Shown here piece after piece: positions 1 through 64,000 of a stretch of 64,000 nt of DNA (position 1 is its first letter; each line of letters begins with the position of its first letter). The translations under genes were made by a program, and so were the position numbers. The notes under the pieces are model-generated. The model made no database searches. It was not told the origin of the DNA and was given only the letters and a program-made list of their open reading frames with translations. Source of the stretch: Hemiscyllium ocellatum (lineage: Eukaryota); NCBI RefSeq assembly GCF_020745735.1, contig NW_026867526.1, positions 248,001 to 312,000 of the forward strand, given 5' to 3'.

Positions 1-1187
1 GAACAAGAAAAGAGTTCTGATGCTTTGGAAAATGCACAATGATTGACCGAGATGTCCCCAATGGAAATGGACTGGTCAGATGGTGACAGACAGTTAACAG
101 CTAAACATTGTTAAGTTTTCAATTGGTAGGTTGCCTTTGTGGTCAAGGTATTGCCCTGCCAAATGAGTCCGAGAATGGCCATCACCAATTTAGTCGAATC
201 ACAACAAGCATTGGCTGTTAACTGCCAATCATCACCTGGTCCATTCTCCATGCCTTTACCAATCAGCACTCATTACCCAGACAGATTAAATGCTTTCTCC
301 CTTCCCATTGGTATTCTTGAGAGTGTCCTGATAAGTACAATACTAAAGACCGAAATAAAAAAAACCTTTATTTCCATCAATACTCAAATGTCCATGCTGT
401 CCCAGCTGGCAGAGGTGAAACTTCACTATAATGTATCAGGCCGACAATGAACTGGTAAAGTTCTGCACTGGTCTCAGAGGGAAACCAGCAACAATGTCCT
501 TGTGGAGACATTACTTTACCTTTGATCCTATACAGCAACAATTTCAAAGTCATTGAGGAACAGAAATAAATAGAAACAAACCACATGCACATGCACACAG
601 CACACTATTATGTAAAGTAATAGAGAGAAATGCTGCACCAGCAGGAAAACTAATTGTTATTCTGAATAGTGAAGATGGCACCAAAAGCACCCTTGTGATA
701 ATGACATTGGTTAGCAGCAGTTGAAGAGTTGCTCATTCTGTTCTGGGCCCCGCTCAGTTCCTACACCAGTATGTGACCATAGATTCAGATTGTTTTTAAA
801 GGCAGCTATCAATATGCAGTTGCACAGTGGCAGGAGTACGGCTATCCTATGGACAGCACTGAAGAGATCTCACACACATTGGCTCTTTAATAACGAAATG
901 GAGCAAACCTCAGAGATAGGGAAATGTAAATAAATGAACCATTAACAAGATTTCATCCAATTCGATAGTAACTGATACCTGATTATCAAATTCAGCTGCC
1001 ACTTGAAAGGATGCAAGAAGCCCCAAAAGGAGATACTCCACATTTCACTTGAGTCTGTGTCACATTATCGCAAGAGAGCTTTGTAGTTGCCTTCTAGCAG
1101 ACATTATTTTTATCCATAAACCACATCGGCTTGACAGAGAAGCATTGGTTGCGATCACAGATCAGAACCGAATAGTGCAGAACCACA

Positions 1188-1451
1188 CCATAACTCATCT
1201 CGAGAAGCTGTGTCAATGGGTGCTTGGGTTTGCAGTGCCTCTGTGTTCTGAGCTTCGGCCCCAATCTCTCTCTGTTCCCTAGTTTTTCTGATAAGTTGCG
1301 GTTCCAGTCAGTTTGTATTTCATCATTGTCCCAGATTATAGAGGTTTCAGTATCAGTGAGTTCACCAATATAGCGCGTTGGGTAAATCAGCAGTGGCCCT
1401 ACTGAAAAGGCTTTTAAATCCTGAGGCTCATAGAACAGCATATAGTTATCC
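1188..1451 (-). pseudogene. COLGALT: Terminal exon of a COLGALT1/2-like procollagen galactosyltransferase, disabled
   Basis: After a taatag acceptor (AG at 1453-1452) the exon reads DNYMLFYEPQDLKAFSVGPLLIYPTRYIGELTDTETSIIWDNDEIQTDWNRNLSEKL, matching the COLGALT C-terminus (AFSVEPLLIYPTHYTG...SDTETS..W). There is a 3-codon deletion near 1360. After a 1-nt loss at the GGG run (1277-1279) the shifted frame reads EQREIGAEAQNTEALQTQAPIDTASRDEL. RDEL (1202-1191) is followed by TGG rather than a stop. Paralogue (1 vs 2) not resolved. Confidence 0.93.
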
Positions 1452-3494
1452 CTATTAATTGACCTAATAACAATTAACAACATTATATTTGATCTGCTTT
1501 ATTTCCCATTACTGACTGCAATGAAGTTACTTCATGGGATACAGAAACTCACCAATGTGAGTAAAATCCTCTTAAACTTTGGGCAAAATCCAGGCTATTG
1601 ACTTAAGAGAATAAACTCCATACAATAATGCAACAAAGAAAAGCAAATTGAAGTCAAATGATGCACAGGTTTGATGAAGAGCAAAATCCCCTCTACCCCA
1701 GCAGGAAGGCAAGTAGAAAAGTTGTGCATTTATATAACATCTTAATGCAATCTCACAGTATCCTAAACATCTCTTTCCAGATCTCTGAAACAAGTGCAGA
1801 ACCCCTGGGGCTACTGTCAACTACATGCTATCAAACCCAGGGAATCAGAGATGGAAATGTCAGCATGTGCACATGTAACAGTTTAAAATGTGTGTTTAAT
1901 ACCTCCGCTCGAGTAACTCGCAAAATTGTTTTGCGGTATGAACAATAAATGGGAACAGGTCACTTGGCCCTTCGAGCCTGCTCCCCTATTCAATAAGATC
2001 CTGACTAACCAGATTTTAACAAGCTTATAAAACTTTCAGCTGACAACATCTCACTTTAGCTTCTCTTATTCTATCATTTTAGTATATTCCACTACATATC
2101 TATTCTAATCTGGAGAATAATTCTCCTGCTGTTAAGCACTGATCCACACTGTACTGCTCTCCTCATGCACTGTTCTTTTCCTCAGCCTATTCTTTAGACA
2201 AGATAAAATAGATTGGAACAGACTCCACTGTTTGCTGGTACTTGACACAATGAGAACTATTGAAATATTTCAATACACTCCTTTGGTGGAAAATATAATT
2301 TGCTTTGATACTTTAAAACTGGTTCAATTTATTTTATATTTGCATTGAATGGTATATTAGTTTGACCCAGATGTTAGTACAAAGTTAAATATTACAGCAC
2401 TGAGCTTTGTCTCATTCTCATTTGATGGAAGTTGGGAAGGAGTGTTTTCTTACAGCAGAGAGTGAAACATGAACAACCAAGTTGAGTAACAATACATGCA
2501 GGTTCTGACAAAGTCAATTTTCAATCAGAGATGTTCTTTACAACAACTGAAGTACTTTTGATCATGTAGTCACATGTCAGAAATGTGATATCTAATTTGT
2601 GTACCATGAGAAAAGCAGGAAGGAGATGATGACCAGATCATCTGCTCATCGGGATTGAGCGATAAGTACTGGCTGGGACACCAGGTATAATCTCCTCACT
2701 TTAATTCAAAATAATAAGGGTCCCTTTAGAGGGCAGAGTGGCTTTGGTTTAATGCCTCATATACATCTGATGCGTAGGATTATCTCAGGACTGCACTGTT
2801 GTGGCAGCATCAATTAGTCTGTTCTAAACCCGATGGTAGGTCTTGAACCCTCCAACTCAAAGATCAGCACACTACTCAGTGACACCTGAGCAACACCCAA
2901 TACTCTGACAGGCGGCTTATTATTTACATCCCCAGAAATTAATGAAGCAATTAAGGGAAATTGCATTGATTCTGTATGAGATGCACAACAGGCCTCTTAT
3001 GGTGGAATGATAGTCTCCCTACCCCTAGATCAGTCGGCTTAAGTTCCTAGATTAGACCTAGTAGGTTTAAATTCCTGTCCTGCCTATTCCAGAGGCATGT
3101 CATACATTGCTGAACATTTTAATGTGAAAAAGGAAAGCTTCTTCAACCAATGGGCTGTTGTCATTTGGAAAGTGCTAATTAGGAATCAGCAGTTTGAGTC
3201 ACCTTTGCTGATTCTCTGTGTGTTATACGGGAGTCAGTAATTTCTATCAGTGTCCACCGTTACAGCTACAAAAAGTCCTCTAAAATCTCTCCTCAATGGG
3301 TCATTCTTCCCTTTTGAATATGGGCAGTGAGCACTCAGCCCTCTCTCTTCCTTAGCAACAAATGGCTACCTTGCTTCCAGCCTGCTGTCAGCAAGAGGTT
3401 AACTTGCACTGTCAAAGTGTGGCAATACTGAGAATAACCCTCCCCATATTGACCCAGGCTAAGATCACAAGATGCAGCACAAGTCAGTGTTTAT

Positions 3495-3815
3495 ATCCAG
3501 AATTAGATAACCAGGAAGGATGTTCTCCACGGCTGGGGAGTCCAGAACCAGGGTCACGGTCTACAGATACTGGCTCGGGCATTTTGGACTGAGATGAGGA
3601 AACCTTTCTTCACCCTGACAGTGGTGACTCTTTAGAATTCACAGGAATAGAAATTGATTGAGTCCAAAACATAATAGTTTTTTTTCTGGCTAAAGAGATC
3701 AAAGCTTATCAAAAGAATAATGGAACAGGGTACTGAGTTGGATAATCAGCCATTGTCATTTTGAACAGCAGCGCATGCTTAAGGGGCTGAATGGCTTACT
3801 GCTCCACTTATTTCT
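3495..3815 (+). mobile_element. CR1 LINE 3' fragment
   Basis: CR1-type 3' end (agaaccagggtcac...gagatgagga...ttcttcac...ggggctgaatggcttactgctcc), degraded; boundaries approximate. Confidence 0.8.
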
Positions 3816-3939
3816 GTGACCATTCTGTGGCTTAAAGAGATGTGTTTTGTTCAAAAGCTATTTTGATAGGAAAACAAAAAAGAATGTGTGACTGGCTACA
3901 ACACAGAGTGATGAAACAATTTCAGATGATTGTGAATTG

Positions 3940-4170
3940 GACATTCCTCAAATTAAATTGAACAATTAGGAAGTTCTGGAAAACTGGGATAAACTGCTGA
4001 GTTACCTTCCGGATGAAAATCGAAATGACCTGAAAGAGTTACTATAATCACATGGGGAGATATGTGGGAATAACCTGGGAATTACTAATCTCACTGCACA
4101 TAATATTGATTGAGGAAATGCTGTTCCAATCAAGCAACATCCTATAGATTTAACCTTTGAAGGTTGGCAC
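3940..4170 (+). mobile_element. Gypsy/Ty3 pol fragment
   Basis: Translates with stops as YLPDENRNDLKELL.SHGEICGNNLGITNLTAHNID.GNAVPIKQHP, the segment just before the RT in Gypsy pol. Confidence 0.75.
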
Positions 4171-4784
4171 AGGTTCAGAAAGAGACTGAACACATGTTGA
4201 AGCATAACATGTTCATACATTGGATCAAACTTCCTTTTTGACTGTCACTTTCTTTACTCGTGAACTTAAATTGTCAACTTCCTCTGATTGCAGATTGAAG
4301 ATATCATGAGGATTCTGAACATTATAAATAAGACAGTGGCATGCAAAATAAAGAAATTATGACAAATAGTTATAAACATGCTTTTCCCTCATGTCTGGTC
4401 TTTATGCAGCACGCTTCAGGAAGGGATTTGAGAACGTGCACAAAAGGTACACAAAAATGGTACCAGAGATGAGCAACTGGAGAACTATGTGGATAGTTTG
4501 AGAACAGAAGATGAAGAATTCATTTTAAAAGTGTTCAAAATCATGAGGGATTTGGATAGAGTAGCGTAAAAGAGTAGGAGAATGCATTTGGATTGGAGGG
4601 TTGGTGTGGATTTGTTGGGCCAAGTGGCCTGTTTCCATACCGTGCGGATTATATTTTAAAAAAGGCTTGAGAAGAAAAGGATCAGTGGATTTAACTTGAT
4701 CAGCAAAAAAAAAGAAAACAACGGTTACAAGGAAAACTGTTTTTAAAAAGCATTGCTTGGAAACTGGAATGTTCTGCCTGATAG

Positions 4785-4989
4785 CTGCAAATGTGTTGCT
4801 GGTCAAAGCACAGCAGGCCAGGCAGCATCTCAGGAATAGAGAATTCGACGTTTCGAGCATAGGCCCTTGAAGGGCTTATGCTCGAAACGTCGAATTCTTT
4901 ATTCCTGAGATGCTGCCTGGCCTGCTGTGCTTTGACCAGCAACACATTTGCAGCTGTGATCTCCAGCATCTGCAGACCTCACTTTTTAC
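4785..4989 (+). mobile_element. Palindromic Penelope-derived mini-element with 15-bp TSD
   Basis: Inverted arms of about 85 bp centred at 4869 (ccctt-g-aaggg). The right arm continues as the PLE tail ctccagcatctgcagacctcactttttac. Flanked by tgttctgcctgatag at 4770-4784 and 4990-5004. Confidence 0.85.
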
Positions 4990-7664
4990 TGTTCTGCCTG
5001 ATAGTTTAGTGGTGGAGGCAGCTTCAACTGAGGTCTTCAAAAGGAATCTACAATTTTCATAAGGAGAGGTTTTGCAGTATCACATAGTAAAAGGACTTGG
5101 GAGTGAACATAGGCAAGTTCCTCTTTGAGAGCTGATCAAATCATTGCCTCCGAGTTGTTACCATTGATCGTTGTATAACATTGCATAAACTACCAGCTCA
5201 CCAGTTATTTCCTAATGGTTTGTCATATCCTGATATAATGACTAACTTAGTCATGCATGCAACTAAGCTTACTTTGTAATTACTTCACTTGATCCAGGAG
5301 AATCTGCATTCCCATTTTCCTCACTGTTTGCACTGACAATGTTTCCAGAACTGCAATTCATCAAAGAGCACAAATTAACTCATTTAACATCAGTAAACTT
5401 ATTCAGAATTAAGTCCAAAGCAATTTAACAAAAAAGAAATCACAGACTTGAGATTCAATATTCCAAGCCTGGTCGACTAGTTTTCCTAAGTTAGTCAATG
5501 ACTGCAATTTTAATAAATCGCATTATTTTGCCATAGTGATAATAAAAGAACAGAGATATCCATGCAAAGTCAGAATCAGGTGGAACAGACCTTTAGCTGA
5601 TTATTGTTCTGTTCAGAAATAGAGATTATAGACAGGAAAGGTCCTTTCAGTGTAAGTCTAATGAGTTGCTGCAGTTCATTCCGTACAGTGTAAGTGCTAG
5701 GTAGCCCAACATCGTAGCTCAGTGATGGTGAAGGGAGTGGAAATTAGGTACGTTAGTTCTTTTGCCAGTCAATCAAACTGCTCTCTCTTTGATCATATTG
5801 AGCTTCTTGACTATTGTTGCAATTAAACAAATCACCAGGTGAGCAGTGAGGATTCCAATGCTCCCAATTTTAGCCTTGCAATGGTGAAGTTAATGAGGGG
5901 GTAATGACAAAGCAGTATACCTTGTATCCCAGTCTTGTAATCTTGCTAATGTAACTAGTTGTTGCTGTCTTCACCACCCATCCCCCTGGAGTGTGTTGAC
6001 AATGCTGTCCTATGATCTAAAAAATGCTGCTGGGATTTTATTTGTTTTCAAGATGCCTCATGAACCATCTTGGTCGTGTTGGTATGGGATTCTTTTGACT
6101 TCCACAGGATGTCTACAGTACACCACAATGAGGGAATGCAGGGGTTGGGGTGTGGAAGAGACAGCACAGAGCGAAAGAAAGAGAAAACCATTTCTTCAGT
6201 ATGTCAGAGTACGTCATCCTTGTTTAAAGCCATTTCTGGGCTATGCAAGACCTTTATACTGAAAGACAGGCAAAATTCAACGGACCATTGAAAAACTTTG
6301 GATGTTTTATGCTGATTTAAGATTGGTCTCTCAAAATAAGCCAAGCATTTCTGAACCAGTCAAGCAGTTGTTTTCTGTAATTGTTCTCATCTGTGTTTGT
6401 GTTCACCACGCTGCTGTGGGATGCCTTCGTGAGGCAATCCTGACATAATCTGACAACAACTGCCAGCACTTCCCTTTCTCATTATTGGATCCCTAATATA
6501 GCAGATTTAATCTGATATTAGACCAAACTTACTTGCCAATGTGTTCCCTTTAGTTTCTGACAAACTTAGATTTCCACTTAATTCACAGTGTGAGGTGTCA
6601 ACATTTTCACAGCCGCAACTGGTTATAAAATATCAGTTAAATCATTTTAAATATGTGCATGATCACAAAGTTAATATTTGGCACTTCTTATCAACATCGA
6701 GAGTTTTGGCTGTGAGGGCAGGAGCTGGTGGGTGGGGAGTAAATAGGTCAAATAAAGACTTGTCTGCACTGGGACAGAGGGGAAATATCCCAAATGCAAG
6801 GATTCAAGTTTAACTTCCTTATCTCGGAACAAGAAACTCAAGGTCTTTATACACGATTGCTAATTTAACCCTTACAAGCACAATTTGTAACTCAATGTTT
6901 GATTCAGAATCCGAACATAGTAATTTCTCATTATTCAAATTTACTGAAGGTTCATGTCATATTAGTCAGTATTGGCTGTTTTGTTGAAAAGAGAATTTTA
7001 TTCCTTTTCCTTTCCTGCTCCTTCATCCATTCGCAGTTTACTGAAAGATCTGACCATAATAAACCCAGGAATAATTACAGGTCTCTGACCCAGAGCAGTG
7101 TAATCACCTCAGTATTTAGACTTCTGTTAATTGATGACATCAGTGAAACGGTGTGGATGTGATGCTGCCTGTATTGAATTTGCCATGAAAACACTTTATA
7201 AGCTTGATTCAAACAAATACCTATTACTAGGGAATGTGCCTGACTCCGTGGATACACATGACCTCTGGCCAACTTAAATTATAAAAAGTGCAAAGCATTC
7301 AATAGCGACATTGTATGGGAGATAGACCAAGGCAAGGAGACCAGGAGCCGATCCTAATCCATAGCCATATTTCTTCAAATATGTAGGCATATTTCATCAA
7401 ATGTCACCAGACTCTGGAGACCCATGGCAATGATTTTGGAGGGAGTGAAGAATGGGGGGTGGGCAGGAAGAGGCTTGAATGTTCCCAACCCTTGTGCTTG
7501 AGCTTGTGATAAGAATAAGCAAAAAATAGTATAAAGAGAATATGTGAAACTTGTTCAGGGCCCTTATATAAGACATTTTTGCCAAATCTATTAGCCCCCT
7601 GTAGAGGTTACAATAAAGCTTTGTCTATGCTCTTGCTAGCATTTGAGTCGAGTCAATTTAACTT

Positions 7665-7805
7665 CCATGACACCAGCTACTTGACACCTGCTGAGATATA
7701 ACATAGGCCAGTGTCCAATAGGAATAATCTACTTCCAATAGGTTCCTAATGCCAGGCACGGACTTCTGTAGATGTTCTACTTGCATCCACTTTCGACTAA
7801 TGTGC
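7665..7805 (-). pseudogene. COLGALT: Penultimate exon remnant of the same COLGALT-like gene
   Basis: After a cctcag acceptor (AG at 7807-7806) it reads [39 protein letters not shown], versus [39 protein letters not shown] recalled for COLGALT1. A 1-nt deletion follows near 7687, then TAG at 7679-7677 in the restored frame. Homology is lost near 7665, so the LPVDEFLP segment and splice donor are absent. Confidence 0.92.
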
Positions 7806-7889
7806 CTGAGGTCACAGCAATGGAAAATGTGAGTGATGTTGTGGGAAAGGAGAACGTGATATAGGTTAATTATAGCTCAAGGTCCTAAA

Positions 7890-8400
7890 CCATAAGAAAT
7901 AGGAATAGGAACAGACCATTTGGCTCATTAAGCCTGCTCCATCGTTCGTTAGGATCATTGCTGATACGACATTCCACACTATTTACTTTTCTGTATTTTC
8001 CTATTACCTCAATTCTCCTACTGCTCAAGAATTTATCTCAGCCTTAAATATAGACAGGGATGTTACTCCCACAGCTCTATGTAATGAGGAGTTCCAAAGA
8101 CTCTCAAACCTAGGAACAAATTCCTCTTCATCTCAGTCTTAAATTGTCAACCCTTCATTATGAGACCATTCCCTCTGGTCCTCGACTCTCCCGTGAGGGA
8201 TAATATCCTCTCAGCATTTACCCTGTCAAGTCCCTTAAGAACCCTATATGTTGCAATGAGATCATATCGCATTCTTCTAAATTCTCAGCCTGTTTAGCCT
8301 TTACCTCTTGATCAGGGATCACCCACATCAATGTTCTGGAACTGCCTCCAATGAAATAATAGCTTTCCTTAAATATTGGGTCCAAAACTACTCACATGCA
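7890..8400 (-). mobile_element. CR1 LINE 3' fragment, antisense
   Basis: Reverse complement of a CR1 3' end (cataagaaataggaataggaacagaccatt...ctctggtcctcgactctccc...catcttagt). Confidence 0.8.
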
Positions 8401-8439
8401 ACTGTGAAGATGCTAAAAGAGGGAGAGATGTGCACTTAG

Positions 8440-11010
8440 TCAAGGATGGTGGCAGAAAGGACATTTGAGGACTCAACTACTGAGGTAGCACGAGCTGAGG
8501 TAAGCAACAGTAAAGGAGAAAGCACTCTGCTGGGAGTTTTCTCTCGGCCTCCGAATAGTTCCAGTGATGTAGAGGAAAGGATCCCAACGATAATTCTGGA
8601 TAGCAGCAAGAGTAACAAGATTATTGTTACGGGGGATTTTAACTTTAAAAATATTGACTGGAAATACAATAGCTCGAGTACTTTAGATGGGTCAGTTTTT
8701 GTCCAATGTATACAGGATGGTTTCCTGACACAGTATGTAGACAAGCCAACAAGGGGCGAGACCACATTGGATTTTGTACTGGGTAAGGAACCCAGCCAGG
8801 TATTAGATTTGGAGGTAGGTGAGCACTTTGGTGACAGTGACCACAATTCGAGTTATGTTTACTTTAGTGATGGAAAGGGATAGGTATATGCGGCAGTGTA
8901 AGAGTTATTGCTGGAGGACAGGCAATTATGATGCGACTAGGCAAGATTTAGGATGCATAGGATAGGGAAGGAAACTGCAGGGGTTGGGCACAGTTGAAAT
9001 GTGAAGCTTTTTCAAGGAACAGCTACTGTGTGTCCTTGATCAGCATGTGCCTGTCAGGCAGGGAGGAAATTGTCGAGCGATAGAGCTATAGTTTTCTAAA
9101 AAGTTTGAATCTCGTGTCAAGAAGAAGAAAAAGGCTTCTATTAGGATGAGACACTTTAGGGCACTTTAGATTTACAAGTCAGCCAGAAAAGACCTAAAGA
9201 GAAGGCTAAGAACCACCAGTGTCCTCTAAAGCGTTCTATGGGTGTATCAGGAATAAAAGAATGACTGGAGAAAGATTAAGGCCAATCAAGAACCGGAGTT
9301 GGAAGTTGTGGGTGGAGTTTGAAGAGGTAGGGGAATTGCTAAATGAATATCTTTCATCAGTATTCACACTGGAAAAAGACAATATTGTCGAGGAGAATAC
9401 TGAGAAACAGGCTACTAGATGGAATTCAGTTCACAAAGAGGAGGTGTGAGCAATTTTGGAAAGTGTGAAAATAGATGAGTCACCTCGGTCGGATGGGATT
9501 TATTCCAGGATTCTCTGGGAAGGCAGAGTGGAGATTGCAGAGCCTTTGGTTTTGATCTTTGTGTTGTCATTGTCTACAGGAATAGTGCCAGAAGACTGGA
9601 GGACAACTCCCTCTTGTTCAAGAAGGGGAATAGAGTCAACCCCAGTAATTATAGATCAGTGAGCCTTACTTCAGTTGTGGGTAAAGTGTCCGAAAAAGTC
9701 ATAAGAGAAAGGATTTATAATTACCTAGAGAGGAATAAGTTGATTAGGGGTAGACAACACGGTTTTGTGATGGGGAGATTGTGCCTCACAAATCTTCTTG
9801 AGTGCTTTAAGATGGTGACCAAACAGGTGGATCAGGGTAAGGTGGTTGATGTGGTTTTCAGTAAGGCGTTTGATACAGATCCTCATGGTATGCTATTGCA
9901 GAAAATAGCGAGGCACGGAATCGAGGGAAATTTAATGGTTTGTATCAGAAGTTGGCTAGCTGAAAGACTGAAAATTGACTAGCTGAAAAGTGTTGGTTGA
10001 TGGGAAAGGTTCATCCTGGAGTTCAATTACCAGTGGTGTAACGCAAGGATCTGTTTTGCCGCCACTGCTGTTTGTCACTTTTATAAATGACCTAGATGAA
10101 GGTGTAGAAGGATAGGTTAGTAAATTTATGGATGACACTAAGGTCAATGGGGTTGTGGACAGTGCCAAAGGATGTTGCAGGTTACAGAGGGACATACGTA
10201 AGCTGCAGAGCTGGGCTGAGGTGGCATATTGAGCTTAATGCAAAAACGTGAGGTGATTCACTTTGGAAGGAACAACAGGAAAACAGAGTACTGGGCTAAT
10301 GGTAAGATTCTTGGTAGTGTAGCTGAGCAGATAGATCTCGGTGTCCATGTACATGGATCCCTGAAAGTTGGCACCCAGGTTGATAGGGTTGTTAAGTTGG
10401 CACTCAGTGTGTTAGCTTTAATTGGTAGAGGGATGGAGTTTCAGAGTCATGAGGTTGTGCTGCAGTGGTACAAAACTCTAGTGCGGCTGCACTTCGAGTA
10501 TTACTTACAGTTCTGGTCACCGCATTATAGGAAGGACGTGGAAATTTTGGAAAGGATGCAGAGAAACTTTGCTAGGATGTTGCTTGTTATGGAGGGAAGG
10601 TCTTAAGAGGAAAGGCTGAAGTACTTGAGCTGTTTTCATTAGAGAGAAGGTTGAGAGGTGACTTAATTGAGACATACAAGATAATCAGAGGGTTAGATAG
10701 AGTGTACAGTGAGAGTTTTTCTTCTCAGATCGTGATGGCTGGCACAAGGGGAAATAGCTTTAAATTGGGGGTGATAGATATAGGACAGATGTCTGAGATA
10801 GTTTCTTTACTCAGAGAGGAGTAGGGGCGTAGAACACACTGCTTACAATAGGAGTAGACTTGCCAACCTTTAGGGCGTTAGAATGGTCATTGGATAACCA
10901 TCTGGATGAAAATGGAATAGTGCAGGATAGATGGACTTCAGATTAGTTCCACAGGTCAGTGCAACATCAAGGGCCGAAGGGCCTGTACTGCACCATAATG
11001 TTCTATGTTC
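8440..11010 (+). mobile_element. Degraded CR1 LINE ORF2 (APE endonuclease + RT) with 3' tail
   Basis: ORFs 8446-8883 (GVFSRPPNS, GDFNF, LDFVLG, GDSDHN), 9614-9982 (NYRSVSLTSVVGKV, QHGF, FSKAFD) and 10229-10606; tail gggccgaagggcctgtactgcacc...gttctatgttc. Many stops and frameshifts. Confidence 0.95.
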
Positions 11011-11614
11011 AATCTAAAGGTGTGGAGACATCACTTATTTGCATTCTGAGAGTGGACTTCACAATCAGCATGGATGTGGAGAGCATCGTGGAAGACCACC
11101 CCAGGTGACCAGCAGGAGGAAGTGCATCGAACTGGAGGAGCTGAGACATTTCTCATTTGCATTCTGGAAGTGGACTGTACGGTGTCACATCAAATAAACA
11201 AACAAAACATTGGACTTGGATTCTGCCAAAAAACGGAAGCAAAATCCACTCTTGTGTGCAAATACTAATAGGTAGATATATTTGAGAAACTGCCTCATTT
11301 ATGTAACTATTAGTATTGCATATATAAGAGAAGTCTTTGGGTATTTGGACAGGTCAAAGTCCAATGTTTTGTTTGCTTATTTGATATGCAACTGTATAGA
11401 ACTGAACCGCACTTGTGCCAATGTATTTATAAAGACATTATGAGATTTCTTATGAATAAATTTATTTTTGAAATTAAAAAAACTATTTTGGGAGTGGACT
11501 TTGCAGAGCATCGTGGACCAACCTGGTGTTAAGGAATGGTCAGCCCCCTTCCTCCTCTAACTAAAAGACAAAAGAGCAAGGTTCAGAAGAGAGGAGACAG
11601 AGAGAGAGAACATC

Positions 11615-12371
11615 AGGAGAGTATTGATGGGACCGCATCAAGCCATCAACAATTGCAGACTGTTGGTACAATAGCTTGTGTATTGGGAGCTGTGCCAGTG
11701 AAGTGGACACCCGTTCAGAACAAAGCATAACCACTGAAATCACTGCAAACTGCAGACACCTGGGTTTAGGAGACTTTGCAGAGACAGAGATTGATGCTTG
11801 GGTGAACTCTGACAATGAAATTGAAACAGAGACATTCTCCGATGATCAAATAGTCAACGTAGTCACAGAGGAACAGCAGGACTGTATGAATGGTGTGGAT
11901 AGTAAGGAAATTCTGATACCGGCACCACCTCCAGTTAATGAAGCTATTGACAGTTTGCGACTTTTCATGGAGTGGTATGAAACACAAGATGAAGTTGATG
12001 CTGTTAAATTGATGCATCTTCGTCACATGTTATTGTTTGGAAACAAAAAAGAGACAGCACTTCCTCAAACAACAGCCGCTGGATAATTTCTTCGGAAATA
12101 ATAAATAACCTCCACCTCAATGATTTTTTTTAATTGTACAAGTACATAAAAAGTGATCTGAGTTGTAAAATGTCATGAATTTTTAAGCAATATGCAGTGT
12201 TTGTGAAGATTTTAGTGATCAAATGAAATAAACACACTGTTAGCATGCTTTTTAATGCAATTATGGGCGATGCAGCTTCAATTGTTTAACGTCAAATCAA
12301 TTTACCGAATGATCAATTACCTGAATGAAAACCTGCTCGCCCAAGGACTTTGGATAATCGAGGTTCCACTG
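11615..12371 (+). mobile_element. Tigger/pogo-like DNA transposon 3' fragment
   Basis: C-terminal transposase-like text (WD.IKPSTIADCW; EIDAWVNSD...FSDDQIV...VNEAIDSLRLF). Ends in the TIR ataatcgaggttccactg followed by TA at 12372-12373. Confidence 0.8.
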
Positions 12372-12373
12372 TA

Positions 12374-14449
12374 GAGGGATATGGATCCTGTGGGGGAATG
12401 CAATTGGGGGAAGGGAAATTACGATGCTGTAAGACAGGATTTGAGGAACATAAGTTGGGAGCATAGGCTGTCAGGGAAGGATGTGGTGGAAATGTGGAAC
12501 TTTTTCAAGGAGCAGATACGACGTGTCCTTGATATGTATGTACCTATCAGGCAGGAAAGAAATGGTCGTGTGAGGGAGCCTTGGTTGACGAGGGAGGTTG
12601 AATGTCTAGTAAAGAGGAAGAAGGAGGCTTACATAAGGTTGAGGAAACAGGGTTCAGACAGAGCAGTGGATGGATACAGGATAGCCAGAAGGGACCTGAA
12701 GAAAGGGATTAGGAGAGCTAAGAGAGGGCATGAAAAATCCTTGGCGGATAGGATCAAGGATAACCCCAAGGCATTTTATGCGTATGTGAGAAACATGAGA
12801 ATGACGAGAATGAGGGTAGGTCCGATCAAGGACAGTAGTGGGAGATTGTGTATTGAGTCGGAAGAGATAGGAGAGGTCTTGAATGAGTACTTTTCTTCAG
12901 TATTTATGAACGAAAGCGACCGTATTGTTGAAGAGGAGAGTGTGAAACGGACTGGTAAGCTAGAAGAGATACTTGTTAGGAAGGAAGATGTGTTGGACAT
13001 TTTGAACAACTTGAGGATAGACAAGTCACCCGGGCCTGACGGGATATATCCTAGGATTATGTGGGAAGCAAGAGAGGAAATTGCAGTACCGTTGGCAATG
13101 ATCTTCATTGTCAGCGGGGGTGGTACCAGGGGACTGGAGAGTAGCGAGTGTTGTGCCCCTGTTCAAAAAAGTATCTGGAAAGACACTGCTTGATTAGGGA
13201 CAACCAGCACGGATTTGTGAAGGGTAGGTCTTGCCTTACAAGTCTTATTGAATTCCTTGAGGAGGTGACCAAGCATGTGGATGAGGGTAGAGCAGTGGAT
13301 GTAGTGTACATGGATTTTAGTAAGGCATTTGATAAGGTTCCCCATGGTAGGCTTATGCGGAAAGTCAGGAGGCATGGGATAGAGGGAAATTTGGCCAATT
13401 GGATAGAAAACTGGCTAACCTGGTCGAAGTCAGAGAATGGTGGTAGATGGTAAATATTCAGCCTGGAGCCCAGTTACAAGTGGAGTTCCGCAGGGATCAG
13501 TTCTGGGTCCTCTGCTGTTTGTAATTTTTATTAATGACTTGGATGAGGGAGTCAAAGGGTGGGTCAGTAAATTTGCAGATGATCCGAACATTGGTGGAGT
13601 TGTGGACAGTGAGGAGGGCTGTTGTCGGCTGCAAAGGGACTTAGATATGATGCAGAGCTGGGCTGAGGAGTGGCAGATGGAGTTCAACCCTGCCAAGTGT
13701 GAGGTTGTCCATTTTGGAAGAACAAATAAGAATGCGGAATACAGGGTTAACGGTAGGGTTCTTAGTCAGGTGGAGGAACAGAGGGATCTTGGGGTCTATG
13801 TACATAGATCTTTGAAAGTTGCCACTCAGGTGGATAGAGCTTGTAAGAAGGCCTATGGTGTATTAGCGTTCATTAGCAGAGGGATTGAATTCAAGAGTCG
13901 TGAAGTGATGTTGCAGCTGTACAGGACTTTGGTTAGGCCACATTTGGAGTACTGTGTGCAGTTCTGGTCGCCTCACTTTAGGAAAGATGTGGAAGCTTTG
14001 GAGAGGGTGCAGAGAAGATTTACCAGGATGTTGCCTGGAATGGAGAATAGGTCGTACGAGGATAGGTTGAGAGTTCTCGGCCTTTTCTCGTTGGAACGGC
14101 GAAGGATGAGGGGTGACTTGATAGAGGTTTATAAGATGATCAGAGGAATAGACAGAGTAGACAGTCAGAAACTTTTTCCCCAGGTACAACAGAGTGTTAC
14201 AAGGGGACATAAATTTAAGGTGAAGGGTGGAAGGTATAGGGGAGATGTCAGGGGTGGGTTCTTTACCCAGAGAGTGGTGGGGGCATGGAATGCGCTGCCC
14301 GTGGGAGTGGTAGAGTCAGAATCATTGGCGACCTTTAAGCGGCAATTGGATAGGTACATGCATGGGTGCTTAATCTAGGATAGATGTTCGGCACAACATC
14401 ATGGGCCGAAAGGCCTGTTCTGTGCTGTATTTTCTATGTTCTATGTTCT
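12374..14449 (+). mobile_element. Young 5'-truncated CR1 LINE
   Basis: ORFs 12381-13193, 13148-13453 and 13437-14378 (SGVPQGSVLGPLLFVIFINDLD, KFADD, RPHLEYCVQFWSP); internal deletion near 13110-13180; (ttctatg)n tail ending near 14449. Confidence 0.97.
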
Positions 14450-14964
14450 GTGAGGACGGTTTTAGTATAGAAGGGCGAAATGAGTTGGCGCAGACTTGGA
14501 GAGCTGAAGGGCCTTGTGGCCAGGCAGGCCACTCAAAATGGTGGACTTATGAGAAATGGACAATAAGTGAGGCATGCTGGGAAATTGAGACAAGCTTTAA
14601 CCAAAAGTGCAGAATCCAGGCAGACTGCAGCTACAGACAGACAGTATACAATTGACTCAGCAGCTGTAGACAATACAATATACACTTGAATTTCAATTGA
14701 GTTGAATTTACCTGAATACCATCCCCAGGACAACTGGAAAAATTAAGCTGTTTACCATACGCAGGGGTGCCTTAGCCCTTACTTAGAGATGGCTTCCTGA
14801 TCAATGTATTGGTGGATGCTGAAGTCTTTATACCCTTTTGGGAGAATCCTCAAAGTGTAAGGATCATTGCAAGACCATCCTCAGGAGCGGTAACCTGAGA
14901 CCAACCACGTGAAGACACGCCTGAAACCAGCAGGAGAAGATGACTAGATGATCATCATCATGTA

Positions 14965-15260
14965 GATTATAGAACATAGAGAACATAGAACAATACAGCG
15001 CAGAAGAGGCTTTTCGCCCCTCGATGTTGCACCGACCTGTGAACTATTCTCAGCTCGTTCCATTATCCCAAAATCATCCATGTGCTTATCGAAGGATTGT
15101 TTAAATCCCTAATGTGGCTGAGTTGACTACATTAGCAGGTAGGACATTCTACACCCTTACCACGCTCTGCGTAAAGAACCTGCCTCTGACATTTGTTTTA
15201 AATCTATCACCCTCAATTTGTAGTTATGCCCCCTTGTACACGCTGACGTCAGCATCCTAA
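14965..15260 (-). mobile_element. CR1 3' tail, antisense
   Basis: atagaacatagagaacatagaacaatacagcgcagaagaggc is the reverse complement of the CR1 (ttctatg)n tail and 3' UTR. Confidence 0.8.
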
Positions 15261-15719
15261 GGTTAATTAGAGTTAAGCTAAAGCACAAGACAGTTCATTA
15301 GATTTATAGTGTAAATTGTTAGTTTGCATTTTGTTAATATCGTATTAATTGTGATAAGCCATAGCCTATCTACACCTAAGTGCCAAAGCTGCCTTTGGTC
15401 AACATCCCTTCATAACAAAATGTTACCTATCACAGAATGAAAATCAACTGATCTAACATTCACTGCCATTTGTGAAAAAAGTTCTAAATATCTCCCACCT
15501 TGTATGTAGAAGTGCTTTTGAACATCTCTCCTGAGTGGTCAGGCCCTAATTCTCAGACTATGTACCCTAATTCTAGAATCCCCAATCAGTAGAAATAGTT
15601 TATCTTAATTTACTCTGTTGTTTCCTGGTAATATCATAATGACCTTAATCAGATCATCCTTTAACCTTCTAAATTCTCAAGAAAGTTTCAAGTAATAATC
15701 CGCTCAATGAAGCCCAGTT

Positions 15720-17330
15720 TGGATTTCACTAGGGCCACATAGGTCCCTGACCTCATTACAACCTTGGTTCAAACATGGAGGTGAAGCCAAAGTGATAGCC
15801 CTTGACATCAAGACCATGTTCAATTGTGTGTGGCATCAAGGAGCTGTAGGAAAACTGGAATACGAGGGGTGGGTGGCAAATTCTTTGCTGGGTAAAGTCA
15901 TACCAGGCACCCAAGATACAATGTAACAACATGAACTGCACAAATTCACCAAAGATCCTTAGTCTGCACTTATAATCGAGGGAACATCATTAATGGTGCA
16001 GCTGAAGATGGTTGGGCTTCAGACACTACACTGAGGAACTCCTGAAGACACGTCCTGGAGCTGAGGTGACTGGCCTCCAACAATCACAATCAAATACATA
16101 TGTGCCTAACATGATTCATCATGTAAAACCACTTTCTTCGAGAATGACAAGGGCAGCAGATTCATGGGAACACCAACACCAGCAAGTTCCCCTCCAAACG
16201 ACTCGCCATCCAGGATTGGAAAAATATTACTATTTGTTCAGTCACTGGATCAAAACCCTGGAATTTCTTCCCTAAGTGCATTGTGGATTCACCAACAGCT
16301 TATGGACCTTTTATTCATTTGTAGTATGTGGGCATCACTGGCTGGCCAGCATTTTATGCCTGTCCCTAGTTGTCGTTGAGGAGGTGGTGGTGAGTTGCCT
16401 TCTTGAACCACTGCAGTTCACCTGTTGTAGGTTGACCTACACTGACATGAGGAAGGGAATTCCATGATTTTAACCCAATGACAAGGAAGAAAAGGCAATG
16501 TATTTCCAAGTCAGACTATTAAGTGGACGTTAAGAAGGGAACTTGAAGGTGATGGTGCTGCTCTTCTCCTTTGAGATAGAAGTGGTCATGATTTTGGAAG
16601 GTGATGTCTGAGGATCTCTGGTGAATTTCTGCAGTGCATCTTGTTGACAGTAGATACTACTGCTATTGAGCATAAGTGGCAGAGGGAGTGGATGTAAAGC
16701 CAATGAAGCAGGCTGTTCGTCCTGGATGGTGTCAAGCTTTTTCAGCATTGTGGGAGCTGCACTCATCCAGGCAAGTTGCCCTCCAACCGACTCTGGACTT
16801 GTGCCATATTGATAATGATCAGGCTTTGGGAGTCACAACCTGAGTTACTTCCCACACGATTCCTAATCTCTGATCTGCTCCGATAGCCACTGTGTTTGTG
16901 TGACAAGTCCAGTTGAGTTCCTGGTCAATGGTAACGCCTAGGATGTTGATAGTTGGGGATTTGGTGATGATAATACAATTGAATACCAGGGGATGATGGT
17001 CAGATTGTCTTTATTGGTAATGGTTATAGCCCTGCATTTGTTTAGTGTAAATATTACTTATCACTTGTCAGCCTGATTCTGGAAATTGTCCAGATCTTGT
17101 TGCATTTGAACATGGACTATTCAGTATCTGAGGAGTCGCCAATTCCAAACACTCTACAATCATCAGTGAACATCCCCACTTCTGACCTTATGATGGATGA
17201 ACCAGCAACATCAACTGCAGCAATTCAAGAAGGCATACTACCACCGTCTTCACAAAGGCATCTCGGGTGGGATAATAAGCGCTCACCAGTCGACAAAGCT
17301 TACATCCCATGAGTGAATAAACTACAAGTC
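15720..17330. mobile_element. L2/CR1-clade LINE fragments in mixed orientation (duplicated at about 35870-37460)
   Basis: The plus strand gives RT-like text (ALDIK.MFNCVWHQG); the downstream part is an antisense LINE body. Family assignment is tentative. Confidence 0.65.
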
Positions 17331-17742
17331 TCATTCTTGTAAACATATTTTGTACTCACTACAAGCCAATGTATCCTTCCTAAGACCTGATGCCCAAATC
17401 TGTTCTCAGTACTCCAGGTAAGGTTCGAACAGTTTTGAATACTCACAGCGTAACTTCTGCATCCTTGTACTGTCTTCCTCTCGTTATAAAAGCTGGCATT
17501 TGTTTGATTATAATTTTTTTCTGCATCTATTCATGGCATTTTAAAGATCTATTCACCTAAAACCAAAGTCTCTTTGGACTTCCACTATACTTAACTTCAT
17601 ACCATCTTGGAAAACATCATGATCTATCCTCCGTCAGTCCAAAATTGATACCTCACACTCAAACTGAACTCTCTCTATCACAGTTTTGCCTATCCACCTA
17701 GTCTATGAATATCCCCTTGTAATTTTATGCCATCATGTACAC

Positions 17743-18871
17743 CAGTGTTTCTCAACGGGGGCGGAAGTGCCTCCTGAGGGGCGTTTCCCTTCCTTCGGTC
17801 GGCGTTGAAGTCAAAGAGGACGGCAAGGGGTCACTGAACGACTTTGTAGAGAGCTTACCAATCACTTGGAAGACTGCCATGTCCTTGAAGGACATTGCTG
17901 TGTGCAGATGGACAGTCGCATAACACGAGTCTGTTATTTTCCCTGCACCCATGGAGGAGTGCGCTCTGACTGGTTCCTGAGCTATTATTGATAGTCTTTT
18001 CCGTGAATAGCAAACCATTTGAACTCGTTCGCAGTTGGCACTGATTCTACTGCTGAGATCAATATCACCTAACTCGTGTCGCTTCTAAGATGGCATTCTG
18101 CTCGGGTGGCAGAATGAATGCACATTACAGCTAATTAGCCAATCAAATTTTGCCACTTGTCTGAGCGTCTTAAAATAATTGTGATAAGGTAATATCCATG
18201 ATTCCATTAGGGTATTCGAGCGACAGTGTAAAAATGGCCTCATTGAGTAAGAAAAAGTGGAGTATAGCATGCAGTATAGTATGGACTATTTGTGATATGG
18301 CTTTATTCAATCTCTATCTAATAAGCAATTACCACTGTGCTTGCTCTGTCTGTGAACAAAGTTTTTCCAATGAGGCCATGAAGCCTTCCTGTCTTATTAA
18401 ACATTTGGAAAAGAAATAGTGACAAAAAGGACGAAGATTTGGCATATTTTCAAGCATTAAGAATAAATTCAATCAACAACCAACGATTTCCATTGCTTTT
18501 TCAAAGATAGGAGCCACGAATGTGGATGGCCTTGTGGCATCATACAACATAGCAAAGCTAATTGCAAAATGTGGTAAACCTCATTCCGTGGGTGAATTGT
18601 TGGTGCTTCCAGCTATTGCCAAAATATTATCAACTGTGCTACATCAGGAACTATCAATGACTATCAAGCATATTCTTCTTGCACCTTCCGTGAGAAGGTG
18701 CATCGATGAAATGGCCTCAAATCTTGAGGATAAATTATGTTCCCTTTTGAAATCGAAAGAAACTGATTGATGAAAGTACTATATGTGAACTCAAGCTTTA
18801 CTTTTGGGAGGCGTTGCATGATTTCAAGGATAAGAAGGGGGCTTTGAATAGGGAAAGGTTGAGAAACACTG
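17743..18871 (+). mobile_element. Internally deleted hAT (Charlie/Buster-like) DNA transposon
   Basis: TIRs cagtgtttctcaac (17743) and gttgagaaacactg (ends 18871); 8-bp TSD atgtacac/atgtacat. Transposase remnants CSVCEQSFSNEAMKPS.LIKHL and ASYNIAKLIAKCGKPHSVGE...RRCIDEMA...DEST. Confidence 0.93.
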
Positions 18872-18899
18872 ATGTACATGTCTATCATGCCATCTAATA

Positions 18900-19020
18900 T
18901 GCATTGAAGCTGTCACCTAGATAGGAGACAAAAATGTCTGCAAATCAACTTCCCAGCTCAGCGATCATACCCACAACCATGGCAACAGGCACCTGAGCTA
19001 CAAATCTTTACACAAACCTT
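18900..19020 (+). mobile_element. Penelope-like element 3' tail remnant
   Basis: cccagctcagcga...acctgagctacaaatctt, related to the antisense tail at 31390-31480. Confidence 0.55.
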
Positions 19021-19510
19021 GAATACCTAACATTGTGTCATCAGCAAATTTGGATATATGGTCATTGTGTCATTGTCCGATTAATCAATAAATAATGTGA
19101 ATAACTGAAGCCAAACACAGATCCCAACAGGACACCACTGGTCACATCCTGCCAAATCTGAGCTCCTATCCATTATCCATCCATGTCAGTAATTTGCCTT
19201 CAATTTCATAGGTTTCTGACTAAGACTATTATGTGGGATTCATCAAATGCCTCCTGGTAGTCCATGTGAGCACTGCCTCTGTTGACATTGCCATGTCCGA
19301 CCTCAGTCATCTCGTCAAACAATTCAGAAGTTTGTCAGGCATGACCTACGTGTCATGACGCTCATTGATTAACTTAAAAATGTACAAGATATTCAGTGAC
19401 CCCATCCCTGATGATAAACTCCAACACTTAGACTAACTGCTCAGTGTGTCCCTGGTTTTCCTCGGAGTGGTGTTATTTTCCGATCGAGAATACTCTGCAA
19501 TGATTATAAT
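19020..19510 (-). mobile_element. CR1 RT fragment, antisense
   Basis: catcagcaaatttgg (KFADD), ggacaccactggtcac and related CR1 RT text on the reverse strand. Confidence 0.75.
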
Positions 19511-19619
19511 GAGGGAATTTCCTTTAATACACTCGGATGGTAACGAGCAAATCCCGGGGATCTCCACTCTTTAAATCCATTACCTCCCTTATTACCAGAG
19601 TTCTCTTGATAACTGACCG

Positions 19620-19900
19620 ACTTAATCCTAAACCCAGCGCCGCTCAACAACCGCTGCCACTGCCGGCTCTCGGCAAGGAACGGCAGGCGGGGGAAGGCAT
19701 TTACTGCGCATGTTCCCTCCCAGCCCACCACCTACTGCGCATGCTCTGGCCAAGAGCGGGAAGGTTAAACGGTTCAACGGAAAGTTCTGGAACGTGGTGA
19801 GTGACGTCATCAGGGCTGGGTGTGGTCACGATCGAAACGTGTCTGCTCCAGTCAGTGAGATGTCAGGGTGAGCTCCTGAGGAGGGGGCAAGGGGGAGGCT
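19620..19900. promoter_or_regulatory. CpG-rich promoter / first-exon-like region (copy 1)
   Basis: Local CpG cluster; two NRF1-like TGCGCATG motifs (19705-19712, 19736-19744); perfect CRE TGACGTCA (19802-19809); consensus donor aacgtg|gtgagt at 19797. No coding exon recognised. Confidence 0.65.
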
Positions 19901-20349
19901 GGTTTCCACTCCAACCAGCACAATATTGTGTAGTCGGTGGGGTGTGAGGGAGAGAAGGTCAGGGTCAGTGTGGGCTCTGAGGAAGATGTTGAGTTGGGTT
20001 CAGATCAGATGAGGGTTGTGGAGGAGTCTGGATGGGGTGGGGGGTGTGAGTTGGAATGGGGGATTGGGATGGGAATGTTGCTCTGGAGCCCAGAGATAAA
20101 GTGGATTTCGCGATTACCAAACAGTTGGATACGTTTTTCAACTCGGAACTTTTTGTTGTGTAATTATTAAGCTTGAGTAAGTTAGAATCCTCTGAAAGTT
20201 AAAGTTTCCAGTTGCACAGAGATTACCCTGACAGAATTTTCAATTTTTCAGGAAATTCCCTTGGCTTCAGCCACATCTCCAAAAATTCCATAGACCCCAC
20301 AGTGCAATTACAATTTATACTGCTTCAGTGACTAGCAAGAGACTTATAT

Positions 20350-21950
20350 AAAACAAACCTGTAGATGTTGGAATCTGAAGTAGACAAACAGGAGGCTGGA
20401 AGAACACAGCAAACCAGGCAGCATCGGGAGGTGGAGAAGTCAATGTTTCAGGTATAACCCTTCTTCAGGACCTGGGTGGGGGTAAGGGGTGCTACAGATA
20501 GAGAGGGAGGTAGTTGGGGTCCTAGCTCCCATCCTTGCGGTGTCTTCACCATTCCTCCAGACCTTCCCCTCACTAGGGACGAATGTGTCGTCCTCAGTAA
20601 AGGCCTCACCTTTATCCCTCTACGGTCCCAGTTTAATGAGTTTGACACAAGCTGCAATCTTGAATGTTTCTTCCTCTGCCTCTGTATTGACTTTTTTTTA
20701 ACCGAGACACCTGCACATCCACGGGGGACCCCCTTGTCCCGCCTTCAACACACCACATCCATGGACACCCCATGCTGGCCTGTTACCTGTGCTTGACCTC
20801 TTCATTTCAAGCTGCTACCATGACATTGACTGCCTCAACTTGTCCAACCACCTCACTCACTCCAACCTCTTTCCCTCTCAACATGCAGTCCTCCACTCCC
20901 TCCACTCCAACCCCAACCTCACCATCAAACCTGCGGGTGGGGGGGGTGGTGGGGTTCGTGGTAGTCGTGTGGTGCACTGACCTCTACACTACTGAAGCCA
21001 GGCAACAACTTGCAGACTCCGCCTCCGACCGCCCCCTTGCTCACGACCTCACTTTCCATCACCAAGCCATTATCCCCCGGACCATCCACAATCTCATCAT
21101 CTCTGGGGATCACCCATCCACAGACTCTAACCTCATTGTCCATGAACCCTGCACTGCCTGATTCCACCTCCTTCCTAAGACACTCAAACCTGACTGCACT
21201 GGTCGACCCATTGTCTCAACCTGCACTTGTCCCACTGAACTAATGGACCTCCAAATGGCCCTCACAATCAGAAATATATTTCCCGCCCCACCCCATCAGC
21301 TTTCCAAAAAGACCATTCCTTCCGTGACTCCCTCGTCAGGTCCACGTCCCCTACTAGCCTACACCCCACTCCTGGCACTGTTTCTTGCCACCACAGGAAG
21401 TGCAAAACCTATGGCCGCACCACTCCCCTCACCTCCATCCAAGGCCCCGAGGGATTCTTCCACATCTGTCAAAAATTTAGCTATACCTCTACCAGCAACA
21501 TCTCCTGCATCCGTTGCACCCGGTGTGGTCTCCTCTACATCAGGGAGACAGGATGTTTTCTTGTGGATCGTTTCAGAGAACATCTCTGGGACACCTGCAT
21601 GCACCAACCTCATCGTCCCGTGGCTGTACACTTCAACTCCCTCTCCCACTCCATCAAGGGCATGCAGGTCCTGGGCCTTCTCCACTGCCAAACCATGACC
21701 AGCCGAAACCTGGTGGAGAAACGCCTCATATTATGCCTTGGGACCCTGCAACCATATGGGATAAATGTGAAAGGGGATTTGGGGCATGGGTGGGCAGGTT
21801 ATTTGAAATTGGAGAACTGTGTTGAGTTCTCTAGGCTGTAGGCTGCCCAGGTGGAAGATGCGGTGTACCTCCTGATTCACTGTGACAATGGAAGTCAAGA
21901 ATTAACGTGTAAGGGAGGGAGTGGGAGGCGGAATTGAAATGGATGGTGAG
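20350..21950 (+). mobile_element. Penelope-like element (RT remnant + GIY-YIG), with inverted tail at its 5' side
   Basis: Antisense PLE tail at 20350-20470 (reverse complement cctgaagaagggttatacctgaaac); plus-strand VLSKGLTFIP; C-terminal CTRCGLLY..ETG..L.DRFREHL...VAVHFNSLSH...RLI.CLGTLQP.GIN. Confidence 0.92.
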
Positions 21951-24900
21951 TAGGGGCCAGGCTGACCCTTATTTTACTTTGTTTGGTCCCACCAATGTAG
22001 AGAGTACCACATCCTCTCCAAATGGCCAAGAGCAAACTGTACCCAGCCACTCCGAATATCTGGCAAGGCTGTCAAAACCTGTTAATTCTCCCCATCCTCC
22101 CAGTGTCGAAGAAACCTCTGAGGGGAAAGATGGACACAGCAGCTGTCACAACATTGCTGGCAGACGATGATGAATGTCTGGTCAGATGCTCCAGGGGCAA
22201 GAGGCAGTCACAGTCTGGTATGCTCCAGCACTATCCAAGCCAGAGTTTGAGGAACCCGACCTGTTGAGAAAATATCCCAGGAGATGCCACAGGAAGAAGA
22301 ATGGGCATAAATCCTAGGACTTCGAGGTGGAGGAAAGTAATTATTGGAGCGAGGTCAGCCAGCTGAACATCATTGAACAGAATTTCCCAAGTTGGGGCTA
22401 TGAATCTGGTCCAATCAGGGAGTCCTGACTGCTCATTCAAGCAGCTGACTCTGTGAAAACTAGGTCATTATCAACTACTGTCCACATATAGGTTTTGGTC
22501 TGCATACTGCTAAGCAATACCCAAGCCTTGGATGAAATTGACAAGACTGTCTGGAAAGAGTAGAATATCCTAGGGGAGCTCCCAGATGCCACAACCATGA
22601 ATATTTTCAAAGAAATGGAACATGTCTGACTGTGGTAACTACTGGGGAATATCCCTTACGTCAATCATTGCCAAAATCCTTCTCAACTGTCTCCTCCCTG
22701 TGGTTCCTCTGTTCCCATGTCAGCATCTGAGCTTTGATCTTTCCTTGGGTTAGTGAATTGTTACGGAAAATGACCGAGCCTCCATTTTGGCAGCTTAGGT
22801 ATGCTATTCAGAAAGGGATAGCCTTACAAATAGTGACGTTGCCAAGAAGTAGCCTTTTGGCAAGTGAAAACACAGATTTCATTTTTTAAAGTCTTGGCAA
22901 AGAATAATCCCCAGTGAGATGTGTCGCTGACATGTGCAGTGTTCCGATACTGTGCCAGTGTCTGGCTCACCGATGGCTCAACAGGGACGACTGTCCGATT
23001 AGTGTACGTTTCCCAGACTTCAGCTGATGCCAAATGAAGATGCATCGCATAGAGAAACAAAGTTTGGCAGGAATCTTTGTGTGAGAACGTTCAGTCAATA
23101 CCTTTCTATGCATACGTTTGAAACAGTAATGGACCCAAACCCTTGTTAAGATGAGCTGAAGAGGACAGGGCCATCCCACTTCTAGGTTCTGGTCAAATTC
23201 AGCCGTGAGCTGTTATTAACTGCATACAACTACAAGTTGGAACACCAAGCAGGCGGTCAAGTGGTTAATGCCTGAAGCCAACTCCCAATGATGGATACAC
23301 TGGAAAAGTCTGTTCTGGTTTTAAACTTTCTGCACACCCTTCCAGTCATCTCTGACAATCTCCGATTAGAACAAGGTCCCTTACTGCAGTGTTAGAAACG
23401 AAAAGATCATCATAAGCAGGATTGAATCGTTTGTGGATCTGGTGAGATCAGATGGCCACTGTAAACTGCATACTAATATGGGGAGCAAGGCTGAAAAATG
23501 TGTTGCTTGAAAAGCGCAGCAGGTCAGACAGCATCAAAGGAGCAGGAGAATCGATGTTTCGGGCATAAGCCCTTCTTCAGCTCCAGCAGGGTCGTCCTGT
23601 GATTTCCAAAATTAGGATGTTGATAAAAATTTATGTTTGGCCAGGATTGGAGGCTGTGATAGCCATGTTGGTGGGGCAGTCTCCTGAGTGCCAATAGGGA
23701 CAAGAATTGACTGGCCAGATATAACCTGGATTCAGTTATATTTTGACTATGCCATCGCATCGCCTCGCCTCGCGTCTCTGCACATCGCGTCACGTCACGT
23801 CACGTATTGCATCGCCCCTCACCTCCCCTACCCTCGGCTGAGCCCCCCCAGGATCCCAATGCGGTTTTCGGCCAGAGAGTGATCCATTGAATATGATTTT
23901 CACTGCAGTATATGGCCTTCTGGGATCTTTAAAAAGGCCTTTAACATCATCAATCGGGAAGCATTTCTGGAGCGTTCTTCGTCGCTTTCGTTGCACCATG
24001 ATGTTTGTCACCATCCTTCACCTGCTCCACAATGACGTATAATTCATCAAAATGACAAACAGCTTCAACACCTACCCATTCGCCCTCTGAACCGGTGTCG
24101 AGCAGGGTATGTCATCACCGCAACACTTCTGAATCTACCTCGCTGCACAACTTCACTTCCGACAAGCTGCCCATGTTTGATCCAAGGGGGCTTTAGTTGT
24201 GGTTCTGAACCATTGCTGTCCCAGATGCTCTTAGTGGGGATCAGTGTGAGTGATATCTTATTTTTAGTTGAAATGTGCAGGTGTACTTTCTCTGAATTTT
24301 AAACCGTTATTCTTCATTTCCCAGGAGTTTTCAATTTACGACAGAGCAGAGATTTATTTAATTGAAAAGAACGTTTAATTATTTAGTTTTTTATTTGGTT
24401 GAAAAGAACAAATGCTGGAGATCACAGCAGGTCAGAGAACATCCATGAGAGAGAGTAGCTAGTATTTCAAGACCAAATGACTCCTCATTAGAGCTGTTCA
24501 TGTGTTGTTTAATTTGCTTGAGTATATTTTTATTTTGGCCCCCTGTAGCTCCTGCCCACGAGTGGTTGATGGGGCAGGGGAAGCCAATTTTTGCTTGTTA
24601 AACAAAAAAGGCACTATTGCTCTGTGGAAAGCCAGAAAGAAATAAACAAAGTGAAAGCAGTTTAATTTCTGTTTTGAATGAGTACACCATTTTCCCTGGT
24701 GATGGGTCTGTTCCAGGAATGTCTGATGCAGGCAGTATCAGGGGATCTTGGTTTTATTTTTCATTTGCATCTTTGGTTTTAAAAGAGTGGGGGGTTGTTT
24801 TGCAGACTGGAGGCCTGTGACAAATGCAGGGATTGGTGCTGGGTGTAATGTCATTTTTCATTTCAGTAATGGATTGGAATGTGAATATGAATGTGAATGT

Positions 24901-25651
24901 TCAACTGCATCAGGAAATTCAATGCCGGCCACAAGACCCCTCTTTGCGCGTGAGGCAGTTTACTACATTGGACAAAATGTGCTGTTTAAACCATTGGAAT
25001 GGCATGCATGGGGAAGGGGCATGGTCGAAATCAAAGGAGAAAGTGAGGACTGCATTCAGAAATGATCAGCATTGCAAATGATCTCATCGCCCAGAAGTAA
25101 TCTTTAGGGAAGTGAAAAAGCAGGTATTGTAGATGGTGTTGGCACACAATAGTCCCCAGTGAGCTGTAGTGCTGTCATGTGATGCCTCCCAATACAGTTT
25201 GAGGTGACTGCTGGCTCACTGATGTCTTGGCAGACATGGTATATGTTTCTCAAACTTTGACTAATGTCAAATGAAGACATGTCCAGATAGAGAAGGAAGG
25301 TTTGGTGGTAATCCTTTGTGTGAGAAAGTTCCACCAATACCTTTGAGTACATCAATTTGAAATATAAATGGACCACAAACTACTGCCAGGGAGACCTGAT
25401 GATGTCAGGGCCGTCACACCTCAAGCTTCAGGTCAGATTCAGTGGGCTGTCATGCTGAGTGCATAAACCCTCAGAAACCTGAGTGAGCAATCATGTGTTA
25501 AATGCAGTTGTGTGAAGCCTACTCCCTCTGGTGGGTACACGATGGTGGGCGCCAGCAGTGAAAAGGTCTGTTCTGTTTTTAAACATTGCGGGCATGCTTC
25601 CCATCATCTCTGACCATCTCAGACTGTGGGTACAAAAAGATTCCTTCCTGG
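21950..25651 (+). repeat. Composite array unit(s): Gypsy pol + RTE-like RT + antisense PLE-type tail + CR1 pieces
   Basis: Carries the same marker segments in the same order as the units at 41975-64000. Confidence 0.8.
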
Positions 25652-26110
25652 TGTTGGGATGTATATCTAATACGCCTCGGGAGGGTAGACCTGTAGTTGC
25701 TGCTTGGGAAATCGGGGGGCGCTGCGGAGCTGCTGTTTGGACTGTTTACCGAAACTGCCTGTGCAGCTGGACTACCAAGGTCAGACCAATACAATGGCAG
25801 CCTTTACTCGGAGACCTTGTTTACAAGACAGACCATCTCGTGGATACCTGCCAAGGCCGAGGCCTGTTCACAGGAGGCCTTTGTCTGTGAGAGATCATGT
25901 GTGTGAGTGATTACGTAGCGTTAGCTTAGCGAACAATATATCAAGCAGGGGCTTTTGGAAAGATTTCAGAAGGCGCTTTCTCCAGTGAGCAGTAAACATC
26001 TCACTGTATTTTTGTGTACGTCTCTCTCTCAGTAAAAGCTTATATTTTGAATCAGATCCAGTGTTTCTCTCCTTCAAACGATCACCGGGGACGGTAGCTC
26101 CGTCCTAACA
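25652..26110 (+). mobile_element. LTR A (459 bp), 5' LTR of an ERV-like element
   Basis: Termini tgttggga...tcctaaca. Interrupts a Gypsy sequence that is continuous at 48872-48880. R-U5 homologous to 35630-35770. Followed by a PBS. Confidence 0.93.
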
Positions 26111-26114
26111 GTTT

Positions 26115-26133
26115 TGGTGACCCCGAACGTGTG
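26115..26133 (+). promoter_or_regulatory. Primer-binding site, tRNA-Trp type
   Basis: tggtgaccccgaacgtg, 4 nt after LTR A. Matches the tRNA-Trp PBS TGGTGACCCCGACGTGAT known from ASLV, with a 1-nt insertion. Confidence 0.85.
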
Positions 26134-26387
26134 AAGGGAGTGGAGACACGCCTATTGGCAGGGATTGAGAGGTCGCTGAATGGCCGGCCACTTCTAATCA
26201 GGCTCGGAGGCGCCTTTTTCAAAAAAGATTTCCAGTAGGGATTTGAATACGCTAAATTCTTATTTGCTCGGTGTCTCACAACTCTTTGTCAACCAAAATT
26301 GTGGGCTTGGCAGCCCGAGAGAGAGTCAGACCGTTTATTTATGAAGAAAAGTCCCCTAGGTGAAGGGTTATCCCGGCCGCGCGGTTT

Positions 26388-26618
26388 CTGAAAGTCCTAG
26401 GGGTGGTGAGTATTATTGTTTTAAAAAAAAAAGTCCTCTAGGTGGGCACTGAAAGTCCTAGAGGTGGGTAGTGTTTTAAAAAAAAGTCCTCTAGGTGTGC
26501 ACTGCAAGTCCTAGAGGTGGGTAGTGTTTAAAAAAAAAGTCCTCTAGGTGGGCACTGAAATTCCTAGAGGTGGTTAGTGTTTTAAAGAGAAAAATCCTCT
26601 TTGTGGGCGCTGAAAGTA
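26388..26618 (+). repeat. Leader tandem repeat, about 53-61 bp x4
   Basis: Unit starts ctgaaagtcctag at 26388, 26449, 26502, 26555 and 26610. Confidence 0.9.
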
Positions 26619-26638
26619 TTGTTATGGGTAAAGCTTAG

Positions 26639-26765
26639 GCTTTACCCCGCGCAGAATGAAGTCGGGTTAAGCGTATGCTTCCCCCCCGCGCAGTACGAAG
26701 TCGGGTTAAGCGTATGCTTCCCCTCGCGCAGAACGAAGTCAGGTTAAGCGTAGGCTTCCCCCTTG
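26639..26765 (+). repeat. Leader tandem repeat, 38-39 bp x3 plus a partial unit, CpG-rich
   Basis: Unit gcttccccccgcgcagaacgaagtcgggttaagcgtat starting at 26639, 26677, 26716 and 26754. Confidence 0.92.
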
Positions 26766-26774
26766 CACTAAGGA

Positions 26775-26783
26775 CCGGTGAGT
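26775..26783 (+). promoter_or_regulatory. Putative major splice donor of the ERV leader
   Basis: ccg|gtgagt with GT at 26778-26779, in the position expected for a retroviral leader donor. Confidence 0.6.
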
Positions 26784-28669
26784 AAAAAATATACTTCCCT
26801 TGACCGGAGAACGAGCGCTGATCGGGACTGGTTTTGGTCGGGAGTCGAGGTGGTGCATTCGTGCGCCCGACACCCAGGAGTTCCGTGGTGGAGCGTGAGA
26901 CAAAAGACAGCGGACCGGGGACAGTGACAGACACAGATTTATTGACAAGAGCGACTGTGTGGTGTGTGTATGTGTGTACAAGTATTGTGGTGTTAGTAAA
27001 AGTGTGTGGGAGAAGAAGAGTTTGTGTGTGGAAGTCTGTCAGAGAAGTTTGCATTGTTGCCCTAGAGAGAGAGAGAGAGAGAGTGTGAATGCTGCATGCG
27101 CCGGCAGTGTGTTTGTGTGAAAGAGAGAGACTGGCTGAAGGCATTGTCAGCTAACAAGCAGTTTAACACTTTGTGCTTTGGCTTGACTTCATCTGTTTGG
27201 TAATAGTTTTATGTTTAAAACTTGTTGTCTGTCATTTGATTCAGTGTGCTATTTTTGATTATAATTTCATGAATGCTTAACGTGATTTTCTTTCAGGATA
27301 GAATTTTAATAGATATTGAGAGAGGAAGAAAAGATTAGGTGGTATCTGATAAGGTTGATCCCCATTTTTTTTTGGGAGAAATTTTTATGTTTAAATGAAA
27401 GTATTAAAGGGTGGACAGCAGGAAAATTTATTTTTGACAACAGCTTACAGTGGGAAACGACGGAGATAGTGACAAAGAAAGATAGAAACAGAAACAAAGG
27501 GGGGGGGGCAGGCTTTCAAATCAACTATGCAAGTGAAAGAGTAATGAGGTGTTATGAAAGAAGACCCCAGAGGGCAGGAGAGGCAGAAAAGAGTTTTTTG
27601 GATCTCGGCAAAGAATATAAAAAAAAATGTAAGGAATACTAGATTTATTGTACTCCGAGGAGTACAGGTGGGGATTGCAAGGAATCTCTCATTTCCATGA
27701 CCCTAAGATTATGCATTTTTTTGAAAAAGCCTGATGAGATGCGGTTTATGCACTTTGTATAAACCTTCTTGTAAATACAGATATACATAATGTACATATT
27801 TAGAATAACAAATGATGTAAATACCAAGTAAAACTTATTACTATTTGTATTGGCAATTTTTTTGTGAATTTGAATATGTTCTAGTAGAAAAAGAGTTTTT
27901 CCATCCAACTCTTCTAATGTTCTTATAAATATAGAAGAGACAGCAGGTAATTGTGCTCAAAATTTATCACACCAGGTAACACGTCGGAAAACAAATTAAT
28001 ATTAAAAAGAAATATCTTGTTTAGAGTGCATCTTATTGGATAGGGTCCAAAAAGCGTGAAATATCTGTGTTGTAGGAATAAAGACAATAATGCAACTAAA
28101 TTAATATGGAATTTAGTAATCTGTGATGAAATGCAAACTGATTTTAATAATTAATGTTCTAAATTACTAATTGTTGATTCATTTTCAAAATAAAATATTA
28201 AAGCTGCAGTCACTGTAGATAAGGATTATAAGCGAAGCAATTTCTATTCCAGAGATTATAGTATTTGTATTGTGGGATTTGGCTATAGCTCAGACACTCT
28301 ATTTTGCGTGAGTAAAGTTTTTAAAACGTTACAAAAAAAACCTTTGAACTTTGGTATAATTCCTGAACCTATAAAGTTCCCTTTTATGTCCTCCCTGTGT
28401 CAGTTCATAGCAAGTACAACTTCCAAATAAATTGTGAATATGTTTTAATGTATAAATACTGCATGGTCTGGGCAGTCACTGACTTCCAATTTTTTTCTCT
28501 CTGGTTTCCATTGCCACCGGGGTGAAATTGCTTGTGGTTTATAATGATTTTTTTCAAGGGGTTTCTGTTTGCACAGCTGGCGGTTTGATTGCTTTTCTCA
28601 AGTGGGTGTGAATTTCTGTGATCTTTTTTTCAATGGACGGCGGCAGCCAGGTCTGTGTGTGTGTTTTTT

Positions 28670-28760
28670 TTCTATTGGACGAGGAACTCCCATTCAGCAA
28701 TGGAGGGCTCTGATTGGCTAGAGAACTCCCATTGAGTTTAATTCACAGTTGTATAAGCGA
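28670..28760 (+). promoter_or_regulatory. CCAAT-CCAAT-TATA promoter-like module
   Basis: ATTGG at 28674 and 28713, each followed by gaactcccatt (39-bp period); TATAA at 28752-28756. Confidence 0.5.
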
Positions 28761-29107
28761 CATTGAGATATTTTTAAAATTAAAACAATATAGAGCCAAA
28801 ATATGTAGTGCCCTGGACCCAGTATTATGTTGACAGTGACTTCATGGTCAAGTTGCAGACAGAGTTAATTTTTCTTTTAACCAAAATAACAAACTGAAGC
28901 TTCAGAACAAACAGAGATAGATAAAGCAAAAGGGAAGGTGAAGGAGACAAAGGGAAGAGAAACCAAGAGAGAAGGATAGATAGAAGGATTGCGAGGAATA
29001 AGGGTTAGGGGTAAGGGGATTCACAAAGGACTGTGCAAACAGAGAGAGAGCGCGTGTATAGCTAGCAAAACATTTAACCCTTTGTGATTTGGTTTGAATG
29101 CACATTG

Positions 29108-29325
29108 GTTTGTTGGTGATTGAATGAGTAAGTTTTGTTTCTAGAGCTTGAATTCCAGGACTGCTGTTTAAAGTGATTTCGTTTTATGTTAACTTAACAT
29201 GATTTAGATGCATCTGTTTGCTTGGTGATTGAATTCTTGTTTTTTGTTTCTAGAGCTCGAGTTCCAGGACTGCTGTTTAAAGTGATTTCTTTTTATGTGA
29301 GCTTAACATGATTTTTTAAGGCTAA
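29108..29325 (+). repeat. About 110-bp tandem duplication containing an intron-like unit
   Basis: Two copies of ...ttgtttctagagct.ga.ttccaggactgctgtttaaagtgatttc.ttttatgt.a.cttaacatgattt. Confidence 0.9.
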
Positions 29326-31389
29326 TAACTTCTGTTCTTTTATGAGTCATGACTCCCTAACTACTTTTCTTACTAACCTCTTTTATTTTTACATAAAAGC
29401 AATATATGAAGGACAGTCGAAGTTTCGTTCGACAGTGGGTAATTGTTAAAAACGAATGTTTCCATGGTTATTATCTGTGACCTTGGATTCGCCCATTGTG
29501 CATGCGTTAGAAGTTTTTAACTTGAATTGACAAATTGTTGTAAGACAGCTCTGATTATTTTTACGACCTAAAGTATTTTAATTGAGTAATGATTGACCAG
29601 CAGTACTTAAGAAAACTAATTTTGGATCTAAAATGGGGAACTAAAACTGAGTGATCACAATGGTCTTCAACATTGGTAACTGTATGCATTTACATTTTGA
29701 AAATTGAATACTGGATGAATGGACGTAAATATAAATATGCTTACAAGTTAGTTACAGGCATTAAAGTAAGACAAGCATGAATTGGTAAATTGGTGTTTAA
29801 GGATATGGGAATCTAAGGACATTGCAATATTTCTTAGAAGAAAGGAAAATGGAAGAACGTAATGATTTGTCCCCTTTGGAAAGTACCGATAGAAAACGAG
29901 GAGATAAGGTGAGTGTGTGTTCCCCTCACTAGTGGGGACATATAAGAGGAAATAACGGTCTTGGTTGAGAATTTGATAGGATTTTCAGAACAGATTAATC
30001 TATGATAAAAACCCAGTATGTATATGTGGGCTGGTTTAATGTCTAATTTAAATATACTATTTACTAAGGAAAAAAGGAAACTTATATGGGGATACTGGAG
30101 CGCTCGTCTGTTGAAGGCATGGTGTTACGGAAAGTGAAACCTGCTGCTGTTCTTTCCTCCCTGCCTCTCCAGATGGTTTTCTACTTCAATGCATTTTGTT
30201 ATTTTTTCTATTTTCTCGATCTTTTGTTTGTGTTAACAAGACATTTGCACCATCCGGAGTTGTTCGCAGTTTATCAAAATAATCAAACAGCATTTTTTTT
30301 TCTCTCTCAATTTAATATTTAGTTTTGTGGGTGAAGTTTAGTAGGTCTCTATGTCTGTCTTTTCTAAGACCTGCAGGCAAGAATTTTCTACATGATCCAT
30401 CGTGCTTCTGCTTTAGCCTCAGTAATCAATGATTTTGAGATGCCAATATTCTGCCATCGGTTTTGCTTAGATTCTGAGCTGAGCTTATTGCGTGGAATGG
30501 GTGTTGAAACTCTATCTATTCAAGCTTCGCACTCTACAGTGAATGAAATCATTATGGTATCAATTTTGCTAAATGGTTTGTTTGCACAAGGTTGATTCGA
30601 AATTTAGTTCTAGAGGGAAATGGGATTTTCTGAAGAGGAATAAATTTTTAGTCTTAAGGATGCTTGGATGATAGAGTAATATTATATTTTTGTATTATAA
30701 AGTCTGGATTTAAATTTCTGGTTGTTTTATAGTACTTTTCACAGCTATTCACTAACAGGAGGGATTCAGTCCTGGTCACGCAGATTTTGTGCCAATGCCT
30801 AATACAACTGTGGTCAAACACCTAATTTTAATTCCACAATTCCAAACCTGGTTATGACGGTTCTAGGAAAGATGAGATAAGAAATCAGATAGATTTTTCC
30901 ATATTGGTAATATAACACTATGTACTAAAATGTTGCATTTATATTCCTACAGACTTCAAGTCAAGCACTTTCTCTTCATTTTTTCATTTATGCAGATCTG
31001 ATGGTGGCTAAAACCTTTTTAATACTTTGAACAGGTCTTCGTTATTGAACATCTGGACACATACCTAGTAGGCTGTACACAGACAGCTATGATTAACTTT
31101 AGCCTTTTCATTCACTAAATTTTAGTTGTGGTTAAGAGTAAGAGACTTATTCCCCTTGTTCACTATTAAGTACTGGATATGAATTCAGTACAAGATTTCA
31201 AAAAACTGGAAGATGACTGTACCCCTGTTGAAGGAGGAGCTTATGGGTCTGTAATTAATTTGTGAATGGATAATGGGTATGGGTTACAGTACAAATACCA
31301 GACGCTAATCTCTTCTGAGATTCAACAACAGATCACAGGTGAATTTTGCCTAGTTTAGTAAATTAGGACTATCTTTCAGAAAGGAAGTG

Positions 31390-31800
31390 TATTTGCAGTT
31401 TTTTGAGAAGATATGTAGCTCAGCTTCTAAGTTTACTCACTGAGCTGAAAGGTTTGTTCTTGAACATTTTGTCATCACGCATTGTTAGGAGGGGCACAGA
31501 AAGTGTTTGTAAAGAGAGAAAGGGCGAGTGACAGGAGCAGAACGCGTAAATGATGGTAGCTGCGGTTGATGAGGTAATTAGGGGAAGAATGCAGCCAAAA
31601 GTGAGCAACCGGAGCAGCGAGTGATAGCATGTAGGGCAGGGAAGAAAGGGAGTAGGGAGAGACATGGAGGAGCATTTGATAGAGAGTTTGAGCGACAGGG
31701 GCAGAGACGAAGGTCTCCACAGGCAGGATGCCATTATTGTGGAAAGATAGGGCATTTTAGAGGAACAGGAGAGGATCGGTTAAACTAATCTACCTCATAG
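31390..31800 (-). mobile_element. Penelope-like 3' end, antisense
   Basis: Reverse complement reads ...gatgacaaaatgttcaagaacaaacctttcagctcagtgagtaaactt...ctgagctacatatcttctcaaaa, related to 18900-19020. Confidence 0.6.
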
Positions 31801-31899
31801 CGGGCAAAGAAGGAATTGCAGCGGCTGTCAGCCTGGCCCCAGACCAAGCTGAGTTTTGAAATCAACAGAAGAGGTGGGAAGTATAAAATGGAAGCTGTG

Positions 31900-33650
31900 G
31901 AAATCGTACAAATGCATTTATGGATTGAATTTAAATTTGTCTTACTAAATTAGATCTAGCAATGTTCTATCAGTGCCACAGTTAAACTTTCAGATATGTT
32001 TCATGTCAATAAATGCCAATAATTTTCTATGAGTGATTCTGTGGTATTTGAGCAATTATTATAGCTATGTTTAAAGTCAATTTTAACATTGGAGGTCAGG
32101 TTTTGGGAAACTTTATAGGCTTAGACATTGAGCAGGATAAGTTGGAATTGACTTTGAGACAACAGCCTTAAGCTTGTTTGCATTCTGATAAATTCTGCTG
32201 GGTCATCACAGAAAGGTGGTTTTGTATCTGAAAGAAGAAAGTTGTTAGCTTGTTTGACCAGTTCAGTTGGGTGTGCAGCCAGTTTTGATGTGTTGGAACT
32301 AGGTACTATAATGAAATAATTGAGGATGTCTAAGGACCTGTACTGCACTGTATTTTTCGATGTTCTATGTTCTAATATTCAGAGATGTTTGAAGTAGGAA
32401 CAGAATCATGATAATGCACACGCTAATTGTATAGACGACAAATGAGAAAAGGTTTTGGGGCGCATCCTGGACTAGTTGTTAATCAGCAGTTTGCATGTCT
32501 GACCAGGAACGTTTCCAGTTTTGGTTCTAGGTGGTTAAACAGAAAAGTGAATGACTTGAAGGTTGAAGGTTCAACTCTTAGCACATGGTAATAATGACCA
32601 GATTAGGTTCAGATCAAAAAAAAATGGAGTCTGAAAGATAAAGTCATCGGGATGTTTATTTTAGTGACAACATTTAAAAGAAACAGTTTGAATAGTGAGA
32701 TAACCGTGGAGAATGTTTTACAACCAGTTGAACAGAGAGCAAGGTAATATAGTCTGACTGACGAAAATACATTTAGATTTGAGCTTTCAAGAATAAATTG
32801 ACTAAAGCAAAAGCAACAGAAGGAAAATAAAGGAATGAGAAAGTGGCATTTGGAATGATAAAATCAAGAATATAATGTAGTATAAAAGCATAGTCAAAAC
32901 AGATGAGGTAATCTTAAGGTGAAAGTGGTCATTTTTTTTACTTAAACATCGCCAGTACTTTTATTATCATTAAATATTTTCATTGTGCTGTTGCAGAGGA
33001 AAGTGTAATTATGATCTGTTAAAGCTCTTAAAAAGGATAGTGATGAGAACACTTGTGGAATAATCCATGGAAAAACTGTATTTGAAAGGAAAGTTATGTT
33101 CAGGAGTTAGTCCATTTAAAAATGAGATGAGGATTGGAGGTCACTGTTTCAAAGGCCACAGATTTGAACATTTTTTCGTCCTTATGGAAAATGGGGAACT
33201 TTTGGAACTGTTCTGCAAAATGTGGTGTTAAATATAGATTCTGGATCAGCAGGGAGGGAAATCTTCTGTGCTGTACTTTTCTATTTGGGTCCTAAGATAC
33301 GTGGGATTACACAGTAAATGGATCCTCCATCGCCTGAATAGCTGAGCATTTGGGAACCATTATCAGGATTGGAGACAGTCAGCATAGATTTATGAAAGGG
33401 AAGTCAAGCTTGACAAATTTACTGGAATGTTTTGAGGATGTAAATAATGAGGTTACCGAAAGGGAGCCAGTGGAGGTGTTTATTGGGAATTTCTGAGGAC
33501 TTTTAACAAAGTCTCATTAAGGGATTAGTGCGTAAAATTAAAGGATGTGGGAATAGATGTAGTTTATTGAGGTGGATATAAAATTGGTTGGCAAGTGGAA
33601 AGATTAGGAAGAAACAGGGTTATTTACTGAATGGGAGGCTGGGAAAGAGG
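31900..33650 (+). mobile_element. Old, degraded CR1 fragments inside the LTR element
   Basis: CR1 tail at about 32330-32375 and an RT fragment at 33340-33650 (agtcagcatagatttatgaaagggaagtcaagcttgacaaatttactggaa), heavily diverged. Confidence 0.75.
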
Positions 33651-33654
33651 GACA

Positions 33655-34077
33655 GTATCAAACAACACTGGCCCGGATGGCAAGCTCACTAAAACCTTGA
33701 TAAAACTCCGAGCCTTAGCCACTGAGCTGAAGCAACAGCCGGGGGTAAAAAAAAACCCAGTGATAGATTGGCTGAATAGCACATTCGGTAGATGGGGAAC
33801 TGTGCTGGGACAGCTGGCCCTTGGTTTATGCATTTCTGTTGCTATCTTTATTACCTGTGATTGTTGTTGTATACCATGTATCAGGACGCTTGTGACACGT
33901 ACGATCGACCATGCCCTGACAGGAAAGGATAACCCCCCACCCGCATACCAGGCAGCGGGGCTGGAGGAGCCTGTGATGGGGGCACCCCATGGAAAGATTA
34001 CGAGATCGGTATCAGAGGGAATGGAGGAAATATGCCTGAGAGGGAAGCGTGGGACAACTTATGATTTTACTTTATAA
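33655..34077 (+). pseudogene. env: ERV envelope TM C-terminal remnant (epsilon-like, fish/amphibian type)
   Basis: NNTGPDGKLTKTLIKLRALATELK...DWLNSTFGRWGTVLGQLALGLCISVAIFITCDCCCIPCIRTLVTRTIDHAL; 5' end fused to a CR1 fragment. Confidence 0.92.
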
Positions 34078-35272
34078 CTGTATCTCTCATTTCTAATCCT
34101 TCCCATATTAGGGCCTCAGAATGTGAGGGCTGAGGTGCAGAGACCCCCTAGTTGTGTATTTTTTTTCTCTCTCTTTCCCGTTCAAATTGACAACAGGTAA
34201 ATTTGTGCTTTTATGCTGCAGTTAGAGATTGTGAAGTGCTATATGCCTCGAGACTCAAGAGACTATTGTTCACTCAAGAGATTTCCTAGCCATCATCTGG
34301 TATTCCTAAATGGCTTCGATTGGTCTCGACGGCCACTGTTCACAATAATAAGCCAGTTACCACTGCCCGTGTCCGTACTTGACAGCTGTAAAATGGATGT
34401 GGGTTTTTATTGGTCAAGTGAAGGTGACTGGTTAGCCAATGACGGGTAAGATTCCTCGAGTGAGGGACAACCTAAGACAGGCACAGTCGTGCATTGACCT
34501 TCAGAATAATGGCCTGTGGTCATGTGGTTTTAGCAGATGCCTGGCTTTTGTATCCGTGTCGGGAATCTGGTCAAGTTTCTGGCTTGCAAAGCAGCTTGAT
34601 ATAAGGAAAATCGTGGACCCAACAGTTTGACATTGTATTCACTGTATTTTTGACGAAGGAAAATGCCAGTTTTGTGTCATTTTCCAGAACCGACTTAACA
34701 ACAACCCTTTAGGAAGGAAGGAGAGCTCATTGAATCCTATTGCAAAAAGATTTGACACTATGTCAGTAGTTTGAAATTTTATTTTAAGGTGTCATGGTAT
34801 AATACGACTGACTTTACTGGGAGGTTGTACAATTGGGTGTTCTTTGAACAGCAGAGCTTCATTCTGCAGGCGTCCTAACTCATCCACTTTGTGTTTTCGT
34901 CTGGTTCTCTTCGCTTTTGTTATCATACTCAGCAATCGTTTTGTTGGTTTTGAGGTGGCTTTTTGTATATGTTTACAACTTTTAAGTGCTTACATCTGTT
35001 ATGTATTATTTCACTGCTTCTTGTGCCTTAACGATTGTATGCGAACTGGAGAGGCGCATAGAGTAGAGATTTTGCGGCGCGGAATGCTTTGTGTAATTGT
35101 ATGCTGCTTAGGGATTCCTATCCCCTATAACTATGTCTCCCTAGAGTCAGACAAGCCAGGTTTAGCTAAATGGTCGGTCTTGCAAAGGAGCGACAGAGGG
35201 ACGCTCACCGACCGTCCGGGTCCTGACTGCTGCGCGCGAACTGCTGTATTTTGTGTGGCCTCTTTCGAGGCC

Positions 35273-35283
35273 AAGGGAGGGAG
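35273..35283 (+). promoter_or_regulatory. Polypurine tract
   Basis: aagggagggag immediately before the TG of LTR B. Confidence 0.85.
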
Positions 35284-35770
35284 TGTTAGGAAGCATTATT
35301 AAGGGTAGGTTGTGTTCAGAAACTTTATTGTTAGGTAGTGCTCACGTAAGGTAGTACTAGCAAGTCTGGAAACTGTTAGCTTCACTAGACAACAGTAAGC
35401 CATTATGTTACACTAAGAACAGACTGAAACACTGATGGCATAATGGGGCCACAGGGAGGGTGAACAGATAACAGGACATTGAAACCGTGTTAGATTGCAC
35501 GTAGCTCATACTGAGGTAACTGAATCTTATCTCTTCTGGAACCAATACTATTAGAGAATACCGCTTCTTACCAAATAAGGATGTAGCACTGGGATGTGAG
35601 GGGCTAAAAGCTAGACAAAGAGAACAATAGATCAGAACGCGCCTTCTCCAGTGAAGAGTAAATATCTCACTGTATGTTCTGTGTACGTCTCTCTCATTAA
35701 ACCAGCTTATATTTTGAATCAGATCCAGTGTCTCTCTCCTTCAAACGAACACGGGACGGTAGCCCTAACA
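35284..35770 (+). mobile_element. LTR B (487 bp), 3' LTR
   Basis: Termini tgttagga...ccctaaca; preceded by a PPT; attaaa poly(A)-like signal near 35696; R-U5 about 85% like LTR A, U3 not alignable. Confidence 0.93.
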
Positions 35771-37809
35771 CCTGGTAATATCATAAAGACCTTAATCAGA
35801 TCATCCTTTAACCTTCTAAATTCTCAAGAAAATTTCAAGTAATAATCCACTCAATGAAGCGCAGTTTGGGTTTCACTAGGGCCACATAGGTCCCTGACCT
35901 CATTACAACCCTGGTTCAAACATGGAGGTGAAGCCAAAGTGATAGCCCTTGACATCAAGACCATGTTCAATTGTGTGTGGCATCAAGGAGCTGTAGGAAA
36001 ACTGGAATACGAGGGGTGGGTGGCAAATTCTCTGCTGGGTAAAGTCATACCAGGCACCCAGGATACACTGCAACAACATGAACTGCACAAATTCACCAAA
36101 GATCCTTAGTCTGCACTTATAATCGAGGGAACATCATTAATGGTGCAGCTGAAGATGGTTGGGCTTCAGACACTGCACTGAGGAACTCCTGAAGACACGT
36201 CCTGGAGCTGAGGTGACTGGCCTCCAACAATCACAATCAAATTCATATGTGCCTAACATGATTCATCATGTAAAACCACTTCCATCCAGAATGACAAGGG
36301 CAGCAGATTCATGGGAACACCAACACCAGCAAGTTCCCCTCCAAACGACTCGCCATCCAGGATTGGAAAAATATTACTATTTGTTCAGTCACTGGATCAA
36401 AACCCTGGAATTTCTTCCCTAAGTGCATGTGGATTCACCAACAGCTTATGGACCTTTTATTCATTTGTAGTATGTGGGCATCTCTGGCTGGCCAGCATTT
36501 TATGCCTGTCCCTAGTTGTCGTTGAGGAGGTGGTGGTGAGTTGCCTTCTTGAACTGCTGTAGTTCACCTGTTGTAGGTTGACCTACACTGACATGAGGAA
36601 GGGAATTCCATGATTTTAACCCACTGACAATGAAGAAAAGGCAATGTATTTCCAAGTCAGACTGTTAAGTGGACGTTAAGAAGGGAACTTGAAGGTGATG
36701 GTGCTGCTCTTCTCCTTTGAGATAGAAGTGGTCATGATTTTAGAAGGTGATGTCTGAGGATCTCTGGTGAATTTCTGCAGTGCATCTTGTTGACAGTACA
36801 CACTACTGCTATTGAGCATAAGTGGCAGAGGGAGTGGATGTAAAGCCAATGAAGCAGGCTGTTCGTCATGGATGATGTCAAGCTTTTTCAGCATTGTGGG
36901 AGCTGCACTCATCCAGGCAAGTTGCCCTCCAACCGACTCTGGACTTGTGCCATATTGATAATAATCAGGCTTTGGGAGTCACAACCTGAGTTACTTGCCA
37001 CACGATTCCTAATCTCTGATCTGCTCCGATAGCCACTGTGTTTGTGTGACAAGTCCAGTTGAGTTCCTGGTCAATGGTAACGCCTAGGATGTTGATAGTT
37101 GGGGATTTGGTGATGATAATACAATTGAATACCAGGGGATGATGGTCAGATTGTCTTTATTGGTAATGGTTATAGCCCTGCATTTGTTTAGTGTAAATAT
37201 TACTTGTCACTTGTCAGCCTGATTCTGGAAATTGTCCAGATCTTGTTGCATTTGAACGTGGACTATTCAGTACCTGAGGAGTCGCCAATTCCAAACACTC
37301 TACAATCATCAGTGACCATCCCCACTTCTGACCTTATGATGGATGAACCAGTAACATCAACTGCAGCAATTCAAGAAGGCATACTACCACCGTCTTCACA
37401 AAGGCATCTCGGGTGGGATAATAAGTGCTCACCAGTCAACAAAGCTTACATCCCATGAGTGAATAAACTACAAGTCTCATTCTTGTAAACATATTTTGTA
37501 CTCACTACAAGCCAATGTATCTTTCCTAAGAGCTGATGCCCAAATCTGTTCTCAGTACTCCAGGTAAGGTTCGAACAGTTTTGAACACTCACAGCTATTC
37601 ATGGCATTTTAAAGATCTATTCACCTAAAACCAAAGTCTCTTTGGACTTCCACTATACTTAACTTCATACCATCTTGAAAACATCATGTTCTATCCTCCG
37701 TCAGTCCAAAATTGATACCTCACACTCACACTGAACTCTCTCTATCACAGTTTTGCCCATCCACCTAGTCTATGAATATCCCCTTGTAATTTTATGCCAT
37801 CATGTACAC

Positions 37810-38938
37810 CAGTGTTTCTCAACGGGGGTGGAAGTGCCTCCTGAGGGGCGTTTCCCTTCCTTCGGTCGGCGTTGAAGTCAAAGAGGACGGCAAGGGGTCA
37901 CTGAACGACTTTGTAGAGAGCTTACCAATCACTTGGAAGACTGCCATGTCCTTGAAGGACATTGCTGTGTGCAGATGGACAGTCGCATAACACGAGTCTG
38001 TTATTTTCCCTGCACCCATGGAGGAGTGCGCTCTGATTGGTTCCTGAGCTATTATTGATAGTCTTTTCCATGAATAGCAAACCATTTGAACTCGTTCGCA
38101 GTTGGCACTGATTCTACAGCTGAGATCAATATCACCTAACTCGTGTCGCTTCTAAGATGGCATTCTGCTCGGGTGGCAGAATGAATGCACATTACAGCTA
38201 ATTAGCCAATCAAATTTTGCCACTTGTCTGAGCGTCTTAAAATAATTGTGATAAGGTAATACCCATGATTCCATTAGGGTATTCGAGCAACAGTGTAAAA
38301 ATGGCCTCATTGAGTAAGAAAAAGTGGAGTATAGCATGCAGTATAGTATGGACTATTTGTGATATGGCTTTATTCAATCTCTATCTAATAAGCAATTACC
38401 ACTGTGCTTGCTCTGTCTGTGAACAAAGTTTTTCCTACGAGGCCATGAAGCCTTCCTATCTTATTAAACATTTGGAAAAGAAATAGTGACAAAAAGGACG
38501 AAGATTTGGCATATTTTCAAGCATTAAGAATAAATTCAATCAACAACCAACGATTTCCATTGCTTTTTCAAATATAGGAGCCACAAATGTGGATGGCCTT
38601 GTGGCATCATACAACATAGCCAAGCTAATTGCAAAATGTGGTAAACCTCATTCCGTGGGTGAATTGTTGGTGCTTCCAGCTATTGCCAAAATATTATCAA
38701 CTGTGCTACATCAGGAACTATCAGTGACTATCAAGCATATTCTTCTTGCAGCTTCCGTGAGAAGGTGCATCGATGAAATGGCCTCAAATCTTGAGGATAA
38801 ATTATGTTCCGTTTTGATATTGAAAGAAACTGATTGATGAAAGTACTATATGTGAACTCAAGCTTTACTTTTGGGAGGCGTTGCATGATTTCAAGGATAA
38901 GAAGGGGGCTTTGAATAGGGAAAGGTTGAGAAACACTG
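37810..38938 (+). mobile_element. hAT (Charlie/Buster-like) element, duplicate copy
   Basis: Same TIRs and atgtacac/atgtacat TSD as 17743-18871. Confidence 0.93.
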
Positions 38939-39689
38939 ATGTACATGTCTATATTGCCGTCTAATATGCATTGAAGCGGTCACCTAGATAGGAGACAAAA
39001 ATGACTGCAAATCAACTTGCCAGCTCAGCGATCATACCCACAACCATGGCAACAGGCACCTGAGCTACAAATCTTTACACAAACCTTGAATACCTAACAT
39101 TGTGTCATCAGCAAATTTGGATATATGGCCATTGTGTCACTGTCCGATTAATCAATAAATAATGTGAATAACTGAAGCCAAACACAGATCCCAACAGGAC
39201 ACCACTGGTCACATCCTGCCAAATCTGAGTTCCTATCCATTATCCATCCATGTCAGTAATTTGCCTTCAATTTCATAGGTTTCTGACTAAGACTATTATG
39301 TGGGATTCATCAAATGCCTCCTGGTAGTCCATGTAAGCACTGCCTCTGTTGACATTGCCATGTCCGACCTCAGTCATCTCGTCAAACAATTCAGAAGTTT
39401 GTCAGGCATGACCTACGTGTCATGACGCTCATTGATTAACTTAAAAATGTATAAGATATTCAGTGACCCCATCCCTGATGATAAACTCCAACACTTAGAC
39501 TAACTGCTCAGTGTGTCCCTGGTTTTCCTCGGAGTGGTGTTATTTTCCGATCGAGAATACTCTGCAATGATTATAATGAGGGAATTTCCTTTAACACACT
39601 CGGATGGTAACGAGCAAATCCCGGGGATCTCCACTCTTTAAATCCATTACCTCCCTTATTACCAGAGTTCTCCTGATAACTGACCGACT

Positions 39690-39960
39690 TAATCCTAAAC
39701 CCAGCGCCGCTCAACAACCGCTGCCATTGCCGGCTCTCGGCAAGGAACGGCAGGCGGGGGAAGGCATTTACTGCGCATGTTCCCTCCCAGGCCACCACCT
39801 ACTGCGCATGCTCTGGCCAAGAGCGGGAAGGTTAAACGGTTTAACGGAAAGTTCTGGAACGTGGTGAGTGACGTCATCAGGGCTGGGTGTGGTCGCGAGG
39901 GAAACGTGTCTGCTCCAGTCAGTGAGATGTCAGGGTGAGCTCCTGAGGAGGGGGCAAGGG
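39690..39960. promoter_or_regulatory. CpG-rich promoter / first-exon-like region (copy 2)
   Basis: Both TGCGCATG motifs, the CRE (39869-39876) and the gtgagt donor are retained. Confidence 0.65.
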
Positions 39961-40394
39961 GGAGGCTGGTTTCCACTCCAACCAGCACAATATTGTGTAG
40001 TCGGTGGGGTGTGACGGCTCTGAGGAAGATGTTGAGTTGGGTTCAGATCAGATGAGGGTTGTGAAGGAGTCTGGATGGGGTGGGGGGTGTGAGTTGGAAT
40101 GGGGGAGTGGGATGGGAATGTTGCTCTGGAGACCAGAGATAAAGTGGATTTCGCGATTACCAAACAGTTGGAGTACGTTTTTCAACTCGGAACTTTTTGT
40201 TGTGTAATTATTAAGCTTGAGTAAGTTAGAATCCTCTGAAAGTTAAAGTTTCCAGTTGCACAGAGATTACCCTGACAGAATTTTCAATTTTTCAGGAAAT
40301 TCCCTTGGCTTCAGCCACATCTCCAAAAATTCCATAGACCCCACAGTGCAATTATAATTTCTACTGCTTCAGTGACTAGCGAGAGACTTATATA

Positions 40395-41975
40395 AAACAA
40401 ACCTGTAGATGTTGGAATCTGAAGTAGACAAACAGGAGGCTGGAAGAACACAGCAAACCAGGCAGCATCGGGAGGTGGAGAAGTCAATGTTTCAGGTATA
40501 ACCCTTCTTCAGGACCTGGGTGGGGGTAAGGGGTGCTACAGATAGAGAGGGAGGTAGTTGGGGTCCTAGCTCCCATCCTTGCAGTGTCTTCACCATTCCT
40601 CCAGACCTTCCCCTCAGTAGGGACGAATGTGTCGTCCTCAGTAAAGGCCTCACCTTTATCCCTCGACGGTCCCAGTTTAATGAGTTCGACACAAGCTGCA
40701 ACCTTGAATGTTTCTTCCTCTGCCTCTGTATTGACTTTTTTTAAAACCGAGACACCTGCACATCCACTGGGGACCCTTTTGTCCCGCCTTCGACACACCA
40801 CATCCATGGACACCCCATGCTGGCCTGTTACCTGTGCTTGACCTCTTCATTTCAAACTGCTACCATGACATTGACTGCCTCAACTTGTCCAACCACCTCA
40901 CTCACTCCAACCTCTTTCCCTCTCAACATGCAGTCCTCCACTCCAACCCCAACCTCACCATCAAACCTGCGGGGGGGGTTCATAGTAGTTGTGTGGTGCA
41001 CTGACCTCTACACTACTGAAGCCAGGCACCAGCTTGCAGACTCCGCCTCCGACCGCCCCCTTGCTCACTATCTCACTCTCCATCACCAAGCCATTATCCC
41101 CCGGACCATCCACAATCTCATCATCTCTGGGGATCACCCATCCACAGACTCTAACCTCATTGTCCTTGAACCCTGCACTGCCCGATTCCATCTCCTTCCT
41201 AAGACACTCAAACCTGACTGCACTGGTCGACCCATTGTCTCAACCTGCGCTTGTCCCACTGAACTAATGGACCTCCAAATGGACCCCACAACCAGAAATA
41301 TATTTCCCACCCCACCCCTATCAGCTTTCCAAAAAGACCATTCCTTCTGTGACTCCCTCGTCAGGTCCACATCCCCTACCAGCCTACACCCCACTCCTGG
41401 CACTGTTTCCTGCCACCACAGGAAGTGCAAAACCTATGGCCGCACCACTCCCCTCACCTCCATCCAAGGCTCCAAGGGGTCCTTCCACATCTGTCAAAAA
41501 TTTCACTATACCTCTACCAGCAACATCTACTGCATCCGTTGCACCCGGTGTGGTCTCCTCTACATCAGGGAGACAGGATGTTTTCTTGTGGATCGTTTCA
41601 GAGAACATCTCTGGGACACCTGCATGCACCAACCTCATCGTCCCGCGGCTGTACACTTCAACTCCCTCTCCCACTCCATCAAGGGCATGCAGGTCCTGGG
41701 CCTTCTCCACTGCCAAACCATTACCAGCCGAAACCCGATGGCGAAACGCCTCATATTCTGCCTTGGGACCCTGCAACCATATGGGATAAATGTGAAAGGG
41801 GATTTGGGGCATGGGTGGGCAGGTTATTTGAAATTGGAGAACTGTGTTGAGTTCTCTAGGCTGTAGGCTGCCCAGGTGGAAGATGCGGTGTTCCTCCTGA
41901 TTCACTGCGACAATGGAGGTCGAGAATTAACGTGTAAGGGAGGGAGTGGGAGGCGGAATTGAAATGGATGGTGAG
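40395..41975 (+). mobile_element. Penelope-like element, duplicate copy
   Basis: ORF 40817-41866 (349 aa) spans RT remnants (HLLPKTLKPDCTGRPIVS) and the GIY-YIG domain, but the RT core is missing. Confidence 0.92.
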
Positions 41976-44900
41976 TAGGGGCCAGGCTGACCCTTATTTT
42001 ACTTTGTTTGGTCCCACCAATGTAGAGAGTACCACATCCTCTCCAAATGGCCAAGAGCAAACTGTACCCAGTCACTCCGAATATCTGGCAAGGCTGTCAA
42101 AACCTGTTAATTCTCCCCATCCTCCCAGTGTCGAAGAAACCTCTGAGGGGAAAGATGGACACAGCAGCTGTCACAATTTTGCTGGCAGACGATGATGAAT
42201 GTCTGGTCAGATGCTCCAGGGGCAAGAGGCAGTCACAGTCTGGTATGCGCCAGCACTATCCAAGCCAGAGTTTGAGGAACCCGACCTGTTGGGAAAACAT
42301 CCCAGGAGATGCCACAGGAAGAAGAATAGGCATAAATCTTAGGACTTCGAGGTGGAGGAAAGTAATTATTGGAGCGAGGTCAGCCAGCTGAACATCATTG
42401 AACAGAATTTCCCAAGTTGGGGCTATGAATCTGGTCCAATCAGGGAGTCCTGACTGCTCATTCAAGCAGCTGACTCTGTGAAAACTAGGTCATTATCATC
42501 TACTGTCCACATAGCAGTCTGCAGACCAAAACTTATAAGCAATACCCAAGCCTTGGACGAAATTGACAAGACTGTCTGGAAAAAGTAGAATATCCTCGGG
42601 GAGCTCCCAGATGCCACAACCATGAATATTTTCAAAGAAATGGAACATGTCTGACTGTGGTAACTACTGGGGAATATCCCTTACGTCAATCATTGCCAAA
42701 ATCCTTCTCAACTGTCTCCTCCCTGTGGTTCCTCTGTTCCCATGTCAGCATCTGAGCTTTGATCTTTCCTTGGGTTAGTGAATTGTTACGGAAAATGACC
42801 TAGCCTCCATTTTGGCAGCTTAGGTATGCTATTCAGAAAGGGATAGCCTTACAAATAGTGACGTTGCAAAGAAGTAGCCTTTTGGCAAGTGAAAACACGG
42901 ATTTCATTGTTTAAAGTCTTGGCAAAGAATAATCCCCAGTGAGATGTGTCGCTGACATGTGCAGCGTTCCGATACTGTACCAGTGTCTGGCTCACCGATG
43001 GCTCAACAGGGAGGACTGTCCGATTAGTGTACGTTTCCCAGACTTCAGCTGATGCCAAATGAAGATGCATCGCATAGAGAAACAAAGTTTGGCAGGAATC
43101 TTTGTGTGAGAAAGTTCAGTCAATACCTTTCTATGCATACATTTGAAAGAGTAATGGACCCAAACCCTTGTTAAGATGAGCTGAAGAGGACAGGGCCATC
43201 CCACTTCTAGGTTCTGGTCAAATTCAGCCGTGAGTTGTTATTAAGTGCATACAACTACAAGTTGGAACACCAAGCAGGCGGTCAAGTGGTTAATGCCTGA
43301 AGCCAACTCCCAATGATGGATACACTGGAAAAGTCTGTTCTGGTTTTAAACTTTCTGCACACCCTTCCAGTCATCTCTGACAATCTCCGATTAGAACAAG
43401 GTCCCGTACTGGTGAGAAAAAAGAAACAACTGCAGTGTTAGAAACGAAAAGGTCATCATAAGCAGGATTGAATCGTTTGTGGATCTGGTGAGATCAGATG
43501 GCCACTGAAAACTGCATACTAATATGGGGAGCAAGGCTGAAAAATGTGTTGCTGGAAAAGCGCAGCAGGTCAGACAGCATCAAAGGAGCAGGAGAATCGA
43601 CGTTTCGGGCATAAGCCCTTCTTCAGCTCCAGCAGGGTCGTCCTGTGATTTCCAAAATTAGGATGTTGATAAAAATTTATGTTTGGCCAGGATTGGATGC
43701 TGTGATAGCCATGTTGGTGGGGCAGTCTCCTGAGTGCCAATAGGGACAAGAATTGACTGGCCAGATATAACCTGGATTCAGTTATATTTTGACTATGCCA
43801 TTGCATCGCCTCGCCTCGCGTCTCTGCACATCGCGTCACGTCACGTCACGTATCGCATCGCCCCTCACCTCCCCTCCCCTCGGCTGAGCCCCCCCCAGGA
43901 TCCCAATGCGGTTTTCGGCCAGAGAGTGATCCATTGAATATGATTTTCACTGCAGTATATGGCCCTCTGGGATCTTTAAAAAGGCCTTTAACATCATCAA
44001 TCGGGAAGCATTTCTGGAGCGTTCTTCGTTGCTTTCGTTGCACCATGATGTTTGTCACCATCCTTCACCTGCTCCACAATGACGTATAATTCATCAAAAT
44101 GACAAACAGCTTCAACACCTACCCACTCGCCCTCTGAACCGATGTCGAGCAGGGTATGTCATCACCGCAACACTTCTGAATCTACCTCGCTGCACAACTT
44201 CACTTCCGACAAGCTGCCCATGTTTGATCCAAGGGGGCTTTAGTTGTGGTTCTGAACCATTGCTGTCCCAGATGCTCTTAGTGGGGATCAGTGTGAGTGA
44301 TATCTTATTTTTAGTTGAAATGTGCAGGTGTACTTTCTCTGAATTTTAAACCGTTATTCTTCATTTCCCAGGAGTTTTCAATTTACGACAGAGCAGAGAT
44401 TTATTTAATTGAAAAGAACGTTTAATTGTTTAGTTTTTTATTTGGTTGAAAAGAACAAATGCTGGAGATCACAGCAGGTCAGAGAACATCCACGAGAGAG
44501 GGCAGCTAGTATTTCAAGACCAAATGACTCCTCATTAGAGCTGTTCATGTGTTGTTTAATTTGCTTGAGTATACTTTTATTTTGGCCGCCTGTAGCCCCT
44601 GCCCACAAGTGGTTGGTGGGGCAGGGGAAGCCAATATTTGCTTGTTAAGCAAAAAAGGCACTATTGCTCTGTGGAAAGCCAGAAAGAAATAAACAAAGCG
44701 AAAGCAGTTTAATTTCTGTTTTGAATGAGCACACCATTTTTCCTGGTGATGTGTCTGTTCCAGGAATGTCTGATGCAGGCAGTATCAGGGGATCTTGGTT
44801 TTATTTTTCATTTGCATCTTTGGTTTGAAAAGAATGGAGGGTTGTTTTGCAGACTGGAGGCCTGTGACAAATGCAGGGATTGGTGCTGGGTGTAATGCCA

Positions 44901-45078
44901 TTTTTCATTTCGGTAATGGATTGGATTGTGAATATGAATGTGAATGTTAAACTGCATCAGGAAATTCAATGCCGGCCACAAGACCCCTCTTTGCGCGTGA
45001 GGCAGTTTACTACATTGGACAAAATGTGCTGTTTAAACCATTGGAATGGCATGCATGGGGAAGGGGCATGGTCGAAGT

Positions 45079-45308
45079 AAAAGGAGAAAGTGAGGACTGC
45101 AGATGCTGGAGATCAGAGCTGAAAAATGTGTTGCTGGAAAAGCGCAGCAGGTCAGGCAGCATCCAAGGAGCAGGAGAATTGACGTTTCGGACATAATCCT
45201 TCTTCAGGAATCAGTAATGAAGAAGGGCTTATGCCCGAAATGTCGATTCTCCTGCTTCTTGGATGCTGCCTGACCTGCTGCACTTTTCCAGCAACACATT
45301 TTTCAGCT
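45079..45308 (-). mobile_element. Palindromic Penelope-derived mini-element with 12-bp TSD
   Basis: Inverted PLE tails meeting near 45205-45215; flanked by catggtcgaagt at 45067-45078 and 45309-45320. Confidence 0.87.
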
Positions 45309-47499
45309 CATGGTCGAAGTTAAGGGCAGGTCCCATGATGTTGGAGAGGCGGTCCTGAACAAATGTGAGGATCTCATGATAGCTGTAACCCGCAAGTGGC
45401 CAAGAGCACGGCATAACCAGCTCCTCAGAACATGTGGCAAGGATGTTCTCACCTGTGGGTTCTCCTCATCCTGCCAGTGTAGAAGATTTGAGGGCAAATG
45501 TGGCAGCCTTGATGTCATTACCAACTGCAGAAGAAGACACATTTCTGCTGAGATGCAAATGGTGGTCGACAGTAACCAAGCTAGAGTCTGAGGAAAAAAT
45601 GAGGTCTGCAGATGCTGGAGATCAGAGCTGAAAATGTGTTAGTGGAAAAGCGCAGCAGGTCAGGCAGCGTCCAAGGAACAGGAAATTCAACGTTTTGGGC
45701 ATAAGCCCTTCATCGGGGGTGGGTGGGGGTGGGGGGTGGGGGAGGGGGGTCGGTCGCAAATGCCAAAGTTATTAGCTTTGTCAACAAAGTGAACATGTCA
45801 AATTGTGGTAACTGCAAGGTAAAATCCCTGATGTCGACCATTGGAAAAACTCATCGCCAAGGTCCTTTTCAAGTGGCTCCTCCCTGCGTTTGAGGAACTC
45901 CTCTCTGGAGTCTCAGTGTGGCTTTGGCCCCAGAAAGTTACAATGGACATGTTTTTCAGTGCTGTCTTGGACCCTCATGGAGCTTACAAAGCCCTTTGAC
46001 ACAATTAATTGAGAAGCATTTGTGAAATGTTCTTCTCCAATTTAGTTGCGGTCTTTGGTCTGATCCACAACAAAGTGTAAATCATTATAATGGCAAACAG
46101 GGTCAACACCTGCCCATTTCCCCCTCTGAACCAGTGTCAAACAGGGCCAAGTCATCACCTGAACACTGTTCTGAAACTATTGCTGCAGGATCTCAATGCC
46201 GACAAGCTGACAACTGTTGACCCAAGGGGACTTTAATTGTAGTCCTACATTGTCGCTGTCCCAGAAGCTCTTGATGGGGATCAGTGTGAGCTGTAAGTTA
46301 TGTACAGCTGTACTTCCTCTCGATTTTATGCATCATTGTTCCTTTCCATGGAGTGTTCAATCATGACAGCGCAGAGAGGATTCATTTATTCAGTTGAAAA
46401 GAATAAATGCTGGAGGTTGCAACAGGTCAGACAGCATCCATGAGAGAGAGAGCAAGCTAAGACTTTGAGTCTGGCTGACTCCTCATCAGAGCTGTTCATT
46501 TATCGTTTGTTTTCTTATATTTGCTTGAGTTTATTTTTATTTTGACCCCCTTTGGCCACTGCCGAAAACTGGTTGTTGCAGACATTGTCAACAGTGAGCC
46601 AATTTTTGTGTGTGTGTTTGTTTTTGCCGTTCCCTAGAGTCATTGTGTCTTCATTTTTGGTTGACACACTGATAGTTGCTTTAATTCTTGTTTTGAAGTA
46701 GCAGAGTTAAAAAAAATCACCAGCTTCATCCAAATGTTTGTTTGGAAATTCTATTTTTTTGGAACGCTGCTGGTAGTTCTTCCAAATGAACATGGTGGAT
46801 GATAATGTGTTGAGCGATTTTTAGCTTTGTTGAACCCACTCCAACACTGGGCCCCACCTAGTCTTGAAAGAGCAGAGTGTTTCACCCGGTGCTGTGCCTG
46901 TCTTGGGATTATCTGATGCAGGAAATATCAGGTGTTCTTGGTTTCTTTCCTTTTACATCTTTGGTTTTAGAAGAGTGGAGGATTGTTGATCAAACTGGAG
47001 ACCTGTGACGAATAAGAGAACTGGCACTGGGTCCATTGCCATTTGTCATTTTTGTAAATGGATTAGCATTGAGAATATAGGAAACATGGTTGCACGTATG
47101 AAACAAGCTGCCAGAGGATGTGGTGGAGGCTGGTACAACTGCAATATTTAAAAGGCATCAGGATGGAAATACGAACAGCAAGAGTTTTGATGGATATGAG
47201 CCAAGTGCTGGCAAGTGGGACTGGATACATTTAGAATATGTGGTTGGCATATTGAGTTGGGCTGAAGAGCCTGTTTCCATGTTATACATCTCTGTAAATC
47301 TGTGTTTAGTGATTTTGCAGATGTCACCAAGTTTGCTGTATAGTGGACAGTGAAGTAGGTGATCAAAGATTCCAAATGTATCCTGATCAAGTGGGCCAGA
47401 TGGAGTTTAGTTTTAATAAATGTGAGATGTTCCATTTTGCTTAGCTGGACAAGGCAAGACTTTCACAGTTAATGGTAAGGCATCTGGAGAATTGCCGAA

Positions 47500-49850
47500 G
47501 AGCAACCTAAGGTTTGATAGAACCTCGAAAATGCGGAAGCCGGCCATTTGGCCTGTTGAGTCCACACAACCAGTACCACTTGATGTGCGTGCAAATGTAG
47601 AGGCAGCATTCATGAGGCTGGAAAGTGAAACAATAATAAAACCACTATATTTAACTGTATCCACTGTCATGGTCATCGCCATTGTGGGTCAGTTTGCCTT
47701 TGTGGAGATTTTGATGAAACAGTGATGATACAGTGATCTGTATTTTGCAGCCAGATAAATAACCGATCCATCACATTGAGGACTTAAATGCAAAACTTTA
47801 TTGGCTTTGTACTTCATGAAGCTGGATGTGAACCATGTGAAACTGCCATTGTGATTTGATGAAGATTCCCATAAATATGCTACAATTACCAACATCCGAT
47901 GCTGCTTTTTGTGTTGGGATATCATCAGCCTGTGAAATTGTCCAGTGAACAATGGAGAACATTTCACAAAGTGTATTCCAGGATACGGTCGTCATCAATG
48001 ATGTACGAATAATCGGGAAGAGGATTTTGAGAGATTGTGCACAGCAATTAAAAGGTTCACCAGGGTCTTAGGAGGAAAGATGTGTATTCCAAGACATCCC
48101 AAGTGACCTCCTTGAGCTATAGCATTATCAAGACCAGGTTAAACACATTGGAAAATTAAGTGAGGTCAATCAAGGGTGCCCTGGCATCCAGCAGAGCTTC
48201 GATCTTACCTTGGTTTGGTGAAATATTGTAGATGCTTCTGTAATGGCCTGGCTTCCATCTTGGCAGCTTGGATTTGCTATTCAGAAATGATCAGCATTGC
48301 AAATGATATCATCGCCCAGAAGTAATCTTTAGAGAAGTGAAAAAGCAGGTATTGTAGATGGTGTTGGCACACAATAGTCCCCAGTGAGCTGTAGTGCTGT
48401 CATGTGATACCTCCCAATACAGTTTGAGGTGACTGCTGGCTCACTGATGTCTTGGCAGACATGGTATATGTTTCTCAAACTTTGACTAATGTCAAATGAA
48501 GACATGTCCAGATAGAGAAGGAAGGTTTGGTGGTAATCCTTTGTGTGAGAAAGTTCCACCAATACCTTTGAGTACATCAATTTGAAACATAAATGGACCA
48601 CAAACTACTGCCAGGGAGACCTGATGATGTCAGGGCCGTCACACCTCAAGCTTCAGGTCAGATTCAGTGGGCTGTCATGCTGAGTGCATAAACCCTCAGA
48701 AACCTGAGTGAGCAATCATGTGTTAAATGCAATTGCGTGAAGCCTACTCCCTCTGGTGGATACACGATGGTGGGTGCCAGCAGTGAAAAAGTCTGTTCTG
48801 TTTTTAAACATTGCGGGCATGCTTCCCATCATCTCTGACCATATCAGACTATAGGTACAAAAAGATCCCTTCCTGGTGAATCACAAACAGCTGGTGGTGT
48901 TGGAAATGAAAGGGGCATCACAACCAGAATTAAATCCTTTCTGGACTTGGTGAGACTAGATGTCCATTGAGAATGGCATAGTAATACGGAGAGCAAGTGT
49001 GTTTGTCCCAAGCAAAGGTCACTGTCAGATACTGGCTGAACTCTACCAGGGTCATCCTGTGATTTCCAAAATGAAGGTGTTGACAAGATGTTTTGTCTGG
49101 TGGCCGGGATCAGATGCCGACGCAGCCATGTTTGTGGGTCAATGGCTAGAGTACCAACAAAGACAAAGATTGCCACCAGCAGCTGCACCACATCCATAGA
49201 ACTGGTCAGGTAACACCTGGACTCATTTGCACGTCAACTGTGCCAGTGCTTTCATGGTGGTTATCCATTTAATCATTGTGTACACACAATGTGGTTGGAT
49301 GTGCATGTCGTGCATTTGTCAAATGTGGAGATGACAATTGAAAAGTTGTGAGGATCTTTTACAATACACAGAAACTGGACATGCTGGTCCCAGCTAGCAG
49401 GCCATCATTTAGCAGGAGGGAGTCTTGTGTCTTTCCTAAAGTGGAATGATATTCAGCATGTAAGGACAGCTGCATCTGTTGTCTGATAGTCTGGGGGAAA
49501 GAGCAGTCCAAACATTGAAAGAAAGTTTAAAGGTACAGCCTGCAACTTTAGTCAATACACAAGTGTCCCAATTTGTGATTGATTATAGAACCAGCACTCT
49601 CACAAATACAGGAACAGAAGCATTGGTATTGCAGAGAAGACTCCACTCCAGATTAAATCTGATGTTCTTCCACCTTGTGGAGTGTGTGAAAAGGTGTCAT
49701 GAACACCAATGCTGGCCGGAAGACATTTCTATACGAGAGAGGCAGTTTAGTCCAGGAGACACAATTTGCTGTTACAACAATTGGAATTACCATGTATGCG
49801 TAAGAGGCATGATCGAATGCTGTACACTTCTCAAGGCAGAGAGGTAATCC
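47500..49850 (+). mobile_element. Degraded Gypsy pol (Mag/K02A2.6-like): RT, RNase H, integrase
   Basis: PVPLDVRANVEAAFMRLESETIIKP; ILAELYQGHPVISKMKVLTRCFVWWPG; SDSLGERAVQTLK...YRTS. Confidence 0.9.
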
Positions 49851-50559
49851 TGAATCAGTATTTGTGTCAACTGATAGCTATAACATCAAAAGTGGGGCAG
49901 GAAGAAAACATACCCAGCCACTCGAAACATCCAACAGGCTGCCAGAAACTGTGGGTTCTCCCTGTCCTCCCTGTGTCCAAGAAACCTCTGAGGGCAAGAT
50001 GGACATGGCAGATGTCGCAGCCTTGATGCCATTACCACCAGCAAAAAAAGATGAATTCCTGCTGAGATGCTCAATGGGTAAGAGGTAGGCCGCAGTCCAG
50101 TACATGCCAGCAGTATCTGCGCCAGACTCCGTGGAACCAAATCTGGTGTAAGCATGCCCCAGGAGAGGCAACATCAAACAGAATGGGCCTTTTTCTCAGG
50201 ACTGTGATGGGGAGAAAGGTAGTGATTGAAATGAGGTCAGTGAGGTGGACCTCACTGAATATGCTTTCCCAGACTGGAACAGGTTAACTGCCCCAATCAG
50301 GCAGTCCAGGCAGACAGATGTGTTAGGAGTTCTGCTCACTCGAGTTTCCTGCTCTGTAAAGTCTTGCTGCAGTATCATGCAGTGTGCATGTGAACATTGT
50401 TGACTTGCTTCGCCCAGCATATTACACGCAAGGAGCTCAGCTTTACCATGTCTTGGATGGAACAGAGATGGCCATCCACCAGATGAAGAAGACGACAGCT
50501 GCAAATGGCCCTTCCCGTGAGGCATTGATGTGTGAGGTATTGAGCTCCCAGTGCAGTTG

Positions 50560-51100
50560 AATTCCCTTGCCTGAATGGTCTGGAAGGAGGAGGGCACCCC
50601 AGGAGAGCTCCCAGATGACAATGTCATTAGTGCTTTCAAAAATGGCAACATGTCAGACTGTTGTAACCACAGGGGAACATCCCTGATGCTGACCACTGGA
50701 AACTCATCACCAACTGTCTCTTCCCTGTGGCTGAGGAACTCCTCCCAGAGTCTCAGCGTCAGTCAACCATAATCGAGCACAATGGACATGGTTTTCACTG
50801 CTGTATATGTCCCTCTTGAACCTAATAAAGGCCTTTGACACCATCAGTTGGGAAGCATTTGTGGAACATTCTTCTCCACTTAGTTGCAGCTTGAAGTTTG
50901 TAACCATCCTTCGACACTTCCGCAAATGGATGCATGTAATCGTAATGACAAACGGCTCCAACACCTACCCAGTTGAGCAGGGCCGTGTCATCAACTCAAC
51001 ACTGTTCTGAATCGACCTCGCTGCAGGGTGTCATTGCCGACAATCTGCCCAGTTTGAGCCCAGATGGTTTTTATTGTAGTCCTGCATTTTCGCTGTCCCA
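50560..51100 (+). mobile_element. RTE/BovB-like LINE RT fragment
   Basis: WKEEGTPGELPDDNVISAFKNGNMSDCCNHRGTSL; LIKAFDTISWE...LKFVTILRHF...VEQGRVINSTLF. Confidence 0.8.
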
Positions 51101-51151
51101 GAAGCTCTTGTTGGACTTCAGTATGAGGGTTTAGATACTTTTCTTTGAAGT

Positions 51152-51458
51152 GGGCGGCACAGTGGCACAGTGGTTAGCAATGCTGCCTCACAGCGCCAGA
51201 GACCTGGGTTCTATTCCTGCCTCAGGCAACTGTCTGTGTGGAGTTTGCACATTCTCCCTGCATGGGTTTCCTCTGTGTGTTCCAGTTTCCTCCCACAGAC
51301 CAAAAATGTGCAGGTTAGGTGAAGTGGCCATTCTAAATTGCCAGTCGTATTTGTTGAGGGGGTAAATGTCGAGGAATGGGTCTGGGTGGGTTGCTCTTTG
51401 GAGGGTCGGTGTGGGCTTGTTGGGCCGAAGTGCCTGTTTCTACACTGTAAGTAATCTA
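51152..51458 (+). mobile_element. tRNA-derived V-SINE (HE1-like)
   Basis: gggcggcacagtggcacagtggttagcaatgctgcctcacagcgccagagacctgggttc...gtgtggagtttgcacattctccc...gggtttcctc, ending in a CR1-like tail. Confidence 0.92.
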
Positions 51459-51929
51459 GTCTGTGAGCAGTTGTAGGACCTCTGGGTTTTAACAAGTATT
51501 GTTCCTTTCCCAGGAGTGTTCCATAGCAACAAAGCAGAGAGCATTTTTTATTTCATTGAAAAGAGCAAATGCTGGAGATCACAGTGGGTCAGACAGCATC
51601 CATGAGAGAGAGCAAGCTAAGTTTTAGTGTTGAGATATCTCCTCATCAGAGCTGTTCATTTATTGTTTGCTTTCTGTGATTTGCTTGAGGTTAGTTTTAT
51701 ATTGGCCCCTTGTGGCCCCTGCCCACGAGTGCTTGGTGGGGACTGAGGCCAGGGAGAGCCAGTTTGCGATTGTTTATTTCCTTCTGACTTTGCCCAGAGG
51801 AATAGTATGTTTTGTTTTATTTTAGAAATTGAAAGCAGGTTTAGTTTCAGTTTTAAGAGCAGAGTGTATGCCGCAGTGTGGTGCCTGATCTGGGAACGTC
51901 TGTTGCAGGCAGTGAGGGATGTTTTTCAG

Positions 51930-52830
51930 GCTGGAGGCCTGTGGTGAATACAGGAATGGATGCTGGGTCCAATGCCATTTTTCATTTATGTAAAAGATTT
52001 CAATGAGAATATAGGATGCATGGTTTGTGAGGAATGGCAGGTCAAGTTTAATTTTAATAAATGCAATATGTTGCACTTTGGTTCAAGGGACAGGACAAGA
52101 CTTACACAGTTCATAGTAGGGCGTGTGGAGTGTTGTCAAACAGAGAGACCTAGGGGTTGGCAGAATATCTTGGTGACCATGAACATTGATCCCTGAAATT
52201 TCCCATCCAGGTTGGTAAACCTGTCAAGAAAGCTTACGATGTTAGCTTTTCTTGGTAGAGGTATTGAGTTTCTGAGCCATGAGGTCATGTTGCAGCTGTA
52301 GAAAACTCTGGTTTGGCCACACTTCGAGTCTTGTGTGCTTTTCTGGTCACTGCATTATAGGAAGGATGCAGATTGTTTGGAAAGGGTTCAGAGGCGATTT
52401 ATTAGGATGTTGTCTGGTAATGAAGAGAAGTTCTTTTGAAGAAAGGCTGAGGGACTTGAGGCTGTTTTCATTAGAGAGAAGAAGGTTGAGAGGTGACTTA
52501 ATTGAAATATCTGAGGTAATCAGAGGATTCAGGGTGGAGAGTGAGAGTCTTTTTCAACGGATGGTGATGGCTCGCATGAGGAGACACAACTTTAAATCGA
52601 GGAGTGATTGATACAGGACAGTTGTCAGAGGTAGTTTCTTTACTCAGAGAGTTGTTCAGGTGTGGAATGCCCTGCCTGCAACTGTTGTAGACTCACCAAA
52701 TTTATGGGAATTTAAATGTTCATTGGATAATCTATGGATGAAAATGAAATTGTGCAGGATAGATGGGCTTCAGATTGGTTCCACAAGTCATCGCAACATC
52801 GAGGGTTGAAGGACCTGTGCTGCGCTCTAA
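51930..52830 (+). mobile_element. CR1 3' fragment
   Basis: RT C-terminus (LFSLERRRLRGDLIE) and 3' UTR resembling the end of the 8440-11010 element. Confidence 0.88.
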
Positions 52831-55369
52831 TGGTCTCTGTTCTATGTCCTGAAAAACATGCAGATAACATGACAGCTGCAAATTCTCAAGGAGCCAGTCT
52901 CAAAACATACCCAGCCCCTCAGAACATCTGGCACGGGCTGTCCGAACCTGTGGGTTCTCCCAGTCTGCCCAGTGTGGAAGAAACTTCTGAGGGCGAGATG
53001 GACAGATGGCAGATGTCTCGGCCTTGACACCTTCACCCAACAGCAGAAGAAGATAAATCTTTTCTGAGACGCAAGAAGTGGGCCACAGTGCACCATTGGT
53101 CAAGCCAGAGTCTGAGGAAGTGGACCGAGTGGGAAGATGACTCAGGAAAGTGACAGGAAAGAGAATGGGCCCATGTCCCAGGGCTTAGAGGAGGATGGAG
53201 GTAGTGATTGGAACGTAGTCACCCAGTGAACCTCAGTAAATATAACTCTCCTGTTCAACTCTCTCATCCCAGTGCCTGAGGAACTCCTCCCGGAGACTCA
53301 GGATCGCTTTCTGTCACAGAGGAGCACAATGGACATGATTTTCACTGCTGCATATCGCATTCTTCGACCTTACAAAGGCGTTTGACACCATCAATCAGGA
53401 AGCATTTTTGAAGTGTTCTTCACCATTTTAGTTACAGCATGAAATTTGTCACCACCCTTCTCCTGGTCCACAATGACAGATGTCATCATCATGACATGGC
53501 TTCAACACCTGCCCTTTGCCCCTTTGAACTGGTGGCGAGCAGGGCTGTGTCATCACCACAACACTCCTGAACCTAAGTTGCTGCAGGACCACTCCACCGA
53601 GAAGCTGCCCACATTTACTTCAAGGGGGCTTTTGTTTTAGTCCTGCACTGTTGTTGTCCCAAAAACACTTGATGGGGTTCAGTGTGAGTGATAAATTATT
53701 TTCAGTTGAAATGAGCAGGTGTACTTCCTCTGGATTGCAACCCATTGTTGTTCTTTTCCCAGGAGTGTTCAATAGCGACATAACAGAGAGGGTTTATTCT
53801 TTGAAAAAACCAAATGCTGGAAATTACTGCAGGTCAGACAGCATCCATGAGAGAGAGAGCAAGCTAGGATATAGAGTTGAGATGACTCCTCAGCAGAGCT
53901 GTTCATTTATTGTTTGTTTTCTTTGATTGACTTGAGTTTCTTTTTATGAGGCTACAGGTGCAATAGGTGTTCCCCCCGAGGCATTGAGGTGGATGGGCAC
54001 TGAGCTCCCAATGCAGCTGCATGCCCTTGTCTGCCTTATCTGGAAGGAGGAGAGCATCCCTGGAGAGCTCCCAAATGCCACAGTTGTGAGTGTTTTCACA
54101 AGAAAACGCTTGAGACTGTGCTGACTACAGCAAAATCTCCCTGATGTCGACCATTGGAAAACGTATCACCAAGGTCCTTGTCAACTCTCTCCTGCCTGTA
54201 CCTTAGGAATGTCTGTGTTCTTCAGCCCCAGACGGGAACAAAGGACATGATTTTTACTGTTCTATACGATGCTCTTAGAACTTTCAAAGTCCTTTGACAC
54301 CGTCAAACAGGAAGCATCTGTGGAGCATTCTTCTCTGCTTTAGTTGCATCATGAACCTTGTCACCATCCCTCACCTGGTCCAGAACAATGTGTGAGTCAT
54401 TTTAAAGACAAATGGTTTCAACACTGACCCATTCTGCCTCTGAACCAGTGTCGAGTAGGGCAATGTCATCACCACAAAACAGCTCTGAATCTACTTCACT
54501 GCAGGACCTCACCTCAGATAAGTTGCCCACTTTTAGACCAAGGTGGCTTGTATTGAAGTCCTGCAATGTCGCTAACCAGAAACCCTTGATGGTAGTCAGT
54601 GTAAGCAGTACATTGTTTTTAGTTGAAATGAGCAGGTGTTCTTCCTCTGGATTTTTAACCATTCCCAGATACACTCCTGAGGAATGTTCAATATTGACAG
54701 AGCAGAGAGAGGTGATTTTTTAACATAATTTTTGTTGAAATGAACAAATGCTGGAGATTACAGTGGATCAGACAAAATCCATGAGAGAGAGCAAGCTAAG
54801 ATTTTGTGTTAAGGTGACCGCTAATTTGAGCTGCTCATTTGTTGTTTGTTTTATTTGACAACCTTGACTTTATTTTATTTTGACACTGTGTGACCCATGC
54901 CCAGGAGTGGTTGGTGGACACAGGGAGAGCCAAGTTTTAATTGTTTATTTCCTTCTGTTTTTCCCTCAAGGAAAAGTGTGTTTATTTTGTTTTATAAAGT
55001 GAAAGCAGCTTGTGTTTCTGTTTTGGAAGAGTAGAGTACTATGCCTATTTGGATGAGTGTGTTGCACAGACAGGGTGTTGGTTATCAGACTGGAGGCTTG
55101 TGATGAATATATGAATTGGTGATGTGTCCATTGCCATTTGTCATTTATGTAAAGGATTTGGTTGAGAAAATAGGGTGCATGGTTTGTAAGGAGTGTTAGA
55201 CAGAGTATAATTTTGATACACGCAAAATAGTGCATTTGGTACGAGGAACAAGCCAAGACCACATTTGGAATGGCCTGTAGAGTGTTGTCGAACAGAGAAC
55301 CCATTATGACCAAACCACTGCAGCGTGCCCTATGTGCAGTGCTGTTCGAACCCATTATGTGTCAATTTG

Positions 55370-57450
55370 CCAATGTGGAGATTTTAAAGAATCGATGAGG
55401 GAATTTTTGAAGCCAGGTATATAACTGATTCATCACATTGAAGACTTGTCTGGAAAACCGCAGATGCCTTGTCCTTTACAAAGCTGGATATGTGTCATAT
55501 GAATGTAGCATTATGCTTCAATGAGGATTCCCATAAATATGCTACAGTTAATACCCATAAAGGGTGTAACCACTGCATTTGACTGCCTTTGTTTTGGGAT
55601 ATCATCAGCCAATGAATCGTTCCAGTGAATGGCCGAGAACTGTTTACAAGGTCTACCCATGGTCCCTATTTCTATGAAGATTTTCTAATCACTAGAAGAT
55701 CAATAAAGATCATTTAATGTTTGTCCAAGACCTTAGGAAGGAAGAAAATGTGTTCCAAGACACCCCAAGTGACATAATTGAGCTACTGCATGGACAAGTG
55801 GGTAAGACAGATTGAAAGATAAAGCAAGGACAACTAAGGGTTCATCGGCTCCTACGTCTGCATTGGAGCTTCAGTCTTTCCTTGGGTTGGTGAATTATTA
55901 CGGAGAAAATTGTGTAATCACCTGGCCTCCATTTTGGCAGCTGAGATTTTCTATTGAGAAGGGCCTGCTTTGCAAATATTCACATCGCCAAGAAGAACCC
56001 TTATGGGAATTGAAAAAGCAGCTATCATCATTTAATGCCTTGGCAGAGAATGATCTCCAGTCAGATGTGGCACTGAAGTACAAAGCATCACCATCTGGTA
56101 TCCAGTTACTGCTACCTCACCGACAGAAGGGATTGCCTGGTCGTACTTGCTTCCCAGAGTTTGGCTGATGCTGAATGAAAATGCATCCTGATGGAGATGG
56201 AGTGTTTGGCAGTAACCTTTTGTGTGAGAACGTTCAACCAATAGGTTCCTGCACATATCTTTGATGTAGTAATGCAGCACAAAACCCTGGTAGAGCTACT
56301 TGAAGAAGGCAGGGCTATCCCACTTCCAGCTTGAGGTTAAATTCAGAAGTGAGCTCTTATTCTGAGTGCATGGATTTACAACTAGGAACCCCATATCTGC
56401 AGTCAACTGGTTAATGGCGGAAGTCACCATGGCGCGTGCCACCAAAGGAAGAGTTCATTTTAGTTTTAACCATTCTGCATCCTTTCTGCTCATCTCTGAC
56501 AATATCACACTGTAGATACAAGAATTTCCTGTCCTGGCGAAACAAGAACCACTGGTGGTGTTCGAAACTGATGACAATCATCATAACCTGGATGGAATTC
56601 TTTCTGGAGCTGGCAAGACCAGATGACTGTTGAAGATGGCACGCTTATGTGGGGAGCAAGCGTGTTTGTTACAGACAAAGGTCATTGTCAGATACCAGTT
56701 AAACTCCACCAGACGCATCCTATGATTTCCAAAATGAAGATGTTGGTGAGAGGTTATGTCTGATAGCCAGAATTGGATGCCGATGCAGCCATGTTGGTGG
56801 GACAGTATCCACAATGCCAAGAAGAACAGAAATTGTCACCAGCAGTGCCTCATTTTCATGGCACTGACCAGGTAGAACCTTAGCTCAGTTACACGTCGAG
56901 TGTGCCAGTCCATTTTGTGGGATCTGTACTTTAAGGATGTCGGTCACAGATAAAGGGTATTCATTTGCCAGCAGGTAGTTTAGTGTATTACCTAAAATCG
57001 AATGGCATTCACATGTAGTGACAACTGCATGCGTTGTCTGATTGTATGGTGGAAAGTACAGTCCAAACATTGAGGGCAAAGTTAAGTAAACAGCCGACAA
57101 CTTCACTGGATGTCAAACTGTCCCACTTTCTCTTTGATTATAGAAACACCGCTCACACAACTGCAGTGACATCACCACCAGAATTGCTAATATGAAGAAG
57201 CCTCCAAGTTAAATCGGATCTTCTCGGATGTTGTGGGGAGAGTGACACGGCATCAGGAAGGCCAATGCCAGTCACAAAACCCCTCTTTGTGGGAGGCAGT
57301 TTATTTCATGGCACAAAATGTGCTGTTGAATCGGTGGGAATGGCCCTGAATGTGTTCAAAGTGAAGTCAGGTCACAAGATGTACAATGCTTATGTCACAC
57401 TAGAAGTCCTGAACACTTTTGAGGATCACATGATTGCTGCAACCTCAAGA
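55370..57450 (+). mobile_element. Degraded Gypsy pol, paralogous to 47500-49850
   Basis: SALELQSFLGLVNYYG and further RNase H and integrase remnants collinear with 47700-49850. Confidence 0.85.
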
Positions 57451-59399
57451 CTTGGTCAGGAGCACAACATACCCAGCCCCTCACAACATTCAGCAAGGAT
57501 GTCTGAACCTGTGGGTTCTCCCCCTCCTCCACTCAGTGTGGAAGAATCCTCTGAGAGTGAGATGGACGTGGCAGATGTTGCAGCATTGACACCATTACCA
57601 TCTGTAGAAGAAGATACATTTCTTCTGAGATGCAAGAAGTGGGCCAGAGTCCAGCCCAAGGCGGCGGAATGCAGCCCCGAGTCCGAAGACGTGGATCTCG
57701 TGGGAAAATGACTCATGATATGTTGCAAGAAAGAGAATGGGCCTTTGTCCCAGGAATTAGATGGGGACGGAAGTAATGACTGGGACGCAGTCAATGAGTG
57801 AACCTCATTGAATATATATTTCCAGGTTGGGGCTGTTCACCTGGTCTAATCAGGGAGACCTGACTGGCAGATGTGTCGGCGATCTGCTCACTTGAGGAGC
57901 TGTCTCTATGAAGGCTAGGTCAGTGTCATGTACTTTGCCCATGGCGAATTTTGGAGTGCATGCCACAGCATGTTACATGCATGGAGTTCAGCAATATCTA
58001 AGCCTTGGATCAAATAGAGAAAATGGTCCTCCAGGTCGGGAACAGGGCTGCAGTTGCAAATGGTATTCCCCCTCCAGCCTAGAACTGAGGAGGCACCAAG
58101 CTTCCAGTGCAACTGAATATCCTTGTCTGCCTTCTCTGGAAGGAGGAGAGCATCCCAGGAGAGCTGCCAGATGCCAAAGTCAGGAGTATTTTCAAATAAT
58201 GGAACATGTCAGACTGTGGTACGTTCAGGGCAATGTCTGTGATGTTGACCACTGGACAATTCATTGCCAAGGTACTTTTCAACTGTCTCTTCCTTATGGC
58301 TGATGAACTCCCTCTGCAGTTTCAGTGTGACTTTCGGCCTCAGACGGGCACATTAAGCATGACTGTGTAGGGCCTTCTTCAACCTTACAAAGGCCTTTGA
58401 CACCATCAATCAGAAAGCACTTGTACAGCATTCCTCTCCACTTTCGATGCAGCATGAAGTTTGTAACCATATGTCACCTGATCCACAACAATGTGCAAAT
58501 TCATGTAATAACAAGCGGCCTCAACACCCGTCTATTCCCCCTTTAACTCGGTGTCGAGCACTGCTGTGTCTTCACCACAAAACTGCTCTGAATCGACCTC
58601 ACAACATCCATGAGAGAGAGCAAGCTAAGATTTTGAATCTTGATGACTTCTCATCAGAGCTGTTTATTTATTGTTTGTTTTCTATGATATGTTTGAGTTT
58701 GTTTTTATGTTACCCCCTGTAGACCCTGCCCCTGAGTGATTGGTGGGAACAGAGTCCAGCAGAGCCAGGTTTTGATTTTGTCTTTCTACAGAATAATAGT
58801 GTCTTTTTTGTTCAACTAGTCGCTTTAGGTTCTTTTTGAAAGAGCAGAGCATATGTCACGGTCTTGTGCCTGTTCTGGGAGTCTCTGATGCAGACAGTGA
58901 TGGTTGTTCATCAGATTGGAAGCCTGTGATGAATGCAGGAATCGGTGCTGGGTTGAATGCCGTTGGTCATTTATGTAAAGGATTTGGGTGAGAATATGGG
59001 ATGCATGGTTGGTGAGGATTGGCAGCTGGAGTTTAATTTTGATAAATACAAATTGCATATTGGTAAGTGTTGCAGTGCAAGACCTACACAGGTAGTGGTA
59101 GGGCCTGTGGATTGTTGTTGAACCGACAGTCCCAGGGGTTGACAGAACTTCTACAGTGTGGAGGCAGGCCATTTGACACAATAAGTCCACACCACCAGTG
59201 CCATTCGCTTTGTGTGCAAAAGTAGAGTCATGAGCCTGGAGAGCTGAGGGATCATCAAACCACCGTAGTTTACCATAAGACAGTACTATTGATACCCATT
59301 ATTGGTCCAGTCGCATTTGTGGCAATTTGAAAGAAATGTTGAGTCCGTTTTTGAAGCCAGATAAATAATCAGTAAATTGCATTGAGGAGTTTTACGGAA

Positions 59400-62300
59400 A
59401 AGTGCACGGGACCTGTATGATGTGGGAGCTGGCTGATCCCATTGTGAACGGCAGTGACCACATCTGCAGCAAGTGTTGGTTGCTGGAAGAACTCCGGATC
59501 AGAGTTGATGATCTGGAATGTCTGCTTCAAACACGGCGGCACATCCGGGAGGGGGAGAGTTACCTGGACGCTTTGTTTCAGGAGGCAGTCACACCTGGGA
59601 GATTAAGTAATTCACATTCAGCTAGTGATCAGGCACAACAGAGTGTGACTGTAAGTGAGGCAGGTAGGGGGAACCTGAGTTTAGGAGTGGAGGAGCCTCA
59701 GCCCTTGACCTTGTCCAACAGGTACGAGATTCTTGCTCCCTGTTCGGATGAGGAAAAGGGCTCTGGACAGGATGAGCCAACTGACCAAGGCACCATAGTG
59801 CAGAAGGCCATTCAAGACGGGGGAGCTAATAGACAAGTAGTGGTTATAGGGGATTCTATAATTAGGGAGGCGGATAGTATCCTTTGCAAGCCGGATCGTG
59901 AGTCTCGCATGGTGTGTTGCCTGCCCGGTGCCAAGGTGCGGGACATCTGCGACCGGCTTGAAAGAATATTTGAGCGGGAGGGGGAGGATCCAGTTGTTGT
60001 GGTCCATGTTGGTACTAACAACATAGGCAAGACTAGGGTGGAGAACCTGTTGGGGATTACGAAGCACTAGGCAGGAAATTGAAGCACAGGTCCTCAGTAA
60101 ACTCCGGATTACTGCCTGAGCCATGTGCCAATTGGCATAGGGACAAGAAAATTAGGCAAGTAAACACGTGGCTAAGGGATTGGTGTGGGAAAGAGGGATT
60201 CCACTTCATGGGGCATTGGCTTCAGTTTTGGAACGGGGGAATCTGTAACGTTGGGACGGTCTCCACTTGAACCGATCAGGTACCAATGTTCTAGCAAAGA
60301 GAATAAATCGGGTGGTCAGTAGAACTTTAAACTTCTGAGTTCTGGGGAAGGGAAAGTGAAAGCGACAGGGAGTATGGCGTTAAATGGAAAGATAAGCAGC
60401 AGGATAGCATGTGTCCAGGCGGATTTAAAATTGAGGCAGACTGAGAATGCAGAAAAAAGCAAGTACATCATATGGCTTCCAACATCTCTAATGATAAGAA
60501 AGTTAGCATTAAGGCACTTTACCTGAATGCTCGTAGCATTCATAACAAAGCCGATGAACTAATGGCACAGATAATAGTGAATGATTATGATGTGGTAGGC
60601 ATCACAGAGACTTGGTTACAGGGGGTCAGGACTGGCAGTTAAACCTCCATGGTTTTTCAACTTATCGAAAAGACAGAGTTGGGAAAGGCGGTGGGGTTGC
60701 CTTGTTAGTTAAGAACAAAATTAAATCAATGGTATTGAATGACATAGCGTTGGATGATGTGGAGTCTGTGTGGGTGGAATTGAGGAACCACAAAGGCAAA
60801 AAAAACATAATTGGAGTTGTGTATAGACCTCCTAACAGTGGTCAGGACCAGGGACGCAACATGTACCGGGAAATACAGAAGGCATGTCAGAAAGGCAAGG
60901 CCACATTGATCATGGGAGACTTCAATATGCAGGTGGACTGGGTAAATAATGTTGCAAGTGGATCCAAAGAAAGGGAATTCATGGAATGCTTACAGGATGG
61001 CTTTTTGGAACAGCTTGTCATGGAGCCCACAAGGGAGCAGGCTATTCTGGACCTAGTGCTTTGCAATGAACCAGACTCTATAAAAGATCTTAAAGTAAGG
61101 GAACCCTTAGGAAGTAGCGATCATAATATGGTAGAGTTCAGTCTGGAGTTTGAAAGAGAGAAGGCAAAATCGGATGTAATGATGTTACAGTTAAATAAAG
61201 GTAATTATGAGGGCATGAGAGAGGAACTGACAAAAATAGACTGGATGCAGAGGCAAACCGGGAAGACAGTACAGCAAAAATGGCAGGAGTTTGTGGGTGT
61301 AATTGAGGACACTGTACAGAGGTTCACCCCCAAGAAAAGAAAGATTATCCGGGGAGGGATTAGACAACTATGGCTGACAAAGGAAGTCAGGAAATATATT
61401 AAAGTAAAAGAGAGATCCTATAAAGTGGCTAAGAACAGTGGGAAATCAGAAGATTAGGAAGGATACAAAAACAAACAGAGGATAACAAAGAGTGTAATAA
61501 GAAATGAGAGGATCAAATATGAAGGTAGGCTAGCCAGTAATATTAGAAATGATAGTAAAAGTTTCTTTCAGTACATAAGAAACAAACGACAGGCAAAAGT
61601 AGACATTGGGCCACTTCAAACTGATGCAGGAAGCCTAGTGATGGGAGATAAGGAAATAGCAGGAGAACTTAACAAGTACTTTGCGTCAGTTTTCACAGTG
61701 GAAGACATGAGTAATATCCCAACAATTAAAGGGAGTCACGGGGCTGAGTTGAGTATGGTTGCCGTTACGAAAGAGAGAGTGCTAGAAAAGTTAAAAAGTC
61801 TTAAAATTGATAAATCTCCTGGCCCCGTTGGGATACACCCTCTGAGAGAGGTGGCTGAGGAAATAGCGGAGGCATTGGTTGAGATCTTTCAAGAGTCACT
61901 GGAGTCAGATAAGGTCCTGGATGATTGGAAGATGGCTGTTGTAACCCCCTTGTTCAAGAAAGGATCAAGACAAAAGATGGAAAATTATAGGCCAATTAGC
62001 TTAACCTCGGTTGTTGGTAAAATTCTAGAATCCATCATTAAGGATGAGGTTTCTAAATTCTTGGAAGAGCAGAGTCTGATTAGAACAAGTCAACATGGAT
62101 TTAGTAAGGGGAGGTTATGCCTGACAAACCTGTTGGAATTCTTTGAAGAGGTGACAAGTAGGTTGGACCAGGGAAACCCAGTGGATGTGGTCTATCTAGA
62201 CTTTCAAAAGGCCTTTGATAAGGTGCCACAAGGTGAGGGCCCATGGTATTCAAGGTGAGCTGCTGGGATGGATTGAGGATTGGCTGTCTAACAGAAGGCA

Positions 62301-63373
62301 GAGAGTTGAGATAAAAGGTTCTTTTTCAGAATGACAGCCGGTGACTAGCGGTGTCCCGGAGGGTTCAGTGTTGGGGCCACAGCTATTCGCATGATATATT
62401 AATGATTTGGATGAGGGGACTGGGGGCATTCTAGCAAAGTTTGCCGATGATACGAAGTTAGGTGGACAGGCAGGTAGTACTGAGGAAGTGGGGAGGCTAC
62501 AGAAGGATCTAGACAGGTTGGGAGAGTGGTCCAGGAAATGGCTGATGGAATTTAACGTGAGCAAGTGCGAAGTCTTGCACTTTGGCAAAAAGAATAAAAG
62601 CATAGACTACTTTCAACATGATGAGAAAATTAGTAAAGCCAAAGTACAAAGGGATCTGGGAGTGCTAGTCGAGGATTCTCTAAAGGTAAACATGCAGGTT
62701 GAGTCCGTGATTAAGAAAGCGAATGCAATTTTGTCTCTTATCTCAAGAGGGTTGGAATATAAAAGCAGCGATGTGCTACTGAGTCTTTATAAAGCTCTGG
62801 TTAGGCCCCATTTGGAGTACTGTGTCCAGTTTTGGTCCCCACAACTCAGAAAGGACATACTGGCACTGGAACGTGTCCAGCGGAGATTCACACGAATGAT
62901 CCCTGGAATGGCAGGTCTAACATATGAGGAACGGCTGAGGATCCTGGGATTGTATTCATTGGAGTTTAGAAGATTAAGGGGAGACTTAATAGAGACGTAC
63001 AAGATAATATATGGCTTGGAAAGGGTGGACGCTAGGAAATTGTTTCCATTAGGCGAGGAGACTAGGACCTGTGGACACAGACTTAGAATTAGAGGGGGTC
63101 AATTCAGAACGGAAATGCGGAGACATTTCTTCAGCCAGAGGGTGGTGGGCCTGTGGAATTCATTGCCAAGGAGTGCAGTGGAGGCCGGGACGCTAAATGT
63201 CTTCAAGGCTGAGATTGATAGATTCTTGTTGTCTCGAGGAATGAAGGGCTACGGGGAGAACGCTGGTAAGTGGAGTTGAAATGCCCATCAGCCATGATTG
63301 AATGGCGGAGTGGACTCGATGGGCCGAATGGCCTTACTTCCACTCCGATGTCTTATGGTCTTATGGTCTTATG
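59400..63373 (+). mobile_element. Near-full-length CR1 LINE (ORF1 zinc finger + SGNH esterase; ORF2 APE + RT)
   Basis: ORF1: HICSKCWLLEEL, VVIGDSII, CLPGAKV, VHVGTNNIG. ORF2 pieces 60612-61457, 61638-62258 and 62407-63279 (AKFADDTKL). (tcttatgg)n tail. A few stops and frameshifts. Inserted into a Gypsy RT fragment. Confidence 0.97.
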
Positions 63374-64000
63374 TTTGTCATGACACTGGAAATGAGCTGT
63401 GTGAATGTGCCATTGTGATTCAGTGATGATTCCCATAAACATGCACCAATTAATACCCACGAGAGATGGAAACAATATACTTGACTGCCTGTCTTTTAGG
63501 GTATCATCAGGCGGTGAACAGTTCCAGGGAATGAGGAGAACATTTTACAAGGTCTACTGCAGGTCGATATTTATCTGAATGATGTGCTAAATACAGTGAT
63601 GATCAATAAAAATGTGTTTAATGTTTCTCCAAATCCTTAGAAAGGTAAAAAAGCAGGTGGGTTCCAAGGCATCCCAACTCAACTCATTGAGTGTCAGCAT
63701 CAACAACAGTGGGCTATGCACATCCAACAATAACATGAGGGTATCCAAGGGTTCCTCAGTTCCCACATCTGTATCAGTGCTTTGGACTTTCCTTGGCTTA
63801 GTGAATTATTAAGGAAAATTCTGTAATGAGCTAGCATTCATTCTGGCAGCTTAGATTTGCTCTTCAGAAAGAGCCAACTTTGCAAGTAGCCGAGTCACCA
63901 AGAAGTAGCCTTTCAGGAATTGAAAAAGCAGCTATCGGCATTTAAACTTTTTGCACAGACTACTCCCCAGTGAGATGTGGTGCTGACATGTGAAGTCTCC

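Follow-up and report, generated by a model that had tools for sequence, protein, structure and literature searches.

The window, that is, the whole stretch of 64,000 nucleotides of Hemiscyllium ocellatum DNA analyzed here, contains a host segment in two direct copies, X1 and X2, which flank a 10.1-kb LTR element placed exactly between them (self-BLAST and MAFFT; Table 1). The copies align over 9903 bp with 223 mismatches (2.25%) and 12 indel events (MAFFT), with X1 being 10.0 kb in length and X2 reaching 13.1 kb solely through an extra 3178 bp at 45101-48278. The original prediction had placed an LTR element exactly on the junction of a 13-kb tandem duplication, with CCTGG at both of its ends. 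The sequence across the junctions, self-BLAST, and MAFFT uphold this placement, the tandem copies, and the two pentamers, whereas the quoted length applies to X2 alone. At the left junction, ...ttccttCCTGG is followed directly by TGTTGGGA, which starts the LTR at 25652, and at the right junction ...CCCTAACA, ending at 35770, directly abuts CCTGGtaatatc. The possibility that CCTGG is the element's own sequence was rejected, as both empty sites contain it. No host gene was seen in the duplicated segment, which displays only repeats; hence, the direct biological consequence of the duplication is probably small.

Table 1. Features of the duplication, its junctions, and the LTR element (positions are those of the window)
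Feature	Position	Strand	Evidence or remark
Empty site 1 (TTCCTGGT), junction of upstream DNA and X1; X homology from 15624	15622..15629	+	Paralogue 8034-8287 runs through
X1, left copy of the duplicated host segment	15624..25651	+	2.25% mismatches vs X2, 12 indel events
CCTGG adjoining the 5' LTR, host sequence	25647..25651	+	Found in empty site 2 too
Hybrid pol-less class-I-like ERV relic, 10.1 kb: LTR A + interior + LTR B	25652..35770	+	
5' LTR (LTR A), 459 bp, TGTTGGG...CCTAACA; only the last ~145 bp (R-U5) resemble LTR B	25652..26110	+	
Primer-binding-site-like sequence, 4 nt past the LTR; near-identical to that of the Narcine relatives	26115..26131	+	
Leader tandem repeats, periods 53 and 38-39 nt	26425..26799	+	
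Faint traces of Gag zinc knuckle and Pol start, order as in relatives; each alone at chance level	31621..31900	+	E 0.016-0.7
Short fragment of a CR1-type LINE, nested immediately 5' of the env remnant	33364..33600	+	Narcine LINE RT ORF, E = 0.002-0.003
env remnant, C-terminal part of a gamma-type transmembrane subunit	33652..34047	+	255 homologues, best E = 8e-39
Polypurine tract immediately before the 3' LTR; arrangement as in relatives	35273..35283	+	
3' LTR (LTR B), 487 bp, TGTTAGG...CCTAACA; U3 unrelated to that of LTR A	35284..35770	+	
CCTGG adjoining the 3' LTR, host sequence	35771..35775	+	Found in empty site 1 too
X2, right copy, 13.1 kb including the extra 3178 bp	35771..48876	+	Self-BLAST, alignment
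Empty site 2 (TTCCTGGT), junction of X2 and downstream DNA, within a decayed Gypsy-type pol	48870..48877	+	Paralogous repeats, Integrase_H2C2

The element, a gene-poor relic without pol, is a non-autonomous derivative of the class-I (gamma-type env) endogenous retroviruses (ERVs) and has structural hallmarks of that class, viz., TG...CA tips, short inverted repeats, a primer-binding-site (PBS)-like sequence, and a polypurine tract. A DIRS/Ngaro-type element with split direct repeats was rejected, as the required internal repeat is absent and the PBS and polypurine tract match those of true ERVs. The env remnant is a single truncation product, open throughout; it contains no counterpart to residues 1-548 of the relatives' Env. 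The ORF that carries it (33631-34074) has 255 homologues, the best being Narcine Env proteins that themselves match Pfam TLV_coat; the ORF itself returned no match against Pfam. The CR1-type fragment upstream of it shows 67% DNA identity to positions 16053-16200 of one Narcine provirus locus (L002). No retroviral Pfam domain was found in 90 ORF pieces (at least 30 aa, both strands), tblastn with the relatives' Gag and Pol gave no significant match to the element, a search of the element against Rfam returned no match, and ARAGORN found no tRNA in the window to match the PBS. Given that the transmembrane (TM) subunit retains 58-68% amino acid identity to Narcine Env, simple decay (~1% per lineage) would have left a readily recognized pol, and none was found; pol was therefore absent rather than decayed.

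The two LTRs of the element share near-identical tips (TGTTRGG...CCTAACA), and their differences extend to within ~10 nt of both. The U3 regions are unalignable, their score of -27 lying within 1.6 SD of the mean for shuffled sequences (-39, SD 8). The R-U5 regions differ by 9 mismatches over 136 bp (~7%) plus indels, a divergence exceeding the 2.25% of the flanking duplicate (P = 0.004). Judged by these comparisons, the 5' LTR and the 3' LTR come from different elements, as far as their very tips. A single ordinary provirus that decayed in place was rejected based on the unrelated U3 regions and the R-U5 divergence in excess of that between X1 and X2, as was whole-LTR gene conversion, whose tract would have to stop within ~10 nt of the tip. 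A motif scan found no further LTR of either kind in the window, and protein searches with two ORFs of the element recovered nothing close. Likewise, an exact 24-mer from the conserved R-U5 had 0 matches in metagenome and viral contigs, and back-translated searches with the TM ORF produced 0 confirmed loci.

The nearest relatives reached come from the electric ray Narcine bancroftii, namely five proviruses (loci L001-L005) among its class-I ERVs, whose Env proteins include XP_069755174.1, XP_069794199.1, and their relatives. The PBS, polypurine tract, and tip motifs (TGT(T/A)AGG...CCTAACA) of these five proviruses are those of the present element, and the gamma-type TM is shared at 58-70% amino acid identity. 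Pol-less, env-carrying derivatives occur in Narcine too, namely L002 and L005, both with identical LTRs and clean 4-bp target duplications. In contrast to the present element, the Narcine ERVs have matching LTR pairs (99-100% identical over their shared length, n=5; one 5' LTR is without its U5 end), with LTR bodies unrelated in sequence to those seen here, show 4-bp duplications, and in some cases retain gag and pol. The duplications are clean in four of the five (ATAC, ACAT, CACA, and GCAC), while L004 displays aberrant end joining. Measured against this 4-bp rule, the present element is without a valid target duplication, as the last four bases of its left flank (CTGG) differ from the first four of its right flank (CCTG). 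The rule and the LTR discordance together undermine the earlier description of the flanks as a perfect 5-bp target-site duplication, and the five matching bases are probably not a true insertion scar. A recombinant provirus may thus mimic an intact one by chance.

The flanks had also been attributed to different ancestral sites, both empty and both reading TTCCTGGT, and this holds: the two sites are found in the same sequence, ~10 kb apart. Site 1 reads gtttCCTGGtaat at 15624-15628 and site 2 reads ccttCCTGGtgaat at 48872-48876, each uninterrupted. Three paralogous repeat copies (56260-56839, 43141-43755, and 23117-23709) span site 2 unbroken, and a match to Integrase_H2C2 (E = 7e-5) lies ~85 bp downstream, in agreement with the proposed Gypsy identity of the left-flank site. 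Site 1 is spanned weakly, by a single paralogue with 60% identity, and its assignment to CR1 is plausible. CCTGG occurs 65 times in the 64000 positions of the window (1.0e-3 per position) and the non-redundant host DNA (40.8 kb) contains TTCCTGGT three times (~7e-5). The match of the two targets over 5 or 8 bp may stem from chance (about 1e-3) or from a putative target preference.

The discordant LTRs and the missing valid target duplication, the latter being expected of a recombinant, together point to a recombinant of two proviruses. Moreover, the locus presents a single element at the junction between direct copies, outer ends without an element, and a junction element that is a hybrid, as in a Bar-type duplication. 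We lean, with confidence slightly above even, toward an element-mediated tandem duplication of this type that arose by unequal crossover of two proviruses. Here, two related but distinct non-autonomous ERV derivatives, oriented alike and separated by ~10 kb, would have inserted at the two boundaries of X: an A-type element at the right boundary on one homologue, and a B-type element at the left boundary on the other. The misaligned elements would then have crossed over, joining A-X-[5' part of A] to [3' part of B]-X-B. In the product, A-X-hybrid-X-B, a single hybrid element would occupy exactly the junction, the outer sites would be empty, and a true target duplication would be missing. The exchange might have been homologous recombination in the shared interior or an illegitimate event that also deleted pol; as no pol was found, it would have been either missing from the parents beforehand or deleted in the exchange. 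The CCTGG at both ends would reflect two separate 4-bp targets, one ending there (CTGG) and one beginning there (CCTG), which overlap by chance in a single pentamer. Because the outer sites are empty, the parents must under this proposal have sat on different homologues; two proviruses on one chromosome followed by sister-chromatid exchange were rejected, as elements would then remain at the outer sites. The original prediction had entertained such a crossover with the rider that it would need sequence-specific integration at TTCCTGGT. The LTR discordance up to the tips and the missing 4-bp duplication favor the crossover, whereas the rider is unsupported: 0 of the 8 half-sites in the four cleanly integrated Narcine relatives are CCWGG-like, and such integration is not required. 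Some points count against the crossover: it assigns the shared CCTGG (~1e-3) and the 8-mer TTCCTGGT (~7e-5) to chance; it requires two same-orientation insertions within 10 kb, on different homologues, and polymorphic simultaneously; and the R-U5 regions, the sole comparable part of the parents, are ~7% plus indels apart, a low similarity for homologous recombination if the interiors did not resemble each other more closely.

HERV15 elements have mediated both duplications and deletions at AZFa, and Hughes and Coffin reportedly described, in 2001, HERV-K proviruses of recombinant origin whose flanks do not match and whose LTRs are discordant. In these systems, as here, missing or mismatched target duplications combined with LTRs that differ in ancestry are interpreted as recombination between elements, with rearrangement of the host DNA; however, the flanking proviruses at AZFa stay at the outer ends, whereas the outer sites are empty in the present case. 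In the Bar duplication of Drosophila, a single roo/B104 element lies between the copies, having originated from unequal crossing-over of elements at two sites (Tsubota et al., 1989, as recounted in PMC13322080). The two cases share one LTR element exactly between tandem copies, none at the outer ends, and a crossover on different chromatids, which for the present locus would be part of the proposed exchange. They differ in that Bar is a 203-kb duplication in an insect involving a BEL/Pao-type element (PMC13322080), as against 10 kb, a cartilaginous fish, and a pol-less ERV relic. Furthermore, the presumptive parents here visibly represent separate subfamilies (LTR A and LTR B), and their targets share 8 bp. 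If the crossover is correct, the locus would be a clean vertebrate case of a mechanism familiar from textbooks, chiefly through Drosophila Bar, in a group, the cartilaginous fishes, for which ERV-driven rearrangements are hardly described, with both the "before" sites kept in the same sequence.

The wider interest of the locus hinges on the 8-bp target identity exceeding chance. We give only modest credence to the idea that this identity is no coincidence and reflects either a CCWGG-preferring integrase in a shark/ray ERV lineage or a single faulty integration that made a 10-kb duplication. With the former, which we consider unlikely, a crossover of two insertions would still have taken place, with an integrase strongly preferring CCWGG-type sites having used the registers [CCTG]G and C[CTGG] with a 4-bp stagger, as mirror images on a quasi-palindrome. 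Such a preference, unusual as it would be among vertebrate retroviruses, accommodates two independent targets identical over 8 bp at a local frequency of ~7e-5. It also fits the near-identical tips of LTR A and LTR B, which one integrase would have served, and the fall of both joins on 5'-CCWGG, each read on the joined strand. However, the Narcine half-sites and the duplications ATAC, ACAT, CACA, and GCAC display nothing of this kind, and the retroviral integrases studied so far have only a weak consensus (PMC2857682).

The alternative of a single aberrant integration that itself created the duplication had likewise been put forward originally; we hold it to be quite unlikely. The viral ends might have joined target positions 10 kb apart, generating a giant target duplication; alternatively, an unrepaired 5-nt gap next to a fresh insertion at site 2 might have broken, with its CCTGG tail priming copying from the CCTGG of site 1 on the sister chromatid, which would directly account for the CCTGG identity. 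Formally, A-X-element-X-B is equivalent to a 10-kb target duplication, and Narcine L004 attests aberrant end joining in this lineage. Precedents come from XMRV, with a 273-bp target duplication in 1 of 15 integrations (PMC2857682), and from HML-2, with adjoining duplications of 111-450 bp (PMC5488345), in which a provirus or LTR is directly flanked by a long direct host repeat as here. In those instances, the repeats span 0.1-0.45 kb and the element ends derive from one insertion, unlike the present locus with its two different LTRs and its 10 kb, which would be over 20 times the longest case reported. A single cDNA should yield identical LTRs, a prediction at odds with LTRs that differ to the tips and far beyond X1 vs X2, and gene conversion would need to reach to within ~10 nt of the LTR end to reconcile the two. 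Further, with a 4-bp stagger at either site, both flanks would carry CTGG or CCTG rather than CCTGG, so that the rarer 5-bp stagger (1/15 in PMC2857682) would be needed as well.

An assembly chimera appears improbable to about the same degree. It would entail one X per haplotype, or X copies at two loci, with site 2 occupied by an A element in one copy and site 1 by a B element in the other, and an assembler that switched between them inside the similar interiors of the elements. A switch within a repeat would yield exactly this structure, and N runs that might flag a join are absent from the window. Nevertheless, X1 and X2 differ by 2.25%, 12 indels, and a 3.2-kb segment, and heterozygosity in cartilaginous fishes is usually far below such a difference. 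Moreover, the same two insertions at CCTGG would still be needed, with nothing extra being explained.

Finally, a microhomology-mediated tandem duplication at TTCCTGGT followed by an ordinary insertion exactly on its junction, another of the original models, is effectively excluded. Replication-based (FoSTeS/MMBIR-type) duplications typically display microhomology like the 8 bp shared by the two breakpoints; however, this sequence of events demands that the insertion hit a single particular base pair, that a lineage with a 4-bp stagger used one of 5 bp, and that the LTRs be no more diverged than X1 and X2, as against the much greater divergence and unrelated U3 regions observed, and the junction holds, in place of a direct fusion or short templated insert, a 10.1-kb LTR element with exact TG...CA tips.

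The two junctions between host and element, re-read in the sequence, are as originally described: on the left the flank ...ttccttCCTGG gives way to TGTTGGGA from 25652, and on the right the element's last bases, ...CCCTAACA to 35770, are followed by CCTGGtaatatc. Self-comparison of the window recovers a direct repeat between 15624-25653 and 35771-48878 at 96.8-97.8% identity, and a full alignment of the left copy of the duplicated host segment (X1) with the right copy (X2) yields 223 mismatches (2.25%; 137 transitions) and 12 indel events over 9903 aligned bases. The predicted duplication stands, but its unit is 10 kb and not 13 kb, the right copy being longer because it carries 3178 extra bases (45101-48278) that are without counterpart in X1. 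This stretch could be either a later insertion into X2 or a deletion from X1. No clear target duplication is seen at its edges, and the repeats inside it recur at about 51-54 kb. Divergence between the copies reaches 3.6-3.8% where 20624-22623 faces 40.6-42.6 kb, about twice the 1.4-2.3% found elsewhere; the rise coincides with a G+C-rich (about 50%) Penelope-like part and may represent a CpG effect.

At the outer boundaries the sequence reads gtttCCTGGtaat at 15624 (site 1) and ccttCCTGGtgaat at 48872 (site 2), with TTCCTGGT common to both. Both of these sites are uninterrupted, in agreement with the original prediction: site 2 is spanned by three paralogous repeat copies, and site 1, whose surroundings adjoin CR1-type LINE remnants, by one weak paralogue (60% identity). 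The assignment of site 2 to a Gypsy element likewise agrees with a match to an integrase zinc-binding domain about 85 bp downstream of it.

Related proviruses at five loci (L001-L005) of the electric ray Narcine bancroftii show 4-bp target duplications (L001, ATAC; L002, ACAT; L003, CACA; L005, GCAC), with L004 aberrant at one end; judging from these sequences, 4 bp is the duplication length of the lineage. Under that rule the element is without a target duplication, because the CTGG that ends the left flank differs from the CCTG that starts the right one, and the 5-bp duplication formerly proposed is not confirmed. Past the 3' LTR of L004 (near 12878-12890) come three extra bases that equal the spacer before the primer-binding site, and after these 6 bp that repeat the left flank; this 3' junction looks like an unprocessed viral end, aberrantly joined.

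The 5' LTR (LTR A) and the 3' LTR (LTR B) of the element can be aligned only over their last ~140 bp (R-U5), where 9 of the 136 aligned bases are mismatched and several indels occur; about 3 mismatches are expected at the X1/X2 divergence of 2.25% (P = 0.004 for the 9 observed). Comparison of their U3 regions (~315-350 bp) gives a score of -27 against a mean of -39 (SD 8) for shuffles, and these regions are no more similar than shuffled sequence. The differences run from base 5 to within about 10 nt of the LTR end, and both LTRs start with TGTTRGG and end with CCTAACA. All five Narcine proviruses have LTR pairs that are 99-100% identical over their shared length; the 5' LTR of L001 is shorter than its 3' LTR by one deletion at the U5 end, the two being otherwise 99% identical. 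Reverse transcription produces both LTRs from one template. Since LTR A and LTR B nevertheless differ, LTR A with the left flank must have its origin in one integrated element and LTR B with the right flank in another. An entire LTR replaced by gene conversion is unlikely, as the tract would have to end in the last few bases before the non-homologous flank. The combination of mismatched flanks and discordant LTRs was reportedly recognized by Hughes and Coffin in 2001 as the signature of recombinant human proviruses, and the element matches it.

Structural features of the LTR element
Feature	Position
5' LTR (LTR A)	25652-26110
Primer-binding-site-like sequence	4 nt past 5' LTR end
Polypurine tract	just before 3' LTR
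3' LTR (LTR B)	35284-35770

The best-supported history is one of two insertions followed by unequal crossover. An A-type element, the presumed parent of LTR A, would have entered site 2 of one homologue at the target CTGG, and a B-type element, the presumed parent of LTR B, site 1 of the other homologue at the target CCTG and in the same orientation; a crossover between the misaligned elements would then give A-X-[A 5' part/B 3' part]-X-B. The parents cannot have shared a chromosome, because the outer sites are empty and a sister-chromatid exchange would leave three elements. The exchange itself might have been homologous, or illegitimate with concurrent removal of pol. The 2.25% divergence places the event at roughly 10^7 years, at an assumed, unmeasured rate of ~1e-9 substitutions/site/year. 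Among the mechanisms originally put forward, unequal crossover is thus favored by the discordant LTRs and the lack of a 4-bp duplication, and the sequence-specific integration that it was thought to need is not required. A comparable arrangement is the Drosophila Bar duplication, where a single roo element likewise lies between the duplicate copies and the same mechanism is accepted (PMC13322080).

The crossover model leaves it to chance that the two targets match. CCTGG has a frequency of 1.0e-3 per position in the window, and TTCCTGGT, with 3 occurrences in 40.8 kb of non-redundant host DNA, is locally somewhat commoner than would be expected (1 per 65 kb) because of the extra occurrences inside X at 16918 and 37064 (corresponding positions in X1 and X2) and at 44740 (X2 only). 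A target preference for CCWGG-type sites would be a self-consistent explanation of the shared TTCCTGGT, as both joins fall on 5'-CCWGG, each read on the strand joined to the viral end, and the two registers of a 4-bp stagger are mirror images on this quasi-palindrome; however, the Narcine relatives lend it no support (0 of 8 half-sites CCWGG-like).

Models in which a single aberrant integration made the duplication in one step are attractive because they would account for the target match or for the geometry, and long duplications at retroviral insertions are documented, namely 273 bp in one of 15 XMRV integrations, with 5 bp in another of the 15 (PMC2857682), and 111-450 bp adjoining HML-2 (PMC5488345). 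Such models need both LTRs to derive from one cDNA, which is contradicted by LTR A and LTR B, and their gap-priming variant needs a 5-bp stagger as well. An assembly chimera is unlikely because X1 and X2 differ by 2.25% and by indels, and the same two insertions would still be required. A duplication that came first and was then hit exactly at its junction is improbable, as it requires three improbable things together.

As for gene content, the + strand of the element has no ORF longer than 152 aa, and 0 of 90 ORF pieces from both strands matched retroviral Pfam families. The ORF at 33631-34074 has 255 homologues in a library of 1.8 billion proteins, the top two being Narcine bancroftii Env proteins (69-70% identity); it is the tail of a gamma-type transmembrane (TM) subunit, because the homologues (about 500-700 aa) align at their C-terminal end and the Pfam domain TLV_coat is present in both Narcine proteins and in other matches. 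When the element was compared with the ORFs of the five Narcine loci, significant similarity was confined to the TM tail (33652-34047); at about 31.6-31.9 kb there are faint traces of a Gag zinc knuckle and of the beginning of Pol, which follow each other as they do in the relatives. The env remnant, with a small LINE fragment immediately upstream of the TM tail, is one truncation product whose reading frame is open over all that remains. Gag and pol are absent, not broken: with the TM still 58-68% identical to its relatives and the surrounding DNA ~1% diverged per lineage since the duplication, a merely decayed pol would be unmistakable; this makes the element a non-autonomous, pol-less derivative. 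The case belongs to the known class of transposable-element-mediated tandem duplications whose junction is occupied by a hybrid element, the element here being a derivative of a class-I ERV of a cartilaginous fish and lacking pol. The + strand of the element interior (26000-34000) is much richer in G than in C (GC skew +0.18 to +0.28), at a low G+C content of 35-42%; regions dense in LINEs, at 8-14 kb and 60-64 kb, are skewed similarly.

No duplicated host gene is visible in X. A 349-aa ORF at 40817-41866 is open in X2 only, its X1 counterpart (20476-21841) being in pieces, and finds its best matches in the bamboo shark and whale shark (57-63% identity); it is Penelope-like, since its homologues carry PF26215 and one of them also GIY-YIG. 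Three of the X1/X2 indels near it are multiples of 3 bp. In Narcine bancroftii, L002:9071-12327 (3.3 kb) and L005:8088-12123 (4.0 kb) are short pol-less proviruses with env open; both have LTR pairs of 100% identity and clean 4-bp duplications. Non-autonomous derivatives that still carry env have therefore been mobilized very recently from this ERV lineage in the electric ray.
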